Part shown: piece by piece, positions 1-64,000 of the stretch
Layout of the letters: each line of letters opens with the position of its first letter
Numbering within the stretch: the stretch's first letter is position 1
The notes under the pieces: model-generated
Database searches by the model: none
Told to the model about the DNA's origin: nothing
What the model saw: the letters and a program-made list of their open reading frames with translations, nothing else
Assembly (NCBI GenBank): GCA_003220315.1
Contig: QHSA01000134.1
Span: 2,759-66,758, forward strand
Length of the DNA: 64,000 nt
Source of the DNA: Candidatus Rokuibacteriota bacterium
Lineage (GTDB): Bacteria > Methylomirabilota > Methylomirabilia > Rokubacteriales > CSP1-6
Direction: 5' to 3'
Position numbers and translations under genes: made by a program

Positions 1-110
1 CCGGCGTCGACGAGGAAGCACTCGCCCTCGAGCGAGAGCAGCGTCGCAGGGCCGTGCCGTCGTGGGTTGGGCGGCGGGGAACCGGTGCCGAGGAGAATCG
101 CGCGTAGCAT
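1..110 (-). CDS. MBL-fold metallo-hydrolase (RNase Z/AtsA-like), N-terminal part only; runs off window start
   Basis: Manual translation from ATG at 110: MLRAILLGTGSPPPNPRRHGPATLLSLEGECFLVDAG, the typical LGTG...P....R.......L.D.G start of the family. Not in the ORF track. Confidence 0.75.
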   Translation of the reverse strand, partial: MLRAILLGTGSPPPNPRRHGPATLLSLEGECFLVDA

Positions 111-165
111 GGGGCTCCGTGAGGGGGAGCTACAGCGGATGTTAGCACGAGGCCGCGGCTCGCCC

Positions 166-1776
166 CTAGCGCCGCTTCTTCTTCGCGCGGAGGTCGATCA
201 CGTCCGGGCGGGAGCGTGGGTCCTCACCGCGCGGGAAGATCTGGGTCTTTTGCACCTTTTGGGTTCCGGTGGTCGGCAGGCCCGGGACGAAGAGGATCCA
301 GCCCGGCGCCTTGAAGTACGCGAGCCTGTCCATGCACCAGTCGACGAGCTGCTCGGCGAGCCCGTGGTCGGCCCGGGCGCCCGCCATCGGCACGACGCAG
401 GCCATCACCTCTTCTTCGCGGATCTCGTCCGGCACCGCGAGGACCGCGACCTGGGCCACGGCCTCGTGGGCCTGGAGGGCCGCCTCCACCTCGGCGGCGG
501 CGATGTTCTCGCCCGAGCGCCGGATGATGTTCTTCTTGCGGTCGACGAAATAGAGCATGCCGTCTTCGGCCTGCCGCACGACGTCGCCCGTGTGGAACCA
601 GCCGCCGCGCCACGCCTCCTGGGTCGCCTCCGGGTTCTTGAGGTAGCCCGAGAAGAATCCCCGTCGGGCGTCCGGGCCGGCGCAGCGCACGACGAGTTCG
701 CCCGCCGTCCCGCGCGGGACCTCGCGGTCACCCTCGTCCACCACCCGCGCCTCGAACTCCCCCCCGGGCCGGCCGAAGGCGCGCGTCGACGTCTGTCGCG
801 GATCGTGGCAGTCGCCGAAGATCCGCCCGGTCTCGGTCATGCCCCACACTTCGATCAGCGGGAACCCGAACCGCTTCTCGAAGACTTCGTGGAGCTGGGG
901 CTCGACGCCTGCGCCCAGCCCGAACCTCACGCGGTGCCGGGTCTCCTCGGGGACCCGCGGCTGGTTGAGCAGCAGCGGCGGAACCACCCCGAGGTAGTGG
1001 ATGACGGTCGCGCGCGTCGCCACCACGTCACGCCACCAGCGCGTGGGGCTGAAGCGCTCGGGGAGGATCAGGCCGTTCGCCGTCAAGATCACGCACGTCG
1101 CCGTCACCGCCTGGCAGTTCATGTGAAAGAGCGGGAGGGGGTTCAGGATCCGGTCCCGGCCTCGCTCGAAGGTGACGCGTCCGCCGAGATCCCGGTACCA
1201 GGCGCCGGCGTTCAGGTAGTAGAGGTTCGTGAGGACGCACCCCTTCGGCCGTCCCGTCGTCCCCGAGGTGTAGAGGAGGCTGCACTCGGTGTCGAGTGAC
1301 GGCCCGCCCGCCCGGGGCACCGGGCCAGGCTTCGGAAGCCTCGCGGGCATGGTCTCGACGTTCACGACGGGCAGAGGCTTCAGGCGCTCGCGCGCGACCG
1401 CGTCCAGGTCGGCGACACGGCTCGCGATCGAGACGGCGAGGTCGGCCTCGGAGTGGTCCATCTGGTAGAGCATCTCGTCGTGCCGATAGTCCGGGTTGAT
1501 CGGGACGATCCCGCACCCGAGGCTGTTGAGCGCCAGGTAGTGGAAGAAGAACTCCGGACGGTTCTCGAGCAAGAGCGCGACGCGGTGGCCGTGGCCGTAG
1601 CCCGCCGCGGCGTAGAGCTCCCGCATCCTCACGACCTCGGCTCGCGTGCGGGCGTACGTGAGCTCGACGCCGTCGGGATGGTACGCGCGCCCCGGGGCCG
1701 GCGGCACCACGAGGAAGGCGTTGTCGGGCGCCGTCGCGGCGGTCGCCATGAAGGCCTCGTAGACGGTGGTCGACAT
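166..1776 (-). CDS. ATP-dependent acyl-CoA ligase (CaiC-like, AMP-binding family)
   Basis: YTSGTTGRPKG, WGMTE, WFHTGD and RRSGENI motifs. Start trimmed to ATG 1776 (MSTTVYEAF), which has GAGGTG upstream. Confidence 0.85.
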   Translation of the reverse strand: MSTTVYEAFMATAATAPDNAFLVVPPAPGRAYHPDGVELTYARTRAEVVRMRELYAAAGYGHGHRVALLLENRPEFFFHYLALNSLGCGIVPINPDYRHDEMLYQMDHSEADLAVSIASRVADLDAVARERLKPLPVVNVETMPARLPKPGPVPRAGGPSLDTECSLLYTSGTTGRPKGCVLTNLYYLNAGAWYRDLGGRVTFERGRDRILNPLPLFHMNCQAVTATCVILTANGLILPERFSPTRWWRDVVATRATVIHYLGVVPPLLLNQPRVPEETRHRVRFGLGAGVEPQLHEVFEKRFGFPLIEVWGMTETGRIFGDCHDPRQTSTRAFGRPGGEFEARVVDEGDREVPRGTAGELVVRCAGPDARRGFFSGYLKNPEATQEAWRGGWFHTGDVVRQAEDGMLYFVDRKKNIIRRSGENIAAAEVEAALQAHEAVAQVAVLAVPDEIREEEVMACVVPMAGARADHGLAEQLVDWCMDRLAYFKAPGWILFVPGLPTTGTQKVQKTQIFPRGEDPRSRPDVIDLRAKKKRR

Positions 1777-1834
1777 CGTCACCTCACGCGCGAGCAGGGT
1801 CTCGCCTGCGCCAAGCGACCATCGCCACCCGGGC

Positions 1835-3457
1835 TCAGAAGAGGCCCACGATGTTGCCGTCGAGATCGATGTCGATCGACTCGGCGCCCGGCACTCTCGG
1901 GAGGCCGGGCATCGTGAGGATATCACCGGTGTAGGCGATGACGAATCCGGCCCCGGCCGCGAGCTTCGCCTCGCGGACGCTCACGGTGAAGCCCCGCGGC
2001 CTGCCGGGCTTCTTCGCGTCGTCCGAGAGCGAGTTCTGAGTCTTCGCCATGCACACGGCGAGTCGGCCGTAGCCCGCCGCCTGCCAGTGCTCGAGCTTCG
2101 TCGCCGCCGCGGGCATGAGCCGCACGCCGTCGGCGCCGTAGATCTCGGTGGCGATCGTCTCGATCTTCTTCTCGAGCGTCCAGTCGTCCTGATACAGGTA
2201 GCGGAACGCGGCGGGGTCGGCGGAGCGGACCGCATCGAGCACCGCCTGGGCCAGACCGGTGGCGCCCGCGCCGCCGAGCTCCCACGCACGCACCTCCTCG
2301 GCGCGGGCACCCATCGCGCGGCACGCCTCGAGGATCGCCGCGACCTCCGCGTCGGGGTCGGTCGCGAACCGGTTGAGCGCCACGACGGGCGCCAGGCCGA
2401 AGCGGCGTACGTTCTGGACGTGCTTCGCGAGATTCTCGAGCCCGTGAACCTTCACCGCGCGGACCGTCGCCACGACCACCGCGCAGGCAGGCGCCAGCCC
2501 GCCCGTCCGGCACTTGATGTCGACGAACTTCTCGGCGCCGAGGTCCGTCGCGAAGCCGGCCTCGGTGACGACGACCTCCGCCAGCTTGAGACCGAGGCGG
2601 GTGGCGATGAGGCTCGAGCAGCCGTGGGCGATGTTGCCGAAGGGCCCACCGTGGACGAGCGCCGGCGTCCCCTCGAGCGTCTGGACCAGGTTGGGCTTGA
2701 GCGCCTCCCTGACGAGGGCCGCCATCGCGCCCGCGGCGTGGAGCTGCCCGGCGCTCACGAGGTCGCCGCCCGCGGTCGCACCCACGACCACGCGCTCCGC
2801 ACGCGCCTTGAAGTCGCGGAGGTCCGTCGCCAGACAGAGGATCGCCATGAGCTCGGAGGCTTCGGTGATCTCGAAGCCACTCTCGCGCGGCACGCCGTGG
2901 GCGGGACCGCCCAGCCCGACGATGACGTTCCGGAGGGCGCGGTCGTTCATGTCCACGACGCGCTTCCAGAAAATCTTCCGTGAGTCGAGCGCGAGCGCGT
3001 CGCCCTGCACCAGGTGGTTATCGACCATCGCGGCCAGCAGGTTGTGGGCGGCTCCGACCGCATGGATGTCGCCGGTGAAGTGGAGGTTGATCTCCTCCAT
3101 CGGCGCGACCTGCGCGCGACCGCCGCCGGTCGCGCCACCCTTGGCGCCGAAGACCGGCCCGAGCGCGGGCTGGCGCAGCGCGACGATCGACCGCGAGCCG
3201 AGCTTGCGCAGGCCGTCGGCAAGACCGATCGCGATCGTCGACTTCCCCTCGCCCGCCGGCGTCGGCGTCATCGCCGTCACGAGCACGAGCGCGCCATCGG
3301 GCCGCACGCGAGACCGCTCGATCGCCTTCCAGCGAACCTTGGCCTTGTAGGTGCCGTAGGGCTCGAGATCGTCGGGGTCGAGGCCGAGCGTCTCGGCGAC
3401 CTGCTCGACCGGCCGGAGCTTGACCGCGCGGGCGATCTCCAGGTCTCGGGTGCCCAT
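1835..3457 (-). CDS. fhs: formate--tetrahydrofolate ligase
   Basis: TPAGEGKST, GAKGGATGGG, NLHFTGDIHA, HGGPFGNIAHG, EAGFATDLGAEKF and TMPGLP signatures. Confidence 0.95.
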   Translation of the reverse strand: MGTRDLEIARAVKLRPVEQVAETLGLDPDDLEPYGTYKAKVRWKAIERSRVRPDGALVLVTAMTPTPAGEGKSTIAIGLADGLRKLGSRSIVALRQPALGPVFGAKGGATGGGRAQVAPMEEINLHFTGDIHAVGAAHNLLAAMVDNHLVQGDALALDSRKIFWKRVVDMNDRALRNVIVGLGGPAHGVPRESGFEITEASELMAILCLATDLRDFKARAERVVVGATAGGDLVSAGQLHAAGAMAALVREALKPNLVQTLEGTPALVHGGPFGNIAHGCSSLIATRLGLKLAEVVVTEAGFATDLGAEKFVDIKCRTGGLAPACAVVVATVRAVKVHGLENLAKHVQNVRRFGLAPVVALNRFATDPDAEVAAILEACRAMGARAEEVRAWELGGAGATGLAQAVLDAVRSADPAAFRYLYQDDWTLEKKIETIATEIYGADGVRLMPAAATKLEHWQAAGYGRLAVCMAKTQNSLSDDAKKPGRPRGFTVSVREAKLAAGAGFVIAYTGDILTMPGLPRVPGAESIDIDLDGNIVGLF

Positions 3458-5533
3458 CTACTGGAGCGGGGGCCGCGAGGCCGCGGCAGATCGTGGGTGG
3501 CCTGAGAAAGGCGCGACCCGGCTCCGTAGTTCCAAGACCGATCGTTCGATCATTGTGGCTTCCTCCGTCGTGAGCGGTCGGATCCCGAAGCGGACCTGCT
3601 CGTACGCTGTCGTGAGCCGCGCGAGCGGCTCGGCGCACGGGGGGACCGCGGCCTCGACCCGCTGCGCAAACTCGCGCGCCGTCTCCCCGTCGCCCGGCCG
3701 GAGCCCGCGACGGGCGAGCGTCCGCAGCGCCCGCGCGTAAAAGGTCGGCAGGGCGGCGCGCGCGTCGGCGGCGCCACGACGGCGGGAGGCGAGGAGCACG
3801 GCGAGCAGCGCGACGAGCGCCGCCAGCATGACGAGCCCTCGGGGAAGGGCTCGCCACGCGCGGAGGTCGGGCGCCGAGAGACGCCAGGCGAGCGCCGCCT
3901 GATGGAGCCTGACGGCTGCCAGCACCTGGTCCTGAAGGCTCCAGCCGACGACGTAGCGGTACCAGCGTACCCGCAGCGCGTCCAGGTAGAGCGCCACCGC
4001 GGCGGGCGGCCCCCCGGGCTCGACGCTGCCGCGCGGCGAGGGATCGAAGGTCGCCCACGCGCCGTCCACGTACGCCTCGACCCAGGAGTGCGCGTCGAGG
4101 AGCCGAACGATGAAGTACCGGCCGTAGGGGTTCCACTCGCCCCGCTGGAACCCGTTCACCACACGCGCCGGAATGTCGAGCGACCGGAGCATGACCGCGA
4201 GCGCGGCGGCGAAGTACTCGCAGTTGCCCGACCGCTGGACGAAGAGGAACTCCTCCACCGGATCGAGTGTCGTCGTCCGTCGGAGCGCCAGCGAGTAGCG
4301 ATACCGGCCGGAAAGGTGCGCCGTCAGGACCGCCGCCGCTTCCCGCGCCCCGCGCGTGCCCGCCGTGACCTCGCGGGCCAGCGCCCGGACCGCGGCCGAC
4401 AGCGGCGGGAGCTGGAGAAACCGGGCGCGCGTTTCCCCGTCGAGCGGCTCGCCGGACCAGGAGGCGCCCGACTCGAGCTCGGACTGTGCGATATAGCGGA
4501 ACCGCGCGGCCGCGTTCTGCACGGAGACGCCGCCCGCGTCGTCGACGACGATCGCGTTGGCGCGCACCGAGAGGTGCAGCAGACGCGGCGCCGCGAAGAG
4601 GATGTCGGTGCCGAAGGGCTCGAGGTAGACCTCCTGGATGAGGACGGGCCCCATCGCCTGGAAACGTCCGAGCTCGAACTCCCCCGTCGGCGAGCGCCAG
4701 AGCTCCGACCGCTCGCGCCGCGCGACCGACCACGCGCGCCCGTCGTAGGTGTCGAGGGCGACCCCCCGCCACCGGAGGCCCGGGAGCCGGTCGGGCTCGC
4801 CCACCGCCTGCTCGGGGATGCGCACGCGCATGGCGATCGCGCCGTCAGTCTCGATCTGGCCGAACGAGCCGAGCTCCACGCGCTCGGAGAAGCCGGTGAC
4901 CATCCGGGGCGTGTGGGTCCGGAGCGTGAGGGCCGCCTGACCGATGCGCGGAATCACGAAGAAGAGCGCGCCCGTGATGGCGAGCGTCGCGACCGAGGCT
5001 CCGAGGGACAGCCCGAGGAGGTCTCGGCCGAGGCCCGCCACCGGCGCGTCGGGGCGGGCCGTCGCCCGCTCGGACTCGACGGCGATGTGGTAGAGCATCA
5101 GCATCCACGTGCCCGCCACGAGGAAGACGAGGAACACGAACAGGTAGCCGACTCCGAAGGTGAACGGCGCGGCGGCGACCAGCATGAAAAACGCGAGGAA
5201 CGCCACGTCGCGCAGATCGCGCACGGCGTTGCGCATCGCGAGGCGGTAGAGGAGCAGGAAGAGCAGCAGCCGCGCCAGGCCGTCGAGCATCGAGGCCGCG
5301 AGGTAGCCGAGGTCGACCGCCGACGCGAGCGCGGCGACGAGCACGAACCCGCGCGCGAGCCCCGGCACCGCGTTCACCCGGTCGCGGAGCGGCTCGTTCC
5401 ACCACGTCGCGAGGGCGGCGAGCGCGGCCGCCACGGTGCCCGCGTCGCTGACCAGCCCCGCGAGCTCGAGGGCCGCGAGGCCGTCGCACGCGAGGAGAAG
5501 CGTCGCGAGGCGGAGCGCCACGAAGTGCGACAC
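3458..5533 (-). CDS. DUF3488/transglutaminase-like membrane protein (TgpA family)
   Basis: N-terminal TM helices; catalytic triad motifs GNCEYFA, HSWVE and FDPSP; C-terminal DUF4129-like segment. GTG start. Confidence 0.88.
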   Translation of the reverse strand: MSHFVALRLATLLLACDGLAALELAGLVSDAGTVAAALAALATWWNEPLRDRVNAVPGLARGFVLVAALASAVDLGYLAASMLDGLARLLLFLLLYRLAMRNAVRDLRDVAFLAFFMLVAAAPFTFGVGYLFVFLVFLVAGTWMLMLYHIAVESERATARPDAPVAGLGRDLLGLSLGASVATLAITGALFFVIPRIGQAALTLRTHTPRMVTGFSERVELGSFGQIETDGAIAMRVRIPEQAVGEPDRLPGLRWRGVALDTYDGRAWSVARRERSELWRSPTGEFELGRFQAMGPVLIQEVYLEPFGTDILFAAPRLLHLSVRANAIVVDDAGGVSVQNAAARFRYIAQSELESGASWSGEPLDGETRARFLQLPPLSAAVRALAREVTAGTRGAREAAAVLTAHLSGRYRYSLALRRTTTLDPVEEFLFVQRSGNCEYFAAALAVMLRSLDIPARVVNGFQRGEWNPYGRYFIVRLLDAHSWVEAYVDGAWATFDPSPRGSVEPGGPPAAVALYLDALRVRWYRYVVGWSLQDQVLAAVRLHQAALAWRLSAPDLRAWRALPRGLVMLAALVALLAVLLASRRRGAADARAALPTFYARALRTLARRGLRPGDGETAREFAQRVEAAVPPCAEPLARLTTAYEQVRFGIRPLTTEEATMIERSVLELRSRVAPFSGHPRSAAASRPPLQ

Positions 5534-5535
5534 GC

Positions 5536-6540
5536 TCAGCCGAGCGGCACGCGGAGCTCGCGGAGCCGCGCGTCGGACGGGGGAGGGACGACCCGCGTCG
5601 GCTCGGCGGGAGCGCCGGGATCGAAGAGGGCGAGCGCGGCGAGGACGCGCGTGCGCTGCGCGAGCCCGCTGCCGAGCGGGACGTGGACGCCGGGTCCGAC
5701 CAGCTCGACGGCGGCGCCCTTCTCGAGGAGGTGAACGGCGAGCGACGCCGCCTCGGCGAGGCCGCGCTCGAGCCGCTCGGGATCGCCGCGCCCGGTCCCC
5801 TCGAGCACGAGCCGGGCGTCGAGCCCCGCGTCGGCCTCGAGCTCGCGCACCATCAACGCGGCGGACTTGGCGCTCGACCGCCAGTGGATGAGCCGGGGGT
5901 CGTCGCCGAACCGATACTCGCGCAGATTGTGGAGGCCATGCCCGCGGCCCCGACGAGGCGCGGGGGCGCCGCCGGTGCCGGCGAGCTCACGGCGCCGGTC
6001 GGCCGAGATCGGGCTCACGGCCGGGTAGACGAGAACCTCCGCGCTCGGCGGGAGCTGCGCCGCCTTGACGAACAGGCCGAACGGGAACCGCGTGGCGACC
6101 TTGAAGCCCGCGACCCGCCAGCGCCCCCGCGCCCGTGGGGTCTCCTGCCACGTGACGAGCCGCGCGCCGCCCCCTTCGAGCTTCGCGAGATACGCGCGAT
6201 GCCCTCCGCCCAAGACCTCGACGGTGATCGAGTAGGAGGTGCGCCAGCGCTTGCGGTTGACCACCCGGGCCGCGACGAGCGCGGCCTGTCCGGCGAAGAG
6301 CTCGGCGGGCAGGGCGGGCTCGACGCGCACTCGACGGATCGACTGCTCGGAGAGCACCCCCGACACGATGATCAGGCCGAGCAGCATCGAGACGAGGAGA
6401 TAGAAGAGATTGTTCCCGGTGTTGATGGCGGCGAATCCGAGGCCGAGCGCGGCGCCGAGGCACCACCAGCCGTCGCGCGTGGGCCAGAGCGTGCGTCGCG
6501 GCCACGCGAGCCACCAGCCGACCCGACGCCCAGATGTCAC
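5536..6540 (-). CDS. DUF58 domain protein
   Basis: AINTGNNL, TRFPFGLF and LREYRFGDDPRLIHWRSSAK motifs; sits between MoxR and TgpA genes. Confidence 0.9.
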   Translation of the reverse strand: MTSGRRVGWWLAWPRRTLWPTRDGWWCLGAALGLGFAAINTGNNLFYLLVSMLLGLIIVSGVLSEQSIRRVRVEPALPAELFAGQAALVAARVVNRKRWRTSYSITVEVLGGGHRAYLAKLEGGGARLVTWQETPRARGRWRVAGFKVATRFPFGLFVKAAQLPPSAEVLVYPAVSPISADRRRELAGTGGAPAPRRGRGHGLHNLREYRFGDDPRLIHWRSSAKSAALMVRELEADAGLDARLVLEGTGRGDPERLERGLAEAASLAVHLLEKGAAVELVGPGVHVPLGSGLAQRTRVLAALALFDPGAPAEPTRVVPPPSDARLRELRVPLG

Positions 6541-6544
6541 GCGG

Positions 6545-6709
6545 GAGTCACCGGGGATGGGTCGCCGGGCGGGGGGTAGCGAGACCCGTTCCCGCCGCGT
6601 CGAATGCGGACGTCACGGCGCCGCGATGGAGCCCAGCCACGACGGGTCATGCGCACGCGAGCCGCGTGGTCGAGCCGCCCCCCGCCCGGCGACCCATCCC
6701 CGGTGGCTC
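6545..6709. repeat. ~165-bp element bounded by a perfect 28-bp inverted repeat (MITE/REP-like)
   Basis: 6549-6576 caccggggatgggtcgccgggcgggggg is the exact reverse complement of 6678-6705. Inner 7-bp IR gacccgt (6583-6589) / acgggtc (6642-6648). Confidence 0.75.
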
Positions 6710-6717
6710 ACCGCGCG

Positions 6718-7659
6718 TCACCGCGGCACCGGGACTTCGTGGGCGATGGCGCGGATGACGGACTCGGCATCGACGCCGCCGTCGCGCGGCCGGCCGGTGG
6801 CGCCCCGCACGAGCACGCGGTGGGCGAGCGCCGGAACGGCGAGCGTCTTGACGTCGTCGGGCACGAGGTAGTCGCGGCCGTCGGCGAGCGCCCACGCGCG
6901 CGCCGCGCGGAGGAGCGCGAGCGCGCCGCGCGGACTCACGCCGAGCGGGAGGAGCGGCGACGCGCGCGTCGCCGCGACGAGCGTCATCACGTAATCGAGG
7001 ATCGGCTCCTCGGCGTGCACGCGCTCGGCCTCCGCCTGGAGGTGGAGCACCTCCTCGACGCCGAGCACCGGGACGAGCGCGTCCGCCGACGGCACACCGG
7101 TGCCGCGCAGGATCGTCTTCTCGTCGCCGCTCGCGGGGTAGCCGATCCGGATGCGCAAGAGGAACCGGTCGAGCTGCGATTCGGGCAACGGGTGCGTCCC
7201 CTCGTACTCGAGCGGGTTCTGAGTCGCGAGCACCATGAAGGGACGCGGCAACTGGTACGTCGAGTGGTCGAGCGACACCTGGGTTTCATTCATCGCTTCC
7301 AGCAGACTCGATTGGGTCTTCGGGGTGGTTCGATTGATCTCGTCGGCCAGGACGATGTTGGTGAAGAGGGGGCCCGGCTTGAAGACGAACGCGCTGCGCT
7401 CGGGCTGCCAGACCGAGACGCCGAGGATATCGGACGGGAGCATGTCGGAGGTGAACTGGATGCGCTGGAAGCCGGCGCCGATGGATCGCGCCAGCGCGGC
7501 GGCCAGCGTGGTCTTGCCGACGCCGGGCACGTCCTCGATCAGCAGGTGACCGCGCGCCACCAGGCCGATCACGGCGAGGCGCACCACCTCCGGCTTGCCG
7601 ACCAGGGCGCGGCCGACGTTCGTCTCCAACCGGCGGATCAGCTCGAGCGCACGGCCCAT
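6718..7659 (-). CDS. moxR: MoxR family AAA+ ATPase
   Basis: EDVPGVGKT, RIQFTSDMLPSD, DEINRTTPKTQSSLLEAM, ATQNP and LPESQLDRF motifs. Confidence 0.93.
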   Translation of the reverse strand: MGRALELIRRLETNVGRALVGKPEVVRLAVIGLVARGHLLIEDVPGVGKTTLAAALARSIGAGFQRIQFTSDMLPSDILGVSVWQPERSAFVFKPGPLFTNIVLADEINRTTPKTQSSLLEAMNETQVSLDHSTYQLPRPFMVLATQNPLEYEGTHPLPESQLDRFLLRIRIGYPASGDEKTILRGTGVPSADALVPVLGVEEVLHLQAEAERVHAEEPILDYVMTLVAATRASPLLPLGVSPRGALALLRAARAWALADGRDYLVPDDVKTLAVPALAHRVLVRGATGRPRDGGVDAESVIRAIAHEVPVPR

Positions 7660-7700
7660 GCTCCACTCATATCACCGGACGGAGCGTGCGCAAAGCGACG

Positions 7701-8351
7701 TCAGGACGGGCGCGCGAGGCGCGCCTCGGCCCGCTGGGCGAGCCGGGTCAGGGGAAAGCAGATGACGAAGTAGATGGCGGCCGTGACCGTATAGATCTCG
7801 AACGAGCGCAGCGTGCGCTCGATGGTCTCCTGCGCGGCCCGGGTGAGCTCGAAGACGCCGATGATCGCCGCCAGCGAGGTGTCCTTGATCAGAATCGTGC
7901 AGAGGCCGACGAAGGGCGGGATCATGCGGCGGACCGCCTGGGGGACGATCACGTGGCGCATCATGGGGACCCAGCCGAGGCCGAGCGAGCGCGCCGCCTC
8001 GACTTGGCCCGTCGGGATCGACTGGATGCCGCCCCGCACCACTTCGGCGGTGTTGACCATCATCCAGAGGCTCATCGCGAGGACGGCGGCGGGCAGGGTC
8101 GGGAGCCCGACTCCGATCGCCGGCAGCCCGAAGAAGATGAAGAACATCAGGAGCAGGAGCGGGACGGCGCGGACTACCTCGACGGCCCAGCCGATCCCCC
8201 TCCCGACCCCCCGCCATGGCACGAAGCGGAGCACGCCCAGGGTCAGCCCCGCCGCGGTGCCGAGCGCGATCACGGCGAGCGACAGGCCGACGGTGACGAG
8301 CGTGCCGCGGAGGAGGTACGGGAGGCTCTCGAGAACGACGCGGGCGCTCAT
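7701..8351 (-). CDS. polar amino acid ABC transporter permease
   Basis: RAVPLLL, EVVRGGIQSIPTGQVEAARSLGL (EAA motif) and KDTSLA. ATG 8351 overlaps the upstream stop. Confidence 0.9.
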   Translation of the reverse strand: MSARVVLESLPYLLRGTLVTVGLSLAVIALGTAAGLTLGVLRFVPWRGVGRGIGWAVEVVRAVPLLLLMFFIFFGLPAIGVGLPTLPAAVLAMSLWMMVNTAEVVRGGIQSIPTGQVEAARSLGLGWVPMMRHVIVPQAVRRMIPPFVGLCTILIKDTSLAAIIGVFELTRAAQETIERTLRSFEIYTVTAAIYFVICFPLTRLAQRAEARLARPS

Positions 8352-9025
8352 CGCGCCCGGGCCATCCTGCGCTCGGCCAGGTGGAGGGCGCGAGTCAGGG
8401 CCAGCACGAGCAGGACGTAGAGCAGGGCGGCGGCGCCGTAGATCTCGAAGGTGCGGAAGTTGTTGAAGGCAATGTCGTTGGCGACGAACATCAGCTCGAC
8501 CATGCCGATCGTCGAGACCAGCGACGAGTTCTTGACGAGCGAGACAAGGTTGTTGCCGAGGGCCGGGAACGCGATCCGGATCGCCTGGGGAACGATCACG
8601 AACCTCAGGGCGCCGAGCTCGGAGAGGCCGATCGAGCGCGCGGCCTCGTGCTGGCCCCGCGGCACCGCCTCGAGCCCCGCGCGGAAGATCTCGGCGTTGT
8701 ACGCCGCGGCATAGAGCACGAGGGCCGAGAGCCCCGACAGGAAGGGCGAGAGCCGCCACCCGAGCTGCGGCAGCCCGAAGTAGACGATGAAGATCTGGAT
8801 CAGGAGCGGGGTGTTACGGAAGACCTCCACGTACGCCCGCACGAGCGGGCGCGCGAGGCCGCCCCGCACCTCGGTGAGCGCCGCCAGGACGAGCCCCAGC
8901 GCGACCGCCACCACCATGGCCAGGGCCGAGACGAACACGGTGAACGCCGCGCCCTGGAGGAGGTAGGGCAGGCCCCGCCAGACGGCGGACCACGCGAACG
9001 AGTAGGCGGTCGGCCCGGCCGTCAC
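8348..9025 (-). CDS. polar amino acid ABC transporter permease
   Basis: FRNTPLLIQ, EIFRAGLEAVPRGQHEAARSIGL and KNSSL. GTG start at 9025. Confidence 0.9.
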   Translation of the reverse strand: MTAGPTAYSFAWSAVWRGLPYLLQGAAFTVFVSALAMVVAVALGLVLAALTEVRGGLARPLVRAYVEVFRNTPLLIQIFIVYFGLPQLGWRLSPFLSGLSALVLYAAAYNAEIFRAGLEAVPRGQHEAARSIGLSELGALRFVIVPQAIRIAFPALGNNLVSLVKNSSLVSTIGMVELMFVANDIAFNNFRTFEIYGAAALLYVLLVLALTRALHLAERRMARAR

Positions 9026-9828
9026 GGCTTGACGAGGTTCGCCTCCACGTCGGCGAAATACGTCTTCCAGAGCCGGTCGTAGGTCCCGTCCCTCCGCATC
9101 CGCGCGAGCTCCGCGTTCACCCACGTGATGAACGCGGTGTCGCCCTTGCGCACCGCGATGCCGTACGGACGCGGCACGAAGGGCTTGCCGACGACCTTGA
9201 GGTCCGGGTTCTCCTTGGCGAGGCTCAGGATGACGATGTCGTCGTGCACGTAGGCGTCGGCGCGCCCGCCCTTGACCGCCAGGACGGCCTCCGAGACCTT
9301 GCCGAACTTGACCCGGTCGGCCTTCGGCATGAGCTCGGCGACGTCCTTGTCCTGGATGGCGCCCTGGACCACGGCGACGGTCTTCCCCGCCATGTCCTCG
9401 AGCCCGCGGGCCGTCGAGGCCCTGGGCACGAGCAGCAGCGAGCCCGACAGGAAGTACGGCTCCGAGAACTCGACCACCTGACGGCGCTCGTCGGTGATCG
9501 TCACGGTCGCGATGATGATGTCGATCTTCCCCGACTGGAGGAAGGGGATGCGGTTGCCGGAGGTGACCGCGACCAGCTCGACCTGGTTCGCGTCGTTGAA
9601 GAGCGCCTGGGCGAAGCGGTGGGCGACGTCCACGTCGAAGCCGACGTTCCTCCCACTCGCGTCGATCGTCCCGAAGGGCGGGAAGTCGGTCTTCACGCCC
9701 GCGATGAGCTTCCCCCGCTTCTTCACGACCTCGAGCGTTGACTGCGCGTCGGCCGGCCCCGGTCCACCGAGCAGCAGGGCGAGCCCGACCGCCACGGCCG
9801 CAGCGAGTCCGCGTCGCGTCCGTTCCAT
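9022..9828 (-). CDS. polar amino acid ABC transporter substrate-binding protein (family 3)
   Basis: Signal peptide, DFPPFG, GFDVDVA and RIPFLQSGKID. ATG 9828 preceded by GGAGGAGGTG. Confidence 0.9.
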   Translation of the reverse strand: MERTRRGLAAAVAVGLALLLGGPGPADAQSTLEVVKKRGKLIAGVKTDFPPFGTIDASGRNVGFDVDVAHRFAQALFNDANQVELVAVTSGNRIPFLQSGKIDIIIATVTITDERRQVVEFSEPYFLSGSLLLVPRASTARGLEDMAGKTVAVVQGAIQDKDVAELMPKADRVKFGKVSEAVLAVKGGRADAYVHDDIVILSLAKENPDLKVVGKPFVPRPYGIAVRKGDTAFITWVNAELARMRRDGTYDRLWKTYFADVEANLVKP

Positions 9829-9863
9829 GAGCGGCACCTCCTCCGATGGCCGGTGGTGGAGCA

Positions 9864-12173
9864 TCACGCGACCCCGCCGCGCAGGAGCGACTCTGCGCGG
9901 ATCGGGAGTCGCGTCACGCGCACCCCGAGGCCGCGCACGGCGTCGGCGACGGCGTTGGCGATCGCAGCGGGGGCGCCGATCGTGCCCCCCTCGCCCATGC
10001 CCTTGACGCCCCCGGGCGTCACGGGCGAAGGCGTTTCCAGGTGCCAAATCTCGAGCGACGGCACGTCGTCCGCCTTCGGCAGCGCGTAGTCCATCAGCGT
10101 CGCCGTGAGGAGCTGGCCGTCGTCGCCGTAGACGACGCCTTCGAGCAGCGCCTCGCCGATCCCCTGGGCGACGGCGCCGTGGATCTGACCCTCGACGATC
10201 AGCGGGTTGATGACGGGGCCGCAGTCCTCGACGAGGGCGTAGCGCCTGAGTCGGACGCGCCCCGTCTCGCGATCGACCTCGACGACGGCGACGTGCACGG
10301 CGCCGGAGAACGTCGGCCCCGGCGGGTCGAAGTACACGGTGGCCTCGAGGCCCGGGGAGAGCCCGGCGGGAAGCCCGCCCGGCGGCGGCGCGTACGCGAG
10401 ACGCGTGACCTCGCTCAGCATCACCGCGCGATGGGGAGCGCCGCGCACCCACGCTCGCCCCTCCTCGAGCGTCACATCCGAGGGACTGGCCTCGAGGCAG
10501 TGGGCGGCGAGCGCCTGGAGCTTCTCCCTCACCCGCTCCGCCGCCACGGCCGCGCTGCCGAGCATCGAGACGGCGCCGCGGCTCCCAAAGGTCCCGCTCC
10601 CGCGCGGGGCGACGAGCGTATCGACCGCGAGCACGCGGACCGCGTCCATGGAGATGCCGAGGCGGTCGGCGACGAGCTGCGCGATCGTCGTCGCGTGGCC
10701 CTGGCCCTGCGACGGAAAGCTCGTCACGCAACTCACCGTCCCGTCCGCGCCCATCGTCACGGTCGCGGCCTCGATGCCGGGAACGTGGACCATCCCCCGC
10801 CGGCGGAACACGGCGGCGCCCATGCCGGTGTACTCCGTGTAGCACGCGACGCCGACGCCGACGAGACGGCCCGCGGCACGCGCCGCCGCCTGGTCGCGGC
10901 GGAGCCGGTCGTAGTCCACCGCGGCGAGGACCTGCTCGAGCGCCTTGGGGAAGTCGCCGCTGTCGTACGTCATCCCGCTCGCCGAGGTGAAGGGATACGC
11001 CTCGCGCGGGATCAGGTTGCGCCGGCGCACCTCGGCGGGGTCGAGGCCGAGGCGCTCGGCGACCATATCCAGGAGGCGCTCCATGACGAACGCGCCCATG
11101 GTCATCCCGACGCCGCGGTAGGCGCCGAGTGGCGGCTTGTGGGTCAGGACGGTGACGGCCTGGTACTCGTACGCGGGCGTGCGGTACGGGCCCGGCAGGA
11201 TCGCAGCACTCCCGAGTGGCTCGAGGGCGCCGGTGAGCGGGTAGATGTGGTACGCCCCGCCGTCGGACACCGCGCGCGCTCGGAGGCCACGGAGCACGCC
11301 GTCGGCCTCCGCGGCGACCTCGACCTCCATCCGTTGCGCGCGGGCGTGCGACCCCGCGGCGAGGCTCTCGCGACGCTCCTCGACCCACTTGACCGGGCGT
11401 CCGAGCACGCGCGCGGCCGCGGCGACCGCCACGTCCTCAGGAAAGACGTGCGTCTTGAGACCGAAGCCGCCTCCGACGTCGGGCGCGATGACCCGCACGC
11501 GGGTCTCGGGGAGGTCGAGCGCGGCGGCGAGCGCCGCGAGCATGATGGACGGCGTCTGGGTGGAGGCCCACACGGTGAGCGACTCGCCGTCCCAGTCGAC
11601 GAGGACACCGCGCGGCTCCAGGGGCGACGGGGCGCAGCGCCCGTGCTCGAACGTCTCGCGCAGCACCAGCGGCGCGCCCGCGAACGCGCCTTCGACGTCG
11701 CCCCGGCGGTGGTGGCGGCGAAAGAGGACGTGGTCGGCCGCGAGGGCGGCGTCGATCGACACGGTCGCCGGGAGTGGCTCGTACTCGACCCGGACGAGCT
11801 CACGCGCGTCGGCGGCGACCTGCGCGCTCGTCGCCACGACCGCGGCGACGGCCTCGCCGCAGAAGCACGCGCGGTCATCGGCGAGAACGGGCCACGCGGT
11901 CGGCGTGAACCCGTCGCCCTCGAGTCGAGGGTGGAGAGGCCGGGCGACCTGGCGCAGGTCGGCGGCCGTGAGCACCGCGAGGACGCCGTCGAGGCGGCGC
12001 GCGGCGCTCGGGTCCACCCGGCGAATCGCCGCGTGAGCGTGCGGGCTCCGCACGAACGCGAGCGACACCATCCGCGGGAGGACGATGTCGTCGAGGTAGC
12101 GGCCGCGGCCCCGCAAGAGGCGCGGGTCCTCGACGCGCTTGACGCGGGCGCCCGTCAGGCGGGGCCGGATCAC
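9864..12173 (-). CDS. xanthine dehydrogenase family molybdopterin-binding large subunit (CoxL/CutL-like)
   Basis: RVEDPRLLRGRGRY, GGGFGLK, AYRGVG loop, QGQGH, GQIHGAVAQG and KGMGE (catalytic Glu). Confidence 0.9.
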   Translation of the reverse strand: MIRPRLTGARVKRVEDPRLLRGRGRYLDDIVLPRMVSLAFVRSPHAHAAIRRVDPSAARRLDGVLAVLTAADLRQVARPLHPRLEGDGFTPTAWPVLADDRACFCGEAVAAVVATSAQVAADARELVRVEYEPLPATVSIDAALAADHVLFRRHHRRGDVEGAFAGAPLVLRETFEHGRCAPSPLEPRGVLVDWDGESLTVWASTQTPSIMLAALAAALDLPETRVRVIAPDVGGGFGLKTHVFPEDVAVAAAARVLGRPVKWVEERRESLAAGSHARAQRMEVEVAAEADGVLRGLRARAVSDGGAYHIYPLTGALEPLGSAAILPGPYRTPAYEYQAVTVLTHKPPLGAYRGVGMTMGAFVMERLLDMVAERLGLDPAEVRRRNLIPREAYPFTSASGMTYDSGDFPKALEQVLAAVDYDRLRRDQAAARAAGRLVGVGVACYTEYTGMGAAVFRRRGMVHVPGIEAATVTMGADGTVSCVTSFPSQGQGHATTIAQLVADRLGISMDAVRVLAVDTLVAPRGSGTFGSRGAVSMLGSAAVAAERVREKLQALAAHCLEASPSDVTLEEGRAWVRGAPHRAVMLSEVTRLAYAPPPGGLPAGLSPGLEATVYFDPPGPTFSGAVHVAVVEVDRETGRVRLRRYALVEDCGPVINPLIVEGQIHGAVAQGIGEALLEGVVYGDDGQLLTATLMDYALPKADDVPSLEIWHLETPSPVTPGGVKGMGEGGTIGAPAAIANAVADAVRGLGVRVTRLPIRAESLLRGGVA

Positions 12174-12176
12174 GGG

Positions 12177-13169
12177 CTACTGGCGGCCCCGGACCCGCGG
12201 CAGGACTTCGCCCGCGATCAGCTCGAGCTGCTCCATCCCCCAGTTGAGCGGGTTCAGCACGATCGTGTCCACGCCGCCGTCGAGCGCCTCGATCCGGGCG
12301 CTGATCCGCTCCGCCAGCTCCTTGGCTTCGCCGAGCAGGTAATGCGTCGTCCAGTACTCGAGGTCCATGCCCGAGAAGACCGAGAAGTGGGGAATCGCCG
12401 ACTCCGGCGGCTCACCGGGTCTGAGCACCCAGATGAAGTTCGAGTACACCCGCCCGATCTTCGTCGGGTCACGCCCGAGCTCACGGGCGAAGCGCTGCAC
12501 CTTCTCCCAGTCCCCCTTCACCATCGCGGGCGTCGCGGACGAATGCGGCACCCAGGTATCGGCGTACTTCGCGATGCGCCGGAGCACGGGGTCGATGTTC
12601 GTCACGGACTGGCCGTAGACCTTCTCGAACGGCTGCGAGCCGCCGCCGATCCAGATCGGCGGGTGCGGCCGCTGCACGGGCTTCGGATCGATCGTGAGGT
12701 CCCGGACGCGGTAGTATCTGCCCTCGTAGCTCACATGGTCGCCGGCCCAGAGCGCCTTGAGGAGCTCGATCGCCTCGTTCATCCGCGCGCCGCGCTCCCG
12801 GTAGGGCACGCCCATGAGCGCGAACTCCTCCGCGTGCCAACCGACGCCGATGCCAAGGATCGACCGCCCCCGCGAGAGGAGATCGAGCGTCGCCCACTCC
12901 TTGGCGAAGGAGACCGGGTTGCGAAGCGGCAACACCAGGACCATCGTGCCGAGGCGGAGGGTCCGGGTGACGCCCGCCAGGGCCCCGAGGAGCGCGATCG
13001 GCTCGAGCCACGTGCACGCGTACGCGGGCGGCGTCAGCAGGAGGTGGTCGATCGACACCGCGCAGTCGAAGCCGAGATCCTCCGCCCGGCGGAGGTACCG
13101 CCCCATCTCCTCGAGCGTCGCCGTGCGGGGTCCGAGGGCGAACGAGGGGATCCGGAGCCCGTGTCTCAT
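12177..13169 (-). CDS. LLM-class flavin/F420-dependent oxidoreductase
   Basis: GFDCAVSIDH, LGTMVLVLPLRNP, GIGVGW and KPVQRPHPPIWIGG. Confidence 0.85.
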   Translation of the reverse strand: MRHGLRIPSFALGPRTATLEEMGRYLRRAEDLGFDCAVSIDHLLLTPPAYACTWLEPIALLGALAGVTRTLRLGTMVLVLPLRNPVSFAKEWATLDLLSRGRSILGIGVGWHAEEFALMGVPYRERGARMNEAIELLKALWAGDHVSYEGRYYRVRDLTIDPKPVQRPHPPIWIGGGSQPFEKVYGQSVTNIDPVLRRIAKYADTWVPHSSATPAMVKGDWEKVQRFARELGRDPTKIGRVYSNFIWVLRPGEPPESAIPHFSVFSGMDLEYWTTHYLLGEAKELAERISARIEALDGGVDTIVLNPLNWGMEQLELIAGEVLPRVRGRQ

Positions 13170-13738
13170 CGGAGGCCGTCCTCTTTCTTGGCCTCGTCCT
13201 TCGTGAGGCCGCCCACCCTCGGGTGAGGCCGGCCGCCGTCCGTGACGGCGATCGCGAGCACGATCTCGTCGGCGCGCGGCGCGTCGTGGAGCCGTACCTC
13301 CATCGCGTCGTAGTGGGTGCGCACGAACGCCGCGTCCTTGAAGTGGAGCGGGACGTCGATCGTCGTGCCGGGGCCGCCGAGCTTCTTGGCCGAGGGGATG
13401 ATGGCCTTGCCCCCGCCGACCGCCGCGCGAAGGGGCGCGCCGAGCTTCGGATGAAGCAGCGCGGCGGCGTGCTCGTATTCACCGGCCTCGCCGACGACCG
13501 CGGCCTTCCCGTAGGACTCGGCGGGGGCGCCGAGGGCCTCCGTGGCCTTCTTCGCGAGCAGCGCCCCGAGCTCCTCCCCCGCGTCGACGAGCGGCGTGAG
13601 GTCCTCGACGAACTTCCCGGCGAACGGATTCTCGATGACCGCGACCGCCGCGACCTTCCGCACGGGACGCCTCGCGGCCCGCCCGCCGTCGGTCAGGATC
13701 TCCTCCACGACCGTGACGAGCTTCCGGATCTTCACCAT
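13166..13738 (-). CDS. DUF1185 ('amino acid synthesis') family protein
   Basis: IRKLVTVVEE, AAVAVIENPFAG, YGKAAVVG.AGEYEH, SAKKLGGPG and DAPRADEI. ATG 13738. Confidence 0.8.
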   Translation of the reverse strand: MVKIRKLVTVVEEILTDGGRAARRPVRKVAAVAVIENPFAGKFVEDLTPLVDAGEELGALLAKKATEALGAPAESYGKAAVVGEAGEYEHAAALLHPKLGAPLRAAVGGGKAIIPSAKKLGGPGTTIDVPLHFKDAAFVRTHYDAMEVRLHDAPRADEIVLAIAVTDGGRPHPRVGGLTKDEAKKEDGLR

Positions 13739-14979
13739 CGCGTCGAACCCTCCCCGTACCGGTGGAACACGAGACCGTCCAGGAGCTTGGGATAGAAGTG
13801 CGTGGACTTCTGTGGGAGGAGCTCGCCGCTCCGGACCACCGTCTGGAGCTCCTCCGGCGTGGTCGGCGCGATCAGGAAGGCGGCCTGGTACGCACCCGCG
13901 CGCGCCAGGCGGGTCGCCTCCCCCTGATCCGCCGTGTAGTCCACATGGGTCCTGGCGTCGAGCTTGGCGTCGGTGATCCCGAGGAGCGGCTTGAGGAGCC
14001 CCTCGTGGAGAATCGACACCGCGAGCTCGCGCCAGGCGCGCGACGTCCCGGGGGGCCACACAATGGTGTCGAACCCGTCGGGGCGCAGGGTGAGCACGGC
14101 GGCGGCGGACCTGGCGACGACACCGATCGTCCGGTTGGCCGGGCGGAAGTCGAGCGGGTCCGGCAGGGGCGCCACCTCGAACCATCGGCGCGCGGCCCCC
14201 ACGAGAGCGTCGAGATCGAAGCCCTCGACGTTGTGAACGAGCCGGTGGTTCGGGAAGATCGTGAGGCCCGGCGCCTCGAGCGCGAAGAACGCCATCAGCT
14301 TCCCTGCCGCCTCGGGGTGGCGCCGCGCATACTCGACGGCCGTCTCGTACCGGTGGTGCCCGTCGGCGATGAAGACCGGCCGCGGCTCCATCAGCTTCTG
14401 CACGCGCGCGACGCGTGCCTCGTCCGTGATCCGCCAGAGGCGGTGGAGCTCGCCCTGAAGGTCGCGCGCCTCGGCGATCGGCTCGCCCTCGGGCGCCGTG
14501 GCGCGCAGGAGCTCGCCCTCGGGGTCGCTCACCAGCATGAAGAGGAGCCCGAGGTCCGCGCGCGTCGCGGCGAGAAGGTCCAGCCGGTCCCGCTTCGGCC
14601 CCGCGTGGGTCCGCTCGTGCGGGAGCACGCGGCCGTGCGTGTACTCGCTCACTTCGCCCAGCGCGACGAACCCGCGCCGCGTGACCACCTGGCCGGCCAC
14701 ACGGTATGTCTGGGTGTAGGGGTAGATCGCGGGGCGCTCCTCGCGCCGCCAGACCCCGCGCGCCAGCCAGACGTCGAGGACCTCGCGCGCGCGGGCGTAC
14801 TTGTCGACACCCCGCTCGTCCCGGGCGAACGTCACGCGCACGATGTTCTCCGGGCTCATCGCATAGAGACGCTCCTGGCGTTCGGGGCTGATCTGGTCGT
14901 ACGGCGGCGCGACGACCGGCGACACATCGCGGCTCGCGCCGAGGGCGTAGCGGTAGCCGCGGAAAGGCTCGATGTGCAC
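13732..14979 (-). CDS. DUF1015 family protein
   Basis: PFRG, APPYDQIS, LPHERT, FIADGHHRYETA and LPQKSTHFYPKL motifs. Confidence 0.85.
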   Translation of the reverse strand: MHIEPFRGYRYALGASRDVSPVVAPPYDQISPERQERLYAMSPENIVRVTFARDERGVDKYARAREVLDVWLARGVWRREERPAIYPYTQTYRVAGQVVTRRGFVALGEVSEYTHGRVLPHERTHAGPKRDRLDLLAATRADLGLLFMLVSDPEGELLRATAPEGEPIAEARDLQGELHRLWRITDEARVARVQKLMEPRPVFIADGHHRYETAVEYARRHPEAAGKLMAFFALEAPGLTIFPNHRLVHNVEGFDLDALVGAARRWFEVAPLPDPLDFRPANRTIGVVARSAAAVLTLRPDGFDTIVWPPGTSRAWRELAVSILHEGLLKPLLGITDAKLDARTHVDYTADQGEATRLARAGAYQAAFLIAPTTPEELQTVVRSGELLPQKSTHFYPKLLDGLVFHRYGEGSTRW

Positions 14980-14981
14980 GC

Positions 14982-16157
14982 TCAGTGGCCTCCTCCCGCG
15001 GGCCCGTGCCCCTTGACGACCTCCGCGGCGCGCGCCGCGGGTGGCGTGTTGCGGCTCCGACCGACCGTGATCTTACCGTCGATCAGGACCATCGAGATCC
15101 CGGGGAGGTCGCCGGCCGCGAGCGCCGACAGCGCGTCCCGGCCGACCCCGCCGGTCGGCGCGTCGCAGATGACGAGGTCGGCCTCCCGGCCCTCCGCGAG
15201 CGTGCCCCTGCCGAGCCGGTAGACGCGCGCGGTGTTGCCCGTGGCGCACGCGACCGCTTCGGCCGGCGGCAGGCCGCCCACGGCCGCGAGCAGCGAGATC
15301 GTCCGCAGCACGCCCAGCGGGATGACGCCCGTGCCCGAGGGCGCGTCGTTGCCGACGATGATCCGGTGCGTGGCGCGCGCGGCGGTCGCGACGCGGAGCG
15401 TGTGGAGCGCGGTCTTCACGTTCCCGCACTGGACGATCTCGACGGCCATGTCGGTGGCGACGAGCCGCTCGATCTCGGCGGGCGCGAGCGAGGTGGTGCC
15501 GCCGTTGATGTGGCCGACGACGTCGGGGCTCGCCTCGAGGACGACGTCGGCGTCGATGGGGCTCGAGCCGGCGATCGAGGGGCCGCCCGTGTGGATCGTC
15601 ACCGTCATTCCGTGCGCCTTGGCCCAGCGGACCATCGGGGCCGCGTCCTTGCCGGTCTTGACCGAGCCGAGCCCGATCTCGCCGACGAGCGTCACGCCGG
15701 CGGCCGCCATCTCGGCGAAGTCCGACTCGACCATGCCGAGCTCGAGGATGGGCGCGCCCGCATGGACTTTCACCCCGCCGGGCCGGAAGTTCGCGTACGC
15801 CTTGGCGGCGACGATCGCGAGCGCCTTGAGCCCGACGATATCTTTCGGGCGCCCGGGCAGGTGCACCTCCCCCGCCGAGATCGCGGTCGTGACGCCGCCG
15901 TTCATCATCGAGTCGATGAAGTCGACCGTGCGCTGGCGCGGCGTGAAGTCGCCGAACACCGGGTGGACGTGGGAGTCGATGAGGCCCGGCAGCACCGTCG
16001 TCCCATGGGCGTCGATCACGGTGTCCGCGTCGTCGTCGAGCCCGCGGCCGAGCCCGACGATCGTTCCGTCCCGGATCACCAGCGAGTCGCCGTCCAGGAG
16101 CGGGCGCCGGATGTCCCCGCTCACGAGCTGGCCGATGTTTCGAATGAGCGTCTTCAT
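14982..16157 (-). CDS. enamidase-like amidohydrolase
   Basis: PGLIDSHVHPVFGDFTPRQ; binuclear-site residues HxH, GEIG, TIHTGG, GHINGG, GNDAPSG match the enamidase subfamily pattern. Confidence 0.8.
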   Translation of the reverse strand: MKTLIRNIGQLVSGDIRRPLLDGDSLVIRDGTIVGLGRGLDDDADTVIDAHGTTVLPGLIDSHVHPVFGDFTPRQRTVDFIDSMMNGGVTTAISAGEVHLPGRPKDIVGLKALAIVAAKAYANFRPGGVKVHAGAPILELGMVESDFAEMAAAGVTLVGEIGLGSVKTGKDAAPMVRWAKAHGMTVTIHTGGPSIAGSSPIDADVVLEASPDVVGHINGGTTSLAPAEIERLVATDMAVEIVQCGNVKTALHTLRVATAARATHRIIVGNDAPSGTGVIPLGVLRTISLLAAVGGLPPAEAVACATGNTARVYRLGRGTLAEGREADLVICDAPTGGVGRDALSALAAGDLPGISMVLIDGKITVGRSRNTPPAARAAEVVKGHGPAGGGH

Positions 16158-16843
16158 ACGCTGAGGTACGCCCTCCGGAGGGAGAGGTCCGCGTCCAGAC
16201 GCGCGAACGGCCCCTCGAACTTGATCTGCCCCTTCTCGATGATGTAGGCGCGGTCGGCGAGCCGCCGGGCGAACTTCACGTTCTGCTCCGACAGCAGAAT
16301 CGTCAGCCCGCTGCCCTTGAGGGCCGCGATGTTCTCCGCGAGCGCGCGCACGACCACCGGCGCGAGCCCCTCCGACGGCTCGTCGAGCAGCAGGAGCCGG
16401 GGGCAGGTCATCAGGGTCCGGGCGATCGTCAGCATCTGCTGCTCGCCACCCGAGAGGCTCGCGCCGCGCCGACCGGCGAGCTCTCGCAGCTTCGGGAAGA
16501 GCGCGAAGACGCGCTCGAGCGTCCAGGGACCGCCCGGCCGCTCACCGACCTCCAGGTTCTCGACCACCGTGAGGTCGCCGAAGATGCGTCGGTCCTCGGG
16601 CACGAGGCCGATGCCGGCACGGGAGATCTCGTGGGTCGGGAGCCCGCGCAGCGACCGTCCCGCGTACAGGATCTCGCCTCCCGTCACGTCCACGAGCCCG
16701 ACGATGGCCCGGAGCGTCGTCGTCTTGCCGGCGCCGTTCCGGCCGAGCAGCGAGACGACCTCCCCTTCCCGCGCCGCCAGGTCCACGCCGTACAGCACGT
16801 GACTCCGACCATAGTAGGCGTGGACCTGGCGGAGCTCCAGCAT
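16154..16843 (-). CDS. livF: branched-chain amino acid ABC transporter ATP-binding subunit
   Basis: GRNGAGKT, LSGGEQQ and LLDEPSEGLAP. ATG 16843 in a TGATG overlap (alternative GTG at 16855). Confidence 0.88.
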   Translation of the reverse strand: MLELRQVHAYYGRSHVLYGVDLAAREGEVVSLLGRNGAGKTTTLRAIVGLVDVTGGEILYAGRSLRGLPTHEISRAGIGLVPEDRRIFGDLTVVENLEVGERPGGPWTLERVFALFPKLRELAGRRGASLSGGEQQMLTIARTLMTCPRLLLLDEPSEGLAPVVVRALAENIAALKGSGLTILLSEQNVKFARRLADRAYIIEKGQIKFEGPFARLDADLSLRRAYLSV

Positions 16844-17601
16844 CACGTCGCCCACGCCGCCTCCCCCAGGTACACCGCCTGGACCTCCGGGTCGGCGCGC
16901 ACCGTGTCCGGCGCGCCCTCCGCGATGACGCGCCCCTGATGCAGCACCATGACGCGCTCCGCGACCGTGAAGACGACGTCCATGTCGTGTTCGGTGAAGA
17001 GCACCGTCAGTGTCCGCTCGCGCGCGATCGACGCGGTGAGCGCCATGAGCGCGCCCCGCTCCGCCGGGGCCATGCCGGCCGTCGGCTCGTCGAGCAGCAG
17101 GAGCTCGGGGTCGTTCGCGAGCGCGATCGCGAGCTCGAGCTTCTTGAGGTCGCCGTAGGCGAGGACGCCCGCCGGCCGCCCGGACTGCTCGGCCAGTCCG
17201 ACCTGCGCGAGGAGCGCCAGCGACCGCTCGACCTCGAGGCCGCCCGCCGGCCGTAGGAGCGCCCGGCTGCGTCTCGTGTGCGAGAGGCGGGCGACCTGCA
17301 CGTTCTCGAGCGCGCTGAGCGTGGCGAACGTCGCGGTGATCTGGAACGTGCGGCTCACGCCGCGCCGCCAGATCGCGTGCGGCGCGAGCCCCAGGATCTC
17401 CTCCCCGCGGTACGCGACCGCGCCGTCGTCGGCGCGGAGCAGGCCGGCCAGGATGTTGAAGAACGTCGACTTGCCGGCGCCGTTCGGGCCGATGAGCGCG
17501 CGGATCTCGCCGCGCGCCAGGTCGAAGCTCACGCCGTCGACCGCACGGACACCGCCGAACGCCTTACGGACGTCGACGACCCGGAGCAGCGGCTCAGGCA
17601 C
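16843..17601 (-). CDS. livG: branched-chain amino acid ABC transporter ATP-binding subunit
   Basis: GPNGAGKST, RTFQ, LAYGDLKKLE, LLDEPTAG and EHDM. GTG start at 17601. Confidence 0.88.
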   Translation of the reverse strand: MPEPLLRVVDVRKAFGGVRAVDGVSFDLARGEIRALIGPNGAGKSTFFNILAGLLRADDGAVAYRGEEILGLAPHAIWRRGVSRTFQITATFATLSALENVQVARLSHTRRSRALLRPAGGLEVERSLALLAQVGLAEQSGRPAGVLAYGDLKKLELAIALANDPELLLLDEPTAGMAPAERGALMALTASIARERTLTVLFTEHDMDVVFTVAERVMVLHQGRVIAEGAPDTVRADPEVQAVYLGEAAWAT

Positions 17602-19423
17602 GACGGTCTCCGACCACGCCAAGAATTCCGCGCGGGAAGGCCAGCACGAGCAGGATCAGGATGGCGCCGAGCACGAGCTGCCAGTACTCCGTGTACCTCG
17701 TCGCCACCGTGTCGAGGAGCTTGTAGATCGCCGCCCCCACTGGCGCGCCCGCCGGCGCCTGCACGCCGCCGAGCAGCACCATCACGAGCGGCTCCACCGA
17801 CATCGGCACCGCCAGGAGGTTGGGGAACACGCTGCCCTTCAGGAACGCGAACGTGCCCCCGGCGACGCCGCCGAAGAACCCCGCGACGACGAACGCCGTC
17901 CACTGGTGGAGCCGGATGTTGATCCCGACCGTCTCGGCGCGCCGGGCGTGGTCCCGGGCGGCCCGGAGCGTGAGGCCGAACGGCGCCCGCCCGATGCGCG
18001 CGAGGAGGGCGATCCCCCCGCCGCACGCGGTGAGCGCCAGGTAGTAGTAGGCGAGCGGTCCGGCGAGCCACGCGGCCGGCCAGATGCCGAGCAGGCCGTT
18101 GTCGCCGCCCGTGACGTCGTACCACTGGTGGACGATCGCGAAGGCGATCTGGGCAAAGGCGAGCGTGAGCATCGCGAAGTAGATGGACGACAGGCGCACG
18201 CAGAAGTAGCCGTAGAGGGCGGCGCCCACGGCGGCGGCCAGGGGCGCGGCGGCGAACGCGAGGAGCATCGGCGCCTTCGTCCACGTCACGAGCAGCGCCG
18301 CGCCGTAGGCGCCGAGGCCGAAGCTGGCGGCGTGGCCGAACGACACCATCCCGCCCGTGCCCATGAGGAGGTGGAGGCTCGCGGCGAACAGCGCGAAGGC
18401 GAGGATCTCCACGAGCACCCAGACGTGGAACGTCGGCAGAAAGGGCGGCACGGCGATCAGCGCGGCGAGGACGGCGGCCAGCCACCGTGGCGGGACGCGA
18501 ACGGTGCCCGCCGTGACGATCGCGCCCCCTGCGGTCCGCTGCTGGACCTCGGGCCGCCCGAGCAACCCCCACGGCCGCACGATCAGGACGACCGCCATCA
18601 CGACGAACGGCACCACGAGCGACGCCCGCGGGAGCACGAGGACGCCGAACGCGTCGATGACGCCGATGAGGGCCGCGGCGAGCAGCGCGCCGGGCACGGA
18701 ACCCATGCCGCCGACGACGACCACCACGAACGCCTCGGTGATGATCGACGCGTCCATCACGTTGGTCAGCGCCTGCCGCGGCACCTGGAGCGCCCCGCCG
18801 AGCCCCGCCAGGAACGAGCCCAGGACGAAGACGGAGGTGAAGAGGCGCGCCTGGTCGACGCCGAGCACGGCGACCATTTCTCGGTCCTGCGTCGCCGCGC
18901 GGATCAATACACCCCACCGGGTCCGGTAGAACAGCCACCAGAGGCCGGCCGCGACGAGCGGCCCCAGCCCGATCAGCGCGAGGTCGTACGTCGGGAAGAG
19001 CTGGCCGGCGATCTCCACCGAGCCGGCGAGTCCTGGCGCAGCCGGGCCCGTCAAGTTCTCGCTGCCCCAGAAGAGCTTCACCACGTCGGCGACGACCAGC
19101 ACCAGCGCGAACGTGAGGAGGAGCTGGTAGAGCTCGGGCGCCCGGTACACGCGTCGCAGGAGGGCCACCTCGACGCCGAGGCCGGCCAGGCCGACCGACG
19201 CCGCGGCCAGCAGCACGGCGACATAAAACGCGGCGGCGCCGAGGGGCAGGGTCGCGGCGAGCGTGTAGGTCAGGTACGCGGCGAGCATGTAGAAAGAGCC
19301 GTGGGCGAAGTTGACGATGCGGGTGACGCCGAAGATGAGCGAGAGCCCCGACGCGATGAGGAAGAGGACCATGGCGTGCGCCAGGCCCGACAGGAGCTGG
19401 ATCAGGACGAGCGACGGTGACAC
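17594..19423 (-). CDS. fused LivH-LivM branched-chain amino acid ABC permease
   Basis: N-half has GLSLIFG...NFAHG (LivH); C-half has GMVSFGHAA and LTLAFAQ (LivM); one ORF of 609 aa. Confidence 0.88.
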   Translation of the reverse strand: MSPSLVLIQLLSGLAHAMVLFLIASGLSLIFGVTRIVNFAHGSFYMLAAYLTYTLAATLPLGAAAFYVAVLLAAASVGLAGLGVEVALLRRVYRAPELYQLLLTFALVLVVADVVKLFWGSENLTGPAAPGLAGSVEIAGQLFPTYDLALIGLGPLVAAGLWWLFYRTRWGVLIRAATQDREMVAVLGVDQARLFTSVFVLGSFLAGLGGALQVPRQALTNVMDASIITEAFVVVVVGGMGSVPGALLAAALIGVIDAFGVLVLPRASLVVPFVVMAVVLIVRPWGLLGRPEVQQRTAGGAIVTAGTVRVPPRWLAAVLAALIAVPPFLPTFHVWVLVEILAFALFAASLHLLMGTGGMVSFGHAASFGLGAYGAALLVTWTKAPMLLAFAAAPLAAAVGAALYGYFCVRLSSIYFAMLTLAFAQIAFAIVHQWYDVTGGDNGLLGIWPAAWLAGPLAYYYLALTACGGGIALLARIGRAPFGLTLRAARDHARRAETVGINIRLHQWTAFVVAGFFGGVAGGTFAFLKGSVFPNLLAVPMSVEPLVMVLLGGVQAPAGAPVGAAIYKLLDTVATRYTEYWQLVLGAILILLVLAFPRGILGVVGDRRA

Positions 19424-20637
19424 TAATTCCCGACGCGCATCTTCTTCACCTCGTCATCGGACGGGAGCACGCGATCGCCCGGGATGTACTCGTAGTTGAC
19501 CATGATGCCGACACCGCGCTTGGCGTCGAGCTTGGTGGTGCCGACCCACGCGCCCATCGTCGACTGGCCGTCCGACGCCCGGAAGCTGATCGGCCCGATT
19601 GGCGTCTCGACCTTGAGCCCCCGGAACGCGGCGACGAGCTTGTCGGTGTCGGTCGAGCCCGCCTTCCGGATCGCCTCCGCGATGGAGAGGTACGTGATGT
19701 AGCCGACCAGCGAGCCGAGCACGGGGTTCTTATCCGTGCGCTTCGTGAACTTGGCGACGAACTCCTTGTGCGCGGGGAGCTGGAGGTCGTACCAGGGGTA
19801 ACCCGTCACGAGCATCCCCTCGGGCGCCTCGAGCTTGAGCGGATCGATGTACTCGGGCTCGCCGAGCAGGATGCCCACGACGAACATCTTCTTGAAGAGT
19901 CCGCGCTTGTCCGCCTCGCGGACGAACGCGATCCAGTCGCTCCCGAACAACGAGACGTAGAGCGCGTCGGGGCTCTCTCCGAGGATCGCGGTCACGAACT
20001 GGCTCGGCTCGATCTTGCCGAGCGTCGGCCAGTGCTCGCCGACGGTCTGCGCCTCGGGCCGCAGCTCCTTCAGCCGGTCTCGGAACGTCTCCCAGGCCCG
20101 TTTGCCGTATTCGTAGTTCGGCCCGATCGCCGCCCACTTCGTGTACTTGAGCTTCGCCGCCTTCTCCGCCAGCATGCGCCCCTGCTCGTAGGTGTTGGGA
20201 CGCACCCGGAAGACGTGATCGTGGCCCTTCGCCCACGTGAGCGCCTCGGTGAGCGGCTCCGCCGCGACGAAGAGGACCCGGTTCTGCTTGGCCCAGTCCG
20301 AGACCGCGAGACCGACGTTCGACAGGAACGTCCCCGAGATCAGCGCGACCTTCTCCGACGCCACCAGCTCCTGCGCGTGCTTCTGCGCCTCGGCGGGCTG
20401 GCCCTTGTCGTCGCGGAAGACGACCTCGAGCTTCCGGCCGAGCACGCCGCCCTTCGCGTTGACCTCCTCGACCGCCATCTCGACCGCCTGCCGGTACGGT
20501 CCGGTGAACGGGGCGCCGATGCCGCTGAACGAGTTGATCTCCCCGATCTTGATGGGCGCCTGCGCGGCGACAGGCGCGGCGAGCGCCGTGAGGAGCAGGA
20601 GAGTCCCGAGCGTGGCGGAGACACGGTGTCGTCTCAT
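19423..20637 (-). CDS. branched-chain amino acid ABC transporter substrate-binding protein (LivK/UrtA-like)
   Basis: Signal peptide, IKIG, GGVLGRKLEVVFRDD and TDTDKLVAA. ATG 20637 with GGAGAG upstream. Confidence 0.88.
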   Translation of the reverse strand: MRRHRVSATLGTLLLLTALAAPVAAQAPIKIGEINSFSGIGAPFTGPYRQAVEMAVEEVNAKGGVLGRKLEVVFRDDKGQPAEAQKHAQELVASEKVALISGTFLSNVGLAVSDWAKQNRVLFVAAEPLTEALTWAKGHDHVFRVRPNTYEQGRMLAEKAAKLKYTKWAAIGPNYEYGKRAWETFRDRLKELRPEAQTVGEHWPTLGKIEPSQFVTAILGESPDALYVSLFGSDWIAFVREADKRGLFKKMFVVGILLGEPEYIDPLKLEAPEGMLVTGYPWYDLQLPAHKEFVAKFTKRTDKNPVLGSLVGYITYLSIAEAIRKAGSTDTDKLVAAFRGLKVETPIGPISFRASDGQSTMGAWVGTTKLDAKRGVGIMVNYEYIPGDRVLPSDDEVKKMRVGN

Positions 20638-20730
20638 GGCGAGCCTCTCCATGGTGCGGGTAACTGTCGGACCAAAGCACGGCGAAGTCAAGCGCCGGAC
20701 CGGCAGTGCGAGCCGCCGGCGAGGCGAGTC

Positions 20731-23184
20731 TCAAGGAGCCGCGCCCTCCGCCGTGCCGACCGTTCCGACGACTGCGCCGCGCGCGTCGCGCACGAGCGCC
20801 ACGCAGGTGTCGATCTCGGCCCAGCCGCCCGCCTTCTTCCGGAACGTCGTCCGGTAACCCGGCACGCGCGTCTCGGCGCGGAGCCGGCGCATGAGCGCCC
20901 GCGCCTCGTCCATCCCGCCCTTGTAGAAGTCGCTGACGTGCCGCCCGAGGAGCTCCTTCGCCTCCCAACCGCAGACCTTCTCGGCCAACGCGCTGAAGTA
21001 GGTGATCCGCCCGTGGACGTCTGTCGTCAGCACGGTGTCGGCTCGATTCGCGACGACGGATCTCAGGAAATCGTGCGCATGGCTCGCCTCCTCGTGGAGC
21101 CGGGCGCCGGCCAGCGCCACCGCGGCCTGGTCGGCGAACGCCTCCGCAAGACGGATCTCCCGCGCGTCGAAGACGCGGCCCGCCCGGGCGCCGACGGCCA
21201 GGGCGCCGATGACCGTCCCCCGCGCGATCAGCGGGACCGCGAGCCCGGCGCGCACCGTCCCGAGCTCGATCCGGGCGCGCACCTCGGGCGTGTAGCCGAC
21301 GCGGGGATCGGCGAGAACGTCGGCCGAGAAGACGGCGCGCCGCTCCCGCATGGCGAGCTCGACCAGGCCCGTCCCGGGCGGCAGGTTCCAGTCGAACTCG
21401 TCTTCCTCGTTCGATCGGGCGACCGCGATCATCGCGCCGGAGCCCGGCTCGAGCTGGTAGAGCAGGGCGACGGTTGCGTCGAAGAGCTGTCGCACGCCGT
21501 CGGCGATCCGATGCGCGAGCGCGTCGCGATCGAGCGATCGGGCGAGCAGGCGGCTGACCTCGGCGAGCGTCCGGGTGGCCTCGGCGGCGCGCTTGGACTC
21601 GGTGATCTCCACCATGACGCCGTGCAGCCGGCGGACCACACCGTCATCGTCCGTGACGACGTGGACGAAGTCACTGAACCACACGACGCGGCCGTCGGCC
21701 GCGATCATCCGGTACTCGAGCTCGTGATCCTCGCGCGAGACGGGCTCGAGCCGCATCGTGAGGAAGCGCACGCGATCGTCGGGATGGAGGTGGCTGAGCC
21801 AGAAATCGCCCTCCGTGTACCAGCGCTCCACGGGATAGCCCAGGATCTTCTCGGCCGCGTGGCCCACGTAGATGGTGCGCCACGTCGCCGCGTCGACCTC
21901 CCAGACGATGGCGGTCAGGTCCTGCGCGAGGTTCCGCAAGCGTCGCTCGGAGTGGGCGGCGGCCGCCTGGGCGAGCGCCTTGCCCTGCTCGGTCTCGTGG
22001 AAGCGCCGCGCGTTCTCGAGCGCGAGCGCCGCCGTGGCGCCGAACCCCGTCAGAAGCCCCAGCTCCAGCTCCGAGAACTCCCGCTCCGTGCTCGACGCGA
22101 GCGACAGGGCGCCGAGCACCTCGCCGCGCGAGACGAGGGGCACCGCAACGACCGACTTGTGGCCCTCGACGGCCGCGCGCTCGCGGAGCCACGCCGGCAG
22201 GTCGACTCGCGGGTCGGTCGTGACGTCGCGCGCGGCGACCGGCCGGCACTCTTGGACCGCGAGCGCCGCGACGCTCGCCCCCGCCGGGATCATCCGCCCC
22301 GTCCACTGGGCGTCGCCGTGCTCGCCGGCGGTGGCCACGCAGAGGAGGTTGCCGGAGGTTCGGTCGAGCTCGAAGAAACAGGCGCGGTCGACGCGGAAGT
22401 GGTGCAGCACGGCGGTCACGACGCGCGCGGTCGCCTCCTCCAGGTCGAGGGTGCCGACCAGCTCGTGGCCGACGCGCGCGAGGGCGGTCGTGGCTTCCTC
22501 CGCTTGCTTTCGCTCGGTGATGTCGCGCACGATCATGAGGAGCTGCCGCTGGGCACCGCTCTCCACGGGGAGGGGGAGGAGCCGCGCCTCGTAGCGCTTT
22601 GCGCCCAGCGCAAACTCCGTCGACACGGGAGACGGCGCGTCGAGGAACTGGCGGAGCGCCGCCTCGAGCCTGAGCCCCGACGCCGACGGGAACACGTCCG
22701 CGATCTTCTTGCCCCGAGCCAGCTCGAGCGAGACGTCGAAGCTCCCGCCCGATCCGCCCTCGTAGGCGAGAACCCTTCCCTCGGTGTCGAGCCACACGTA
22801 GAGGTCGGGGAACGCGCGGAAGATGGCCTCGAGCTCGGCCTCGAGCCTCACCAGCTTGCTCGTCACGTCCCGCAGACGCGCGAAGTCGATGATCTGGGCG
22901 CCGCGCCGCGGACCCCGCGTCGCGTCGACGGCGTCGAGGGCGTCGCGACGTGTGGGGGAACCCGTCCCGAACATGACCCATTCGGGGGGAACCTCGAGGT
23001 CGCGTGCGAGCCGGGCGAGGTTGTCGTAGGTCGGGATCCGGTCGCCCAGCCAGGCATAGAGGTACTGGGGCCGGTAGTCTCTCTCGCTGCAGAACCGGCC
23101 CACGTCGGGTCGGCCGTCTTTCCAGTAACCGAGCGCCCTCAGGCGCTGCCTGACCCGCTGGCCGACCCCGGGGAAACGGCTCAT
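20731..23184 (-). CDS. HTH(XRE-like)-PAS-GAF-PAS-GAF-PAS multi-sensor protein with no kinase or cyclase domain
   Basis: N-term YLYAWL...PTYDNLARLARDLEVPPEWVMFG; PAC-like motifs RDITERK and VEITESKR; two GAFs (VVAVPLVSRGEVLGAL, LAVPLIARGTVIGAL); ends just after the last PAS. Confidence 0.75.
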   Translation of the reverse strand: MSRFPGVGQRVRQRLRALGYWKDGRPDVGRFCSERDYRPQYLYAWLGDRIPTYDNLARLARDLEVPPEWVMFGTGSPTRRDALDAVDATRGPRRGAQIIDFARLRDVTSKLVRLEAELEAIFRAFPDLYVWLDTEGRVLAYEGGSGGSFDVSLELARGKKIADVFPSASGLRLEAALRQFLDAPSPVSTEFALGAKRYEARLLPLPVESGAQRQLLMIVRDITERKQAEEATTALARVGHELVGTLDLEEATARVVTAVLHHFRVDRACFFELDRTSGNLLCVATAGEHGDAQWTGRMIPAGASVAALAVQECRPVAARDVTTDPRVDLPAWLRERAAVEGHKSVVAVPLVSRGEVLGALSLASSTEREFSELELGLLTGFGATAALALENARRFHETEQGKALAQAAAAHSERRLRNLAQDLTAIVWEVDAATWRTIYVGHAAEKILGYPVERWYTEGDFWLSHLHPDDRVRFLTMRLEPVSREDHELEYRMIAADGRVVWFSDFVHVVTDDDGVVRRLHGVMVEITESKRAAEATRTLAEVSRLLARSLDRDALAHRIADGVRQLFDATVALLYQLEPGSGAMIAVARSNEEDEFDWNLPPGTGLVELAMRERRAVFSADVLADPRVGYTPEVRARIELGTVRAGLAVPLIARGTVIGALAVGARAGRVFDAREIRLAEAFADQAAVALAGARLHEEASHAHDFLRSVVANRADTVLTTDVHGRITYFSALAEKVCGWEAKELLGRHVSDFYKGGMDEARALMRRLRAETRVPGYRTTFRKKAGGWAEIDTCVALVRDARGAVVGTVGTAEGAAP

Positions 23185-23206
23185 TCCACGCAGGTTCTAC
23201 CACAGA

Positions 23207-23224
23207 ATGTCTCACGTGAGACAT
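23207..23224. promoter_or_regulatory. perfect 18-bp palindrome ATGTCTCACGTGAGACAT, candidate operator
   Basis: Self-reverse-complementary; 22 bp upstream of the HTH-PAS/GAF start in a divergent intergenic region. Confidence 0.65.
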
Positions 23225-23368
23225 GAAAGCACTTTCGCCTGTGGGGGCTGGACTTAGTCGGCTTCCAGCACCTATGGGTCTAGGCGGTCGGGTCGGACGG
23301 CGTCAGTATGCGGCCTCGCGGGAATCGCGACGACGAAGTACACTTGGGCCACTCACGAGGAGGCGCCC

Positions 23369-23752
23369 ATGGAGGACGAGGTCCGAGTCGCCGCCACCAG
23401 GACAGGGGTCGCGCAAGTCTTCGACCTCCATGCGCTCAAGGCCTTCGCCCCGGACACGCGCGTCCGGAAGATGCTCTTCAAGACCGATCAGCTCTGGTCC
23501 GAGATCGCCTGCTACGAGCCGGGACAGTCCACCGTCATGCACACGCACCCCCGGGAGGAAGAGGCGATCTTCGTGCTCGAGGGCACGGCGAACATGAACA
23601 TCGCGGGCGAGGAGATCGTGGTACCCGCCGGGGCCATCGTGAAGTTTCCGAGCAACGTCCCCCACGACGTCCGCAACGTCCAGAACGCGCGCTGCGTGAT
23701 CATGTTCATCAAGGCGAACCCGAAGCTCCTGAGGCGGTCGTCCGATGGGTAA
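23369..23752 (+). CDS. cupin domain protein
   Basis: YEPGQSTVMHTHPREEEAIFVLEG and VPHDVRN; GAGGAGG RBS. Confidence 0.85.
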   Translation: MEDEVRVAATRTGVAQVFDLHALKAFAPDTRVRKMLFKTDQLWSEIACYEPGQSTVMHTHPREEEAIFVLEGTANMNIAGEEIVVPAGAIVKFPSNVPHDVRNVQNARCVIMFIKANPKLLRRSSDG

Positions 23753-24086
23753 CGTCGAGCGCTGCGACACGACGCTGCCGACCAACGAGATGATGTTCTA
23801 CGTCCGGCGCGACCCGGCGCTTCGGGCGCGATGGCTCACCGACCTCCCCGGGATCGCGAAGGAGTTCGGTCTGAGCCGCGCGGAGTACGAGGCGATCCGG
23901 GATCAGGACCCCAAGCGGCTCATGGACCTCGGTGTCCACCAGTATTACGTCCCCCAGATCCTGCGCCTCTTCTTCGGCGCCGCCCAGAACGCGAACGCGA
24001 GCGCCGCGCTCCAGTGCTACCGGCGCGCCTTTCCGGAGGAGACGGCGAAGGCAATGGCGCTGGAGACGCGACGGGAGGGGACCTAG
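23745..24086 (+). CDS. LigA-like small subunit of extradiol ring-cleavage dioxygenase
   Basis: DPALRARW...FGLSRAEYEAIRDQDPKRLMDLGVH pattern; directly upstream of a LigB gene. Confidence 0.7.
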   Translation: MGNVERCDTTLPTNEMMFYVRRDPALRARWLTDLPGIAKEFGLSRAEYEAIRDQDPKRLMDLGVHQYYVPQILRLFFGAAQNANASAALQCYRRAFPEETAKAMALETRREGT

Positions 24087-24089
24087 GCG

Positions 24090-24935
24090 ATGGCGCGGAT
24101 CGTCGCGGCGATGGCGATGACCCATTCTCCCGGACTCACCGGCTGGTTCACGCGCGCGCCCGAGGCGTACCAGCAGCTCGCCCTCGGCGCCACGGCGGAG
24201 ATGCGGCGACGCCTCGAGGCCGCGCGCCCTGACGCCCTGGTGATGTTCACCAACGACCACCTGCTCAACTGGCCGATCAACAACATCCCCGAGTACGCCG
24301 TCGGGATCGGCGAGGAGCATGTCGGCCCGGCCGACTGGTTCGACGAGTGGCTGGGCATGGAGAAGTACCGCGTCCCCGGCCATCCCGCGCTGGCCCGGTG
24401 GATCGTCAACGAGGGGGCGCGTCGGCGCCTCCAGTTCGCCTGGCTGCGCCGGATGCAGTTCGACGACGGGATCTCGGTGCCCACCCACTACCTGAACCCC
24501 GACGCGAGGTTCAGGCTCGTCCCGGTCGGCATGAACTGCACCGTGCCGCCGATCCCGACGCCGGAGCGGGCGTACCACGTCGGGTCCGTGCTCCGCGACG
24601 TGCTGCACGCGTACCCCGGCGACGATCGGATCGCCGTGATCGCGACGGGCGGGCTCTCGCACGAGCCGGGGGGTCCGCGCTACTTCTGGGTGGACGAGGA
24701 GTTCGACCGGTGGTTCCTCGACCTGCTCGCGAAAGGCGACCACGAGACGCTGCTCGCCGAGTGCACCCTCGAGCGCATGGAGGCGGCGGGCTCGGGCGGC
24801 ACCGCGGAGCTCCTCTCCTGGTTCCTCGTTCTCGCGATGACCCGCGGCCCGGCCGACGTGCTCGCCTACATGCCCGCGGTCGCCTGGCGCTCCGGCACGG
24901 GGATGGTCGCGTGGGGCGAGCTCGCCGGGGACTGA
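24090..24935 (+). CDS. LigB-family (class III) extradiol dioxygenase
   Basis: Fe ligands in MTHSPG, NDH and AELLSW; catalytic His in GGLSHE. Confidence 0.85.
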   Translation: MARIVAAMAMTHSPGLTGWFTRAPEAYQQLALGATAEMRRRLEAARPDALVMFTNDHLLNWPINNIPEYAVGIGEEHVGPADWFDEWLGMEKYRVPGHPALARWIVNEGARRRLQFAWLRRMQFDDGISVPTHYLNPDARFRLVPVGMNCTVPPIPTPERAYHVGSVLRDVLHAYPGDDRIAVIATGGLSHEPGGPRYFWVDEEFDRWFLDLLAKGDHETLLAECTLERMEAAGSGGTAELLSWFLVLAMTRGPADVLAYMPAVAWRSGTGMVAWGELAGD

Positions 24936-24961
24936 ACGCGCGCGAGCCCGCCGCCACGCCG

Positions 24962-25912
24962 ATGCCCACCACGCACACGCTGGATTGCGAGACGGTCCAC
25001 TACGAGTGGAATAACGCGCTCGTGCCGAGACTCGAGATCGAGCCGGGTGACACCGTCGTCTTCGACACGCGCGACTCCGCGGACGGCTACTACCGGCCCG
25101 CCTCGTCGCACGCCGATGTCCTCGCGCGGGGTCCGTTCCGCGGCCACCCGCTGACGGGGCCCGTTCGGGTCAACGGCGCGCGGCCCGGCGACGTGCTGGT
25201 GGTCGAGATCGTGGAGGTCCGGCCGCGGGCGTCCTTCGGCTGGACCGCGATCCGACCCGGGCGCGGTCTCCTCCCGGAGGCAGAGTTCGCCAAGCCATTC
25301 CTACAAATCTGGGATCTCGCCGATGGCACCCACGCGCGCATGGGACACGGCATCGCCGTGCCGATCGAGCCGTTCCCCGGCGTGATGGGCACGGCGCTCG
25401 ACGAGCCCGGCCGCCACAGCACCATGCCGCCGAGGAAGAACGGCGGCAACATGGACGTGAAACACCTCGTGGCCGGCACGACCCTCTACCTGCCGGTCTG
25501 GGTGGACGGTGCCCTGTTCAGCGTCGGCGACGCGCACGCGGCGCAGGGTGACGGCGAGGTGTGCGTGACCGCCGTCGAGATGGTGGCGAGGGTCACGCTC
25601 CGGTTCGACCTCCAGCCGAGACGCGCCCTGAAGGAGCCCCAGCTCCGGACGCGCGGGCCCCTCGCCGCCGGCACGAATCACGGACCGTTCTTCGCGACGA
25701 CGGCGCACGGTCCCGATCTCTTCGCCGCCGCGCAGCAGGCCGTCCGCTACATGATCGACCATCTCGTCACGGAGCGCGGGCTCTCGCGCGAGGAGGCGTA
25801 CATCCTCTCGAGCGTCGCCGTCGACCTCAAGATCAGCGAGATCGTGGACACCCCCAACTGGATCGTCTCCGCGTTCCTCCCCGAGTCCGTCTTCACCCAG
25901 CGGGCGCGATGA
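24962..25912 (+). CDS. acetamidase/formamidase family protein
   Basis: HPLTGPVRVNGARPGDVL, PFPGVMG, PPRKNGGNMD and GDAHAAQGDGEVC. Confidence 0.88.
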   Translation: MPTTHTLDCETVHYEWNNALVPRLEIEPGDTVVFDTRDSADGYYRPASSHADVLARGPFRGHPLTGPVRVNGARPGDVLVVEIVEVRPRASFGWTAIRPGRGLLPEAEFAKPFLQIWDLADGTHARMGHGIAVPIEPFPGVMGTALDEPGRHSTMPPRKNGGNMDVKHLVAGTTLYLPVWVDGALFSVGDAHAAQGDGEVCVTAVEMVARVTLRFDLQPRRALKEPQLRTRGPLAAGTNHGPFFATTAHGPDLFAAAQQAVRYMIDHLVTERGLSREEAYILSSVAVDLKISEIVDTPNWIVSAFLPESVFTQRAR

Positions 25913-26700
25913 CGCTCGATCGTCTCGACCACCTAGTGCTCACCGTCCGCGATCTCGACGCCACGTGCGACTTCTACCGCCGGGTCCTCGGCATGGAGCC
26001 GGTGAGGTTCGCGGCGGGCCGGCTCGCGCTGCGATTCGGATCGCAGAAGATCAACCTGCACCCGGCCGGGCCGGAGCTCGGGCTGAAGGCGGCGCGGCCG
26101 ACGCCAGGCTCGGGCGACCTCTGCTTCCTGACGGACGAGCCGCTCGAGGTCTGGGGCCGCCACCTCGAGGAGTGTCGGGTGCCCATCCTCGAGGGGCCGG
26201 TGGAGCGCACGGGCGCCCTCGGCCCGATCGAGTCGATCTACCTGCGCGACCCCGACGGCAACCTGCTCGAGATCGCCCGCCAGCTCGGGATGGCCGAGGA
26301 CGGGTTGGCGGAGCTCCGCGAGTGGCTCAGGCGCTGGCAGGCGTGCGTACGCGCGCGGGACTTCGAGGGCGGCCGGCGCCTGTGCGCACCCGAGCTGATC
26401 GCTTTCGGCACGGTCGCCGACTTCGTCGAGGGCGTGGACCGGGTCATGGAGGCGCAGTGGCGCCGCGTGTGGCCGAGCATTCGCGACTTCACGATTCGTA
26501 TCGATGAGGCACGCGGTGCGGTTCAGGGCGACGAGGCCTGGGTCGCGGCGCCCTGGGACACGCTCGGCGTGCGAGCCGACGGCACGACGTTCCCGCGGCC
26601 CGGGCGGCTCACGATCGCCTTCGCGCGGCGCGCGGGTCGCTGGCTCGCCGTGCACACCCACTTCTCGCTCACACCATCTGACTCTCGCGTGAACCCCTAG
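25909..26700 (+). CDS. VOC/glyoxalase domain fused to NTF2/SnoaL-like domain
   Basis: N-half LDHLVLTVRD...QKINLH...SIYLRDPDGNLLE; C-half ...GRLTIAF.R..GRWLAVHTHFS; no stop between. ATG 25909 overlaps the upstream TGA. Confidence 0.75.
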   Translation: MTLDRLDHLVLTVRDLDATCDFYRRVLGMEPVRFAAGRLALRFGSQKINLHPAGPELGLKAARPTPGSGDLCFLTDEPLEVWGRHLEECRVPILEGPVERTGALGPIESIYLRDPDGNLLEIARQLGMAEDGLAELREWLRRWQACVRARDFEGGRRLCAPELIAFGTVADFVEGVDRVMEAQWRRVWPSIRDFTIRIDEARGAVQGDEAWVAAPWDTLGVRADGTTFPRPGRLTIAFARRAGRWLAVHTHFSLTPSDSRVNP

Positions 26701-26722
26701 CGCACACCCGGAGGAGGGCGCG

Positions 26723-27559
26723 ATGCACATCGGCGTCTGCATGTTCAACACCGACTACGCGATCCGGATCGAGGAGCTGGCCCGCACGGCCGAGGAGCGC
26801 CGCTTCGAGTCCCTCTTCGTCCCCGAGCACACGCACATCCCCGCGAGCCGCCGCACGCCGTTCCCCAGCGGCGGCGAGCTGCCGCGCGAGTACGCTCACA
26901 CGCTCGATCCCTTCGTCGCGCTGGCCCACGCCGCGGCGGTCACGACCCGGATCCGGCTCGGCACGGGGATCTGCCTGATCATCGAGCGGGACACGATCAC
27001 GACCGCCAAGGAGGTGGCGAGCGTGGACTTCGTGTCGAACGGGCGCTTCCTGTTCGGGATCGGCGGGGGCTGGAACGTCGAGGAGATGGAGCACCACGGC
27101 ACCGACCCGAAGACGCGCTTCAAGCGGCTCGGTGAGCAGGTGCTCGCCATGAAGCAGATCTGGACGAAGGAGGCGGCCGAGTTTCACGGGAAGTTCGTGA
27201 GCTTCGACCCGATCTGGATGTGGCCGAAGCCCGTGCAGAAGCCCCACCCGCCGATCCTCCTCGGCGGCGAGAGTGGCCACACGCTGCAGCGGGTCGTGGA
27301 CTTCTGCGACGGCTGGTTCCCCCGCGGGCGCGCGGGCGACGTGATCTTCACGGGGCTCGCGGACCTCAGGGCGCGCGCGGCCCGCGCGGGGCGCGACATG
27401 AAGACGATCTCCGTCTCCGTCTTCGGCGCCAAGCCCGAGGCGGCCGCGCTCGACCGGCTCGAGGCGGCCGGCGTGACGCGCGCAATTCTCAGGTTGCCGT
27501 CGGAGCCGCGCGACCGGGTGCTGCCGCTCCTGGATCAGTACGCCAAGCTCGTCCGGTGA
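26723..27559 (+). CDS. LLM-class F420-dependent oxidoreductase (Rv2161c-like)
   Basis: FESLFVPEHTHIP, LDPFVALA, GIGGGWNVEEM and PKPVQKPHPPILLGG. Confidence 0.85.
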   Translation: MHIGVCMFNTDYAIRIEELARTAEERRFESLFVPEHTHIPASRRTPFPSGGELPREYAHTLDPFVALAHAAAVTTRIRLGTGICLIIERDTITTAKEVASVDFVSNGRFLFGIGGGWNVEEMEHHGTDPKTRFKRLGEQVLAMKQIWTKEAAEFHGKFVSFDPIWMWPKPVQKPHPPILLGGESGHTLQRVVDFCDGWFPRGRAGDVIFTGLADLRARAARAGRDMKTISVSVFGAKPEAAALDRLEAAGVTRAILRLPSEPRDRVLPLLDQYAKLVR

Positions 27560-27993
27560 GCCTGGACCTCCCGGCGTGGGCCGCCGAGCTCTTGCGCGAG
27601 AGCCGCGTCGCGCGGCTCGGCACGGCGGACCGCGCCGGGCGGCCGCTCGTGGTCCCGGTCTGCTACGCCTTCGACGGACGCGCCTGCTTCTCGGCGATCG
27701 ACGCGAAGCCCAAGCGTGTCGCTGGCCGTGACCTCCGACGCGTGCGCAACATCGAGCAGAATCCGCACGTGTCGCTCGTCGTAGACCGCTACGACGAGGA
27801 CTGGTCGCGGCTCGCCTGGGTGATCGTCGAGGGTCGGGCCGCCCTCGTGACCGAGGGGTCCGTGCGCGCGCTGGCCGTGGACCTCTTGCGAGCCAAGTAC
27901 GCGCAGTACCGCACCATGGGGCTCGACCGGGAGGGGGCGACGGTCATTCGAATCGCGCCCGAACGGGCGCTGGCCTGGAGGTACGCCAGCTAG
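27556..27993 (+). CDS. PPOX-class (pyridoxamine 5'-phosphate oxidase-like) F420-dependent protein
   Basis: VARLGTAD...PLVVPVCYA, IDAKPK, RVRNIEQNPHVSLVVDRYDEDWSRL and KYAQY. GTG 27556. Confidence 0.82.
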   Translation: MSLDLPAWAAELLRESRVARLGTADRAGRPLVVPVCYAFDGRACFSAIDAKPKRVAGRDLRRVRNIEQNPHVSLVVDRYDEDWSRLAWVIVEGRAALVTEGSVRALAVDLLRAKYAQYRTMGLDREGATVIRIAPERALAWRYAS

Positions 27994-29540
27994 CGCTTCT
28001 GATCCTGGAGCCCGTCCGGCGTCACCACCACGCCGGCCTGGCCTGCCTGCCGCATCTGATAGGGAAGCCCCAGCTTGTCGAGGACCGTCCGGAGCTCCGA
28101 CTCGCCATGGGCGTCGAGGAACTCGACGCTGATCACCGCGAGGTTGGAGACCTTGCCTTGGCTGTCCTGGAGCTGGACGACCTGCGCGTTCCGCTGATGA
28201 TCGTGGAAGTCGTAGATCGTGCACATCGGAAATTCGTGATGCAGGTACTCGCGCACCGAGGCGATCTTCGCCTCGGTGTCGTTCAGGAGGGGCTTCTCGG
28301 GGAATCTCCCGGTCTTCGTGTCGTCGAGCGGGGCCGTCTCGGGGAACTTCTCGATCTTCACGTCGTCGAGCGCGGGTTTCTCGAGAAACTGCCCGATCCT
28401 CACGTTGTCGAGTGCGGGCTTCTCGAGAAACGCCCCGACCTTCACGTTGTCAAGTGCGGGCTTCTCGAGAAACGCCCCGACCTTCGCGTCGTCGAGCGGG
28501 GTCTTCTCGAGGAACTTCCGCCACTGCGGCACCAGCTCGCCATTCGGCGGGAGCTTGACGACGTCGAGCAGCGCGCGCCGCATGGCGTCCGCGTGTCGCC
28601 CGGCGCCTCCGTTGTGGAAGGGTCCGACGTGCGCGCCTACGGGCTCCTTCTCGGGCTCTGGCGTCGGGCTCACTGGCCTTTCGTGCGCGGCGACGGGGAC
28701 AGGGTCGGCCGAGCGAGGGTCGAACGTGCCGGCGAGCTTCTCGAGGAACTTCCGCCATGCGGGGGTCATCTCGTGCTCGTCGTCCAGCCTGGCGTCGGCC
28801 GCCGGTGCTGCCGGCTGCGACACGGGCTCCCGGGACGGCATCGCGGGGGCCGGGGTCTCGGCGACCGGTGCACTCGAGGCAGCGGCCCACGCCGTGGACT
28901 CAGCCTGTCTGGGTGAGCCATGGGGCGCCTGCGTCTCGGGTGTCAGGAGGCCGAACCACCGGGACGGTTGCGCGGGCTCGGCGGCCGGACGCGACGCCGC
29001 GAGCGGCGCCGGGCGGCCGAAGACAACGGGGTCCGCGGGCGCGGCGGCGGCAGTCGCCGGCGGCGTGGCTCGCGCGGGCTCGGTTGCCGCCCAGTCGACG
29101 GGGTCGAGGTAGAATCCGGTCGCCTCGTTGACCTCGACGCACCGATACTCGAAGCAGTTCACGGCCGGGAAAGCCAGCAGCCTGATCTTTCTGAGGAACG
29201 ACTCGGGCAGGCGCTCGGCGATGAACACGACGCGCGGAGGCCAGCCACCGGCGCTGTCGCCCCCCGGCATCAGACGCCGGACGGACTCCGGATACTCGAG
29301 CGTCCACGCGTAGGCCTCGACCATCCTGAAGAGCATCGTGTCGTCGCCCGTGAAGCCGAGCGCGATGAGCGCCGGCGTCTTGCGTCGATCCACGCCGACG
29401 AGCTCGACTGTCGACCGGCCGAAGTTGACGGTGGTGGAGAGTACGCGGAAGCCAGGCTCCACCGCTTCAGCGTTTTCGGCGACAAGCGCCTGGAGCTGGG
29501 ACAGGTCCTTGACTTCGTGCTTCCTGAATGTCAGCTTCAT
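27990..29540 (-). CDS. hypothetical protein: degenerate PD-(D/E)xK-like N-domain, Pro/Ala linker, six 14-aa repeats, conserved-looking C-domain
   Basis: Long ORF from ATG 29540 (MKLTFRKHEV) with coding-like codon usage; a sigma54 promoter lies immediately upstream. Confidence 0.7.
   Translation of the reverse strand: MKLTFRKHEVKDLSQLQALVAENAEAVEPGFRVLSTTVNFGRSTVELVGVDRRKTPALIALGFTGDDTMLFRMVEAYAWTLEYPESVRRLMPGGDSAGGWPPRVVFIAERLPESFLRKIRLLAFPAVNCFEYRCVEVNEATGFYLDPVDWAATEPARATPPATAAAAPADPVVFGRPAPLAASRPAAEPAQPSRWFGLLTPETQAPHGSPRQAESTAWAAASSAPVAETPAPAMPSREPVSQPAAPAADARLDDEHEMTPAWRKFLEKLAGTFDPRSADPVPVAAHERPVSPTPEPEKEPVGAHVGPFHNGGAGRHADAMRRALLDVVKLPPNGELVPQWRKFLEKTPLDDAKVGAFLEKPALDNVKVGAFLEKPALDNVRIGQFLEKPALDDVKIEKFPETAPLDDTKTGRFPEKPLLNDTEAKIASVREYLHHEFPMCTIYDFHDHQRNAQVVQLQDSQGKVSNLAVISVEFLDAHGESELRTVLDKLGLPYQMRQAGQAGVVVTPDGLQDQKR
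28263..28514 (-). repeat. in-frame 42-bp x6 tandem repeat (FLEKPALDNVKVGA-type)
   Basis: Units: FLEKTPLDDAKVGA, FLEKPALDNVKVGA, FLEKPALDNVRIGQ, FLEKPALDDVKIEK, FPETAPLDDTKTGR, FPEKPLLNDTEAKI. Confidence 0.85.
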
Positions 29541-29554
29541 TCGGACACTGATCG

Positions 29555-29570
29555 AGCAACCGGTGTGCCA
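29555..29570 (-). promoter_or_regulatory. sigma54 (-24/-12) promoter
   Basis: Minus strand reads TGGCAC-ACCGG-TTGCT, a full match to TGGCAC-N5-TTGCW; ends 14 bp before ATG 29540. Confidence 0.75.
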
Positions 29571-29712
29571 GTGGCGGAGGCCCACTCCAGCCCGCCGAAT
29601 CAAGAGGTTAGGGCGGCGTGGACGCTCTGGACCCTGTCAGGGGCCGGCCACAGTGGCACACGCGAACACGACCGGCCGTCACGCGGGGTCGAGCGTAGTG
29701 ATCGGCCAGAAA

Positions 29713-29737
29713 TTGACCAGTGTTGACAGGCGGTCAA
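29713..29737. promoter_or_regulatory. nested inverted repeat (TTGACC-N13-GGTCAA containing TTGAC-N5-GTCAA), candidate enhancer (UAS)
   Basis: Sequence ttgaccagtgttgacaggcggtcaa; located ~95 and ~140 bp upstream of the two divergent sigma54 boxes. Confidence 0.5.
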
Positions 29738-29831
29738 AATCTAGGCATGTGGTCTCGTGCCTTGGTAGGAGGCAGGGTCTTAACGCGTTGATTCCAAGAG
29801 AAAAGAGGGATGAGGCCCCACTCAAGGACCG

Positions 29832-29847
29832 TGGCACCCGGATTGCT
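29832..29847 (+). promoter_or_regulatory. sigma54 (-24/-12) promoter
   Basis: TGGCAC-CCGGA-TTGCT (GG-N10-GC), upstream of the first GAF-GGDEF gene. Confidence 0.75.
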
Positions 29848-29901
29848 GGCTCTAGGGAATCTGATGGCACCGTCCGAGCCCACGGTGGACCGGCGTTGGG
29901 A

Positions 29902-30972
29902 ATGACGGCCACTGAAACCATGTCGCTTGCGATCAACCTCACCGAGGCGTTCCGTGACCTCGTGCAGATCGGCATCGCCCTCACGAGCGAGCGGGACCTC
30001 GCGACGCTGCTGCACCGGATCCTGACCGAGGCGCGTCGCTTCACGCGCGCCGAGGCGGGCACGCTCTTCCTTCGCGAGAAGGACGAGCTGCACTTCGCGG
30101 TCGTCCAGAACGACCGGCTCGCCCGACGGCTGGGCGACCCGGAGATGCAGCGTCTGTTGCAGTCCGAGCCCCTGAAGCTCTCCGAGCCGAGCTTGGCCGG
30201 CCACGTCGCGCTGATGGGCGAGATCGTCAACCTTCCCGACACCTACGCGATCCCGCCAGACCGACCCTACAGCTTCTATCCGCTCTTCGACGTCCGATGC
30301 GACTACAAGACCCGGTCGGCCCTCGTGGTGCCGCTCCAGGACCCGGCCGGGAACATCTTCGGGGTCCTCGAGCTCATCAACGCCCTCGACGAGAGCGGAC
30401 GCGTCGTACCGTTCGACGTCGAGTACGAGGGCCTCGTGCGCTCGCTCGCCTCGCAAGCCGCCGTCGCGATCCGAAACGCGCGGCTCGAGGACCTCTCGTT
30501 CAAGGACGCGTTGACGGATGTGTACAACCGGCGGTACTTCATCGTGCGCATCGAGGAGGAATCCCGGCGGCACCTGCGGTTCGCCGAGCCAGTGTCGCTC
30601 GTCTTGCTGGACCTCGATCGCTTCAAGGACGTGAACGACCGGTTCGGGCACCGCGCGGGCGACGAGGCGTTGCGCGAGGTCGCGCAGGTCCTGCTCAAGC
30701 ACTCGCGGAACTTTACCGTCGTCACCCGGTACGGGGGCGACGAGTTCGCGGTGCTCCTGGTCAACACGGGCAAGGACGGCGCGGTCGCGTACGGGGAGCG
30801 GATCCGCGAGGTCATCGCGGAGCACGCCTTCGCCCACGGCACCGTGACCGTCAGTCTGGGTGTCGCGAGCCTCCCGGAGGATGCCGCGAGCGGCGACGAC
30901 CTCGTGGTCGCCGCGGACAAGGCGATGTACGAGGCGAAGCGCCTGGGCCGGAATCGCGTCGTCGCGGTCTAG
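29902..30972 (+). CDS. GAF-GGDEF diguanylate cyclase (paralogue 1)
   Basis: GAF (DYKTRSALVVPL...GVLELIN), DLDRFKDVNDRFGH and RYGGDEF. Start 29902 or 29920. Confidence 0.92.
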   Translation: MTATETMSLAINLTEAFRDLVQIGIALTSERDLATLLHRILTEARRFTRAEAGTLFLREKDELHFAVVQNDRLARRLGDPEMQRLLQSEPLKLSEPSLAGHVALMGEIVNLPDTYAIPPDRPYSFYPLFDVRCDYKTRSALVVPLQDPAGNIFGVLELINALDESGRVVPFDVEYEGLVRSLASQAAVAIRNARLEDLSFKDALTDVYNRRYFIVRIEEESRRHLRFAEPVSLVLLDLDRFKDVNDRFGHRAGDEALREVAQVLLKHSRNFTVVTRYGGDEFAVLLVNTGKDGAVAYGERIREVIAEHAFAHGTVTVSLGVASLPEDAASGDDLVVAADKAMYEAKRLGRNRVVAV

Positions 30973-30998
30973 GCACTCTGGAACGTCGGGAGGCCACG

Positions 30999-32060
30999 CT
31001 GGCGCCACCGGAACCCCCAGCCATCGATCTCACCCAGGCCTTCAGAGAGCTGGTGCAGATCGGGATCACGCTGACCAGCGAGCGCGACCTGAGCGTCCTG
31101 CTGGAGCGGATTCTGACCGAGGCGCGTCGCTTCACGCGCGCCGAGGCCGGCACGCTGTTCCTCCGCGATGGTGAGCAGCTCCGCTTCGCCGTGGTCCAGA
31201 ACGACCGGCTGTCGGGGAAGCTCGGCACGGAGGAGATGCGGCGTCAGTTCGAGGAGCAGCCCCTCGACCTCCGCGAGATGAGCCTCGCCGGGCACGTCGC
31301 GCTCACGGGCGACATCCTGAACCTTCCCGAGCCCTACGCGATCCCGCCCGACCGGCCGTACAGCTTCGACGCGCGGGTGGACGCGCGCATGAACTACCGG
31401 ACCGAGTCCATCCTCGTGGTGCCGCTCCAGGGCCCCTCGGGGAACATCCTCGGCGTGCTCGAGCTGATCAACGCCCTTGACGGGGGTCGAGTGGTCCCCT
31501 TCGCCCCCCAGTACGAGCCCCTCGTGCGAGCGCTCGCCGCGCAGGCCGCCGTCGCGATCCGCAACGCGCGACTCGAGGACCTGTCGCTGAAGGACGCGCT
31601 GACGGACGTGTACAACCGTCGGTACTTCATGATTCGCCTGGAGGAGGAGTTCAAGCGCCACACGCGGTTCCGCGAGCCGCTGTCGCTGGTCATGCTCGAC
31701 GTCGACCACTTCAAAGAGGTCAACGACCGCTTCGGCCACCGGGCGGGTGACGAGGTGCTCCGCGGCATCGCCGCGCTCCTCCTGAGGCACTCGCGCAGCT
31801 TCAGCGTCGTCACCAGGTACGGAGGCGACGAGTTCGCCATCGTCCTCGTCAACACCCCCAAGGACGGCGCCCTGACGTACGCCGAGCGGATCCGGTCCGT
31901 CGTGGCGGAGTACGAGTTCCGCCACGGCATCGTCACCGTCAGTCTGGGCGCAGCCTCCTTGCCCGAGGACGGCGCCTGCGGCGACGACCTCGTCGTCGCC
32001 GCCGACAAGGCACTCTACGATGCGAAGCGGCTGGGACGGAATCGAGTCGCGCCGCTCTGA
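30999..32060 (+). CDS. GAF-GGDEF diguanylate cyclase (paralogue 2); probable CTG start
   Basis: DVDHFKEVNDRFGH and RYGGDEF; collinear with paralogue 1; GGAGG 5 nt before the in-frame CTG at 30999. Confidence 0.85.
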   Translation: MAPPEPPAIDLTQAFRELVQIGITLTSERDLSVLLERILTEARRFTRAEAGTLFLRDGEQLRFAVVQNDRLSGKLGTEEMRRQFEEQPLDLREMSLAGHVALTGDILNLPEPYAIPPDRPYSFDARVDARMNYRTESILVVPLQGPSGNILGVLELINALDGGRVVPFAPQYEPLVRALAAQAAVAIRNARLEDLSLKDALTDVYNRRYFMIRLEEEFKRHTRFREPLSLVMLDVDHFKEVNDRFGHRAGDEVLRGIAALLLRHSRSFSVVTRYGGDEFAIVLVNTPKDGALTYAERIRSVVAEYEFRHGIVTVSLGAASLPEDGACGDDLVVAADKALYDAKRLGRNRVAPL

Positions 32061-32068
32061 GCGGGGTC

Positions 32069-33112
32069 ATGGCTGACCTGACGCGACTCCTCGACGAGCT
32101 CCTCGAGATCGGGATCGCGCTCACGAGCGAGCGGGATCTCGGGGCGCTCCTCGAGCGCATCCTCTCGCAGGCCCGGCGCGTCACGCGTGCGGAGGCCGGC
32201 ACGGTGTTCCTGCGCGACGGCGACCACCTCCGCTTCGCGGTCGTCCAGAACGACTTCCTCGAGGCGCGGCTGGGCAAGCGCGAGATGGAACGACGGCTGC
32301 AGGCCGAGCCGATGCCGCTCGGCGAGCCGAGCCTGGCCGGCCACGTCGCCCAGACCGGGGAGCTCATCAACGTGAGCGACGCGTACGCGATCGTCGGGCA
32401 ACGGACCGTGGCGTTCAACAAGACGGTCGACGAGACGACCGACTACGCGACCCGCTCCGTCTTCGTCGTGCCGCTCCAGGACATCAACGGCAACATCGTG
32501 GGCGTGCTCGAGCTCCTCAACGCCCTGGGCGAGGACGGCTCGGTCGTCCCGTTCGACCCGGGGTACGAGAAGCTGGTCCGCGCCCTCGCCTCCCAGGCTG
32601 CCCTGGCGATCCGCAACGCGCGGCTCGAAGACCTGTCGTTCAAGGACCCGCTGACCGATCTGTTCAACCGGCGTTACTTCGCGCTCCGCCTCGACGAGGA
32701 GGCCAAACGCGCCGCGCGCTTCGGCCACCCCCTGTCGCTCGTCTACCTCGACCTCGACGACTTCAAGAAGCTGAACGAGGACAAGGGGCGGCCGGCGGGC
32801 GACGAGGTGCTCAGGGAGGTGGCGCGGCTCCTCGTGAAGCACTCGCGCAGCTTCACGATCGTGGCGCGCCGGGAGGGCGACGACTTCGCCGTGATCCTGG
32901 CGAACACGCCGAAGGCCGGCGCGATGAGCTATGCCGAGCGCATCCGGGGCGTCCTCGAGCAGCACCCGTTCCCGCCGGGCCCGGTCACGGCGAGCCTCGG
33001 CGTAGCGGCCTTCCCCGCCGACGCGGCCAGCGCCGAGGACCTCATGGCCCGGGCCGAGCAGGCGCTCACCGAGGGGAAATCGCGCGGCCGGAATCGCGTC
33101 GCGCAGCGCTGA
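32069..33112 (+). CDS. GAF-GGDEF protein (paralogue 3) with degenerate active site
   Basis: RREGDDF replaces RYGGDEF; NEDKGR replaces NDxxGH. Confidence 0.88.
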   Translation: MADLTRLLDELLEIGIALTSERDLGALLERILSQARRVTRAEAGTVFLRDGDHLRFAVVQNDFLEARLGKREMERRLQAEPMPLGEPSLAGHVAQTGELINVSDAYAIVGQRTVAFNKTVDETTDYATRSVFVVPLQDINGNIVGVLELLNALGEDGSVVPFDPGYEKLVRALASQAALAIRNARLEDLSFKDPLTDLFNRRYFALRLDEEAKRAARFGHPLSLVYLDLDDFKKLNEDKGRPAGDEVLREVARLLVKHSRSFTIVARREGDDFAVILANTPKAGAMSYAERIRGVLEQHPFPPGPVTASLGVAAFPADAASAEDLMARAEQALTEGKSRGRNRVAQR

Positions 33113-33139
33113 GCCTCTCGGTCGACCACGGTCCCCTTC

Positions 33140-34180
33140 TCAGACGCGCGCTTCCTCGCAGTAGAGCCCGAGCGCGCGGAGCGCCGGCTCGTCGTTGAAC
33201 TGGAAGAGAGCGGCCGGCGCAGACGGCGCCGCGTTCCGGTGCTCGACGAAGTGCCACGGCGGCGCCACGAACGTGTCACCGGCCTCCCACGCGAGCCGCG
33301 CGTCACCGATGCGCGACTCGCCGCGCCCCTCGAGCACGTGATAGACGGCGCTCGCCGTGCGGCGCGCGGCGGGCGTCGTCTCGCCCGGGCGGAGCCACTG
33401 GCACTCGCAGCCCATCGTCGGCAGTGGCGGCGCCCCGGTCCTTGGATTGACGTAGGCGAGCGCCACGGGCGCCCCCGCCGGCGCCGCGTCCGCCATGCTG
33501 GCGAGCGCGCGGCGCACGGTGGCCCAGGGCCACCGCACCTGCGGGTATCCGGTGTCCTCGTAACGCGACTGGCGCGGCACGAGCCCGGCCGCGGTGAACT
33601 CGTCCTGCGACGAGTCGACCGTGGTGGACGGCGGCGGCGCCGGTCGCATCTTCGACGCCCAGCTCGCGTCGACGCTGCGTACGAGCGGGAGGTCGAGACC
33701 GTCGAGCCACACGACCGGCCGGGACCCTTCGTGGCCGTGATCGTGCCAGCGCATCGGCGGCGTGATGATCAGGTCGCCCGGCTCCATCGCGCACCTGACG
33801 CCGTCCACGCTGGTGAAGGCGCCGTGCCCCTCGACGACCAGCCGGAGCGCCGCGGGCGTGTGGTGGTGGCTGGGCGCGGCCTCGCCGGGCAGGATGATTT
33901 GCAGCCCCGCGAAGAGGGTCGAGGTGACGGCGTACGCCCCGTCGAGGCCGGGGTTCTTCAAGACGAGCACGCGACGCTCCGCCTGCTCGATCGGTACAAG
34001 CCGTGCCGCCTCGAGCAGGAGCGGGCGGAGGTCCTGCCACCGCCAGCGGTGCGGCACCGCGGCCGTCACGCGCTCGTTCGGCAGGAGGACATGGAGGGCG
34101 GTCCAGAGCGGTCCCAGGGAGAGGGCGTCCAGCGCCTCCCTGAAGGGGGGCGGGAGGCTCGCGTCGCGTGTCGTCACCAT
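33140..34180 (-). CDS. gtdA: gentisate 1,2-dioxygenase-like bicupin
   Basis: ERRVLVLKNPG, TLFAGLQIILPGE..PSHHHTPAALR, WHDHG and WEAGDTFVAPPW. ATG 34180. Confidence 0.8.
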   Translation of the reverse strand: MVTTRDASLPPPFREALDALSLGPLWTALHVLLPNERVTAAVPHRWRWQDLRPLLLEAARLVPIEQAERRVLVLKNPGLDGAYAVTSTLFAGLQIILPGEAAPSHHHTPAALRLVVEGHGAFTSVDGVRCAMEPGDLIITPPMRWHDHGHEGSRPVVWLDGLDLPLVRSVDASWASKMRPAPPPSTTVDSSQDEFTAAGLVPRQSRYEDTGYPQVRWPWATVRRALASMADAAPAGAPVALAYVNPRTGAPPLPTMGCECQWLRPGETTPAARRTASAVYHVLEGRGESRIGDARLAWEAGDTFVAPPWHFVEHRNAAPSAPAALFQFNDEPALRALGLYCEEARV

Positions 34181-34229
34181 CGGAGTGGGACCGATGATAC
34201 CCGGCCACGCCACGAGCGGCGACGCCTTC

Positions 34230-34246
34230 TTGACATGTATACATCT
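34230..34246. promoter_or_regulatory. TTGACA box overlapping palindrome ATGTATACAT, candidate GntR operator
   Basis: ttgaca at 34230-34235; atgtatacat at 34235-34244 (acatgtatacatct, 1 mismatch over 14); lies between divergent gtdA and gntR. Confidence 0.6.
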
Positions 34247-34268
34247 CGTATGTAATCGTTCGCCGCCG

Positions 34269-34922
34269 ATGACGACGCGCGCGCGGGCCCGGACGTATCT
34301 GGCCGACACGGTCTACGCCGCGCTGCGCCAGGCCCTCCTCGACCGCGAGTTCGATCCGGGCGAGCCGCTCACCGAGCTCGAGCTCAGCCGGCGGTTCCGG
34401 GTGAGCCGGACGCCCGTCCGCGAGGCGCTCGCCAAGCTCGAGCGCGACCACCTCGTGCGCGTGGTCCCGAAGAAGGGCGCGTTCGTGCGCACGCTGTCGC
34501 ACGACGAGCTCCGCGACCTCTACGAGGTGCGCGAGGCGCTCGAGGCCTTGGCGGTCCGGCTCGGGGGGCCACGCGTGAGCCGCGAGGAGCTCGAGGGCTT
34601 CGAGGCGCGCTTCCGCGAGCTCCGGGCGCGTGGCTCCAGGGCCACCGCCACCGAGGTGCGCCCGCTTGGCGAGGAGCTCCACCAGTACCTGCTCAAGCGA
34701 GCCGAGAATGCGAAGCTCGTCGACGTCCTCGAGCACATGCGCGAGCAGGTCCGACCCGTCTGGACCATGGCCATCGTGGCGCCCCGGCGCGTCCAGGCGC
34801 TCGTCCGCGAGCACCTCGCGATCATCGACGCGCTCAAGCGGCGAGACGTGCGCCGCGCGGAGCGGCTGATGACGCTCCACGTACGGCGCGTCCGCGACGC
34901 GATCTTCCGGCTGGTCGACTGA
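34269..34922 (+). CDS. GntR family transcriptional regulator (FCD type)
   Basis: ELELSRRFRVSRTPVREAL HTH, LYEVREALE and EHLAIIDAL. Confidence 0.92.
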   Translation: MTTRARARTYLADTVYAALRQALLDREFDPGEPLTELELSRRFRVSRTPVREALAKLERDHLVRVVPKKGAFVRTLSHDELRDLYEVREALEALAVRLGGPRVSREELEGFEARFRELRARGSRATATEVRPLGEELHQYLLKRAENAKLVDVLEHMREQVRPVWTMAIVAPRRVQALVREHLAIIDALKRRDVRRAERLMTLHVRRVRDAIFRLVD

Positions 34923-35039
34923 GTGGCAGTGCGGACCTTAGAATACGCGGGGCCGCAGTGCGAGCCGCAGCCGCAGGCGAGGCGAGTCTGTGATCGAGCC
35001 CCCCGCCGTCCGAGGTGAGCCAATGAAAAGGAGCCTCCC

Positions 35040-35723
35040 ATGACCGCGCCGAGCCCGTTCCGTAAGGAGCTCGAGGCCGCCGTCAATGCCCGGCACAGCC
35101 GGCTGAACCCGTTCACCGAGAAGTGGGTGAAGGGCGAGCTGTCGCGCGCCCAGCTCGGCGCGTGGGCGGCACAGCACTACCAGTACGTGTCGCAGTTCCC
35201 GCGGTGGTGCGCCACCGTGTACGGCGAGTGCCCGGACCCGGACGCGCGCGACTTCCTGCTCGAGAACATCATCGAGGAGGAGTCGGGAACCAAGCACGTG
35301 GATCTCCTGATCCGCTTCGCCGAGGCGTGCGGCGTGAGCCGCGCCGAGGTCGAGACCGCGCGGCAGCTACCGACCACACGCGGGCTCACCGCCTGGTGCT
35401 ACGAGATGTCCCATCGGTCGTTCCACATCGCCGCGGCGGGGCTCCTGGTCGGCCTCGAGTCACAGGTGCCGGGCATCTACAGGCGCAACCTGCCGCCGCT
35501 CAAGACGCACTACGGCTTCACCGACCACGAGGTCGAGTTCTTCGCGATCCACATCGAGGCCGACGAGGTGCACGGCGAGCGCGGCTACGCGATCGTCGAG
35601 CGTCACGCGACGACCGCCGAGAAGAAGGCCGAGGCGATCGAGGCCGTGCGTCAGGCCACCCTGATGCGTTGGCAGTACATGACCGGGCTCCACCGCGCCT
35701 TCATCCTGAAGGAAGAGCCGTAG
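35040..35723 (+). CDS. heme-oxygenase-like diiron oxidase (TenA/PqqC/CADD superfamily)
   Basis: Diiron ligand motifs EEES.TKH, LESQ and HIEADEVH. Confidence 0.82.
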   Translation: MTAPSPFRKELEAAVNARHSRLNPFTEKWVKGELSRAQLGAWAAQHYQYVSQFPRWCATVYGECPDPDARDFLLENIIEEESGTKHVDLLIRFAEACGVSRAEVETARQLPTTRGLTAWCYEMSHRSFHIAAAGLLVGLESQVPGIYRRNLPPLKTHYGFTDHEVEFFAIHIEADEVHGERGYAIVERHATTAEKKAEAIEAVRQATLMRWQYMTGLHRAFILKEEP

Positions 35724-35769
35724 GCGAGTCGGTGATCGTGGCAGGGGGAGCCGCAGGCGAGGCGCGTCC

Positions 35770-36078
35770 ATGCCTCTGATCCGCGTGGCCCGCCTGGACG
35801 AGCTCCCGGCGGGCCAGCTCACGCGGGTGGAGGCGGGCGGCACGCGCATCGTCCTGGCCCGCGTCAAGGACGAGGTCTTCGCGTGCAACGATGTCTGCGC
35901 CCACCAGGGCGGCCCGCTGAGCGAGGGCAAGCTCTCCGGGGCGCGCCTCGCCTGCCCCTGGCACGGGTGGATGTACGACGTACGTACCGGTGAGTGCGTG
36001 CTACCCGGGCGCGGCCACCGCGTGGCGAGCTATCCGATCCGGATCGACGCGGGCGAGGTCTGGGTGGAGGTCCCCTGA
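35770..36078 (+). CDS. Rieske [2Fe-2S] ferredoxin
   Basis: CAHQG...CPWHG. Confidence 0.92.
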   Translation: MPLIRVARLDELPAGQLTRVEAGGTRIVLARVKDEVFACNDVCAHQGGPLSEGKLSGARLACPWHGWMYDVRTGECVLPGRGHRVASYPIRIDAGEVWVEVP

Positions 36079-36080
36079 CG

Positions 36081-36506
36081 ATGGCGCTCACGCAGAAACA
36101 CGCCCACGAGTGCATCCAGCGCGGATTCGCCAGGGCGCACGCCCTCGGCTTCAAGGTCGCCATCGCCGTCGTGGACGACGCGGGCCACCTCGTCGCGTGC
36201 GAGCGCATGGACGGCGCGCTCTGGGTCACGCCCGAGATCGCCCGGGCGAAGGCAAACGCCGCCGCCGCCTTCCGCACGACGACGCTCGAGCTCGAGGAGC
36301 GCTTCGGCAAGGGTCGCCAGCTCTTCGCGTCGAACGTCGCCATGCTCGGCGACTACGCGTTCGTCTTCGGCCGCGGCGCCGTGCCCATCGTCGAGGATGG
36401 GCAGATCGTCGGCGCCGTCGGCGTGAGCGGTGCGGTCCCCGCCGATAACGACCACACGATCGCCGACGAAGCCGCGGGACACCCCGAGCTTCCCAAGAGT
36501 CATTAG
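36081..36506 (+). CDS. GlcG/HbpS-like heme-binding protein (DUF336)
   Basis: AIAVVDDAGH....ERMDGA, IARAKA.AA and GAVGVSG.....DH. ATG 36081. Confidence 0.85.
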   Translation: MALTQKHAHECIQRGFARAHALGFKVAIAVVDDAGHLVACERMDGALWVTPEIARAKANAAAAFRTTTLELEERFGKGRQLFASNVAMLGDYAFVFGRGAVPIVEDGQIVGAVGVSGAVPADNDHTIADEAAGHPELPKSH

Positions 36507-36559
36507 GAGCGACCGGCGAGCGCCGGACTCCGCGAGCGGAGCCCCGGGCTCCTCCAGCA

Positions 36560-36614
36560 CGCCACCTTCGGTTGTTCCGGCCTCACGGTACCCGCTACAA
36601 TAGCCCCCCGTGAA
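36560..36614 (+). promoter_or_regulatory. promoter module (copy 1) ending in TACAAT-N8-GTG
   Basis: 46/55 ungapped identity to 41452-41506; TACAAT at 36596-36601. Confidence 0.6.
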
Positions 36615-36768
36615 GGTCGAGGTGGAGGTCTACCAGAACGAGGCGAAGGAGTGGGTAGCGACGGCCGTCGCCTACGACGTCACGGCGACGGGCCGCAGCG
36701 AGACGGAAGCTCTCGCGCGGGTCATGGAGGCCCTCGCGCGGCATTTCAAGGGTCGGCCCCGCCGATGA
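36610..36768 (+). CDS. small HicB-like protein (52 aa)
   Basis: MKVEVEVYQNEAKEWVATAVAYDVTATGRSETEALARVMEALARHFKGRPRR; the G.S..EAL.....AL pattern; ATGA overlap with the next gene. Not in the ORF track. Confidence 0.65.
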   Translation: MKVEVEVYQNEAKEWVATAVAYDVTATGRSETEALARVMEALARHFKGRPRR

Positions 36769-37949
36769 GGGGGGCGCTCGCCGGCCTCCGCGTCGTCGAC
36801 TGCTCCCGGCTGATCGCCGGCGGCGTGCTCGCGACCATCCTCGCCGACCACGGCGCGGACGTCGTCAAGGTCGAGAATCCGCGGGGCGGCGATCCGCTGC
36901 GCACCTGGCTCAAGGAGCGCGGCGAATTGTGGTGGAAGGTCTACGCGCGCGGGAAGCGCTCGATCACGCTCAATCTCGCCCACCCGCGCGGCCAGACTCT
37001 GCTCACGCGTCTGGTCAAGGACGCCGACGTCCTCGTCGAGAACTTCGTCCCGGGCACGCTCGAGAAGTGGGGGCTGGGCTGGGAGGTGCTCTCCGCCGAG
37101 AATCCGCGGCTGGTCCTCGCCCGCGTGTCGGGGTGGGGGCAGGACGGCCCCTACCGCGACCGTCCGGGTTTCGGCACGATGGTGGAGGCGATGAGCGGCT
37201 TCGCAGCCGCGACGGGGCCGGCGGACGGCCCGCCCACGCTGCCCTCGTTCCCGATGGCCGACATGGTCGCCGCGCTCGCGGGGGCCGCGGCGGTGCTCGC
37301 GGCGCTGCGTCATCGCGATCACGTCTCCGGTCGTGGGCAAGTCATCGACCTCTCCCTCTACGAGCCACTGCTCTCCCTCCTCGGGCCCATCGCCGCCGAG
37401 TACGCGCTCGACGGCACGATCCGGACACGCCACGGCAACCAGTCCGACAACGCGAGCCCCCGCGGCACCTACCGGACGCGCGACGGCAAGTGGATCGCGC
37501 TCTCGGCCTCGACGCCCGCCTCGGCCAGGGCCCTGTTCGACGGGCTCGGCCTCGCCGACCTGCTCGAGGATCCCCGGTTTTCGACCAACGACGCGCGGGT
37601 CGCCCACAACGACCTGGTCGACGCGGCGCTCGCGCGAGCGATCGGCGAGCGGACGCTCGACGAGATGCTCCACCGGTTCGAGACGCTGGACCTCACGGCG
37701 GCGCCCGTCTACGACATCGCGGACATCATCAAGGACCCGCACGTGGTCGCCCGCTCCATCCTCGTGGACGTCCCCGACGCCGACCTGGGCACCGTGCGCA
37801 TGACCGCGCCGACGCCCCGCCTCGCCGACACGCCCGCCTCGGTCCGCTGGGCCGGGCCGCCGCTCGGCGCCCACAACCATGACGTCTACACGTCGCTCGG
37901 GCTCGATGCGGCCGAGATCGACGAGCTCAAGCGTGCTGGGATCATCTAG
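36765..37949 (+). CDS. CaiB/BaiF family CoA transferase
   Basis: LADHGADVVKVE, DADVLVENFVPG, GWGQDGPY and DMVAAL (catalytic Asp). ATG 36765. Confidence 0.92.
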   Translation: MRGALAGLRVVDCSRLIAGGVLATILADHGADVVKVENPRGGDPLRTWLKERGELWWKVYARGKRSITLNLAHPRGQTLLTRLVKDADVLVENFVPGTLEKWGLGWEVLSAENPRLVLARVSGWGQDGPYRDRPGFGTMVEAMSGFAAATGPADGPPTLPSFPMADMVAALAGAAAVLAALRHRDHVSGRGQVIDLSLYEPLLSLLGPIAAEYALDGTIRTRHGNQSDNASPRGTYRTRDGKWIALSASTPASARALFDGLGLADLLEDPRFSTNDARVAHNDLVDAALARAIGERTLDEMLHRFETLDLTAAPVYDIADIIKDPHVVARSILVDVPDADLGTVRMTAPTPRLADTPASVRWAGPPLGAHNHDVYTSLGLDAAEIDELKRAGII

Positions 37950-37989
37950 CACGGTTCGACCGGGCCGCTCGCTCGTACCGATCGCCATC

Positions 37990-38829
37990 GTGCTCCTCGT
38001 CTCGCTCGCCTGGGGAGCCTCCGCCGGCGCGGCCGAGTACAAGGGGCCGCTGATCGACGCGCACTCGCACCTGCCGAACGCCAGGGCGATCGACGCCTAC
38101 GTGGAAGCGATGAAGCGACACAACGTCGTCAAGGTGGTGCTGCTCGGCGTCGGTGGCGTGCAGAAGGACGACCCGGCGTGGATCGCCGCCGCCGCACGCA
38201 AGTACCCGGACCGCGTCGTCGCGGCGCTCCCGCTCCCCGACCCGACCGACGACGGCGCGGCGGCGCGGCTCGACGCCGCACTCACGAAATCGCCCGCACG
38301 CGCGATCGGCGAGGTCCACCTGCGCCAGATGGGACGCCGGAATATCGACCGCGACCCGGGCGATCCTGCGTTCGGCAGGATCCTCGAGGTCGCCGCGGCG
38401 CGCGGCGTCCCCGTCGTCGTCCATTACGAGCTGACCGACGCGGCCGCCGCCGCGCTCGATCGCGCACTCGCCGCGCACCGGAAGGCGACGCTCGTCCTCG
38501 CCCATGCCGGCGAGGGGCCGCCCGCGCGCGTGGAAGGGCTGCTCGCGCGGAACCCGAACCTGATCGTCGATCTCTCCGGGATGCACTTTCAGCGCACGCC
38601 CGCGCTCGCGACCGAGACCGGCCCGCTCGACCCCGCGTGGAAGGCCCTGCTCGAAAAGATGCCCGACCGCTTTCTGATGGGAATCGACGTGTGGGCTCCG
38701 CGTCTCTTCGAGCCGGCCATGCTCGATCGGCTCTTCACGTGGACGCGCCGGATCCTCGGCGAGCTCGCGCCGGGCGTCGCCGAGCGGGTCGCCCACAGGA
38801 ACGCGGCCGCGCTCTTCCACGCGGAGTGA
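37990..38829 (+). CDS. amidohydrolase/TatD-like metal-dependent hydrolase with predicted signal peptide
   Basis: IDAHSHL, IGEVHL, VVHYE, LAHAG and GIDVW. Start uncertain (GTG 37990 chosen; the ORF track opens at 37879). Confidence 0.7.
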   Translation: MLLVSLAWGASAGAAEYKGPLIDAHSHLPNARAIDAYVEAMKRHNVVKVVLLGVGGVQKDDPAWIAAAARKYPDRVVAALPLPDPTDDGAAARLDAALTKSPARAIGEVHLRQMGRRNIDRDPGDPAFGRILEVAAARGVPVVVHYELTDAAAAALDRALAAHRKATLVLAHAGEGPPARVEGLLARNPNLIVDLSGMHFQRTPALATETGPLDPAWKALLEKMPDRFLMGIDVWAPRLFEPAMLDRLFTWTRRILGELAPGVAERVAHRNAAALFHAE

Positions 38830-39947
38830 GCGTGTTCCGCACGGCGCTCTGCGAGCTCCTCGCCATCGAGTATCCGATCGTCCAGTCGGGCATGGGGGGC
38901 GTCGCCGGGCCCGAGCTCGTGGCGGAGGTGTGCCGCGCCGGCGGCCTCGGCATCCTCGCCGGGCTCAACGTCCCGCCGGACGACCTGCGGAAGATGATCC
39001 GCGGCGTGCGCGGGCTGACCGACCGCCCGTTCGGAGTGAACCTCTGGCTGCACAAGGCACTCCGACCCCCGATCGACCCCGACACCGTGCCCGCGGAGAC
39101 GCTCGACGGCGCCCAGGCGATGCTCAATCGCTTCCGCGAGCGGCTCGGCATCCCGACGACGGCGACCAGCCCGGGTCGAGCGCCGGACCTCGTGGACGCC
39201 GCGGTCGCCGTCGTCCTCGAGGAGCGGCCGCCGGTGTTCTCGACGGCGCTCGGCTGGCTCGAGCCCAGGCTGGCCGAGGCGTGCCATCGGCGGGGGATCA
39301 AGGTCATGGCCATGGTCTCCACCGTGGACGACGCGCGGACCGCGGCGAGAGACGGCGCCGATGTGATCGTCGCCCAGGGGGCCGAGGCCGGTGGTCATCG
39401 CTCGGTGGATGGCAAGCCCGCGTCACCGGAGGCGACGACCGTGGGCCTCATGGCCCTCCTGCCCCAGGTCGTGGACGCGGTGCGTGTGCCCGTCGTGGCC
39501 GCGGGCGGCATCGCCGACGGCCGCGGCCTGGTCGCCGCCCTCGCCCTCGGCGCGAGCGGAGTGTTGCTGGGCACGCGCTTCGTGGCGACGCGGGAGTCGA
39601 TGGCCTCGGAGGTCTACAAGAAGCGCGTGCTCGAGAGCGAGAGCGGCGCGACCACGGTGACGGACGTCCTCACCGGCCTCTGGGCGCGGGCGCTCGCCAA
39701 CACCTTCACCCGGGAGTACACGGCGTCCGGCGCCCCGGTCTTGCCGCCGCTCGTGCAGCGGGGCGCCGCCAGCGACGTCTTCCTGGCCGCGCTCACGCAG
39801 GGTGACCCGGAGTACTCCGCGATGATGGCCGGCCAGTCGGTCGGCCTCATCCGCGACCTTCCCGGCGCGGGCGAGGTGGTGGAGACCGTCGTTCGCGAGG
39901 CGCGCGCCGTCCTGGACGCGCTCCCCCGGCGCGTGCGTCTCACGTAG
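38826..39947 (+). CDS. nitronate monooxygenase / NAD(P)H-dependent flavin oxidoreductase family
   Basis: PIVQSGMGG, PFGVNL, QGAEAGGH, VAAGGIADGRG and GTRFVAT. GTG 38826. Confidence 0.88.
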   Translation: MSVFRTALCELLAIEYPIVQSGMGGVAGPELVAEVCRAGGLGILAGLNVPPDDLRKMIRGVRGLTDRPFGVNLWLHKALRPPIDPDTVPAETLDGAQAMLNRFRERLGIPTTATSPGRAPDLVDAAVAVVLEERPPVFSTALGWLEPRLAEACHRRGIKVMAMVSTVDDARTAARDGADVIVAQGAEAGGHRSVDGKPASPEATTVGLMALLPQVVDAVRVPVVAAGGIADGRGLVAALALGASGVLLGTRFVATRESMASEVYKKRVLESESGATTVTDVLTGLWARALANTFTREYTASGAPVLPPLVQRGAASDVFLAALTQGDPEYSAMMAGQSVGLIRDLPGAGEVVETVVREARAVLDALPRRVRLT

Positions 39948-39960
39948 CGCCGCGTCGGGG

Positions 39961-40422
39961 TCACCGACGCTCGCGCGCGGGCGCCGGCGCCCCGCGACGC
40001 CGACGTCCGATGCGCACCGTGCTCCCGCCGACCCGCGTGGCGCAGTGCCGGCAGAAGTACTTCATCTCCACCGGGTGACCGCAGGCGTCGTGCACGAGCG
40101 CGCTCGAGCGGTGCACGTGGCGCGTTCCCCAGCTCGCGAGCGCGCCCACGACGACGCCGAGCTCGCGCCCGCGGTCGGTCAGCTCGTACTCGGCCCGGGG
40201 CGGGTGGGCCGAGTAGAAGCGCCGCGCGACGAGCCCGCGCTCCTCCAAGAGCTTCAGCCGGTCCGACAGGATGTTCGGCGCGATCCCCGTGAGGCTCCGC
40301 GCGAAGTCCGCGAAGCGCCGCGGCCCCGAGAGCAGGTCGCGCACGAGCAGGAGGGTCCAGCGGTCGCCGACCACCTCCAGCGACTTCGCCACCGGGCACG
40401 CCTGGCCGTAACGCTTCGGCAC
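39961..40422 (-). CDS. HxlR family winged-helix transcriptional regulator
   Basis: CPVAKSLEVVGDRWTLLLVRDL, LSDRLKLLE and EYELTDRG. Confidence 0.9.
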   Translation of the reverse strand: MPKRYGQACPVAKSLEVVGDRWTLLLVRDLLSGPRRFADFARSLTGIAPNILSDRLKLLEERGLVARRFYSAHPPRAEYELTDRGRELGVVVGALASWGTRHVHRSSALVHDACGHPVEMKYFCRHCATRVGGSTVRIGRRRRGAPAPARERR

Positions 40423-40441
40423 GGCCCGAGTCTAACAGAGC

Positions 40442-40469
40442 TTGACAGAAAAGCTAGTCACTATAAAAT
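40442..40469 (+). promoter_or_regulatory. sigma70-type promoter TTGACA-N16-TAAAAT
   Basis: ttgaca at 40442-40447 and taaaat at 40464-40469; divergent from the HxlR gene. Confidence 0.6.
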
Positions 40470-40489
40470 CACAAGCCACGGAGGACGTC

Positions 40490-40963
40490 ATGACCACGCT
40501 TCAAATCTTCGGCCTGCAGTTCCTGCTCAGCTTGGTCCTGTACACGCTCATCGCCCGCTGGCACGTGGCGCCACGGCTGGCGGCGCTGCCGCTCGCGTCG
40601 GCGTTGTCGCCGCTGCTCTTCCTCCACGCGTTTCGCCACCTGGGGATGGTGTTCCTCGTCCCGACCGTGGTGGGCTCCTCCCTCCCGCCCGCGTTCGCGG
40701 TCCCGGCCGCCTACGGCGACCTGCTCGCCGCGCTCCTGGCGCTCCTCGCGATCGTCGCGCTGCGGTCCCGGTGGCCGTTCGGGCTCCCGCTGGTCTGGCT
40801 CTTCAACGTCGTGGGGACCGTCGACCTCGTCAACGCGCTCGCCCAAGGCCTCCGGCTCGACGTGAGCCTGGGCGCGGCGTACTACATCCCGACGTTCGCG
40901 GTGCCGGCTCTCTTCGTCACGCACGCGATGATCTTCGCGATGCTCGTCCGACGCGCGCGTTGA
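40490..40963 (+). CDS. hypothetical integral membrane protein
   Basis: Four to five hydrophobic segments; LHAFRHLG and YGDLL motifs; GGAGG RBS before ATG 40490. Confidence 0.75.
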   Translation: MTTLQIFGLQFLLSLVLYTLIARWHVAPRLAALPLASALSPLLFLHAFRHLGMVFLVPTVVGSSLPPAFAVPAAYGDLLAALLALLAIVALRSRWPFGLPLVWLFNVVGTVDLVNALAQGLRLDVSLGAAYYIPTFAVPALFVTHAMIFAMLVRRAR

Positions 40964-40973
40964 GGAGCCCTCG

Positions 40974-41411
40974 ATGACGAAGATGCTCGACCTCATCCAC
41001 ATGATGCAGCGCGGGGAGATCGCGCCGCCGCCCGTCGCCGCGCTCATCGGCTTCACGCTCGCCTCCGTCGAGCCCGGCTGCGCCGTGGTCGAGTTCGAGG
41101 CGACTCCGCGCCACGCGAACCCGATGGGCACGCTCCACGGCGGCGTCCTCTGCGACATCGCCGACGCGGCGATGGGGATGGCCTGGGCGTCGACGCTCGA
41201 CGAGGGCGAGACGTTCACGACGCTCGAGCTCAAGATCAACTTCCTCAAGCCAGTCTGGACGGGGAAGCTCACCGCCACGGGCCGCGTCGTGCAGGGCGGC
41301 CGGACGATCGGCCTGGTCGAGTGCGACGTCGTGGACGAGAAGCGCCGGCTCGTGGCGCGGGCCAGCTCGACGGTCATGACGCTCCGGGGCGCGCAGGCGA
41401 CCGGCCGCTGA
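40974..41411 (+). CDS. PaaI family thioesterase
   Basis: HANPMGTLHGGVLCDIADAAMG and TTLELKINFLKP. Confidence 0.92.
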   Translation: MTKMLDLIHMMQRGEIAPPPVAALIGFTLASVEPGCAVVEFEATPRHANPMGTLHGGVLCDIADAAMGMAWASTLDEGETFTTLELKINFLKPVWTGKLTATGRVVQGGRTIGLVECDVVDEKRRLVARASSTVMTLRGAQATGR

Positions 41412-41451
41412 GCGGCCCGCACAGGCGGGTCGGAGCCACGCGTGTCTCGCT

Positions 41452-41506
41452 CGCCACCTTCCCCTGTTGCGGCCACGCGGACCCCGCTACAATATCCCCC
41501 CGTGAA
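41452..41506 (+). promoter_or_regulatory. promoter module (copy 2) ending in TACAAT-N8-GTG
   Basis: 46/55 identity to 36560-36614; TACAAT at 41488-41493. Confidence 0.6.
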
Positions 41507-42551
41507 ACTTGACATCGGCATGCTGACCCACGAGCTCACGTCCATTCCGAGCTACGCCCGCAAGGTCGAGGCGCTGGGGTACGACTGCCTCTGGTCCTCG
41601 GAGACGAAGCACGATCCGTTCCTGCCGCTTGCCGTCGCGGCCACGGTCACCTCGCAGCTCAAGCTCGGCACGGCGATCGCGGTCGCGTTTCCCCGGAGCC
41701 CGATGGTGCTCGCCCACCTCGCCTGGGATCTCCAACGGGCCTCCGGAGGCCGGTTCGTCCTCGGGCTCGGCACGCAGGTGAAGGGCCACAACGAGCGGCG
41801 CTTCTCGGTGAGGTTCGAGTCGCCCGGCCCCAAGATGCGCGAGATCGTGCTGGCCCTTCGCGCCATCTGGGACTGCTGGCAGAATGGGACCAGGCTCGAC
41901 TTCAAGGGCCGGTTCTACCGCTTCGACCTGATGACGCCGTTCTTCAACCCCGGACCCATCGAGCACCCGAGGATCCCCGTGTATGTCGCCGGCGTGAACC
42001 AGTACATGTGCCGGATCGCGGGCGAGGTGTGCGACGGCCTCCATGTCCACCCGTTCAACAGCCCGAAGTACCTGCGCGAGTACGTCCAGCCCGCCGTCAA
42101 CGACGGGCTTCACGCGACGGGCCGGAAGCGCGAGGACTTCGTCTACGCCACCTCGACGTTCGTGGTCGTCGGTGACACCGAGGAGGAGCTCGCGCAGCAC
42201 CGGCGCTCGGTGAAGGCGCAGATCGCCTTCTACGCCTCGACGCGCACCTACGAGCCCGTGCTCGCCGCCCATGGGTGGCAGGGCCTCACCCCCACGCTCC
42301 ACCGGAAGTCCGTCGAGGGGGACTGGAAGGGCATGGCCGACCTGATCACCGACGAGATGGTCGAGACGTTCGCCGTCACCGGAACGTACGCGACGATCGG
42401 GCGGAAGCTCAAGGAACGCTACGCGGGTCTCCTCGACCGCACGTCGCTCTACCAGCCCTGGGAACCCGGGCTCGACGACCCGCGCCTGGCCCGACTCGTC
42501 AACGAGTTCAACGGCGGGGAGACCGGCGGACAGGGGGGGCGACATGGCTGA
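41502..42551 (+). CDS. LLM-class F420-dependent oxidoreductase (MSMEG_2256-like)
   Basis: [34 protein letters not shown] and [14 protein letters not shown] 41502. Confidence 0.85.
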
Positions 42552-43785
42552 CCTGTACGATCTCGGCGAGCGACCGCCCGTCGGCGACGTGCCGACGCGC
42601 ATGCACGCGTACGTCGTGCGGCAGAACCGTTTCGGCCCGCCGCGCGAGGCGTGGCGGCGCGAGATCATCCCGACGCCGACCCTCGGCCCCGACGAAGTGC
42701 TGGTCTACGTGATGGCGTCGGGGATCAACTACAACAACGTCTGGGCGGCGCTGGGCGCGCCGCTCGACGTGATCGGCGAGCGCCAGAAGGCGGGCGAGCC
42801 CGAGGACTTCCACGCCGGCGGCAGCGACTGCTCCGGCATCGTCTGGGCCGTCGGCCGCGACGTCAAGAACGCGCGGGTCGGCGACGAGGTCGTCGTCCAC
42901 AGCGGCTGGTGGCGACCCGACGACCCGTGGGTGCGCTCCGGCCGGGACCCGATGCTCGCCGAATCGACGCGCATCTGGGGCTATCAGACCAACTATGGCA
43001 GCTACGGCCAGTTTGCCCGCTGCCAGGCCCATCAATGTGTTCCGAAGCCGAAGCGGCTGACCTGGGAGGCGGCGGGCTGCTTCCTCCTCTGCGGATCCAC
43101 GGCGTACCGGATGCTCATGGGCTGGCCGCCCCACGTCGTCGAGCGCGGGGATGTGGTTTTGATCTGGGGAGCGGCCGGCGGGCTCGGGAGCATGGCGCTC
43201 GAGATCACGCGCGCCGTCGGCGGCCGGGCGATCGCGGTCGTCTCCGACGAGGCGAAGCGGAAGTTCTGCGTCGATCACGGCGCCGCGGGCGTCGTCAACC
43301 GCGGCCAGTTCTCGCACTGGGGTCCCCTGCCCGATACCAAGGACGCTCGTGCCTACGGCGAGTGGGCGAAAGGCGCCCGTGCGTTCGGCAAGGCGCTCTG
43401 GGACGCGCTGGGCGACCGCGTAGGTCCGCGGATCGTCTTCGAGCACCCGGGCGAGGCGACGCTGCCGACCTCCGTATTCGTCTGCGCGACGGGCGGCATG
43501 GTCGTCATCTGCGCCGGCACCACCGGCTACAACGCCACGCTGGACCTGCGCTACCTCTGGATGCGCCAGAAGCGGTTCCAGGGGAGCCACCTCTCCAACG
43601 ACGCGCAGGCCGCCGCGGTCACGCGACTCGTCGCCGACGGCCAGGTGGACCCGTGCCTGTCGAAGACCTACGCCTTCGACGACATCCCCGAATGCCACCA
43701 GCTGATGCTCGAGAACAAGCACCCGTACGGGAACATGGCCGTCCTGGTGAACGCCCGGACATCCGGACAGGGCGCGTCGACGTGA
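42544..43785 (+). CDS. ccr: crotonyl-CoA carboxylase/reductase family enoyl-thioester reductase
   Basis: [46 protein letters not shown] and [14 protein letters not shown]. Confidence 0.88.
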
Positions 43786-43828
43786 GGGCGCTCGCCTTCA
43801 GGCAGTTCGGGAAGATCGTCCTCGCCGT

Positions 43829-44404
43829 GTGAGCCGCCCCGTGCCGCGCCGGGTGGCGACCCTCGCGCTCGCCGCGCTGGCCCTGGCGGCGCCACGCCTG
43901 GCCGCCGCTGACGAGGCGCTGTGGGCGCTCCTGCGCGCCGGCGGCCAGGTCATCGTCATGCGCCACGCGGCGACCGACCGCTCGCTCGGCGACCCGCCGG
44001 GCTTCCGCCTGGACGAGTGCTCCACCCAGCGCAACCTCTCTGAGGAGGGCCGCGCCCAGGCGCGCCGCGTGGGCGCCGCGTTCGCCGCGAGAGGAATCCC
44101 GATCGGGCGCGTGCTCTCGAGCCAGTGGTGTCGCTGCCTCGAGACCGCGCGCCTGGCCTTTGGGGGGGCCGCGCCCTGGCCGGCGCTCAACTCGTTCTTC
44201 CGCGACCGCACGCAAGAGGCCGAGCGGACCCGCGAGGTCCGCGCCCTCGTTTCCGGGCGCCCGGCGACGGGGACCTTGGTGCTCGTGACCCACCAGCTCA
44301 ACATCGGCGCCCTCACCGGCGTCCACCCCGCAGAGGGCGAGCTGGTCGTCCTCACGCCGCTCGGCCACGACCACTTCCGCGTCGCGGGTACAATGAGGCC
44401 ATGA
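43829..44404 (+). CDS. histidine phosphatase family protein, secreted
   Basis: Signal peptide, VMRHA, QRNLSEEGR, SSQWCRCLETA and LVTH. Confidence 0.82.
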   Translation: MSRPVPRRVATLALAALALAAPRLAAADEALWALLRAGGQVIVMRHAATDRSLGDPPGFRLDECSTQRNLSEEGRAQARRVGAAFAARGIPIGRVLSSQWCRCLETARLAFGGAAPWPALNSFFRDRTQEAERTREVRALVSGRPATGTLVLVTHQLNIGALTGVHPAEGELVVLTPLGHDHFRVAGTMRP

Positions 44405-45633
44405 AGACACTCGCCATCCTCGTCGGCGGGGGCCCGGCCCCCGGGATCAACGCGGTGATCGCGGCGGCGACGATCGAGGCGCGGAACCACGGCGCGCGCG
44501 TGCTCGGCTGCTACGACGGCTTCAAATGGCTCGTCGAGGGCGACATCGAGCACGTGACCGAGCTCACGATCAACGAGCTGTCGCGGATCCACTTCGACGG
44601 CGGCTCGATCATCCGCACCTCCCGCACGAACCCCGCGCGCACGCCCGACGGCCCCGGCCGGGTCGCCGAGACGCTCAAGCGCCTCGGCGTCGACTACCTC
44701 ATCACGATCGGCGGCGACGACACCGCCTTTGCGGCCTCGCGCGTCGCCCGCGCGCTGCCCGGCCTCGCCGTCGCGCACGTGCCGAAGACGATCGACAACG
44801 ACCTCCCGCTGCCGAGCGACATTGACACCTTTGGGTTCTCGACGGCCTGCAACCTCGGCAAGGACCTCGTCCGCAACCTGATGCAGGACGCCGCGACCAC
44901 GGAACGCTGGTTCTTCGTGACCGTCATGGGCCGGCGCGCGGGCCACCTCGCCCTCGGCATCGGCGGCGCCGCGGGCGCGACGCTCACCGTCGTCGCCGAG
45001 GAGTTCCCGGAGTCGAAGATCACCCTGGACCGCCTCGCCGACGTGCTCGAGGGCGCGATCATCAAGCGCCGCATGCACGGGCGCGACCACGGGGTCGCGA
45101 TCCTCTCGGAGGGGCTCGCCGAGAAGCTCGACCTCGAATCGCTCGGTCCCGTGGAGCGCGACCAGTACGGCAACGTCCGGCTGGCCGAGCTCGACCTGGG
45201 CCGCGTGCTCAAGGACCGGGTCGCCGCGCACCTGCGCGAGCGCACGGTGGACGTGACGATCGTCGCGAAGGATCTCGGGTACGAGCTCCGCTGCGCGCCG
45301 CCGGGCGCGCACGACATCCAGTACGCCCGGAGCCTCGGCTACTGGGCGACGCGCTTCCTGCTCGAGGGCGGCTCGAACGCGATGCTGACGATCCAGGCCG
45401 GGCGCCTCGTGCCGATCCCCTTCGGACTCCTGCTCGACCCGAAGACAGGCAAGGTCCGCGTGCGCTTCGTCGAGGTCGACTCGGAGATGTATCAGACGCT
45501 CTACGCGTACATGATCCGTCTCAAGCCGGAGGACTTCGACAACCCGGCGACCGTGGCGGCGCTCGCGAAGGCGGGCAATGTCAGCGAGAGCGAGTTCCTC
45601 AAGCGCTTCGCCCCCGTCGTCGGCCGCGCGTAG
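44401..45633 (+). CDS. pfp: pyrophosphate-dependent 6-phosphofructokinase
   Basis: GGGPAPGIN, IGGDDT (Asp indicates PPi donor), PKTIDND (Lys indicates PPi), VMGR and LGYELRC. Confidence 0.85.
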   Translation: MKTLAILVGGGPAPGINAVIAAATIEARNHGARVLGCYDGFKWLVEGDIEHVTELTINELSRIHFDGGSIIRTSRTNPARTPDGPGRVAETLKRLGVDYLITIGGDDTAFAASRVARALPGLAVAHVPKTIDNDLPLPSDIDTFGFSTACNLGKDLVRNLMQDAATTERWFFVTVMGRRAGHLALGIGGAAGATLTVVAEEFPESKITLDRLADVLEGAIIKRRMHGRDHGVAILSEGLAEKLDLESLGPVERDQYGNVRLAELDLGRVLKDRVAAHLRERTVDVTIVAKDLGYELRCAPPGAHDIQYARSLGYWATRFLLEGGSNAMLTIQAGRLVPIPFGLLLDPKTGKVRVRFVEVDSEMYQTLYAYMIRLKPEDFDNPATVAALAKAGNVSESEFLKRFAPVVGRA

Positions 45634-45655
45634 TCGCCGCGGGTGACCGTTGGGG

Positions 45656-45728
45656 TGTCGGCCGGGGGAGTCCGAGGGGGGCGTCGCCCTCCTCGGTCAA
45701 AGAGTGCGGCGCCGCTCCCCCCCCGACA
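45656..45728. repeat. GC-rich nested palindrome (REP-like element or bidirectional terminator)
   Basis: Inner 11-bp stem ccgaggggggc/gccctcctcgg (45672-45696) within an imperfect outer stem; between convergent pfp and NUDIX genes. Confidence 0.55.
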
Positions 45729-45729
45729 T

Positions 45730-46530
45730 CTAATAGTAGCCGGGATCCCCCGGCATCAGGACACGCCGCACCCCGCCCACCTCGAGCACGCGCGGTCGGA
45801 TCGTCTCGACCGAGCGTCCCGCGAGACGCCCGAGCGCCGCGGCGGCGGACGGCGCGCCCTCGAGGAGCATCAGGTTGCGGACGGTCGGGTTGCGCAGCGA
45901 GATCTCGCCCCGCGCCGCGGCGTCGATCGCCTCACGCGGCGAGAGCCAACGGACCGCGATGACTTCCTTGCCATCGACGGTCGCCTCCTGCCCCGCGGGC
46001 GCCTCGGCGGCGAAGAAGCGCGTGTCGAAGCGGAGGGGCGACTCTTCCGGTGTGATCCAGTGCGCGAAGTAGACGAGCCGATCCGTGGCGAGCGTCAACC
46101 CCTCGGTCCTGAGCATCGTCCAGAACGCCTGCTTGTCCGAGTGGCACGCGCGACGGTACGTCTCGACCCGTGTGGGATCGGGCCAGCGCGTGCCACGCGC
46201 GAGCAGGATCCCCACCTCCTCGAAGGTCTCGCGGATCGCGCCGATCCAGTAGGCGAGCGCGGTCTCTGGCGCGTGCGCCGTGCCCAGCATGCGGCTCATG
46301 TCCTGACGATCCAGACCGGCGCACCAGGTCGCGGCGTCGGCCGGGGCGTCGTCGGGCTCGATCTTTCCGCCCGGGAAGACGAAGTCACCCGCGGCGAACT
46401 TGCTGGCGCGGTGGCGCTGCATCAGGAGGACGTCGAATCCGCCCGCGGGGCGATCGCGCAGCAGGACGAGCGTCGCGGCGTGGGCCGGCGTGGCGGGCGG
46501 CGGTTTGACGGGCACGTCGTAGTGTGCCAC
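45730..46530 (-). CDS. NUDIX hydrolase
   Basis: FVFPGGKIEPDD...IRETFEEVGILL and HWITPEESPLRFDTRFF. Confidence 0.85.
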   Translation of the reverse strand: MAHYDVPVKPPPATPAHAATLVLLRDRPAGGFDVLLMQRHRASKFAAGDFVFPGGKIEPDDAPADAATWCAGLDRQDMSRMLGTAHAPETALAYWIGAIRETFEEVGILLARGTRWPDPTRVETYRRACHSDKQAFWTMLRTEGLTLATDRLVYFAHWITPEESPLRFDTRFFAAEAPAGQEATVDGKEVIAVRWLSPREAIDAAARGEISLRNPTVRNLMLLEGAPSAAAALGRLAGRSVETIRPRVLEVGGVRRVLMPGDPGYY

Positions 46531-46573
46531 GATGATCCGCCGCTGTCATTCGTCCCCAGGAGGACCGAGCCGA

Positions 46574-47038
46574 ATGGGCGCAGAAGCGCGTCTCAAAGAG
46601 AGGAACATCACGCTCCCGCAGCCGGCCACGCCGCTCGCGAACTACGTCGGGGCGGTGCGGGTCGGCAATCTAATGTTCGTCTCCGGCCACGGGCCGCTTC
46701 GGGTCGACGGCAAGCCCTCCGCGCGGGGCAAGGTCGGCCGGGAGCTCACGGTCGAGCAGGGCTACCAGGTCGCGCGCGAGGTCGGGCTCGCCCTGCTCGC
46801 GACGATCCGCGCGAGCGTCGGGAGCCTCGACCGGATCAAGCGCGTCGTCAAGGTGCTGGGCATGGTCAACTCGGCCGAGGGCTTCGGCGACCAGCCCCGC
46901 GTGGTCAACGGCTTCTCCGACCTCATGGTGGAGGTCTTCGGCGACGCGATCGGCAAGCACGCGCGCTCCGCGGTCGGCATGGCCGAGCTCCCGATGGGCA
47001 TCCCCGTCGAGATCGAGATGGTCCTCGAGGTCGAGTAG
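46574..47038 (+). CDS. RidA/YjgF family protein
   Basis: ANYVGAVRVG, VVNGFSDL and HARSAVG.AELP...PVEIE. ATG 46574. Confidence 0.88.
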   Translation: MGAEARLKERNITLPQPATPLANYVGAVRVGNLMFVSGHGPLRVDGKPSARGKVGRELTVEQGYQVAREVGLALLATIRASVGSLDRIKRVVKVLGMVNSAEGFGDQPRVVNGFSDLMVEVFGDAIGKHARSAVGMAELPMGIPVEIEMVLEVE

Positions 47039-47040
47039 CC

Positions 47041-48297
47041 ATCGGCCCGCATCACCTCGTCGAAGTCGCCGGCGTCCTCGTCTTCGGCGTCCTCTTCTAC
47101 TCGTACACCTATCGGTGGTTCGAGCCGGGAACCCCGGGGAACGGCCGCCGGCGCGCGCTGCTGAACGGCGCGGCCTTCGGCGGGCTCGCCGTGGTGCTCA
47201 TCACCGCGCGCGTCGAGACCCCCGAGGGCATCGACCTCGACGCGCACACGGTGCCCCTGGCGCTCATCACGCTCTTCGAGGGATGGCCGACGGCGCTCGT
47301 CGCCACGACCCTGCCCGCGGCATACCGCGTCTGGCTCGGCGGCAACGACGCGTGGGCGAGCCTGCTCTCGCTCGGCGCGGCCGCGGCGGCGGGCAGCCTC
47401 GCGCACGTCTGGGCGCGTCGCGACGGGGGCGTGCGCCCCCGCCACGCGCTCACGCTCAGCCTGGTCGTCTTCGTCACGACGTTCGCGAGCTTCGCCCTGC
47501 TCGGCCCTCGCGGCCTGACGCTGGTCGAGCGGGCCTGGCTCCCGCTCCTCGCCATCTCCGTCGTCGGCACCGGCGTCGTGGCTCGGCTGTTCGGCGACGT
47601 CGTGGAGCGCGCCGAGGCCGTCGACGCCCACGCGCGCTTCCGCGGCATCATCGACGAGGCCTCCGACGCGATCCGCATCGTCGACCCCGACACGCTCAAG
47701 ATCCTCGACGTGAACCGCCGGGACTGCGAGATCTCGGGCTACACGCGGGGCGCGCTGATCGGACGCGACGTGCGCCACTTCTGGCCTGACGAGCCCGACC
47801 TCCGCACGCGGCGGGAGGCGACGATCGCCGAGGCCCGGGACCACGGGTTCGCCCGCGCCTTCGGCACCCCCTACCGCCGCGCGACGGGCGAGCTCATCCG
47901 CGTGGACTCGACCCGTCGCATCGTCAACCACCACGGGCGCCGGTACGAGATCGTGATCTACCGCGAGTCGGTGGAGCGCGAGGCGGCCGAGACGGCGCAG
48001 CGGGAGGCCGCCGACCTGCGCGCCGTCGCGCTCCTGGCGAGCGCCGCGGCGCACGAGATCAACAACCCCCTCACCGTCGTCGTCGGCTCGCTCGAGCTGC
48101 TGGCGCGCCACCTCGGCAGCGATCAGCAGGAGCGCCGTTGGCTCGACCGGGCGAACGCCGCAGCGCAGCGCATCCGCGACATCGTCGCCCGCATGACGCG
48201 GATCACCCGCATCGAGCGGACGGACGCCCGCCCCGGGCTGCCGCCGATGCTGGACCTTCGCAAATCGAGTGACGTCGACTCACCGGAGGCCCCATGA
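47041..48297 (+). CDS. 5TM-LytS-type membrane sensor-PAS-HisKA protein lacking HATPase domain; start uncertain (possible ATC)
   Basis: DLDAHTVPLALITLFEGW..ALVA..LPAAYRVWLGG; PAS ILDVNRRDCEISGYTR; H-box AAHEINNPL; stop ~65 aa after the His. Confidence 0.7.
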   Translation: MGPHHLVEVAGVLVFGVLFYSYTYRWFEPGTPGNGRRRALLNGAAFGGLAVVLITARVETPEGIDLDAHTVPLALITLFEGWPTALVATTLPAAYRVWLGGNDAWASLLSLGAAAAAGSLAHVWARRDGGVRPRHALTLSLVVFVTTFASFALLGPRGLTLVERAWLPLLAISVVGTGVVARLFGDVVERAEAVDAHARFRGIIDEASDAIRIVDPDTLKILDVNRRDCEISGYTRGALIGRDVRHFWPDEPDLRTRREATIAEARDHGFARAFGTPYRRATGELIRVDSTRRIVNHHGRRYEIVIYRESVEREAAETAQREAADLRAVALLASAAAHEINNPLTVVVGSLELLARHLGSDQQERRWLDRANAAAQRIRDIVARMTRITRIERTDARPGLPPMLDLRKSSDVDSPEAP

Positions 48298-48446
48298 CCT
48301 CACTGCTCGACCTGCTCAGCACCCTCGTCTCGCTCGTCTTCCTCGCGATCATCGGGCTCGTCGCGGGAGTCGCGATCCCTGGGATGTTCTTCGGAGCGCT
48401 GACGCCGTGGCTCGACAAGCTCCTGCCCGTGCGCAAGAAGCGCTAA
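48294..48446 (+). CDS. small membrane protein (50 aa)
   Basis: MTSLLDLLSTLVSLVFLAIIGLVAGVAIPGMFFGALTPWLDKLLPVRKKR; GGAGG RBS; ATGA overlap with upstream gene. Not in the ORF track. Confidence 0.7.
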   Translation: MTSLLDLLSTLVSLVFLAIIGLVAGVAIPGMFFGALTPWLDKLLPVRKKR

Positions 48447-48449
48447 GGC

Positions 48450-49262
48450 TCAGCCGCGGAGGAGTGGGGGGATCGTGCGGAGCGCCTCCGCGATGCGCGG
48501 TCCGTGCCACGAGAAGGGCTTGCCGTCCACGAGGTGGATGCGCCCGTCGCGGACGGCGGGCACGTCGGCGTATCGCGCGAAGTCCTTCACGTGGACGCGG
48601 CGGAACCGGAACGGCTCGTCGGGCAGGAGGATCACCGCCGGCCGCCGCGCCGCGACCTCGTCGAGGGTGACCGTCGGGTAGCGCTCCGGACGATCGCCGA
48701 AAACGTTCCGCCCGCCGCAGACCGTCAACATGTCGTGGACGTACGTGTCGGACCCGACCGTCATGTACGGGTCCCGCCAGATCGCGTAGAACACCGCCAC
48801 CGGCGCCCGGGTCGCGGACGCGGCGCGCACGTCCTCGTAGAGGGGCTCGAGCTCGCGCAGGATCGCCGCGGCACGCACCCGCGTCCCGGTGACTTCCCCG
48901 AGCTCGCGGACGAGACGCAACCCGTCGGCCACGGTGCGCGGGTAGGTCACCCACACCGGGATCGCCCACGCGCGGAGCTGCTCGATGTGCTCGCGCACGT
49001 TCTCCTCGACGTTGGCGACGACGAGGTCGGGTCCGAGCGCACGGATCGCCTCGAGGTCCGGGGTCTTCTCGCCGCCGATCTTGGTCTTCGTCCGCGTGAC
49101 TTCGGCGGGCTCGCGGCAGTACACCGTGATGCCCACGAGCGCGTCGGCGAGCCCGAGCGCGCAGAGGGTCTCGGTCGTCGAGGGGATCAAGGAGACGATC
49201 CGGCGCGGCGCGCGGTCGGAGGCGAGCGGGACGCCGGAGGCGTCGACGAGCGCGGCGCTCAC
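48450..49262 (-). CDS. BtuF-like helical-backbone periplasmic binding protein
   Basis: RRIVSLIPSTTE, KIGGEKTPDLE, PDLVVANVEEN and VDGKPFSWHGPR. GTG 49262. Confidence 0.82.
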   Translation of the reverse strand: MSAALVDASGVPLASDRAPRRIVSLIPSTTETLCALGLADALVGITVYCREPAEVTRTKTKIGGEKTPDLEAIRALGPDLVVANVEENVREHIEQLRAWAIPVWVTYPRTVADGLRLVRELGEVTGTRVRAAAILRELEPLYEDVRAASATRAPVAVFYAIWRDPYMTVGSDTYVHDMLTVCGGRNVFGDRPERYPTVTLDEVAARRPAVILLPDEPFRFRRVHVKDFARYADVPAVRDGRIHLVDGKPFSWHGPRIAEALRTIPPLLRG

Positions 49263-49441
49263 GCGATCCGCCGGCTCCGGATGCGGTCGACGAGCGCCAG
49301 GGTCTCGCGCGTGCGCTCGGCGACCTCCGCGTCCCACTTCATGATCTCGTCGCGCGGCGCTTTGCGGTCGATGGCGTCTTCGAGGTTCGTCACCGCCACG
49401 CCGAACAGCTTCAGGACCCGTCGCGTTTCCTCGCTCGGCAT
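49259..49441 (-). CDS. small hypothetical protein (60 aa)
   Basis: MPSEETRRVLKLFGVAVTNLEDAIDRKAP...; AAGGAG RBS; GTGA overlap with the btuF-like gene. Confidence 0.65.
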   Translation of the reverse strand: MPSEETRRVLKLFGVAVTNLEDAIDRKAPRDEIMKWDAEVAERTRETLALVDRIRSRRIA

Positions 49442-49464
49442 CTCTTCGCTCCTTCGAGGCTCGC

Positions 49465-49833
49465 TCAGTCGAGGCGGAGCTCCGGCACGTCCCGCCAGCG
49501 CGGCTCGCCCTCGGGCTTGAAGTTCTTGGTGGTCACGAAGTGCATCCCGTGGTGGAGGTTCAGCTTGAACTTCCCGCCGCCGTATCGCGCGGCGATCCAC
49601 CCCGCCGGGTCTTCGAGGAACGGCGCCATCTCGGTCGCGGAGAGGCGCACGAGCCACTTGAACCGGATCGTGCCGGCGAACGGCTCCTGGACGCCGAGGG
49701 TCGCGGTGAATCCGGGCCAGACGCGCGCGAACTCCTCCAGGGTCTGTCGGCGTGACGGTCGCTCGACACCACGATTGATCAGGTTCCGCTTGAGGTACGG
49801 CTCGATCAGCTCCCAGCACCACGGGGCAATCAC
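49465..49833 (-). CDS. hypothetical protein (122 aa)
   Basis: Normal amino-acid composition, unlike neighbouring shadow ORFs; TG-A-TACACT -10 box 9 nt upstream of the GTG. Confidence 0.7.
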   Translation of the reverse strand: MIAPWCWELIEPYLKRNLINRGVERPSRRQTLEEFARVWPGFTATLGVQEPFAGTIRFKWLVRLSATEMAPFLEDPAGWIAARYGGGKFKLNLHHGMHFVTTKNFKPEGEPRWRDVPELRLD

Positions 49834-49858
49834 TACGGCCGGAGTGTATCATGAGCCC

Positions 49859-51592
49859 GTGAAGAACCTCGAGATCGCGCGCCTCTTCGACGAGATGGCG
49901 CGCCTCCTCGAAGTCCGAAACGAATCCGTCTTCCGTGTGCGCGCGTACGCGCGCGCGGCGCAGACGCTCGAAACGCTCGGCGAGAGCGTCGAGGCCGTCG
50001 CCGCGCGCGGCGAGCTCGCGCAACTCCCTGGGATCGGGCGCGAGCTCGCGGCGAAGATCGGGGAGTACCTGGCGACGGGTCGCCTCGCGCAGCTCGACGA
50101 GCTGCGCGGCGGCCTCCCGCCGACCTTCCTGACCCTCCTCGAGATCCGTGGCCTCGGTCCCAAGACCGCCAGGCTGCTCTACGACCGGCTCGGCGTGGAC
50201 TCCGTCTCGCGGCTCGAGGCGCTCGCTCGATCGGGCGAGATCCTCCGCGTGCCGGGCATCCGCGAGAAGACGCGCGAGAATCTTCTCAAGTCGATCGCCC
50301 TCTGGCAGGCCGGCCGCGCGCGCACGCCCCTCGCCCGGGCGCGCGAGATCGCGGCGCGCGTCGCCGAGGCGCTCGCGGCCCACGGCGGCGCCGACCGGAT
50401 CGAGGTCGCCGGCTCCCTCCGCCGGATGCGTGAGACCGTGAAAGACATCGACATCCTCGTGACCTCCACCGAGCCGGCACGCGTGATCGAGACGTTCGTC
50501 TCGCTTCCGTCGATCCTCGAGGTCTCCGCTCGGGGCGACACGAAGGCGTCGGTGCGCCACGCGGAGGGGCTCCGGATCGACCTGCGCGTCGTCGAGCCCG
50601 ACGCGTTCGGCGCCGCCCTCCAGTACTTCACGGGCTCGAAGGACCACAACGTGAGGCTCCGCGAGCTGGCGCGGCGCCAGGGGCTCTCCGTGAGCGAGTA
50701 CGGCGTCTTCGACGAGAAGACGGGCGTCCGCGTCGCCGGAAAAACCGAGGCGGAGGTGTACGGGGTCCTCGGGCTCCCGTATATTCCACCCGAGCTCCGG
50801 GAGAACGCGGGCGAGCTCGAGGCCGCGCGCGACGGGCGCCTGCCCGCGCTCGTGACACGGGCGGCGATCCGCGGCGACCTTCACGCGCACACGGACGCCT
50901 CCGACGGTCACCATTCCTTGGAGCACCTCATCGAGGCGGCCCAGGCGCGCGGTTACGAGTACGTCATCGTCTCCGACCACTCGAAGTCCGCGACCGTGGC
51001 CCGCGGCCTGGGCGCCGACGAGCTGCGGGCGCAGATCGCGAGGATCCGGGCGCTTCAGCCCCGCTACCGGATCCGGATCCTGGCGGGCAGCGAGTGCGAC
51101 GTCCTTGGCGACGGCACGCTCGACTTCCCCGACGACACCTTGAGGGAGCTCGACCTGGTCCTCGCCGCGGTCCACTCCCGCTTCAAGCAGGCGCGGCTCG
51201 AGATGACGGCGCGCATCGTCCGCGCGCTCGCGAACCCGTACGTCAACATCCTCGCGCACCCGACCGGGCGCTTGCTCGGCGCGCGCGAGCCGTACGACGT
51301 GGACCTCGACGCCGTGTTCGAGGCCGCCCGCGCGCACAACAAAGCGGTCGAGATCAACGCGTCGCCCGAGCGGCTCGACCTCAACGACATCCACGCGCGG
51401 CGAGCGGCGGGGCTCGGCGTGCCGGTGGCGATCTCGACCGACACCCACTGGCTCGCGAACCTCGACAACCTCGAGCTGGGCCTCGGCATCGCCCGGCGCG
51501 CGTGGATCGGCCCCGCGCAGGTCGTCAACGCGCTGCCGCTCGCCGACCTCCTCACGTGGGCGCACCGGGGGAGGCCGGGTGCGCGCGAGTGA
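49859..51592 (+). CDS. polX: DNA polymerase X / PHP-domain 3'-5' exonuclease
   Basis: LPGIG HhH, GSLRR, KDIDIL, YFTGSKDHN and PPELRE; PHP motifs DLHAHT, SDHS, AHPTGR and TDTH. GTG 49859. Confidence 0.93.
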   Translation: MKNLEIARLFDEMARLLEVRNESVFRVRAYARAAQTLETLGESVEAVAARGELAQLPGIGRELAAKIGEYLATGRLAQLDELRGGLPPTFLTLLEIRGLGPKTARLLYDRLGVDSVSRLEALARSGEILRVPGIREKTRENLLKSIALWQAGRARTPLARAREIAARVAEALAAHGGADRIEVAGSLRRMRETVKDIDILVTSTEPARVIETFVSLPSILEVSARGDTKASVRHAEGLRIDLRVVEPDAFGAALQYFTGSKDHNVRLRELARRQGLSVSEYGVFDEKTGVRVAGKTEAEVYGVLGLPYIPPELRENAGELEAARDGRLPALVTRAAIRGDLHAHTDASDGHHSLEHLIEAAQARGYEYVIVSDHSKSATVARGLGADELRAQIARIRALQPRYRIRILAGSECDVLGDGTLDFPDDTLRELDLVLAAVHSRFKQARLEMTARIVRALANPYVNILAHPTGRLLGAREPYDVDLDAVFEAARAHNKAVEINASPERLDLNDIHARRAAGLGVPVAISTDTHWLANLDNLELGLGIARRAWIGPAQVVNALPLADLLTWAHRGRPGARE

Positions 51593-52322
51593 CAAGCAGG
51601 AGATTCGCGAGCGCGTCTGGGCGCTCCTGACCGCGCGCCGCGTCGCGCGCTTCCCGCTGCCGCTCGCGGACCGGATCCCCAACTTCGCGGGCGCCGAGCG
51701 CGCGGCGGAGCGGCTCGCCGAGACTCCCGAGTGGAAGGCCGCGACGCGTCTCAAGTGCAATCCCGACGCGGCCCAGCGCCCCGTGAGGCTCCGAGCATTG
51801 CGTGAGGGCAAGCTCGTCTTCATGGCCGTGCCGCGCCTTCGCGAGGAGCGGTGCTTCCTCCGCCTCGACCCGGCGAAGCTCGGTCATCGGGTCGCCGAGG
51901 CCGCCACGATCGCCGGCGCCGCCAGGCTCGGCGCGCCCGTGCCGCCGGAGTCGCTCGGCGCGATCGACCTCGTGATCGTCGGCAGCGTGGCGGTGAGCCC
52001 GGACGGCGCGCGCGTCGGCAAGGGCGGCGGGTACAGCGACCTCGAGTTCGCCCTGGCCCGCGAGCTCGGCGCGGTCGGCGAGGACACGCCCGTGGCGACA
52101 ACGGTCCACGAACTCCAGATGCTCGACGAGCCACTCCCGATGACGGACCATGACGTTCCGCTCGACCTGATCGCGACGCCCGAGCGGGTGACCCGCACAC
52201 GGCGCACGCTCCCGAAGCCGAAGGGAATCCGCTGGGAGGAGCTCTCCCCGGCGCAGCTCGCCGCGATGCCGGTTCTCGCGCGGCTCCGGCGCCGGCGGGG
52301 CGGTCCGCGGCCGGTGGCGTGA
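51579..52322 (+). CDS. 5-formyltetrahydrofolate cyclo-ligase family (MTHFSD/archaeal type)
   Basis: RIPNFAGAE, KCNPDAAQRPVR, GSVAV...GARVGKGGGYSDLE and HDVPLD. Confidence 0.85.
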   Translation: MRASDKQEIRERVWALLTARRVARFPLPLADRIPNFAGAERAAERLAETPEWKAATRLKCNPDAAQRPVRLRALREGKLVFMAVPRLREERCFLRLDPAKLGHRVAEAATIAGAARLGAPVPPESLGAIDLVIVGSVAVSPDGARVGKGGGYSDLEFALARELGAVGEDTPVATTVHELQMLDEPLPMTDHDVPLDLIATPERVTRTRRTLPKPKGIRWEELSPAQLAAMPVLARLRRRRGGPRPVA

Positions 52323-52352
52323 GGCACATCGCGCACATGAGGCACATCGCGC
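52320..52352 (+). repeat. 15-bp direct repeat x2 (TGAGGCACATCGCGC, period 18), candidate regulator site
   Basis: Exact copies at 52320-52334 and 52338-52352, 1 bp before TTGACA. Confidence 0.7.
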
Positions 52353-52353
52353 C

Positions 52354-52382
52354 TTGACAACCCTGTGAGGTAGGCGTAGGGT
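52354..52382 (+). promoter_or_regulatory. sigma70-type promoter TTGACA-N17-TAGGGT
   Basis: ttgaca at 52354-52359 and tagggt at 52377-52382. Confidence 0.55.
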
Positions 52383-52575
52383 TGCCCCGCTTCGCAAGCT
52401 TTGCGGTCGTTAGCGATGAGGAGTGATGCCGGTGGCTCGGGATGGCGAGCAACCTCTGCGGGTCGTCGCTGCCGACGCGGATCGCTGGCGCGGCCCGTGT
52501 CTGCGTAGCCCTCCCATTCCTCGGGTGCGCGGCCAAGACCACGTGCTCTCTCCAACGACAGGCCGGAGGACACCC

Positions 52576-54348
52576 ATGAAACATTGGACCGACCTCTTCA
52601 AGTTGGTGGTTGCGTTGCTCACGCTGGCCGTCCTGTTGCCCGCACCGGCCGCCCTGGCCGGGTCCTCGGCGGACGAGATCAAGAACTGCCCTGACCAGAA
52701 CTGGTGCGCCTACCATCGCACGGTGGATACCGCGTGGCGGCACAGCCCGCTGACCCAGGTCAACACCACGAATGTGAAGCGGCTGCGCCCGGTCTGGATC
52801 TTCCAGCCCGGCGACCCGCGGATGGGCCTTCACAGCACGCCGCTGGTGATCGACGGCAATATGTACGTGTCCACGAACCCGTCGACGGTCTGGAAGCTCA
52901 ACGCGACGACGGGTGAGCGGATCTGGGCGTACGTCCCCAAGATGGACGACGCGATCGTGTCCCGCTCGTTCTTCGGCCACACCCGCGGCCTGGCGATCGG
53001 CGACGGGCGCGTGTACATGGGGCTCGCCGACGGCCGTCTGGTCGCCCTCGATGAGGGGACCGGCAAGGTCATCTGGGACCGGCAAATCGTGAACTCCAAG
53101 AAGGACACCGCCGGCTTCAGCGGGGCGGCGACCTTCGTGAACGCCAACCTGCTCGTCATGGGGCAGAACGGCGGCGAGTATCCGGTCGAGGGAAAGATCT
53201 TCGGGATCAACCCCAAGACCGGCGACATCAAATGGATCTTCTACACGACGGGGCGGGACGATCCGAAGGCCCTGGCGACCTGGAAGGGCGACTCCTGGAA
53301 GTATGGCGGCGGCGGATCCTGGCAGCCGGGGTCGATCGACTACGAGAACAATCAGATCATCATCGGGGTCGGGAACCCGAATCCGGACTACGACTACTGC
53401 GGCGAAAAGTGCCTGGACCCGAACGCCGACGGCTGGCGACCCGGCGGGAACCTCTACACCTCGTCGACGGTCGCCCTCGACCTCAACACCGGTAAGCTGA
53501 ACTGGTTCTTCCAGGAAGCACCGGCCGATCCCTACGACTACGACGCGTCCCCGGGTGAGTACGTCCTGTTCGATGACTCGCAGAAGGGAAAGCTCGTGCT
53601 GCATCCAGGGAAGAACGGGTTCAACCACGTGCACGACCGGAAGACGGGCAAACCCCTCAACGTCTACCCGGACATGAAGTCGTTCAACTGGACGACCGGG
53701 TTCAACCTGGAGACGGGCAAGTGGGAGAACATGCTGTGGCCGAAGGCAGGGGTGAAGACCCTGGTCTGCCCCGCCATTGATGGGGGGCATAGCTGGAACG
53801 CCGGGGCGTACAGCCCCCAGACGAAGCTCTTCTATCGCATCGCCAACGAGTGGTGCATGGACCTGACCGTCTCCCCGAAGGGCGGGGGAACGACGATCAC
53901 AGCGGGATCCGAGAGTCGCATCACCGAGCCCTTCGCGCAGGCGTTCATGAGCGCCGAATGGGTGGGCGCGAACCCGCCAGGCGACACCGCCCACGGCCGC
54001 CTGACGGCCCGTGATCCCGTGAGCGGGAAGATCGCCTGGGAGAAGCGGTACGACCTGATTCCGCACTCCGCGCTCCTGTCCACCGCCGGCGGGCTGGTCT
54101 TCGTGGGGACCATCGACGGCTTCGTCGAGGCGCTCGACGCCAAGACGGGCGACAGGCTGTGGCGGTTCAACAACGGCACCTCCCACAACGGAGGGATCGT
54201 CTCGTACTCGGTTGGAGGGAAGCAGTACATCGCGGTGGCGACGGGCCACGGTTCCTACGTCGGGAGGGCCCTCGCCGACCACTACCACAAGGACAAGTTG
54301 CTCAACTTCAAGGAGAGCGCCGCGGTCGTGGTCTTCTCGCTCGACTGA
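52576..54348 (+). CDS. secreted PQQ-dependent dehydrogenase (methanol/ethanol/glucose dehydrogenase superfamily), atypical
   Basis: Signal peptide; RHSPLTQVNTTNV.RL..VW, STPLVIDG, GGEY, GGGSW, GNP, YDYD and VCPAIDGGHSW; GGAGG RBS. Confidence 0.9.
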   Translation: MKHWTDLFKLVVALLTLAVLLPAPAALAGSSADEIKNCPDQNWCAYHRTVDTAWRHSPLTQVNTTNVKRLRPVWIFQPGDPRMGLHSTPLVIDGNMYVSTNPSTVWKLNATTGERIWAYVPKMDDAIVSRSFFGHTRGLAIGDGRVYMGLADGRLVALDEGTGKVIWDRQIVNSKKDTAGFSGAATFVNANLLVMGQNGGEYPVEGKIFGINPKTGDIKWIFYTTGRDDPKALATWKGDSWKYGGGGSWQPGSIDYENNQIIIGVGNPNPDYDYCGEKCLDPNADGWRPGGNLYTSSTVALDLNTGKLNWFFQEAPADPYDYDASPGEYVLFDDSQKGKLVLHPGKNGFNHVHDRKTGKPLNVYPDMKSFNWTTGFNLETGKWENMLWPKAGVKTLVCPAIDGGHSWNAGAYSPQTKLFYRIANEWCMDLTVSPKGGGTTITAGSESRITEPFAQAFMSAEWVGANPPGDTAHGRLTARDPVSGKIAWEKRYDLIPHSALLSTAGGLVFVGTIDGFVEALDAKTGDRLWRFNNGTSHNGGIVSYSVGGKQYIAVATGHGSYVGRALADHYHKDKLLNFKESAAVVVFSLD

Positions 54349-54453
54349 GATGTACGCGCGAGGTGGGACAGGGGCGTGCTCCCTTGTCCCACCTGACCTT
54401 CCTCCGCCCACCAAGGCGCGGGCCTCGTCCCCGACGACCGAGGACAACCAGCG

Positions 54454-54891
54454 ATGACGCTCAACCTGGGCACGCGGCGAGTGCGTTGTCTCGCCCTCGT
54501 CCTCGCGCTCTGCGGGGTCGTCGGCGTCGTGGCGGCGGGGGCGCAGATGACCGGCCCGCCGTCCGAGGAGAAGCGGTCCCCCAAACCTCAGAGTTCTGCG
54601 ACCAACCCGGTCTCAGGCCAGCCCGAGGCGATCGACGCCGGACGCAAGCTCTACGTCATCTGGTGCGTTCAGTGCCACGGCCCCAAGGCGGACGGCGTGT
54701 CGCGATTCGGCAAGTACGCGGCGGACCTGCGCGTCTTCTGGCGGGGCTACGGCGAATTCGTCACGATTGTGAAGAACGGACGGGTCGACCGGCAAATGCC
54801 GCCGTGGAAGGAAGTCCTGGACGATGCCAAGATCGCGCAACTCGGCGCCTTTCTCGAGACCCTCGCCGAAGAAGGCGCGAACTGGAAGTAG
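54454..54891 (+). CDS. periplasmic class I c-type cytochrome
   Basis: Signal peptide, CVQCHG heme motif, distal Met in QMPPW. Confidence 0.88.
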   Translation: MTLNLGTRRVRCLALVLALCGVVGVVAAGAQMTGPPSEEKRSPKPQSSATNPVSGQPEAIDAGRKLYVIWCVQCHGPKADGVSRFGKYAADLRVFWRGYGEFVTIVKNGRVDRQMPPWKEVLDDAKIAQLGAFLETLAEEGANWK

Positions 54892-54892
54892 C

Positions 54893-55291
54893 ATGAGGGC
54901 TCCTTCGGCCGTGATCCTGGTGGTCGGCGTCGTTGTGGGGCTCGCCCACGCCGGCGAATATCTGCAGACGCTGAAGGAGGGCTCCTGGGTGTGCACCACA
55001 CCCGAAACCTACGACCTCGCGATCGCGGAAGCGCGAAAGCCCAACAGCAATCTGGAGGACCTGAAAGAGCGCTTCGTCGCGGAGAAGCTGTGCATCTACG
55101 CCGACGCGGAGTTTGTCGAGAAGATGATGGTCCCCTTCGCCAAGGTCCTCGAGCGTCAAGGCGCCAAAGTGAAGGTGACGTTCACCGTGCAGTTCCGCAA
55201 GCGCCTCGCGATCCTGCACAGACAGGTTTCGCGCGTGACGTTCGTCGGATGGACGGACGCGAGTAACCTCGAAGACAAGGAGATCCTCTAG
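54893..55291 (+). CDS. secreted hypothetical protein (132 aa, two Cys)
   Basis: Signal peptide ending in AHA; starts 1 bp after the cytochrome stop. Confidence 0.7.
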   Translation: MRAPSAVILVVGVVVGLAHAGEYLQTLKEGSWVCTTPETYDLAIAEARKPNSNLEDLKERFVAEKLCIYADAEFVEKMMVPFAKVLERQGAKVKVTFTVQFRKRLAILHRQVSRVTFVGWTDASNLEDKEIL

Positions 55292-55316
55292 AGCGTCCGC
55301 GGCGGCGCGGCGCGCC

Positions 55317-55901
55317 TCAGGTCTGACTCGGGTCGAGCCAGGCGCGCGGGACGGCCGGGGCGTGCCACGCGGCGAACCGGTCGAGGAGCTCGGGCGCGCT
55401 CCTCCCGACGAGGAGCAGCGCGGCGTATTCCGCCCGCACGAAGCCCTCCCGGACGGCGTGGCCGAGCATCCGCTCGAGCCCGTCCCAGTAGCCCTCGACG
55501 TTGAGCACGCCGACGGGCTTCCGGTGGATCCCGAGCTGCGTCCACGTCAGGACCTCGAGCGTCTCTTCGAGGGTGCCGAGGCCGCCGGGAAGCGCGACGA
55601 ACCCGTCGGAGAGCCGGGCCATCGTCGCCTTCCGCTCGTGCATCGAGCCCACCACCCTGAGCTCCGTGAGCCCGGTGTGGGCGAGCTCGCGCGTGGCGAG
55701 TGGTCCCGGGATCACGCCGATCACCTCGCCGCCCTCGGCGAGGGCCGTGTCGGCGAGCACGCCCATGAGGCCCACCGAGCCGCCGCCGTAGACGAGCCCG
55801 AGCCCGCGCGTGGCGAGCTCCCGGCCGAGCGCGCGCGCCGCGTCGCGATAGGCGGGGCGCGCGCCCTCGGCCGAGCCGCAGAAGACGCAGATCCGCCTCA
55901 T
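55317..55901 (-). CDS. LOG family phosphoribohydrolase (TIGR00730-like)
   Basis: ICVFCGS, LVYGGGSVGLMG, MHERKA and PGGLGTLEE. Confidence 0.92.
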   Translation of the reverse strand: MRRICVFCGSAEGARPAYRDAARALGRELATRGLGLVYGGGSVGLMGVLADTALAEGGEVIGVIPGPLATRELAHTGLTELRVVGSMHERKATMARLSDGFVALPGGLGTLEETLEVLTWTQLGIHRKPVGVLNVEGYWDGLERMLGHAVREGFVRAEYAALLLVGRSAPELLDRFAAWHAPAVPRAWLDPSQT

Positions 55902-55908
55902 CCGGCGT

Positions 55909-56772
55909 TCATCCCCGGAGCGACACCACGAACTCCGCCGAGAGCGTCCCGCGATAGACCTCCTCCACCGGCCCCTCGAGGCGGAGCGACCAGTCGGGCC
56001 GGACCTCGATCACGAGCTCGCCGCCCGGCATGCGCACCCGCACGCGCCCCCAGTCGCACAACCCGTTCTTCACGGCGGCGGATGCGGCGCCGCAGGACGA
56101 CGAGCCGGACGCCAGCGTGAACCCCGCGCCCCGCTCCCAGATGAGGATGTCGAGCGTGTCGCGCGCGCGGGGGCGCGCGAACTGGACGTTCGTCCGGTTG
56201 GGGAAGGCCGGATGGGTCTCGATGAGTGGCCCGAGCCGGCGGCACTCGGCGTCGTCCAGGCGGTCGACGAATGTCACGCAGTGCGGGTTGCCGACGGAGA
56301 CGGCGGTCACGCGGAGCGTGGTGCCGTCCGCGAGCTGGAGCGGGACGCCGACGACCTCGCGGTCGGGTCCGTTCATCGGGATCTCCGGCGCGCGGAACGT
56401 GGCGCGGCCCATCTCGACCGTCACGAAGTTCACCCGCCCGTCCCGGACGTGGCACTGGCACTCGACGAGGCCGCCCTTCGTCTCCACCGTGAAGGTCGGC
56501 GTCTTCGCCCGCCCGTGATCCCAGAGGTACTTCGCGAAGATCCGGAGGCCGTTGCCCGACTTCTCCGCCTCGCTGCCGTCGGGGTTGAAGATGCGGAGAC
56601 CGAAGTCGGCGCGCGTGCTGGGCACGAGCAGGAGGATCCCGTCGGAGCCGACCCCCCAGTTCCGGTCGCAGATCTTCTGGATCGCGCGGGTGGACAACGG
56701 CTCGTGCAGATCCGCCTGGTCGACGACGACGTAGTCGTTGCCGAGCCCGTGGCCCTTCGCGAAGGGGATCAT
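55909..56772 (-). CDS. dapF: diaminopimelate epimerase family protein with both catalytic Cys replaced by Ser
   Basis: KGHGLGNDY, GVGSDG, IFNPDGSEAEKSGNG, VGNPH, RTNVQF, WERGAG.TLASGS and MPGG. Confidence 0.7.
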   Translation of the reverse strand: MIPFAKGHGLGNDYVVVDQADLHEPLSTRAIQKICDRNWGVGSDGILLLVPSTRADFGLRIFNPDGSEAEKSGNGLRIFAKYLWDHGRAKTPTFTVETKGGLVECQCHVRDGRVNFVTVEMGRATFRAPEIPMNGPDREVVGVPLQLADGTTLRVTAVSVGNPHCVTFVDRLDDAECRRLGPLIETHPAFPNRTNVQFARPRARDTLDILIWERGAGFTLASGSSSCGAASAAVKNGLCDWGRVRVRMPGGELVIEVRPDWSLRLEGPVEEVYRGTLSAEFVVSLRG

Positions 56773-57932
56773 GCGCGGCCGAGCTCCACCCGCCGCCCAT
56801 TCTCAGCGGACACGTACCCCGCGTAGATCACCTCGACGACCTCTCGCGCGAGCAGCGCGCCCGCCAGCGGCTCGCGCCGCTCGCGGATTGCGTCCACGAA
56901 GTCGGCGAGCTCTTGCGGGTAGCCCCGCATCCAGTCCTCCTCGGGGCTCGGGAACTGCCAGCCGGCCTTGGTCTCGACCTTCTCCGTGATGTACTCGTCG
57001 CCCCAGACGGCGCCGTCGGGGGCGTACGCCGCCACGGTGGTGTTCGGATTGATGTTGGCGTGGATCACGCCGTTCGTCAGGTACGCGGTGACGACGTTTC
57101 GGACGCCGCCGAGGGTGGTGTCGTTGGAATGGACGGTCGCCTTCGTGCCGTCCTCGAAGGTGATCACCGCGACCGCCCAGTCTTCGACGTCCTCCGCCTT
57201 CGTCGCCAGGTAGCGCCTCTCCTGCGCGACCGTGGGAAGCCTGGTGAGCTGGGCGACGTCGGCCAGGACGGTCCGCGCCCGGATGGGGCGCCCGTGTCGC
57301 CGGAGACCCTCGGAGTGCTTGAGGTGGAGGACGACGCCCACGGGATGCGAGCCCATCCGGAGCAGCGAGCCCCCGCCCGAGGTCCGCCAGCGGGCCGCGT
57401 ACGCGGCGTGGGAGCCCCCGTGGCTCTCCTCCGCGCGGAGCTCCAGGATCGCGCCGCCCGACGCGTCGAGCAGCCGGCGAAGCTTGGCGACCGGCGGCGC
57501 GTAGACGAAGTCCTCCGCGTAGCAGAGCGTCACGCCGGCACTCGTGACGGCGTCGAGCACGGCGTCCGAGTTGCGGAGCGCCGCGGCGCGCATCGCCTCG
57601 CGCGGCTCCGTCGCCTCGCAGAAGGCACCCGTCAGCGGCTTCTCGACGATGACGTGCTTGCCGGCGCGCGCCGCCGCGATGGCGACCTCGTGGTGGGTGT
57701 CGGTCGTCGAGCAGATGTCGACGACGTCCACGTGCGGCGACGCGCAGAGCTCGCGGTAGTCGGTGAACACGCGCGCCACGGCGTGATGCTTGGCGAAGGC
57801 CTCGGCCTGGGAGCGCGTGCGGGCGCACACGGCTGCGAGCTCGACTTTGGAGCCCACGAGCGGCCGGTAATTGACGGCGTGGAGCTCGGCGGCGAAGCGC
57901 GCCCCGACGATCCCGATGCGCAAGAGGGTCAT
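56769..57932 (-). CDS. Gfo/Idh/MocA family oxidoreductase
   Basis: IGIVGA, AGKHVIVEKP and GGGSLLRMGSH. ATG 57932. Confidence 0.88.
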   Translation of the reverse strand: MTLLRIGIVGARFAAELHAVNYRPLVGSKVELAAVCARTRSQAEAFAKHHAVARVFTDYRELCASPHVDVVDICSTTDTHHEVAIAAARAGKHVIVEKPLTGAFCEATEPREAMRAAALRNSDAVLDAVTSAGVTLCYAEDFVYAPPVAKLRRLLDASGGAILELRAEESHGGSHAAYAARWRTSGGGSLLRMGSHPVGVVLHLKHSEGLRRHGRPIRARTVLADVAQLTRLPTVAQERRYLATKAEDVEDWAVAVITFEDGTKATVHSNDTTLGGVRNVVTAYLTNGVIHANINPNTTVAAYAPDGAVWGDEYITEKVETKAGWQFPSPEEDWMRGYPQELADFVDAIRERREPLAGALLAREVVEVIYAGYVSAENGRRVELGRA

Positions 57933-57937
57933 GGTAG

Positions 57938-58129
57938 CGGGGCCCGCGAGGCCGGGGCACTCGGTGGGTGGCCTGAGACAAGGCGCGCCCCGGTGACGTT
58001 CGTCATATCGCTCCTCATTCCACCGGGGCCCGCGAGGCCGGGGCACTCGGTGGGTGGCCTGAGACAAGGCGCGCCCCGGTGACGTTCGTCATATCGCTCC
58101 TCATTCCACCGGGGCCCGCGAGGCCGGGG
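57938..58129. repeat. perfect 86-bp tandem repeat, 2.2 copies
   Basis: Unit starts cggggcccgcgaggccgggg at 57938, 58024 and 58110; the two full units are identical. Confidence 0.9.
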
Positions 58130-58949
58130 TCGACTGGCCGGCGAGGGGTGCGCTCTTCGTCCTGAGCCAGTCGCCCATCCGCTGGCCCGCGGAGCGCACG
58201 TCGCACGGCAGGCGGTGACGCCACTTCCGAGCGAAGCGCGCGAGCGCCGCGTCCCGCATGGCGAGGTCGGCGCGCTCCTGCGCGGGGTCCCGGGCGAAGT
58301 CGCGCGTGCGGGTCCGCCCGCCGTGGTGGCGGAACGGTGCCAGGACCACGAGGCAGCGCCGGCCGCGCTCCAGGACCGCGAGCGAGAGGTCGCGGTCGTG
58401 GCCGTGATAGAAGCCATAGCCCTCGTCGAAGCCGCCCACGGTCTCCATGAGGTCGCGGGGCAGGCACATGCAGACCGAGTCGACGAAGGCCACGTCCTCC
58501 CGCGGCGCCCGAACCGTCGGCGCGGGCAGGAGGCTCGAGACGATCGTCCGGCCTACCGCGCGACCGTCGGCGCGCAGCCGCTTGGCGCCGTACACGCCGG
58601 CGAGCCCCGCGCGGGGCTCGGCGAGCGCCTCGAGCAGTCGCGCCAGCCACGCGGGCTCGGAGAGCTCCGTGTCGTTGTGGAGGAAGCAGAGGACCTCGGT
58701 GTCGGCGAGCCGCCAGGCGCGGTTGAGCGCGGCGATGACGCCGTCGTTGGCGGGGCTCCGCGCGAAGGTCAACGGGTACGGATAGGGGAAACGCGCGAAA
58801 AACTCCGTCGTCCCGTCGGTGGAGCCGTTGTCCATGACGACCAGCCGGAACGGCTCGGTCGTGGCGCGGAGGCTCTCGAGACACGCGCGCGTGTCCTCGA
58901 GCCCGTTGAAGACGCACATCACGAGGCTCACGCGCGGCGCGGCGCGCAC
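58101..58949 (-). CDS. glycosyltransferase family 2
   Basis: VMDNGSTDG, FLHNDT, GGFDEGY and DRDLSL. Confidence 0.85.
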   Translation of the reverse strand: MRAAPRVSLVMCVFNGLEDTRACLESLRATTEPFRLVVMDNGSTDGTTEFFARFPYPYPLTFARSPANDGVIAALNRAWRLADTEVLCFLHNDTELSEPAWLARLLEALAEPRAGLAGVYGAKRLRADGRAVGRTIVSSLLPAPTVRAPREDVAFVDSVCMCLPRDLMETVGGFDEGYGFYHGHDRDLSLAVLERGRRCLVVLAPFRHHGGRTRTRDFARDPAQERADLAMRDAALARFARKWRHRLPCDVRSAGQRMGDWLRTKSAPLAGQSTPASRAPVE

Positions 58950-58956
58950 GGCCTCC

Positions 58957-60087
58957 CTAGCGGCGGTCGATCGGAACGTACGTGGCGTGGGTCGGGCCGG
59001 TGTATTCCGCGCGCGGCCGGATCAGCCGGTTGTTGGCGTGCTGCTCCATGACGTGCGCGGCCCACCCGGCGACGCGGCTGATCGCGAAGATCGGCGTGAA
59101 CTGGTCCGTCGGGATCCCCATCGACTTGTACGCGGCGCCCGAGTAGAGATCGACGTTCGGGTAGATGTGCTTGTCCTCGGTGACGACGCGGGCCACCGTG
59201 TTGAGGATCTCGACGTAGCTCGTGTTGCCCGCCTGCCGGCCGAGCTCGGTCGCCAGCCGGCGCAGGTGCTTGGCCCGCGGGTCCTCGACGCGATACACGC
59301 GGTGGCCGAACCCCATGACCCGCGCCTTGTCGGCGAGCGCCTTCCGAATCCACGCCTCGGCCCGCGCCGGCGACTTGATTTCTTCGACCATCCGCATCAC
59401 TTGCTCGTTGGCGCCGCCGTGGAGCGGCCCCTTGAGGGCGCCGATCGCCGACGTGATCGCCGAGTGCAGGTCGGACATGGTCGCCGCCGTCACGCGTGCG
59501 GCGAACGTGGAGGCGTTGAACTCGTGGTCAGCGTGCAGGATGAGAGCGACGTCGAATGTCTTCACCTCAAGCGGCGTCGGCCTGCCCCCGCGCAGCATCG
59601 CGAGGCAGTTGGCGGCGAGCGACAGCTTCGGATTCGGCGCGACGAGCGGCTTGCCGCGGCGGATCCGCTCCCACGCGGCGACGAGCGTCGGCATCTGCGC
59701 CGTGAGCCGCACCGCCTTGCGCGCCGTCGCCTCGCGCGAGTTGTCGGTCGCGTCGGGGTCGAAGGCCGAGAGGGCCGACACGCCGGTGCGCAGCACCTCC
59801 ATCGGCGTGGTCTTCTTCGGGAGCGCGCGGAGCAGGGCGAGGAGCCCGGGCGGGAGCTTCCGCGTCGCGGTGGCGGTGAGCGCCTTGACGTGCGCGTCGA
59901 GCTCCTTGCGGCTCGGCAGCGAGCCGTGCCACAGGAGGTAGACCACCTCCTCGAACGAGGAGTGCTCGACGAGGTCGTTGACGTCGTAGCCGCGGTAGAC
60001 CAGCCGGCCTTCCCGCCCGTCGATGAAGCAGATGTCCGACGTCGAGACGACGACGTCCTCGAGGCCGCCTTTGGCTTCGCTGCTCAT
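58957..60087 (-). CDS. gltA: citrate synthase (citrate/2-methylcitrate synthase family)
   Basis: GRLVYRGY, HADHEFNASTF, GPLHGGAN, MGFGHRVY and PNVD. ATG 60087 with GAGGGGAG upstream. Confidence 0.9.
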   Translation of the reverse strand: MSSEAKGGLEDVVVSTSDICFIDGREGRLVYRGYDVNDLVEHSSFEEVVYLLWHGSLPSRKELDAHVKALTATATRKLPPGLLALLRALPKKTTPMEVLRTGVSALSAFDPDATDNSREATARKAVRLTAQMPTLVAAWERIRRGKPLVAPNPKLSLAANCLAMLRGGRPTPLEVKTFDVALILHADHEFNASTFAARVTAATMSDLHSAITSAIGALKGPLHGGANEQVMRMVEEIKSPARAEAWIRKALADKARVMGFGHRVYRVEDPRAKHLRRLATELGRQAGNTSYVEILNTVARVVTEDKHIYPNVDLYSGAAYKSMGIPTDQFTPIFAISRVAGWAAHVMEQHANNRLIRPRAEYTGPTHATYVPIDRR

Positions 60088-60162
60088 GGGGCTCCCCTCG
60101 CCGCCGCGTGGTGAGAACGGTTTGCTTTTATCATACGTTGCCAGGCGCTTCAAGCGACGGGC

Positions 60163-60975
60163 ATGAACTTCTACGACCGCCATCCGATCAGCGAGCAGCA
60201 GGTGCTCGCCGCCGTCGCCCGGCGGCGCGGCGGTGACCTCTCGCGGCTCACTCCCGACGATCTCTTCGAGTTCGACCAGGACCACTACGGTGGCCTCAAG
60301 GCCGTGGATGACGTGGCGAGGCGGGCCGGTATCACCGCGGCGAGCCGCGTTCTCGACGTCTGCGCGGGCCTGGCCGGTCCCGCGCGCTTCCTGGCGAGCC
60401 GACGCGGCTGCCGGGTTCTGGCGCTCGAGCTCCACGCCGGCCGGGCCGCCGGCGCCGCGCGGCTCAATCGCCTGGTCGGGCTCGACGGCCTGGTCTCGGT
60501 CGTGCGGGGCGACGCGACCGCCCTTCCGTTCCGCGACGGGAGCTTCGACGCGTGCGTGAGCCAGGAGGCGCTGCTGCACGTCGACGACAAGCTCGCGGTG
60601 CTGGCGGGGTGCCGTCGCATCCTCGTCCCGGGCGGGCGCTTCGTCTTCACGGACTGGATCGCCCGCGCGACCCTCGGCGAGCGGGAGCGCGCGCGCCTCG
60701 CGGAGTGGATGGCCGCGACGACTCTCCAGTCCTTGGACGGCTACCGTGCGCTCCTCGGGCGGGCCGGCTTCGTCCGGGTCGAGACGGAGGATCTCTCCGA
60801 CGAATGGCGGCCGCTCGTGAAGGCGCGGCTCGCGACCTTCCGGGCGACGGGCATGGACACCGCCGCGCGCCTGGGCGAGGCGCGCGTCCGCGAGTACGAG
60901 CAGCTCTATGCGTTCTTCGTCGGGCTGGTCGAGGACGGCAAGCTCGGCGGCGGCCGCCTCAGCGGAAGCGCTTGA
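60163..60975 (+). CDS. class I SAM-dependent methyltransferase
   Basis: DQDHYGG, VLDVCAGLAGPAR, GDATALPF and LVPGGRF. Confidence 0.85.
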   Translation: MNFYDRHPISEQQVLAAVARRRGGDLSRLTPDDLFEFDQDHYGGLKAVDDVARRAGITAASRVLDVCAGLAGPARFLASRRGCRVLALELHAGRAAGAARLNRLVGLDGLVSVVRGDATALPFRDGSFDACVSQEALLHVDDKLAVLAGCRRILVPGGRFVFTDWIARATLGERERARLAEWMAATTLQSLDGYRALLGRAGFVRVETEDLSDEWRPLVKARLATFRATGMDTAARLGEARVREYEQLYAFFVGLVEDGKLGGGRLSGSA

Positions 60976-62575
60976 GGAGTTCCCGGAGCCCGGTCTCGAG
61001 CGTCTTCGTGGTCGGCGCGACCCTGATGGAGGGCGACGCCGCCGTGCCCGTCACCTTCGCGGTCACCTCACCGCGCCCGTGGTTGACGACCATGTCCAGG
61101 TTCATGCGGCCGCTGGCGAGCCGGTACTCGCCCGCCACCGCGACCCTCATGACCCGGCTCGCGTACAAGAGGTCGCGCGTCTTCACGACGCCGTTCGCGA
61201 TCTGGTAGGTGCCCGTGATCGAGTCGAATTCGACCGGCGAGGTGAACAGCGACGCCGGCACGTCCGCGCTCAGCATGGACGAGACGGCGCCGCCGACCCG
61301 CACCACGCCGCCGATGAGCGCGAGGGCCTGCCGGCCAACGACACGTCCCCGCCCGATGCGGAGCTGGCCCGCGCCCGACAGCGTGTTCGCGAGATCGGCG
61401 GGGTCGAACGCGAGCGCGCCCGTGAGGTCGAGCGGCCCGGCGACCGCGTAGCCGAGGCACAGAAAATCGACCAGCACCGTTTCGAGCGGCAGCGCCTTGA
61501 GGGCGAGGTCGTCGAGCGCGACGCGCGCGCCGTGGTCGAGCGTCACCGTCAGGCCCGTCGAGATCGTCCCGGTTCCGACGCTCGTCGTCAGCGCGCGACT
61601 TCTCAGGCGCCCGTCCTGCCAGGACGCGTCGGCGAGCCGGAGCGTGCCGAGGGCGAGGGTCCGCCCCTTGGGCTCGGGGCACGCGCGCACGGTCTCCGTG
61701 ATCCTGGGACTCGCGAGCTCCAGGGTGCCCGCGGCCGTCGGCGCCCCGAGGGTCCCGCCGACCGTGAGCGTCGCGCTCACGGCGCCGCTCACCGACGTGC
61801 CAGCGCCCGCACCGAGCGCGACCAGCGCGGCGACGTCCCGTCCCTCCACCGTCACGAGCGCGCTCAGGGGTGCTTCCGCGAGGCTCCGCGCGCCGTTCGT
61901 CGCGAGGCGCCCCTCGGCGATCCTCACGGCGAGGTCGCCCGGCTGGAGCCGCGCACCGCCTTCGAAGCGGAGCGTGGCGCCGCCGGCCGTCAGCGTCAGG
62001 TCGACGTCCTCGGCACGATAGCGCGTGAGCGCGCGCGCGCCACCCCGGGTCACGTACGTGACGGTCCCCTTCTCGATCCGGACGCTCGACGCGAGGGTCG
62101 CCGCCCCCGCCCCGCCGCCGCCCGCGCCGGCGGCGCCGCCGCGCCCGGCGCGCGCGGCCACCCGCGGATCCGCGCCGGGGCCGAGGCTCGCGATGTTCAG
62201 CTGACCGTCCGGGTTCCGGATGAGGGTGATGGCGGGCCGCGTGAGCGTGAGAGCACCGAACTCGATGCGCCCCCAGAGCAGGGGCCGCACCCGGAGCGTG
62301 AGTCGGCCCGTGTCGAGCTTGACGAACGGCGCCGTCCCGAAGTGGGGATCCTCACCGATCTCGAGCGCGTACAGCTCGACGGCGGGCCACGGGAAGACGG
62401 CAGCGGAGATCGACGCGAACTTGACGGGACGGCCGAGCGCCTGCGAGGCGCCGGACGCGATCAGGGTCTGCATGCGCGGGGTGTCCACCGCGAACGGGAC
62501 CGCGACCAGCGCGACGAGCGCCAGAACGGCGACGACCACGAGGACGACCACGGTCCACTTGAGGGGGCGCTTCAC
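60959..62575 (-). CDS. AsmA family protein
   Basis: N-terminal TM anchor, LGRPV, RNPDGQLNI and C-terminal AsmA2-like FDSITG...NG. GTG 62575. Confidence 0.75.
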   Translation of the reverse strand: MKRPLKWTVVVLVVVAVLALVALVAVPFAVDTPRMQTLIASGASQALGRPVKFASISAAVFPWPAVELYALEIGEDPHFGTAPFVKLDTGRLTLRVRPLLWGRIEFGALTLTRPAITLIRNPDGQLNIASLGPGADPRVAARAGRGGAAGAGGGGAGAATLASSVRIEKGTVTYVTRGGARALTRYRAEDVDLTLTAGGATLRFEGGARLQPGDLAVRIAEGRLATNGARSLAEAPLSALVTVEGRDVAALVALGAGAGTSVSGAVSATLTVGGTLGAPTAAGTLELASPRITETVRACPEPKGRTLALGTLRLADASWQDGRLRSRALTTSVGTGTISTGLTVTLDHGARVALDDLALKALPLETVLVDFLCLGYAVAGPLDLTGALAFDPADLANTLSGAGQLRIGRGRVVGRQALALIGGVVRVGGAVSSMLSADVPASLFTSPVEFDSITGTYQIANGVVKTRDLLYASRVMRVAVAGEYRLASGRMNLDMVVNHGRGEVTAKVTGTAASPSIRVAPTTKTLETGLRELLKRFR

Positions 62576-64000
62576 CGCGTGCGGAGCTCTCTCTTGAGGA
62601 TCTTCCCCGTCGGGTTCTTGGGGAGCGCGCCGAGGAACTCGATCGTCTCGGGGACCTTGTAGGCCGCGACCGCCTCGCGGCAGACCTGCTGGAGCTCCTC
62701 CGGCGTGACGCGCCGGCCCTCCTGCAGCACGACGAACGCCTTCACGGCCTCCCCGCGCAGCGGGTCGGGGACGCCAACGACCGCGGCCTCCCGCACCGCC
62801 TCGTGACGGAAGAGCACCTCCTCGACCTCGCGTGGGAAGACCTTGAAGCCCGCGACGTTGATCATGTCCTTCACGCGGTCGACGAGGAAATAGTAGCCGT
62901 CCGGGTCGCGATACCCGATGTCGCCCGAGTGGAGCCACCCGTCCCGGATCGCCTCGGCGGTCGCCTGGGGGTTGCCGAAGTAGCCTTTCATGACGTTCGG
63001 CCCCTTGATGAGGATCTCCCCGAGCTCCCCGTCGGCCACCTCGCGGCCCTCACCGTCCACGACCTTCATCTCGACGTTCTCGATCGGCGTGCCGACCGAG
63101 CCCACACGCACGTCGACGTCGTGGTTCCAAGCGGCGAAGGGCGAGCACTCGGTGAGCCCGTACCCCTGCGTGATCCGCCGCCCGTAGCGCTCGGACCAGC
63201 GCCGTTCGACGTCCAGGGGCAGAGTCGCCGCGGCCGAGAAGAAGAGCCGGATCGAGGCGAAGTCGAGCGTCCGCTCCGTCGCGAGGAACACGATGTACAT
63301 CGCCGGGACGCCGTAGAAGAGCGTGATCCGGTGACGGACGACCGCCTCACGGAACGCGTCGGGGACGAACCGGGGATGGATCACGAGCTGGGCCCCCGCG
63401 GTGACCAGGGCATTCATGATGAAGTTCTGACCGAAACAGTGGAACATCGGCACCGCGCAGAGACCGCGGTCGTCCGCCGTCAGCCCGAGGTGATGGACCG
63501 TGGCGTAGGCGTTCGACACGATGTTCGCGTGCGTGAGCATCACGCCCTTCGGGCGGCCGGTCGTCGCCGAGGTATAGAGGATGGCCGCCGTCTCGTCGCG
63601 GTCGCGGTCGAGGGCGTGCACGGGCTTGGCGCTCTCGAGGGATGCCAGGTCCTCGGCGTGGAGCACGCGACGCACCGACGGCATGCGGTCGCGCGGCGGC
63701 AGGCTCGCCGCGACCGCCGCCGCCGTGACGATCGCCTTCGGCGTGGCGTCGCCGACGATGTAGGCGATCTCGTCGGGGGCGTAGGTGACGTTCAGCGAGA
63801 GCGGGACCACGCCGAGCTTCTGGGCGGCGTAGTAGGCCAGAACGAACTCGGCGGAGTTGGGAAGGTGCAGGCCGATCCGGTCGCCCGGGACCAAGCCGAG
63901 GTGGACCAGGCGGCCGGCGAGGACCGAGCACGCAGCGTCGAGATCGCGGTAGGCCCACGTGCGGTCGCCGACGACGAGCGCCGTCCGATCCGCGTGGTCG
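62572..64000 (-). CDS. long-chain-fatty-acid--CoA ligase; 5' end outside window
   Basis: YTSATTGRPKG, GYGLTE, WLHSGD, DRVKDMINVAG and PKNPTGK; frame stays open to 64000. Confidence 0.88.
   Translation of the reverse strand, partial: DHADRTALVVGDRTWAYRDLDAACSVLAGRLVHLGLVPGDRIGLHLPNSAEFVLAYYAAQKLGVVPLSLNVTYAPDEIAYIVGDATPKAIVTAAAVAASLPPRDRMPSVRRVLHAEDLASLESAKPVHALDRDRDETAAILYTSATTGRPKGVMLTHANIVSNAYATVHHLGLTADDRGLCAVPMFHCFGQNFIMNALVTAGAQLVIHPRFVPDAFREAVVRHRITLFYGVPAMYIVFLATERTLDFASIRLFFSAAATLPLDVERRWSERYGRRITQGYGLTECSPFAAWNHDVDVRVGSVGTPIENVEMKVVDGEGREVADGELGEILIKGPNVMKGYFGNPQATAEAIRDGWLHSGDIGYRDPDGYYFLVDRVKDMINVAGFKVFPREVEEVLFRHEAVREAAVVGVPDPLRGEAVKAFVVLQEGRRVTPEELQQVCREAVAAYKVPETIEFLGALPKNPTGKILKRELRTR

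Follow-up and report, generated by a model that had tools for sequence, protein, structure and literature searches.

The operon described here appears to encode the upper part of a reductive nicotinate pathway that runs through 6-hydroxynicotinate (6-HNA) and 1,4,5,6-tetrahydro-6-oxonicotinate (THON), with two of its enzymes swapped for unrelated ones; we hold this reading with moderate confidence. From genomic evidence, we somewhat favour a role for its luciferase-like (LLM/LLHT) oxidoreductase as an F420H2-dependent 6-hydroxynicotinate reductase that displaced the Fe-S flavoprotein Hnr. An earlier note on this DNA had suggested a variant pathway with a flavin- or F420-dependent reductase, and genome context now lends support to that suggestion: Hnr is absent, LLM and Hnr are distributed in complementary fashion, and the host has a full set of F420 biosynthesis genes.

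The window, meaning the whole stretch of 64,000 nucleotides that was analysed (Candidatus Rokuibacteriota bacterium, GCA_003220315.1, QHSA01000134.1:2759-66758), carries the operon on its minus strand between 9864 and 20691. It comprises a Liv-type ABC importer, an enamidase (Ena), DUF1015, DUF1185, the LLM and a solitary molybdenum (Mo) hydroxylase large subunit. Gene calls and Pfam/NCBIfam searches agree with the earlier note on every gene that it named, as well as on strand and position (Table 1); the 404-aa call for the binding protein begins at 20637, where the note had placed the end of the region. Successive genes are joined by overlaps of 1-13 nt or gaps of 2-3 nt, and we therefore regard them as a single compact operon. 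ena begins within the last 4 nt of livF, the LLM gene overlaps that of DUF1185 by 4 nt and lies 3 nt from the Mo gene, and LivHM and LivG overlap by 8-29 nt, depending on the LivG start chosen. Traces of transcription consist of a few short metatranscriptome contigs.

Table 1 Features of the operon and its flanks, in window coordinates
Feature	Position	Strand	Support
TgpA-like transglutaminase	3458-5533	-	Pfam
DUF58	5536-6540	-	Pfam
MoxR AAA+ ATPase	6718-7659	-	Pfam
Polar-amino-acid-type permease 2	7701-8351	-	Pfam family from contig record
Polar-amino-acid-type permease 1	8348-9025	-	Pfam family from contig record
SBP_bac_3 binding protein	9022-9864	-	Pfam family from contig record
Mo-hydroxylase large subunit, CoxL/QorL type	9864-12173	-	Pfam Ald_Xan_dh_C, MoCoBD_1, MoCoBD_2
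Luciferase-like (LLM/LLHT) oxidoreductase	12177-13169	-	TIGR03619, 209.4 bits (cut-off 166.9)
DUF1185 (Pfam AA_synth)	13166-13738	-	PDB 2qtp, E 1e-73
DUF1015	13732-14979	-	Pfam DUF1015, 2e-71
Enamidase (Ena), amidohydrolase	14982-16157	-	PDB 2vun, E 3e-132, residues 2-380
LivF-type ABC ATPase	16154-16855	-	Pfam ABC_tran; NCBIfam LivF/UrtE-like
LivG-type ABC ATPase	16843-17622	-	Pfam ABC_tran, BCA_ABC_TP_C
Fused LivH-LivM type permease	17594-19423	-	two BPD_transp_2 stretches
LivK-type periplasmic binding protein	19423-20691	-	Pfam Peripla_BP_6, 2e-77
PAS/GAF multi-sensor protein (possible regulator)	20731-23184	-	Pfam PAS_4, PAS_3, GAF, PAS

The assignment to the nicotinate pathway is made because three parts of the operon, namely Ena, DUF1185 and the binding protein, are orthologous to components of Hnr-type clusters. 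The reference system is the nicotinate fermentation cluster of Eubacterium barkeri, reportedly described by Alhapel and co-workers in 2006 as containing NdhFSLM, Hnr, Ena, Hgd and later genes. A cluster of this type was recovered among our loci (L005); its Ena is 56% identical to that of the window, with more than 130 invariant alignment columns, and the DUF1185 gene directly after its ena encodes a protein 60% identical to ours. The two systems also share the order of chemistry, from Mo hydroxylase to ring reduction to hydrolytic ring opening. However, the E. barkeri cluster has Hnr with a UPF0280/ApbE-like partner where the window has the LLM, a four-subunit Ndh where the window has a solitary QorL-like large subunit, and a permease in place of the Liv-type ABC importer; its downstream genes Hgd, Mgm, Mii and Dml have no counterpart in the window. 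The Ena of the window is thus an ortholog of those in reductive (THON) nicotinate clusters and is predicted to open THON hydrolytically to 2-formylglutarate and ammonia.

Proteobacterial Hnr-type nicotinate clusters are known from Azorhizobium caulinodans and Bradyrhizobiaceae SG-6C (PMC3511419). The two examples that we compared, on Comamonadaceae plasmid CP099606 and Sulfitobacter plasmid pSpoCB-1, both carry an annotated 6-hydroxynicotinate reductase and share with the window an aerobic host, Ena (54-58% identity) and a Liv-type ABC importer with a fused permease (1893 nt in the Comamonadaceae cluster) and a binding protein 50% identical to ours. That binding protein matches PDB 3i45 (E 1.6e-117), no paralog in the organism's own genome exceeds 29% identity to it, and its ligand is inferred to be nicotinate or 6-hydroxynicotinate. 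The proteobacterial clusters keep Hnr, UPF0280, a ferredoxin-NADP reductase, a multi-subunit Mo hydroxylase and two DUF1185 copies (one of the two in Comamonadaceae is 62% identical to that of the window), whereas the window has the LLM, a single DUF1185 and a solitary Mo large subunit.

DUF1185 is found at all 65 typed loci, and among 82 enamidase neighbourhoods it is paired with Ena wherever the flanking sequence suffices. It probably deals with the compound released by ring opening. Its homolog TgnF belongs to a pyridine-carboxylate catabolic cluster, that for trigonelline (N-methylnicotinate) in Acinetobacter baylyi, and PMC7913881, citing Perchat et al. 2018, reports that TgnF stimulates an aldehyde dehydrogenase step after ring opening; the likeness is one of family and context, ring opening being oxygenolytic in the TgnF pathway and hydrolytic in the one proposed here. 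DUF1015, of a SerBK-like putative kinase family (bioRxiv 10.1101/2024.10.14.618325), had been listed in the earlier note as a pathway component. It proves instead to be accessory and outside the core pathway: it occurs at 23 of the 52 LLM-type loci, and its orthologs are found in genomes without this type of enamidase, while genera that possess it lack them.

The step between hydroxylation and ring opening is catalysed in Firmicutes and Proteobacteria by Hnr, with its UPF0280/ApbE-like partner, and neither accompanies the THON-type genes of the window. The earlier note had remarked on the lack of Hnr here and proposed searching the genome for it. The lack extends to the organism's own 98%-complete genome, where the best match is a ferredoxin motif at E 0.03, to all 251 genomes searched in the phylum, 154 of which have an enamidase, and to the genomes of three other LLM-type loci searched (L073, L091 and L103). 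The query is valid because its 90%-identity cluster includes HNR_EUBBA, and as a positive control it returned matches of 46-59% identity in four Hnr-type genomes, including one (L084) in which Hnr sits far from ena.

Hnr and LLM alternate as partners of the Ena-DUF1185 pair. The 82 enamidase neighbourhoods include 52 with the LLM, 13 with Hnr and none with both, counts that are not independent events, because the LLM/Hnr label requires just two changes on the Ena tree and because a single phylum, one with near-universal cofD (195 of 251 genomes), supplies nearly all of the LLM-type loci. UPF0280 follows the same division (12/13 with Hnr, 0/52 with the LLM), and two fragments at contig ends fit it, one beginning an LLM (L067) and the other an Hnr (L076). 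LLM orthologs of at least 57% identity were found in LLM-type genomes only, and there solely beside Ena, with Ena-DUF1185 present in 6/6 sampled contexts; in Hnr-type genomes the best LLM match does not exceed 39%. The co-occurrence of LLM and enamidase, which the earlier note had put forward as a check, is therefore strong. One hybrid locus (L073) has the order Liv ABC, NdhF-S-L-M, Ena, DUF1185, CoA-transferase and LLM; its Ndh large subunit is split as in E. barkeri-type clusters (42-43% identity).

Family membership and gene context together suggest that the LLM uses F420 rather than FMN. The protein scores above the cut-off for the F420-dependent LLM class (Rv2161c family). The genome itself encodes CofC, CofD, CofE, CofG and CofH, with cofD and cofH above their cut-offs and CofC, CofE and CofG on one contig, so the host has the full gene set for making F420. 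cofD is present in 10/10 LLM-type genomes tested vs 1/8 Hnr-type genomes. At a locus of the Acidobacteria type (L103), Ena, DUF1185 and the LLM are immediately followed by Fno, CofE, CofD and CofC. The AF2 model of the LLM is a TIM barrel (pLDDT 86.5), whose top matches in a fold search, at about 22% identity, are a mixture (SfnG, SsuD and luciferase along with Mer, Fgd and Adf) that leaves F420-using and FMN-using LLMs undistinguished; nor does PMC8518648 give a simple sequence signature by which to tell the cofactor. As to chemistry, hydride from F420H2 is used by LLHT enzymes to reduce the aromatic ring of picrate, and F420H2 also serves to reduce enones and enoates (reviewed in PMC8498797). 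The picrate reductases Fht/Npd of Rhodococcus and Nocardioides (PMC8498797) resemble the window LLM in their TIM-barrel LLM fold and in the proposed opening step of catabolism, in which an electron-poor aromatic or conjugated ring accepts hydride from F420H2. The likeness is one of fold and chemistry: Fht/Npd act on a nitroaromatic in Actinobacteria, whereas a 2-pyridone carboxylate is proposed for the LLM of Rokubacteria and Acidobacteria.

The Mo subunit has the architecture of a large subunit, with hammerhead and two MoCo-binding domains (PF01315, PF02738, PF20256) end to end, and it adjoins the LLM at 41 of the 52 loci. Its nearest solved relative is the large subunit of quinoline 2-oxidoreductase (QorL, PDB 1t3q_B; 599 bits over the full length), an enzyme that hydroxylates its N-heteroaromatic substrate beside the ring nitrogen. 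Qor has its Fe-S and FAD subunits encoded alongside, whereas here the operon holds no [2Fe-2S] or FAD subunit gene, a lack in cis that extends to about 41 loci; NdhS- or NdhF-like genes lie near the LLM at only 1 of 52. Across the genome, about 20 genes for Mo large subunits face fewer for the partner subunits, about 10 for Fe-S and 6 for FAD. We propose the enzyme as a candidate nicotinate 6-hydroxylase; nicotinate is a proposed rather than an established substrate, because identity to NdhL/NdhM is about 30% (132 bits to NdhL) and the Fe-S and FAD partners are missing in cis.

We propose a model in which nicotinate or 6-HNA would be taken up by the Liv-type ABC system and nicotinate hydroxylated at C6 by the Mo enzyme. 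The LLM would then transfer a hydride from F420H2 to C4 of the 2-pyridone, and protonation at C5 would yield THON, which the enamidase would convert to 2-formylglutarate and ammonia, with DUF1185 working alongside or just after it. F420H2 would be regenerated elsewhere, for example by Fno. For the LLM, substrate, cofactor and reaction are predictions, as are the substrate of the Mo enzyme and the origin of the subunits that would carry its electrons.

An alternative placement of the LLM, which we consider unlikely, is after ring opening, for instance as an F420-dependent reductase or dehydrogenase of 2-formylglutarate or its enamine, the ring itself being reduced by an unlinked enzyme of the old-yellow-enzyme/FDOR type. 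Characterised F420-dependent LLMs are mostly alcohol, aldehyde and sugar dehydrogenases (Adf, Fgd, hydroxymycolate dehydrogenase), which also turn up as structural neighbours of the model, and the genome carries 39 LLM paralogs and hence plenty of other reductases. Hgd, which in E. barkeri acts on 2-formylglutarate after ring opening, is present at 7/13 Hnr-type vs 0/52 LLM-type loci, but it is dispensable in Hnr-type clusters, being missing from the other 6/13 and from both proteobacterial clusters, whereas Hnr is always retained; what alternates with the LLM is Hnr with UPF0280, not Hgd. Moreover, Acidobacteria-type LLM loci have an aldehyde dehydrogenase of their own immediately upstream of Ena, and this enzyme would deal with the aldehyde product; ORF clustering of the 52 LLM loci revealed no further conserved redox gene.

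Slightly less probable still is a cluster devoted to another N-heterocycle or lactam, in which hydroxylation would be QorL-like, the LLM would be an FMN monooxygenase or a reductase of a different ring, and the Ena homolog would open a related cyclic enamide. The Mo subunit is indeed nearest QorL and far from NdhL, and FMN monooxygenases are compatible with the LLM fold and its PDB sequence matches. The Ena family has also diversified within the genome, as a second paralog (53% identical) sits in a separate cluster together with an HpaB-like oxygenase. Against this stand the binding protein and DUF1185, with their identities to bona fide Hnr clusters, and the hybrid locus, which pairs Ena, DUF1185 and the LLM with an E. 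barkeri-type split Ndh. At another locus (L105), DUF1185 and the LLM flank an isochorismatase-family gene; nicotinamidase belongs to that family. Further points against this reading are the score of the LLM in the F420 family, its ortholog adjoining F420 genes and the operon's want of a flavin reductase partner. That nothing replaced Hnr, the LLM being an unrelated passenger in a cluster that is incomplete or depends on abiotic chemistry or on the import of THON-like compounds, is very improbable: three loci have no intact LLM at Ena-DUF1185 (unrelated neighbours in L032, the Mo subunit directly after DUF1185 in L036, a 63-residue LLM remnant in L063), but 52 loci in two phyla retain the LLM at a constant position, with 57-93% identity and, in the window, tight junctions, and all sampled orthologs adjoin Ena.

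The flanking genes are less constant. The PAS/GAF sensor gene, 40 nt upstream of the transporter genes, is outside the conserved core; its homologs occur only at the loci of the nearest relatives (89% in L012, 53% in L017 and 44% in L077). On the other side, the SBP_bac_3 protein and the two permeases have no accompanying ATPase gene, find a close match only in L013 by locus comparison, and are accessory. The MoxR/DUF58/transglutaminase trio downstream of the Mo subunit, also directly 3' of it in L105 and L106, is kept at about 11 of the 52 LLM loci and is at most a possible member of the system.

Returning to the displacement of Hnr by an F420H2-dependent LLM, which we favour, the swap would trace to about two evolutionary events. 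If confirmed, the LLM would be a new enzyme for the ring-reduction step of nicotinate degradation, and its reaction would be, as far as we have found, the first catabolic role for cofactor F420 in Rokubacteria, an abundant soil phylum.

The contiguous minus-strand gene set described in the earlier note, running from a Liv-type importer through an enamidase to a luciferase-like oxidoreductase (LLM) and a Mo-hydroxylase large subunit, is confirmed by the listed ORFs, by Pfam and NCBIfam, and by genes called on metagenome contigs of identical sequence (table below). Consecutive genes overlap by 1-13 nt (8-29 nt for LivHM/LivG, set by the LivG start) or are separated by gaps of 2-3 nt. The sequence of the amidohydrolase identifies it as a genuine homolog of enamidase, and its closest relatives carry the names Candidatus Rokubacteria/Methylomirabilota; the G+C content of the window is ~71%. 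The few short soil metatranscriptome contigs that match the operon are too thin for co-transcription. The polar-amino-acid-type binding protein and two permeases (7701-9864) are translationally coupled to the Mo gene, and a close match to these transporter genes was seen only in one close relative (locus L013).

Coordinates of the operon genes in the window and of the features discussed at other enamidase loci
Locus	Feature	Coordinates	Strand	Remarks
Window	LivK-type binding protein	19423-20691	minus	
Window	Fused LivHM permease	17594-19423	minus	
Window	LivG	16843-17622	minus	
Window	LivF	16154-16855	minus	
Window	Amidohydrolase (enamidase)	14982-16157	minus	PDB 2vun E 3e-132, residues 2-380; 56% identity to E. 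barkeri-type enamidase
Window	DUF1015	13732-14979	minus	
Window	AA_synth/DUF1185	13166-13738	minus	
Window	LLM	12177-13169	minus	TIGR03619 (F420-dependent LLM family), 209 bits vs curated cut-off 167
Window	Mo-hydroxylase large subunit	9864-12173	minus	
Window	SBP_bac_3 binding protein	9022-9864	minus	
Window	Two polar-amino-acid permeases	7701-9025	minus	ATPase gene absent
Window	MoxR/DUF58/TgpA-like trio	3458-7659		
L005	DUF1185	10703-11284		
L005	UPF0280/ApbE-like	2824-3672		
L032	Isolated enamidase-DUF1185 pair	11204-15652		
L036	Mo gene after DUF1185	13636-14602		
L063	LLM remnant	6274-6914		
L073	Hybrid cluster	6373-14490		
L098 (C256)	Second enamidase paralog cluster	19900-31500		
L100	DUF1185	6427-7691		
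L100	UPF0280/ApbE-like	7704-8633		
L101	UPF0280/ApbE-like	5045-5893		
L105	Isochorismatase-family gene	5274-5999		
L105	MoxR/DUF58/TgpA-like trio	9298-12987		
L106	MoxR/DUF58/TgpA-like trio	9304-13163		

The reference cluster of the E. barkeri type (locus L005), which was recovered by a 2vun sequence search followed by contig look-up, has the order LysR, a 499-aa Fe-S protein, ApbE-like/UPF0280, Hgd, NdhF, NdhS, NdhL, NdhM, permease, enamidase, DUF1185, Mgm and further genes. Since the 499-aa protein falls in the same 90%-identity cluster as HNR_EUBBA, we take it to be the 6-hydroxynicotinate reductase (Hnr). The earlier note had found no Hnr in the window, and this absence extends to the whole 4.26-Mb, 98% complete genome, in which the sole matches were ferredoxin motifs at E 0.03 or weaker, and to the phylum, where none of the 251 genomes searched gave Hnr at E <=1e-10, though 154 of them have an enamidase and ~100 have the enamidase type of the window. 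As a positive control, the same search recovered Hnr from four genomes whose clusters are of the Hnr type, with identities of 46-59% (the L084 genome has it away from the enamidase gene), and it found none in the LLM-type genomes of L073, L091 and L103.

The earlier note had suggested that the LLM substitutes for Hnr, and the distribution of the two genes bears out the association of LLM and enamidase. A scan limited to one genome per species yielded 80 enamidase loci, which we screened together with L005 and L006, using the window proteins and the E. barkeri-type proteins as tblastn queries. Beside the enamidase-DUF1185 pair, 52 loci carry an LLM (LLM-type), 13 carry Hnr (Hnr-type), and none carries both. 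The accompanying hydroxylase genes differ as well, with an NdhS-like gene at one of the 52 LLM-type vs 12 of the 13 Hnr-type loci and a lone Mo subunit resembling the quinoline 2-oxidoreductase large subunit (QorL) at 41/52 vs 0/13. A UPF0280/ApbE-like gene lies beside Hnr in 12/13 Hnr-type loci and beside the LLM in 0/52, a pattern that fits an Hnr-specific maturation factor such as a flavin transferase. Clustering all ORFs of the 52 LLM-type loci revealed no other conserved redox gene and no conserved Fe-S or FAD subunit. In most of the 17 loci left untyped, the sequence stops within a few kb of the enamidase gene; two of the 17 show the first part of a further gene where the contig breaks off, an LLM in L067 and an Hnr in L076. 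The exceptions are an isolated enamidase-DUF1185 pair amid unrelated genes (L032), a locus with a Mo gene immediately after DUF1185 (L036), and one in which a deletion has shortened DUF1185 and spared only 63 residues of the LLM (L063).

These counts amount to about two evolutionary events plus functional logic, rather than 52 independent observations, because the LLM/Hnr label requires two changes on the enamidase tree, one in the Rokubacteria clade(s) and one at the long-branched Terriglobia locus L091, and because several loci were reassigned to the phylum of the window. LLM-type clusters that appeared to lie in other phyla, by their NCBI titles Acidoferrum (L045), Deferrimicrobiaceae (L051), Binatia (L063) and Verrucomicrobiia (L086), were rejected as such, since identical contigs and genome placement put them in the window's phylum; the NCBI taxonomic labels of these four metagenome-assembled genomes are unreliable. 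Only the Acidobacteria/Terriglobia-type loci L091, L102, L103 and L107 count as independent lineages.

Several observations concern the cofactor of the LLM. Contig C256 of the window's genome carries the genes for CofC, D, E, G and H, and cofD was present in all 10 LLM-type genomes tested vs one of eight Hnr-type genomes; this association is a matter of consistency, not proof, because cofD is nearly universal (195/251 genomes) in the phylum to which most LLM-type genomes belong. The strongest single item pointing to F420 is the gene order at L103, in an Acidobacteria-type genome, where enamidase, DUF1185 and LLM are followed directly by Fno (F420:NADPH oxidoreductase), CofE, CofD and CofC. The AF2 model of the LLM is confident (pLDDT 86.5), and its Foldseek neighbours, like the PDB sequence matches, are a mixture of F420 and FMN enzymes at ~22% identity. 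The chemistry has precedents, as F420H2-dependent LLM hydride transferases reduce the ring of picrate by hydride transfer from F420H2, and enones and enoates are reduced by F420H2 (PMC8498797).

With regard to the substrate, two plasmids, of a Comamonadaceae member (CP099606) and of Sulfitobacter (pSpoCB-1), carry Hnr, UPF0280, two DUF1185 copies and enamidase together with a Liv-type ABC importer, a Mo hydroxylase and a ferredoxin-NADP reductase, gene sets that correspond to the cluster reported from A. caulinodans and strain SG-6C (PMC3511419). Hnr is annotated as 6-hydroxynicotinate reductase on CP099606, and its counterpart at the equivalent place on pSpoCB-1 is called a hypothetical protein (495 aa). 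The Liv permease is fused on CP099606, the plasmid on which the complete gene is visible. The binding protein of the window shares 50% identity with each of the two plasmid proteins, and its best paralog in its own genome reaches 29%. The closest solved binding protein, PDB 3i45, may contain nicotinate and was not used as evidence. At L073, from a related family of the same phylum, a split E. barkeri-type NdhFSLM is joined to enamidase, DUF1185, a CoA-transferase-like gene and an LLM, so that hydroxylase and reductase have been exchanged independently of each other. At L105, a Rokubacteria-type variant with a GntR regulator in front, a gene of the isochorismatase family, which includes nicotinamidase, is inserted between DUF1185 and LLM, which suggests nicotinamide as an additional feedstock. 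Given the binding-protein identity, the L073 hybrid and the L105 insertion, nicotinate or 6-hydroxynicotinate is the most likely substrate.

The window's DUF1185 is 60% identical to that of L005, whose gene order shows that DUF1185 follows the enamidase in the classical cluster as well, and it adjoins the enamidase in Firmicutes, Proteobacteria (two copies), Rokubacteria and Acidobacteria-type loci. Its label of amino-acid metabolism was based on Liv-type ABC neighbours (PMC2954203), which are the transporter type of nicotinate clusters, and the family name AA_synth ('amino acid synthesis') is probably a misnomer. A split Hnr formed by DUF1015 and DUF1185 was rejected, as the best BLASTP match of Hnr to DUF1015 had E 4.8 and the E. 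barkeri-type cluster has a separate DUF1185. DUF1015 was likewise rejected as a pathway enzyme, since it does not track this enamidase type: genera with only the other enamidase paralog have it, and two genera that possess the cluster (g7 and g11) lack it. It is single-copy in the window's genome and lies between enamidase and DUF1185 in some genera and elsewhere in others, so its position here looks lineage-specific and not required by the pathway. The in-frame TGA in many DUF1015 matches does not encode selenocysteine; it is the natural stop codon, through which the alignment was read.

The Mo subunit is closest to QorL (599 bits) and far from NdhL. The window's genome holds ~20 Mo-hydroxylase large-subunit genes vs ~10 [2Fe-2S] and ~6 FAD subunit genes, and a cluster on C256 combines two large subunits with a single Fe-S and a single FAD subunit. 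Either several large subunits draw on the same partners, or some function by themselves. That cluster reads Liv-type binding protein, HpaB-like flavin monooxygenase, a second enamidase paralog (Ena2, 53% identical), Mo large subunit, FAD subunit, Fe-S subunit (tblastn), second Mo large subunit and transglutaminase; it has no DUF1185, and enamidases of the Ena2 type are present in many of the phylum's genomes. A MoxR AAA+ ATPase, a DUF58 protein and a TgpA-like transglutaminase are encoded 3' of the Mo subunit; in L105 and L106 no gene intervenes, and in the window the additional ABC genes lie in between. The active site of CO dehydrogenase is matured by the MoxR-like ATPase CoxD, and the trio might be a maturation system for the lone Mo subunit.

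Taken as a whole, we regard as reasonably probable, from gene content and context, a model in which nicotinate or 6-hydroxynicotinate would be imported, C6 would be hydroxylated in a Mo-dependent step, the LLM would add a hydride from F420H2 to yield 1,4,5,6-tetrahydro-6-oxonicotinate, the enamidase would open the ring, and DUF1185 may assist at or after ring opening. In Acidobacteria-type loci an additional aldehyde dehydrogenase gene would serve the ring-opening product. It is unlikely that the LLM instead acts on that aldehyde. Rather improbable, too, is that the cluster degrades a different heterocycle or that the LLM is an FMN oxygenase. Quite doubtful is a variant in which the lone Mo subunit would be coupled to the LLM as one redox-neutral pair (overall nicotinate + H2O -> tetrahydro-6-oxonicotinate), two electrons or a hydride equivalent passing from nicotinate at the Mo centre to the deazaflavin or flavin of the LLM, which would reduce the fresh 6-hydroxynicotinate. 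Such a pair could dispense with Fe-S and FAD subunits and with any external electron carrier, and it would account for the Mo and LLM genes travelling together in Rokubacteria and Acidobacteria-type loci and for the ~41 loci that have no small or medium subunit gene. That the LLM is a passenger gene is very improbable, its orthologs at >=57% identity being confined to LLM-type genomes, there solely next to the enamidase, and 6/6 further sampled ortholog contexts containing enamidase-DUF1185.

Our literature search found no paper in which 6-hydroxynicotinate reduction is tied to F420 or an LLM. Should the LLM prove to catalyse this reaction, the reductive nicotinate pathway would have a second, unrelated enzyme for its dearomatising step, one that transfers a hydride from a deazaflavin where the known one is an Fe-S flavoprotein fed by ferredoxin, and an F420-dependent pyridone ene-reductase of this kind would be a useful biocatalyst. 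DUF1185, labelled 'amino acid synthesis', is moved by our analysis into pyridine-ring catabolism. Because the cluster is common in an abundant soil phylum, it may have a role in the turnover of pyridine compounds from plant exudates and necromass. Outside Actinobacteria, no physiological role of F420 had been tested experimentally according to a 2021 review (PMC8498797), and the proposed reductase would give F420 a concrete catabolic function in Rokubacteria and Acidobacteria.

Follow-up and report, generated by a model that had tools for sequence, protein, structure and literature searches.

A conserved divergent locus of Rokubacteriales with two sigma-54-type promoters between an unnamed protein family and a GAF-GGDEF array: a probable c-di-GMP signalling module

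Results

Genes at the locus

The locus lies in a window of 64 kb, which is the whole stretch of DNA that was analysed, and is composed of two gene groups arranged back to back: a gene encoding a protein of 516 aa (the type A protein hereafter) and a GAF-GGDEF operon (DGC1, DGC2, and DGC3). The positions of the genes and of the features in and between them are listed in Table 1.

Table 1. Positions of the genes, protein segments, promoters, and candidate control sites in the window
Feature	Coordinates	Strand	Remarks
Type A gene	27990..29540	-	516-aa protein of an unnamed Rokubacteria family; ORF and translation, ATG at 29540
C-terminal globular domain, residues ~419-516	27993..28286	-	Model pLDDT 92, pTM 0.83
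42-nt tandem repeat, 5.5 copies	28290..28519	-	TRF; encodes 14-aa FLEKPALDxVKxGx repeats
Second motif LPxNGELxPQWRKFL, residues ~330-345	28506..28553	-	Conserved across the family
First WRKFL motif, residues ~260-270	28731..28763	-	Conserved; short helix in the disordered linker
N-domain, residues 1-150	29091..29540	-	PD-(D/E)xK / NucS-EndoMS-like fold, pLDDT above 90
Sigma-54 -24/-12 promoter, type A gene	29555..29570	-	TGGCACACCGGTTGCT; exact consensus match, conserved in orthologues
IHF-consensus site	29598..29610	+	AATCAAGAGGTTA (WATCAANNNNTTR); 27 nt upstream of the type A box
UAS-B, inverted repeat, candidate bEBP site	29654..29681		Consensus TG[AG]CAG-N14-17-TG[TC]CA
UAS-A, conserved block, TGACC/GGTCA and TTGACA half-sites	29705..29737		TGACC-N13-GGTCA in the window
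IHF-consensus site	29781..29793	-	AATCAACGCGTTA; 38 nt upstream of the GGDEF-operon box
Sigma-54 -24/-12 promoter, GAF-GGDEF operon	29832..29847	+	TGGCACCCGGATTGCT; exact consensus match, conserved in orthologues
DGC1, 350-aa GAF-GGDEF	29920..30972	+	Pfam GGDEF 1e-42, GAF 4e-15
DGC2, GAF-GGDEF	30999..32060	+	GGDEF motif intact
DGC3, GAF-GGDEF paralogue	32069..33112	+	Active site degenerate (EGDDF)

The type A protein was assigned to no Pfam or NCBIfam family, and its homologues (more than 150) are all labelled hypothetical. The MKLTF start is invariant or nearly so in the family. Three parts are seen in the AF2 model: a NucS-fold N-domain, a long disordered linker, which carries the two WRKFL motifs and the 14-aa repeat, and a small C-terminal domain. 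For the N-domain, Foldseek found 5gke_A (E = 1.7e-5) and 2vld (2e-5), with a weaker similarity to Card1, and residues 15-59 gave a weak match to the NCBIfam NucS model (11 bits vs. the 216-bit cut-off). Visual inspection showed that position 46 remains acidic and that A60-L-G62 stands in place of ExK; this catalytic pair is absent throughout the family. In the first WRKFL motif, W262, L266, and L269 are invariant, and P260, R263, K264, and F265 are at least 90% conserved; the model shows a helix at 261-270 there. The second motif equals the C-terminal motif FPxDGxLxRQWxxFL of a paralogous subfamily, referred to as B. The copy number of the 14-aa repeat differs between the aligned type A orthologues. 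The C-terminal domain has the order alpha-beta3-alpha3-beta2, and no structural relative was found for it (best PDB match E = 0.06, TM below 0.5). No known c-di-GMP-binding motif or domain (PilZ, RxxD I-site) was detected in the type A protein, and PADLOC gave no match at the locus.

The pairwise identities among DGC1, DGC2, and DGC3 are 72, 61, and 58%. DGC1 has an alternative in-frame ATG at 29902, and the probable start of DGC2 is the CTG at 30999, with a GGGAGG Shine-Dalgarno sequence 6 nt before it. In the motif alignment, DGC1 and DGC2 have intact GGDEF catalytic motifs and lack the RxxD I-site. The active site of DGC3 is degenerate in every locus: GH is changed to GR or GP, and many orthologues have Asn in place of the first metal-binding Asp; RSFT occupies the I-site position. 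Judging from these sequences, DGC3 is probably catalytically inactive, which leaves DGC1 and DGC2 as the only two of the three that appear competent for catalysis. The GGDEF protein signatures are canonical, not Hypr-type, and the GAF domain of DGC1 is closest to PDE2A GAF-B (E = 1.6e-12).

Sigma-54 boxes and the region between them

The exact pattern TGGCAC-N5-TTGCW occurs twice in the window, and both matches lie in one intergenic region, facing outwards at a box-to-box distance of 261 bp. The expected number was 0.01, and none of 100 shuffles gave two matches; when one mismatch was permitted, these two were still the only matches (0.41 expected). The predicted TSS of the type A gene is at ~29544 (minus strand), with a leader of only ~4 nt before the ATG, and that of the GGDEF operon is at ~29858 (plus strand). 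Since the minus box is only ~15 nt from the type A start codon, a leaderless mRNA is implied, which is unusual. A preliminary description of this DNA had placed the two boxes at these coordinates and strands, the minus box facing a 516-aa ORF and the plus box facing three tandem GAF-GGDEF genes, and all of this was confirmed. Two of its labels need qualification: the three paralogues are all present, but the third carries the degenerate EGDDF site; the "unknown repeat protein" does contain the 42-nt repeat and belongs to no assigned family, but its N-domain has a recognisable NucS-like fold.

Two conserved blocks are found between the boxes. One is UAS-B, which lies at about -110 to -137 relative to the predicted type A TSS; it was found in 21 of 25 loci, 97-111 nt upstream of the type A box, and is also visible in the alignment. 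The other is UAS-A, which lies at about -120 to -155 relative to the predicted GGDEF-operon TSS and is a perfect 10-bp inverted repeat in locus L020. The two blocks differ in sequence, and thus two activators are possible; TGAC[AC] half-sites are common to both, and TGACA is enriched more than any other 5-mer between the boxes (56 vs. 13 expected). The IHF consensus on the type A side is exact at the same position in 7 of the 25 loci, the block being AT-rich but degenerate elsewhere, and that on the GGDEF side is exact only in the window and L009, other loci having a conserved "aaatc" block there. One weak sigma-70-like match (9/12) in the intergenic region overlaps UAS-A, and no conserved -10 element for it was found in the orthologues. 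According to the preliminary description, the activator is not encoded here and would bind about 80-150 bp upstream. Both points agree with our results: neither the 64-kb window nor any of the 29 genome loci (L001-L029) contains a bEBP gene, and conserved candidate sites lie ~100-150 bp upstream of each promoter.

Conservation and the paralogous B subfamily

The type A-side box is present in 24 and the GGDEF-side box (GG-N10-GC) in 23 of the 25 orthologous Rokubacteria/Methylomirabilota loci. The N5 spacers differ among the orthologues, and the two boxes are 245-279 bp apart throughout. In two homologues over-extended by gene callers, the box is read as "WHTGCS", fixed four codons before Met1. 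In all genome loci that extend to the upstream side, the type A gene is back to back with 2-3 GAF-GGDEF genes. Both the boxes and the gene linkage, for which the preliminary description had suggested a check in orthologous loci, are kept. The flanking catabolic genes are equally conserved in the same long syntenic block (LigB 81-95% identical), so that gene order inherited within that lineage could account for the linkage.

Two further contexts bear on the linkage. One is L026, where a distantly related type A-like homologue in different surroundings has TGGCACGCCGGTTGCC upstream: the box is kept and there is no GGDEF neighbour. The other is the B subfamily, which is also Rokubacterial. In L033, L035, L037, and L040, a bEBP gene is followed by a TGGTA[CT]-N5-TTGCT box and then by the B gene, and the bEBP-B gene order is the same in L039. 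Downstream, L033 has a response-regulator HD-GYP gene whose HHERYDGSGYP motif is intact, and L034, L035, and L037 have RR-HD_5 genes. An additional divergent GAF-GGDEF gene is found in L037 and L039; the L037 copy has its own box and is 60% identical to DGC1 over the full length. The B-gene neighbours, namely an NtrC-type bEBP, a response-regulator HD-GYP phosphodiesterase, histidine kinases, and a GAF-GGDEF gene, form purely signalling surroundings. It is only by bEBP genes on Rokubacteria-type contigs that the presence of the sigma-54 system in these genomes is shown. Because the B paralogue has its own box beside a bEBP, an HD-GYP, and a related GAF-GGDEF gene, the coupling of the family to sigma-54 and c-di-GMP enzymes recurs, as far as sequence tells, in two paralogous contexts. 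The linkage to GGDEF genes elsewhere, on which the preliminary description had staked its proposal, is thus borne out by the bEBP-encoding cluster, but not by L026.

Discussion

With some reserve, we regard the locus as a probable c-di-GMP signalling module that depends on sigma-54, is transcribed divergently, and is conserved in Rokubacteriales (phylum Methylomirabilota). In such a module, the ~260-bp control region with its two outward -24/-12 promoters would be transcribed by sigma-54, an AT-rich, IHF-like site ~30-40 bp upstream of each promoter would serve for bending, and a bEBP encoded elsewhere would bind the TGACA/TGACC inverted repeats ~100-150 bp upstream and activate via DNA looping. 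One activator may be common to both promoters; since the B paralogue is flanked by an NtrC-type bEBP, this regulator appears to be the best candidate for the missing activator. The GGDEF side would provide two predicted competent diguanylate cyclases free of product-inhibition sites. As the GAF domains resemble cyclic-nucleotide-binding GAFs, the activity is probably also gated by a small ligand, and DGC3 is probably a regulatory partner. The type A protein would be cytoplasmic and made from an almost leaderless mRNA. The context of the B paralogue (sigma-54 box, bEBP, HD-GYP, and GAF-GGDEF) suggests that the family acts in c-di-GMP turnover as a partner: an effector, adaptor, or scaffold. The c-di-GMP burst and the lifestyle or developmental role proposed in the preliminary description are inferences. 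The type A protein is a good candidate for a new component of c-di-GMP signalling in an uncultured soil phylum (Rokubacteria).

It is possible, though clearly less likely, that the sigma-54 promoters are real and respond to separate activators, and that the type A protein is unrelated to c-di-GMP (DNA-binding, nucleoid, or repair-related), its GGDEF adjacency being inherited synteny. The different sequences of the UAS blocks, the synteny of the entire neighbourhood including the catabolic genes, the box without a GGDEF gene in L026, the DNA-enzyme fold of the N-domain, and the failure to detect a c-di-GMP-binding domain are consistent with this. However, both repeat blocks have TGAC[AC] half-sites, and the pairing with the same GAF-GGDEF family and boxes recurs in the HD-GYP/bEBP-containing B cluster, and thus inherited gene order alone hardly explains the linkage.

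More doubtful, although compatible with the signalling module, is the idea that the locus is an insert which regulates the aromatic-ring catabolic cluster around it and couples substrate availability to c-di-GMP. This cluster comprises one set of genes with LigAB, formamidase, glyoxalase/SnoaL, luciferase-like oxidoreductase, and PNPOx, and another with cupin, GntR, TenA/haem-oxygenase-like, Rieske, and CoA-transferase, and the module occupies the same slot of it in ~25 loci. Nevertheless, sigma-54 boxes are absent from the flanking genes, which have their own GntR regulator, and the paralogous B module is in a purely signalling context.

It is very improbable that the type A protein is a cyclic-nucleotide-activated nuclease effector in the manner of Card1/Can2 or Cap4 and the locus a defence system: the PD-(D/E)xK fold, the weaker similarity to Card1, and the adjoining nucleotide cyclases would fit, but the ExK pair is missing family-wide, PADLOC found nothing, the GGDEF signatures are not of the Hypr type, and the position is stable and core-genome rather than in a variable island. 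Least credible of all is that GC-rich DNA produced the boxes by chance and that transcription depends on sigma-70: one weak sigma-70-like match could be cited for it, but its hexamers are not kept as a promoter in the orthologues, the boxes far exceed the chance expectation, and their consensus positions are kept in 23-24 of the 25 loci although the spacers vary.

Comparison with known systems

Examples of divergent sigma-54 operons with a common upstream activator region are E. coli zraP/zraSR (ZraR) and hyc/hyp (FhlA, IHF) and Klebsiella nifHDK/nifJ (NifA). The present locus resembles them in having two outward -24/-12 promoters separated by a few hundred bp, inverted repeats as candidate activator sites between the promoters, and IHF-type sites between the activator site and the promoter. 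It differs in having no activator gene next to it, in carrying a GAF-GGDEF array and an uncharacterised protein as cargo, in the shortness of one leader (~4 nt), and in being known from sequence alone.

NucS/EndoMS mismatch endonuclease (5gke, 2vld) has a C-terminal nuclease domain whose fold matches the type A N-domain, in which the first acidic catalytic position is kept. Unlike NucS, the type A protein has neither the ExK pair nor the N-terminal DNA-binding/dimerisation domain, and has an added long disordered tail and an extra domain.

Leptospira Lcd1 is a GAF-GGDEF diguanylate cyclase activated by cAMP through its GAF domain. The proteins here likewise have one GAF and one GGDEF domain in ~350 aa, and the GAF is of the cyclic-nucleotide-binding type by its similarity to PDE2A GAF-B. 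In contrast to Lcd1, they form a 2-3-gene array that ends in a degenerate paralogue in every locus, have a sigma-54 promoter, and lack the I-site.

The degenerate GGDEF proteins PelD, PopA, and CdgA serve as receptors or adaptors for c-di-GMP, which they bind through the RxxD I-site. DGC3 is similar to them in having a GGDEF fold without the catalytic motif in every locus examined. Since it has RSFT where those receptors have RxxD, another mode would be needed, such as GTP sensing or heterodimer formation.

Probable sigma-54 promoters of the type A gene and the GGDEF operon

The gene for the type A protein, a 516-aa member of an unnamed Rokubacteria family, stands back-to-back with three tandem GAF-GGDEF genes (DGC1, DGC2 and DGC3), and the single 379-bp intergenic region between them contains two outward-facing sigma-54 boxes (−24/−12 elements). 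The preliminary description had placed two full-consensus boxes in one intergenic region, with three tandem GAF-GGDEF genes opposite the plus-strand box and a repeat in the protein on the other side. All of these were recovered, the boxes with exactly the coordinates and strands listed in the table. In both boxes, the GG and GC dinucleotides are spaced by exactly 10 nt. The G+C content of the window is about 71%, and the sequence TGGCAC-N5-TTGCW occurs only twice in its 64 kb, even when one mismatch is permitted; 0.01 exact matches were expected, and none of 100 shuffled sequences gave two.

Features of the module and its flanks (window coordinates)
Feature	Position	Strand	Sequence or remark
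Periplasmic binding protein gene	19423-20691		adjoins the multi-sensor gene
Multi-sensor protein gene	20731-23184	-	817 aa; PAS, PAS, GAF, PAS
Catabolic genes, type A side	23258-27993		
PNPOx-like gene	27559-27993	+	
Type A gene	27990-29540	-	516 aa
42-nt repeat unit	28290-28519		5.5 copies
Predicted transcription start, type A side	29544	-	
Type A-side box	29555-29570	-	TGGCAC-N5-TTGCW exact, TGGCACACCGGTTGCT
IHF-like block, type A side	29598-29610		AATCAAGAGGTTA; about 27 nt upstream of the type A-side box
Inverted repeat	29654-29681		TG[AG]CAG-N14-17-TG[TC]CA; candidate activator site
Third TGGCAC hexamer	29654-29659	+	inside the upstream inverted repeat
Second conserved block	29705-29737		TGACC/GGTCA and TTGACA elements
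IHF-like block, GGDEF side	29781-29793	-	AATCAACGCGTTA; 38 nt from the GGDEF-side box
GGDEF-side box	29832-29847	+	TGGCAC-N5-TTGCW exact, TGGCACCCGGATTGCT
Predicted transcription start, GGDEF side	29858	+	
DGC1	29920-30972	+	GAF-GGDEF
DGC2	30999-32060	+	GAF-GGDEF
DGC3	32069-33112	+	GAF-GGDEF
Catabolic genes, GGDEF side	33140-38829		

The region from the type A gene to the first GGDEF gene was then compared among 24 further loci and the window (n = 25), and the boxes were found to be conserved. TGGCA[CT]-N5-TTGC occurs 5′ of the type A gene in 24 of the 25 regions (the spacer of L014 is 6 nt), and GG-N10-GC occurs on the GGDEF side in 23 (L002 is degenerate there). The consensus positions are fixed across the loci, while the five spacer bases are free to vary. 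The distance between the boxes is 245-279 bp, and the type A-side box starts 30-41 nt before the ATG. In two homologues (P0015 and P0017), over-extended ORF calls run through the box, which then appears in the translation as 'WHTGCS' or 'WHTRCS', in both cases exactly four codons ahead of Met1. A box-like sequence, TGGCACGCCGGTTGCC, was also found upstream of a homologue of only 36% identity (L026), whose gene context is different (OmpA, OmpA, homologue, CusF, acetyl-CoA synthetase). The fixed consensus, the drifting spacer and the L026 box form the pattern expected of functional −24/−12 promoters, and the two boxes are very probably real sigma-54 promoters. Transcription from such promoters is rpoN-dependent and starts about 12 nt downstream of the −12 GC.

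The ATG at 29540 was taken as the start of the type A gene because the N-terminal MKLTF shows little or no variation within the family. The interval between the box and this ATG is 14 nt (29541-29554) in the window, L001-L004 and L008, which predicts a leader of about 4 nt without a Shine-Dalgarno sequence, and the type A message may be translated there as a leaderless mRNA. In the remaining loci the interval is 22-26 nt, with GGGGA or GGAGA as a Shine-Dalgarno sequence at the very 5′ end.

The control region between the boxes

Conserved blocks between the boxes were read from the alignment of the 25 intergenic regions. The type A-side IHF-like block is the exact IHF consensus WATCAANNNNTTR in 7 loci and is AT-rich but degenerate in the rest; the corresponding block on the GGDEF side is exact in only two loci. 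The inverted repeat was found 97-111 nt upstream of the type A-side box in 21 of the 25 loci, and the second conserved block takes the perfect form TGGTCATTGA-N8-TCAATGACCA in L020. The most over-represented 5-mer between the boxes is TGACA/TGTCA (56 occurrences vs 13 expected), an enrichment that is descriptive and not a probability, because the loci are related by descent. The exact sequence GTGACA-N14-20-TGTCAC is absent from the window, since the copy of the repeat there is imperfect (TGGCA...GTCA). From these positions, both promoters appear to have candidate sites for an activator (about −110 to −155) and for a bend (about −60 to −70). Upstream activator sites of sigma-54 promoters are expected about 80-150 bp upstream, and a distal activator site combined with a bend site is the textbook layout of enhancer-dependent promoters, established for NtrC/NifA-class systems.

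Other candidate elements were also considered. The third TGGCAC hexamer has no −12 partner, and the orthologues read TGACAC at that position; it was thus rejected as a promoter and is regarded as a half-site of the repeat. One weak scan match to a sigma-70 promoter (29713-29740) was rejected for its lack of conservation as a promoter. No convincing terminator was found, and an Rfam scan of 27500-33500 returned sub-threshold noise only, indicating no known cis-regulatory RNA.

The GAF-GGDEF genes

The products of DGC1-3 are 72, 61 and 58% identical in pairs, and each consists of a GAF domain and a GGDEF domain, the latter scoring 130-146 bits against the Pfam cut-off of 23.8 bits. They represent three orthology classes across the loci. 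In DGC1 and DGC2, the GGDEF motif, the metal-binding Asp residues and the guanine-binding residues (NDxxGHxxGD) are intact in the window and in all orthologues. The RxxD product-inhibition site (I-site), which is located five residues before GGDEF and is optional in this family, is absent from all three proteins, the position reading RNFT, RSFS or RSFT; cyclase output would thus not be limited by product inhibition. DGC3, which is always the last gene, is degenerate in every locus examined: the motif is EGDDF in the window and [ED/A]GD[DGSAE]F in the orthologues, GR or GP stands in place of GH, and Asn is frequent at the position of the first Asp. Judging from this degeneration, DGC3 is probably inactive, and it may have a regulatory role, such as the formation of unproductive heterodimers or nucleotide sensing. 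Some lineages carry DGC2 and DGC3 only, and DGC1 seems to have arisen later, by duplication of DGC2. The start codon of DGC2 is apparently CTG (30999), with GGGAGG as a Shine-Dalgarno sequence 6 nt before it (both within 30986-31001); CTG in five orthologous loci and GTG in two at the same position indicate that a non-ATG start is common to the loci. Among solved structures, the best relatives of the GAF domain are GAFs that bind cyclic nucleotides, with PDE2A GAF-B first (E = 1.6e-12), followed by PDE5, CyaB2 and PDE10.

The type A protein

No fitting family for the type A protein was found in Pfam, NCBIfam, PDB sequences or PADLOC. Its homologues are all hypothetical proteins of Rokubacteria/Methylomirabilota MAGs, with a few from bins labelled Binatia, NC10 or Gaiellaceae. 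An AlphaFold2 model built on a 99-sequence alignment shows two confident domains linked by about 260 disordered residues.

Residues 1-150 (the N-domain) match the NucS/EndoMS nuclease domain in Foldseek (5gke_A, E = 1.7e-5, probability 1.0; 2vld, 2e-5), with weaker structural matches to SfsA and Card1. A weak NCBIfam NucS match (NF003270) at residues 15-59, 11.2 bits against a cut-off of 216 bits, agrees with this fold; no match came from a PDB search with a sequence profile of the family alignment. The catalytic residues, assigned by eye from the pattern of the family alignment and not by structural superposition, indicate that the D...(D/E)xK triad has lost its ExK pair: the positions read A-L-G, or T-L-G or A-L-D in relatives, and only the acidic residue that opens the triad is retained (E or D at position 46 throughout). 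The N-domain is therefore unlikely to cleave DNA. It has the NucS fold, but it falls outside NucS in family score, catalytic triad and domain composition. In a full-library phmmer search the N-domain recovered 337 representatives, and it is N-terminal in nearly all of the matches listed.

Two short helices in the linker are conserved, PxWRKFLxxL and LPxNGELxPQWRKFL. Directly after the second, the 42-nt repeat encodes 14-aa repeats, which from the sequences compared are a lineage-specific expansion. The number of these FLEKPALD-type repeats varies widely among close orthologues (columns 630-750 of the type A alignment): most have none, the window about five, and P0007 and P0009 more. The second domain, compact and of pLDDT 92 when modelled by itself, spans residues 419-516; no significant structural neighbour was found for it, and a homology search with it gave gene fragments only. 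Searches of Pfam and NCBIfam detected none of the known c-di-GMP receptor domains (PilZ and others) in the protein. The PADLOC defence models gave only a 13-bit match (E = 0.009), which was judged to be noise.

Gene neighbourhood

A scan of species-representative genomes yielded 29 loci (L001-L029) from Rokubacteria/Methylomirabilota. The type A and GGDEF genes are linked in the same order in the related loci, and the module together with the surrounding catabolic cluster is syntenic in about 25 Rokubacteria loci, with LigB 81-95% identical. The cluster comprises cupin, LigA, LigB, formamidase, glyoxalase/SnoaL, luciferase-like oxidoreductase and PNPOx genes on the type A side, and cupin, GntR, TenA/haem-oxygenase-like, Rieske, HbpS-like, CoA-transferase and amidohydrolase genes on the GGDEF side. 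The PNPOx-like gene and the type A gene converge with their stop codons overlapping by 4 nt, as they do in L030. The multi-sensor protein, encoded 7 kb from the module, has no recognisable output domain.

The paralogous subfamily B

The N-domain also defines a paralogous subfamily, B, which is likewise Rokubacterial and is 35-45% identical to type A in this domain. In the B proteins, the N-domain is followed by a very long disordered region rich in Pro, Ala and Glu and then by a C-terminal FPxDGxLxRQWxxFLNQ, which corresponds to the second WRKFL motif of type A; the B proteins end there, without the extra C-terminal domain. Many B genes are split or truncated in the assemblies (for example, L037 and L039), probably because of the long Pro-rich repeats.

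The gene context of B was read in seven loci (L033-L035 and L037-L040; L036 duplicates L035) and was found to be a signalling cluster. In five of them (L033, L035, L037, L039 and L040), an NtrC-type enhancer-binding activator of sigma-54 (bEBP; receiver, Sigma54_activat and HTH_8) is encoded directly upstream of the B gene, and a TGGTA[CT]-N5-TTGCT box lies between the two in each of the four gaps that were read (L033, L035, L037 and L040). The activator component of the sigma-54 machinery is thus present on Rokubacteria-type contigs. Downstream of the B gene is a response-regulator HD-GYP gene (an intact HHERYDGSGYP was read in L033), and receiver, methyltransferase, and 7TM-GAF and hybrid histidine kinase genes also occur in the cluster. 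A divergent GAF-GGDEF gene is present in L037 and L039; the L037 copy has its own sigma-54 box close to the start codon, and its product is 60% identical to the DGC1 protein of the window over the full length. In L038, a Rokuibacteriota MAG, outward-facing sigma-54 boxes at 6808 (-) and 7215 (+) divide the B-gene/HD-GYP operon from a chemotaxis operon (CheY, CheZ, CheY, CheA-CheW and MCPs), with a perfect palindrome, AGGTCAGTGACCT, between them. The family protein, the GAF-GGDEF family and sigma-54 promoters are accordingly paired in two paralogous neighbourhoods, and the B neighbourhood adds a c-di-GMP phosphodiesterase and an activator. This recurrence makes the best case for a functional linkage in the window, beyond inherited synteny alone.

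Discussion

The most likely mechanism is that the two transcription units are induced together. A phosphorylated bEBP encoded elsewhere, most plausibly the NtrC-type regulator found in the B cluster, would bind the central repeats and contact the sigma-54 holoenzyme at both promoters through bent DNA, so that the cyclases and the type A protein are expressed at the same time. Cyclase output would be further gated by the GAF ligand and possibly also by DGC3, and the type A protein would be an effector, adaptor or scaffold that works alongside the c-di-GMP enzymes. Co-regulation of the two units is, in our judgement, slightly favoured. A role of the family in c-di-GMP signalling is a tentative proposal, rated somewhat below even, and binding of c-di-GMP by the family itself is unlikely. 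It is doubtful, though conceivable, that the whole picture holds. The family, with a degenerate NucS-fold core, a disordered linker and motifs of the WRKFL type, would then be a c-di-GMP pathway component of a new class: as an effector or scaffold, it would read or organise the c-di-GMP that the co-induced GAF-GGDEF enzymes make and the HD-GYP enzymes of the B cluster remove. A and B would together form one sigma-54 regulon under the NtrC-type response regulator beside the paralogue.

The main alternative is that the two promoters have separate activators and the type A protein is unrelated to c-di-GMP. The pervasive synteny, the difference between the two repeat blocks, the context of L026 and an N-domain fold typical of DNA enzymes all speak for it; the recurrence of the pairing beside the B gene speaks against it and for a functional link. 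The preliminary description had proposed one activator, encoded outside this DNA, for both units. A six-frame motif search for bEBP signatures (GAFTGA, ESELFGH) and the RpoN-box indeed found none in the window or in L001-L029, and the promoters and the recurring association of the family, GGDEF genes and sigma-54 stand; one activator or two may bind the repeats, and the interpretation in that description is partly supported. Less probably, the module is a regulatory insert serving the flanking catabolic cluster, an explanation compatible with joint induction. The loss of the catalytic residues, the position in the core genome and the PADLOC result are at odds with a cyclic-nucleotide-activated nuclease or defence effector, which the N-domain fold might call to mind, and the defence reading was rejected. 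Chance matches are excluded by the number of boxes against expectation and by their conserved consensus with variable spacers.

Rokubacteria, which are abundant in soil but uncultured, have large genomes, and to our knowledge their regulation is essentially undescribed. Our literature searches returned nothing relevant on sigma-54/RpoN in Rokubacteria, on c-di-GMP with NucS or on GAF-GGDEF with sigma-54, and no paper on the type A family or this module. Becraft et al. 2017 (PMC5712423), on Rokubacteria, mentions only sensor proteins for nitrogen and acetoacetate. Compared across loci, the control region shows clearly how sigma-54 promoters are laid out in the phylum, and the gene neighbours in two paralogous settings link an uncharacterised, phylum-restricted family to the synthesis and breakdown of c-di-GMP. 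This makes the family a specific candidate, open to testing, for a c-di-GMP effector or scaffold of a new kind, with the NtrC-type regulator named as the candidate activator; should the family be unrelated to c-di-GMP, an ordinary, well-documented sigma-54 regulon is left. The promoter architecture is convincing and the association is testable, if in an uncultured organism, and current understanding is not overturned: the regulatory logic is ordinary and carries a new, phylum-restricted component.

The N-domain has its fold in common with NucS/EndoMS but differs from it as described for the type A protein, and the DGC proteins resemble ligand-gated GAF-GGDEF enzymes such as Lcd1. Divergent sigma-54 operons are known in the enterobacterial zraP/zraSR and hyc/hyp systems and in Klebsiella nifH/nifJ, and the control region of the window, read here from sequence alone, is likened in its layout to these systems.

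Follow-up and report, generated by a model that had tools for sequence, protein, structure and literature searches.

The 64-kb window (the whole stretch of DNA analysed here) comes from the genome of an uncultured soil member of the Rokubacteria (Methylomirabilota) and contains, at 29902-33112, an array of three co-oriented GAF-GGDEF genes on the plus strand, hereafter c1, c2 and c3 (Table 1), separated by 26 nt (c1/c2) and 8 nt (c2/c3). Both domains are found by Pfam in every copy (GGDEF E-values of 1e-42, 2e-42 and 7e-38 and PF00990 scores of 146, 145 and 130 bits for c1, c2 and c3, respectively, against a curated cut-off of 23.8), and the three collinear paralogues of ~350 aa described in an earlier, sequence-only reading are indeed present. 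TIGR00254 scores c1 at 165 and c3 at 135 bits, while no NCBIfam equivalog reaches its cut-off for the array proteins. In c1, for which a second possible ATG exists at 29920, the GAF domain spans approximately aa 30-192, a long helix aa 174-200 and the GGDEF domain aa 201-352; its AF2 model (pLDDT 89.5) has PadC and Dcsbis (PA2771) as the best two full-length Foldseek matches. c2 and c3 are 72 and 62% identical to c1 at the protein level. An assembly artefact can be dismissed, since contigs from 20 metagenome runs on soil (14 studies) contain 93-97% of the words sampled from 29500-33200. The observation of a triple GAF-GGDEF array is correct, and the array is conserved.

Table 1. Features of the array and its upstream region, numbered from the first nucleotide of the window.
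Feature	Position	Strand	Description
Divergent gene	27990-29540	-	516 aa; no Pfam or NCBIfam match
Sigma-54 -24/-12 match TGGCACACCGGTTGC	29556-29570	-	perfect; serves the divergent 516-aa gene
Sigma-54 -24/-12 promoter TGGCACCCGGATTGC	29832-29846	+	perfect TGGCAC-N5-TTGC match, 56 nt before the c1 ATG
c1	29902-30972	+	356 aa, ATG start; GAF-GGDEF, predicted active diguanylate cyclase without I-site
c1 motif RNFT-VVT-RYGGDEF	30706-30747	+	sequence motif
c2 start region	SD GGGAGG 30988-30993; CTG 30999-31001	+	5-nt spacer; inferred non-canonical start
c2	30999-32060	+	353 aa if CTG 30999 is the start; GAF-GGDEF, predicted active diguanylate cyclase without I-site
c2 motif RSFS-VVT-RYGGDEF	31794-31835	+	sequence motif
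c3	32069-33112	+	347 aa, ATG start; GAF-GGDEF, predicted pseudoenzyme
c3 motif RSFT-IVA-RREGDDF	32846-32887	+	sequence motif

The roles of the metal-binding, base-contact and C-terminal K..GR residues of GGDEF domains were established by work on PleD, and diguanylate cyclases all need to dimerise for activity. The catalytic residues are complete in c1 and c2 (LLDLD/MLDVD, VND, AGDE and KRLGRN), the base-reading position is an Asp, and the active-site hairpin, GGDEF, falls within the motif [G/A/S]G[D/E]E[F/Y] used as the criterion of activity (PMC6456294). Judged by such published sequence criteria, both look like active, GTP-specific cyclases, and both evolve under constraint (dN/dS of 0.13-0.22 for c1 and 0.15-0.29 for c2). 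The best PDB sequence match of their GGDEF domain is nevertheless that of GacA, a Hypr enzyme of Geobacter (6d9m, E 1.7e-33), which, together with the GAF-GGDEF architecture shared with the cAMP-activated GacB of Myxococcus, would speak for c1 and c2 being Hypr enzymes that make 3',3'-cGAMP, an idea already entertained when only the sequence had been read. Hypr enzymes are recognized by a Ser or Thr at GacA position 348, which reads the Watson-Crick face, combined with GGDEF (PMC6456294). This signature is absent, since D254 of c1 lies opposite the GacA Ser in the 6d9m alignment and Asp occupies this position in all three copies and the whole family (GHRAGDEA versus GHLVGSQV), in which AGD is invariant. 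Moreover, the substitution S348D is enough to turn GacA into a pure diguanylate cyclase (PMC6456294). The Hypr reading is thus highly improbable and, with the signature residue missing, an identity as cGAMP synthases was ruled out.

A second peculiarity of c1 and c2, RYGGDEF without the RxxD inhibitory site, was correctly picked up by the sequence-only reading. At the I-site position, five residues upstream of the GGDEF motif, c1-c3 all have R-x-x-[T/S] tetrads (RNFT and RSFS in c1 and c2) from which the Asp is missing. The argument derived from it, that of unthrottled cyclases tuned by an inactive partner, is however weakened, because RxxD is missing family-wide (S-R-[SN]-F-[TS] in almost all of the 77 relatives, among them single-copy ones) and 19 single-copy relatives have neither RxxD nor a dead partner. 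Since these 19 relatives lack RxxD without possessing a c3, c3 is neither needed nor evident as a substitute for the I-site.

The third gene is different. As first noticed together with its RREGDDF motif, c3 has lost NDxxGH, the protein reading LNEDKGR where the active copies read VNDRFGH. The hairpin departs from the activity motif both here (EGDDF) and in two-gene arrays (DGD[DGSE]F), and c3 was not filed as an active cyclase because EGDDF lies outside this motif. Degeneration is common to all 23 members of the c3 clade, in the form of RREGDDF in triples and of RLDGD[DGSE]F plus a metal Asp changed to Asn in doubles; in the latter the first metal Asp is lost (VLNID) and the fourth motif position varies between D, G, S and E. 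The c3 of the window still has YLDLD, LN, AGDE and K..GRN, i.e. the base-contact Asn and Asp and the phosphate-contact motif.

Related Rokubacteria MAGs contain triples, doubles and singles of GAF-GGDEF genes, and in the tree c1, c2 and c3 form three old, well-supported clades, that of c3 being monophyletic (support 100/100) with a long stem (0.26). The first gene of the two-gene arrays, which appear to have lost c1, is the orthologue of c2. The phylogeny therefore indicates an ancient origin followed by losses, rather than a recent, local triplication. A recent duplication or gene conversion was discarded, the tree having three old clades and nucleotide and synonymous identity between copies being nowhere locally raised, and so was an origin of c1 as a duplicate of c2 confined to the triple lineage: a clade of c1 and triple-lineage c2 is rejected by the AU test (delta lnL 53.8, p 1.4e-4, for a group named after inspection of the tree). 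The same data bear on the proposition that c3 is a decaying, functionless duplicate and the array an evolutionary accident. Its degenerate active site would be consistent with decay, as would a dN/dS somewhat above that of c1 and c2 and a c3 match in two pieces in one two-gene locus (L020). Yet this dN/dS (0.22-0.36) denotes purifying selection on each of the two domains, GAF and GGDEF, 22 of the 23 arrays have an uninterrupted c3 reading frame, the clade is deep, the GAF domain and helix are strongly conserved, and so is the start context. Effectively refuted by tree and dN/dS, decay retains hardly any credibility.

c3 is found solely with an active copy directly upstream, in every array its ATG lies 5-26 nt past the stop of this partner, and its start has no strong SD. 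Taken together, these features point to a conserved, selected pseudoenzyme that is always translationally coupled to an active copy, which fits a partner role; c3, an inactive copy kept for long, probably regulates c1/c2. Conservation between c3 and c1/c2 is highest in the connecting helix (81-85% identity, versus 56-62% elsewhere). Synonymous identity is not raised at the helix, hence selection and not gene conversion is responsible, and the strong conservation may be a simple structural constraint. A rather doubtful alternative is that c3 acts alone, as an adaptor that binds a ligand or GTP and contacts a downstream target with its degenerate GGDEF domain, the operon merely co-expressing related signalling proteins. 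Degenerate GGDEF sensors and adaptors such as CdgI and CsrD are well known, and the guanine-contact Asn and Asp and K..GRN are kept, so that c3 may still bind GTP. Its target could be a PilZ effector, an HD-GYP enzyme (a census of the genome gave 12 class III cyclases, 0 EAL, 5 HD-GYP and 8 PilZ) or the divergent 516-aa protein, homologues of which are encoded in the divergent upstream position in triples, doubles and single-copy relatives alike and which is the sole neighbour conserved with the family. However, it seems difficult to reconcile an autonomous adaptor with a gene that never occurs apart from its active paralogue, to which its start is coupled, or with a dimerisation-type helix being what c3 best shares with c1/c2. 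Lacking RxxD, c3 was also ruled out as an I-site-type c-di-GMP receptor.

Expression of the array is predicted to depend on sigma-54. The two -24/-12 elements of Table 1 are the only perfect TGGCAC-N5-TTGC matches in the window, and both lie in the intergenic region between c1 and the divergent gene. TGGCA[CT]-N5-TTGC recurs upstream of the first GAF-GGDEF gene in all doubles checked and in six of the nine loci with upstream sequence that are triples or L003, and the minus-strand match is kept in almost every triple and double locus. Genome-wide there are one rpoN and at least 22 bEBPs, none of which adjoins the array; in single-copy relatives the divergent neighbour is an NtrC-type bEBP, which has a 71%-identical homologue on another contig (C248) of the source genome. 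A palindrome at 29713-29737 was dismissed as a conserved enhancer site, its exact dyad recurring only in one locus (L002); it overlaps a weak sigma-70-like match. No internal promoter or terminator was found on the plus strand inside the array, and no credible Rfam match to a riboswitch or other known RNA between 27500 and 34500. In soil metatranscriptomes, contigs with thin and strandless coverage represent c1, the c1/c2 junction and portions of c2 and c3. The predicted sigma-54 start site is not confirmed by these RNA-run contigs, which also reach 29554 and 29627, upstream of it, reflecting either other promoters or DNA carry-over.

The start of c2 is unusual in that no ATG, GTG or TTG occurs between the c1 stop and the conserved N-terminus. 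The SD and CTG listed in Table 1 are kept in 8 of 10 triple loci, and in L007 and L008 a GTG is found at the same position. A GTG at 31053 was rejected as the start because it has no SD and would drop the conserved NLTQAF with which helix 1 begins. The listed 587-aa ORF (30297-32060) corresponds to c2 plus a spurious extension over c1 in another frame. A c1-c2 fusion through frameshifting or read-through was rejected as well, the c2 frame remaining open a long way upstream in the window and L001 but not in other relatives; because this opening is not conserved, the 587-aa ORF and a 612-aa database entry (P0001) look like gene-calling artefacts.

A hint about what the array might sense comes from its GAF domains. 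The pattern D..T.Y.T.S..V.PL...GVLEL.N, likened in the sequence-only reading to cNMP phosphodiesterases, is present letter for letter in c3, while in c1/c2 its first T is replaced by C or M. A phmmer search of the PDB with the GAF domain alone retrieved only PDE2A, PDE5A, PDE10A, CyaB2 and the HD-GYP protein PmGH (E 2e-12 to 7e-7 for cNMP-binding GAFs), and the Foldseek matches of a GAF model (pLDDT 90) are PmGH, Lcd1 with cAMP, PDE2A, PDE5A, CyaB2, PDE10A and PDE6. The nearest solved relatives by sequence and fold are thus cNMP-binding GAFs, Lcd1 included. A hallmark of cNMP-binding GAFs is the NKFDE motif, N-K-Xn-F-X3-D-E, of which three of five residues are present in the array: N160, F171 and E176 are kept, K is replaced by A (A161) and D by Y (Y175), which leaves only N..F...E when compared with PDE2A, PDE5A, PDE10A and Anabaena CyaB2. 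Also in contrast to these GAFs, an invariant Gln aligns with Asp439 of PDE2A, and strand 2 is followed by a 10-residue insertion. The list of residues contacting cGMP in PDE2A GAF-B is reportedly due to Martinez et al. 2002. With a numbering that agrees with the phmmer alignment at an offset of 206, most of these positions are kept and family-invariant in the array: T54 (Ser424), A99 (Ala459), D130 (Asp485), Y135 (Phe490), T137 (Thr492) and E157 (Glu512). Sensing of cNMPs by the array GAFs is plausible, Lcd1 and GacB being precedents.

The lid of the GAF pocket (aa 117-133), which varies between the array copies when compared with PDE and CyaB2 GAFs, differs consistently among the c1, c2 and c3 clades and is poorly conserved in c3, so that the three GAFs may not read the same ligand, and that of c3 perhaps none. 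Such differences would be expected of three independent homodimeric sensors with subfunctionalised ligands or ranges, among which c3 would have weak or altered catalysis (another NTP, or linear pppGpG) despite EGDDF. This fits the fact that c3 of the triple lineage has retained the metal-binding DxD, the acidic residues of the hairpin and every base and phosphate contact, and there is a parallel in Leptospira interrogans LA2926-LA2933, where, according to excerpts of PMC5932348, seven PAS-GGDEF genes form a side-by-side array of highly similar sensor-GGDEF paralogues. Their sensor, however, is PAS rather than GAF, and these excerpts mention no conserved dead member. Independent sensors are nevertheless unlikely, for EGDDF and DGDxF lie outside the set regarded in the literature as active, and c3 of two-gene arrays, with its first metal Asp gone and its fourth position free, is typical of a site that is no longer catalytic.

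Among characterized proteins, Lcd1 of L. interrogans and GacB of M. xanthus resemble the array proteins in layout, with a single N-terminal GAF, a helix and a GGDEF domain. Both are activated by cAMP, Lcd1 according to PMC5932348 and GacB with an EC50 of ~79 nM (bioRxiv 10.1101/600031). The array GAF model has the cAMP-bound Lcd1 GAF (5w10) among its best fold matches (TM 0.72/0.83), although the two GAFs share only ~20% identity. GacB is a Hypr enzyme (Ser348) with a functional I-site, while the array proteins have Asp there and no RxxD, and no dead paralogue is described as an operon partner of either Lcd1 or GacB, in contrast to the array. Dcsbis of Pseudomonas aeruginosa (full-length structure 4zmu) has the same two-domain architecture (fold match E 3.5e-21, 26% identity) and, as stated in excerpts of PMC4937426, a self-blocked I-site, but it is encoded by a single gene and its GAF is not among the sequence matches of the array GAF. 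The closest precedent for c3 is CdgI of E. coli, a catalytically dead paralogue with the same N-terminal sensor domain as active cyclases, which binds other GGDEF domains through strong heteromeric GGDEF-GGDEF contacts and was proposed to inhibit them by competing with homodimerisation (PMC5635695). This precedent makes heterodimerisation of c3 with c1/c2 plausible. The I-site of CdgI, however, is intact, that of c3 missing, and CdgI binds c-di-GMP; nor does it share an operon with its active relatives, whereas the pairing of c3 is conserved and translationally coupled.

The interpretation that we favour, with a probability of roughly 0.5 for the whole, is that of a sigma-54 operon in which c1 and c2 are GTP-specific cyclases, c3 is their dead partner in mixed dimers and the GAFs are of the cNMP type. 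It builds on the observed anatomy and age of the array, the selection on c3 and its coupling, the promoter, and the resemblance of the GAFs in sequence and fold to cNMP-binding ones, from which we infer the enzymatic activity of c1/c2, the formation of heteromers and the identity of the ligand. The three old paralogues, each consisting of a cytoplasmic GAF sensor and a GGDEF domain, would be expressed together; c1 and c2 would dimerise, probably through the GAF and the long helix connecting it to the GGDEF domain. c3, with the same sensor, helix and guanine- and phosphate-contact residues but without the GG(D/E)EF hairpin, would be made in step with its upstream partner through translational coupling and would most likely bind c1 and/or c2 at the shared GAF/helix interface. 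As mixed dimers would be unable to carry the synthesis of c-di-GMP to completion, c3 would set or gate the output. As for the ligand, cAMP or cGMP would be the most plausible for GAFs of the cyclic-nucleotide-binding type. Since the same GAF subtype occurs in a GAF-HD-GYP protein encoded elsewhere in the source genome (contig C185), one ligand could steer both the synthesis and the breakdown of c-di-GMP. More tentatively, c3 might be an obligate regulatory pseudo-subunit, the active-to-dead protomer ratio, and not product feedback, determining the output and being itself tuned by the CTG start of c2 and the coupling of c3. If this were true, the array would encode a diguanylate cyclase of heteromeric type, comparable to the asymmetric pairs of a catalytic and a regulatory partner found in class III cyclases.

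Every component of the array belongs to a known class, and the whole is a tidy, unsurprising use of known signalling parts. What is new is the age of the array, the selection on c3 and its coupling, the CTG start of c2, the sigma-54 promoter, the kinship of the GAFs with cNMP-binding ones and the absence of the Hypr signature. In practical terms the array is of modest value: its three small soluble proteins, which nature also provides in two- and one-gene versions, are well suited to in vitro tests of heteromeric GGDEF proteins. To our knowledge, the Rokubacteria phylum has no cultured members, and in published full texts on Rokubacteria and c-di-GMP only two incidental mentions and no signalling work were found. 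If c3 is a built-in partner of the cyclases, it would be a clear natural case of a pseudoenzyme subunit controlling c-di-GMP output, a mode of control for which the only proposal so far, on E. coli CdgI, stems from two-hybrid data, and the locus would, if the reading is true, link cAMP/cGMP to c-di-GMP in Rokubacteria.

The tandem genes c1, c2 and c3, which lie in a window of ~70% G+C whose nearest relatives are MAGs labelled Candidatus Rokubacteria, Rokuibacteriota or Methylomirabilota, are clear paralogues (c2 and c3 being 72% and 62% identical to c1), with Pfam E-values of 1e-42, 2e-42 and 7e-38 for the GGDEF domains of c1, c2 and c3, respectively, and of 1e-14 to 4e-15 for their GAF domains. 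The array is real and not an assembly artefact, since 93-97% of the 31-mers sampled from 29500-33200 recur in contigs from 20 soil metagenome runs belonging to 14 studies. The motifs had been read accurately from the sequence alone; the hairpin is RYGGDEF in c1 and c2 and RREGDDF in c3, the product-inhibition motif RxxD (I-site) is absent from its position five residues before GGDEF (RNFT, RSFS and RSFT in c1, c2 and c3), and c3 has LNEDKGR where VNDRFGH stands otherwise.

Features of the array and its promoter region (window coordinates)
Feature	Position	Strand	Remark
Array c1, c2, c3	29902-33112	+	each GAF then GGDEF (Pfam)
c1	29902-30972	+	
c2	30999-32060	+	
c3	32069-33112	+	
Divergent 516-aa gene	27990-29540	-	sole neighbour conserved in three-gene, two-gene and single-gene loci
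Sigma-54 -24/-12 match	29832-29846	+	56 nt before c1 ATG
Sigma-54 -24/-12 match	29556-29570	-	precedes divergent 516-aa gene
Shine-Dalgarno GGGAGG	30988-30993	+	5 nt before CTG 30999

The hairpin is degenerate in 23 of the 23 members of the c3 clade. It reads RREGDDF or a near variant in three-gene arrays and RLDGD[D/G/S/E]F in two-gene arrays, where Asn also replaces the first metal-binding Asp (VLNID), and these motifs fall outside the set treated as active, [G/A/S]G[D/E]E[F/Y] (PMC6456294). c3 is very probably inactive as a cyclase, and c1 and c2 are just as probably active. The c3 gene is not decaying, however; its dN/dS is 0.22-0.36 against seven orthologues, with both the GAF and GGDEF halves constrained (0.13-0.22 for c1 and 0.15-0.29 for c2, for comparison), and it retains the Asn and Asp that contact the base, together with the C-terminal K..GRN. 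c3 is never found alone, and its ATG follows the stop codon of an active-type copy at a distance of 5-26 nt (mostly 8-12) with no strong Shine-Dalgarno sequence, the usual signature from which we infer translational coupling to the upstream copy. The sole broken c3 among the 23 arrays is found in a two-gene array (L020:9053-10037), where the match is in two pieces (9053-9496 and 9501-10037), reflecting a frameshift or an assembly error. Four single-copy relatives (L030, L025, L034 and L040) show partial active-site decay of their own (RYGGDNF; RVGGDEF with LLNLD; RLGGDQF), so that catalysis may have been lost repeatedly in this family.

By sequence, the array's GGDEF domain is best matched by the Hypr domain of GacA (6d9m), and cGAMP had been raised as a possible product. 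However, an Asp in c1 (GHRAGDEA), invariant in the GAF-GGDEF family, is aligned to the defining Ser348 of GacA (GHLVGSQV) and makes a cGAMP synthase very unlikely; the S348D substitution turns GacA into a pure diguanylate cyclase (PMC6456294).

Scanning one genome per species and sorting by tblastn yielded 69 loci, including ten three-gene arrays (counting the window's own; two of them are truncated at a contig end), one c1+c3 array (L003), 17 two-gene arrays and 19 single genes. The sequence-only reading had proposed a phylogeny to date the triplication, and a maximum-likelihood tree of 80 proteins separated three paralogous clades; the duplications are old. The c3 clade (support 100/100, stem length 0.26) contains the last gene of every three- and two-gene array, the c1 clade (100/99) has members from three-gene arrays and L003 only, and the c2 clade (98/96) unites the middle gene of three-gene arrays with the first gene of two-gene arrays. 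Forcing c1 together with the c2 of the three-gene lineage, a group chosen after the tree was obtained, cost 53.8 log-likelihood units (AU p = 1.4e-4), which together with the three clades argues that both duplications took place before the three- and two-gene lineages diverged. On this tree, c1 would have been lost in two-gene arrays and c2 in L003. There was no sign of gene conversion between array copies.

The start of c2 is unusual: no ATG, GTG or TTG was found between the c1 stop codon (TAG, 30970-30972) and the conserved N-terminal helix of c2. A Shine-Dalgarno sequence followed 5-6 nt on by CTG occupies the equivalent place in eight of the ten three-gene loci, GTG stands at the c2 start position in L007 and L008, and the c2 orthologue that opens two-gene arrays starts with TTG, ATG or GTG. 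CTG is thus the likely conserved initiation codon of c2, and with CTG initiation in bacteria low translation is expected. A 587-aa ORF (30297-32060) was rejected as c2 with a false extension over c1 in another frame, which is closed in most relatives; the 612-aa database protein P0001 is probably c2 with the same kind of extension.

In an AlphaFold2 model of c1 (pLDDT 89.5), a single long helix (residues 174-200) connects the GAF and GGDEF domains, and over its full length the fold comes closest to those of PadC, a phytochrome-linked cyclase, and Dcsbis/PA2771, a GAF-GGDEF cyclase. No segment is better conserved between c3 and c1/c2 than the long helix (81-85% identity versus 56-62% for the GAF core and GGDEF), and synonymous identity is not raised within it. 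This pattern fits a common dimerisation/signalling helix and hence possible mixed dimers, although plain structural constraint would suit it too. Work on PleD and WspR established that in a GGDEF dimer each protomer contributes a GTP and a catalytic half-site, so that a c1-c3 dimer would form at most one phosphodiester bond and mixed dimers would be expected to lower output. The idea that c3 is a dead partner of active cyclases is plausible, and it is strengthened because c3 is old, under selection and coupled to an active copy; we put the probability that c3 works through heteromers with c1 or c2 at roughly 0.45. The accompanying premise that the active copies are 'unthrottled' is weak because RxxD is missing throughout the family, including single-copy genes that have no dead partner, and this motif is absent from a large fraction of GGDEF proteins in any case. 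A published parallel to the dead-partner idea is E. coli CdgI (PMC5635695).

The GAF domain is grouped with cNMP-binding GAF domains by both sequence and fold. Among solved proteins, a GAF-only query matched only PDE2A GAF-B (E 2e-12), PDE5A, CyaB2, PDE10A and the N-terminal domain of PmGH, an HD-GYP enzyme, and the fold matches of a GAF-only model (pLDDT 90) were PmGH, the cAMP-binding GAF of Lcd1 (5w10), PDE2A, PDE5A, CyaB2, PDE10A and PDE6. The PDE2A GAF-B contacts to cGMP reportedly listed by Martinez et al. in 2002, whose numbering fits the GAF alignment at an offset of 206, are presumably kept in c1 at T54 (Ser424), L98/A99 (Ile458/Ala459), D130 (Asp485), Y135 (Phe490), T137 (Thr492) and E157 (Glu512). 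Except for E157, which is Gln in most single-copy relatives, these residues vary little or not at all across the family; what we take to be the contact Asp439 is an invariant Gln here, and the positions presumed to match Tyr481 and Thr488 vary. The cNMP-PDE-like character first noticed in these domains therefore stands as regards nearest solved relatives, but the NKFDE motif is reduced to N..F...E, and a cyclic mononucleotide ligand is a tentative proposal, somewhat short of even odds. The lid segment (117-133) differs systematically among the c1, c2 and c3 clades and is loosest in c3, and the three GAF domains may differ in ligand. Experimental precedents for this architecture are the GAF-GGDEF enzymes Lcd1, activated by cAMP (as cited in PMC5932348), and GacB, activated by cAMP with an EC50 of ~79 nM (bioRxiv 10.1101/600031). 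HD-GYP proteins of Desulfobacterota (L051-L066) carry a GAF of the array's subtype. This subtype is also found as a stand-alone 177-aa protein on another contig of the window's genome (C175:21582-22112; 55% identity with the c1 GAF), as the N-terminal part of a 765-aa GspE/PilB-like secretion ATPase in another Rokubacteria MAG (L055:607-1080) and, again in the window's genome, in a 641-aa frame (C185:9128-10609, minus strand) where a GAF (45% identical) is joined to an HD-GYP domain (HDFGKVG ... HHEKLDGSGYP), with an NtrC-type activator ~4 kb from it along the contig.

Only two perfect matches to TGGCAC-N5-TTGC are present in the 64-kb window, both within the 360-bp intergenic region between the divergent genes and pointing outward. 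Upstream of the first gene, the plus-strand element is conserved in six of the nine three-gene and L003 loci with upstream sequence and in all two-gene arrays checked; the minus-strand element is conserved in nearly all three- and two-gene arrays having upstream sequence. A single rpoN and at least 22 enhancer-binding proteins are encoded in the genome. Neither a riboswitch nor another Rfam family was detected in the array region, no internal plus-strand promoters or terminators were found in the array, and an upstream palindrome (29713-29737), considered as a candidate site, is not conserved beyond L002. Coverage by metatranscriptome contigs from four soil runs extends to the intergenic region, c1, the c1/c2 junction (30642-31008, 30823-31017 and 30895-31156) and parts of c2 and c3; this supports expression of the array in situ and co-transcription of c1 and c2, with the proviso that these contigs are thin and strandless and that DNA carry-over is possible. 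They leave the sigma-54 start unconfirmed because, thin and strandless as they are, they reach upstream of it. Such contigs also cover 29554-29855, between the two promoters; two runs begin exactly at 29627 and one read carries adapter at 29648, a pattern that may stem from another promoter, an antisense transcript, a break-point between strains in the contigs or carried-over DNA.

No Pfam or NCBIfam family matches the divergent 516-aa gene. It is likely to be functionally linked to c-di-GMP signalling. In ten single-copy relatives, a Rec-GAF-HD-GYP gene, a homologue of the 516-aa gene and an NtrC-type activator stand in this order, divergent from a single canonical GAF-GGDEF gene (among them L028:3369-9038, and likewise L026, L029, L031, L032, L035, L038, L041 and L046). 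This three-gene unit is kept with no adjacent cyclase in the window's genome (C248:7559-12363), a second paralogue of the 516-aa gene (C248:9081-10763) lying between the other two genes, and its activator, 71% identical to that of L028, is a reasonable candidate driver of the array's two sigma-54 promoters. A census of this genome (4.26 Mb, 98% complete) gave nine GGDEF matches, one being a further piece of a gene already counted and one coinciding with a class III cyclase match, hence ~7 GGDEF genes of which the array contributes three. It also gave five HD-GYP domains, eight PilZ domains, 12 class III cyclases and, genome-wide, no EAL domain, so that c-di-GMP breakdown appears to rest wholly on HD-GYP enzymes. 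Class III nucleotide cyclase and PilZ domains lie 19 nt apart in one 770-aa frame at C88:2510-3358; this may be a cAMP/cGMP cyclase under c-di-GMP control, with cross-talk running opposite to that proposed for the array.

All the parts belong to known classes, i.e. GAF-GGDEF cyclases, degenerate GGDEF pseudoenzymes, tandem sensor-GGDEF arrays and sigma-54 promoters. The array proteins fit no NCBIfam equivalog, and a full-text literature search returned no published work on c-di-GMP signalling in the Rokubacteria phylum. The active/dead pairing itself will not surprise a specialist; conserved and coupled as it is, it offers a neat natural system for probing heteromeric control.
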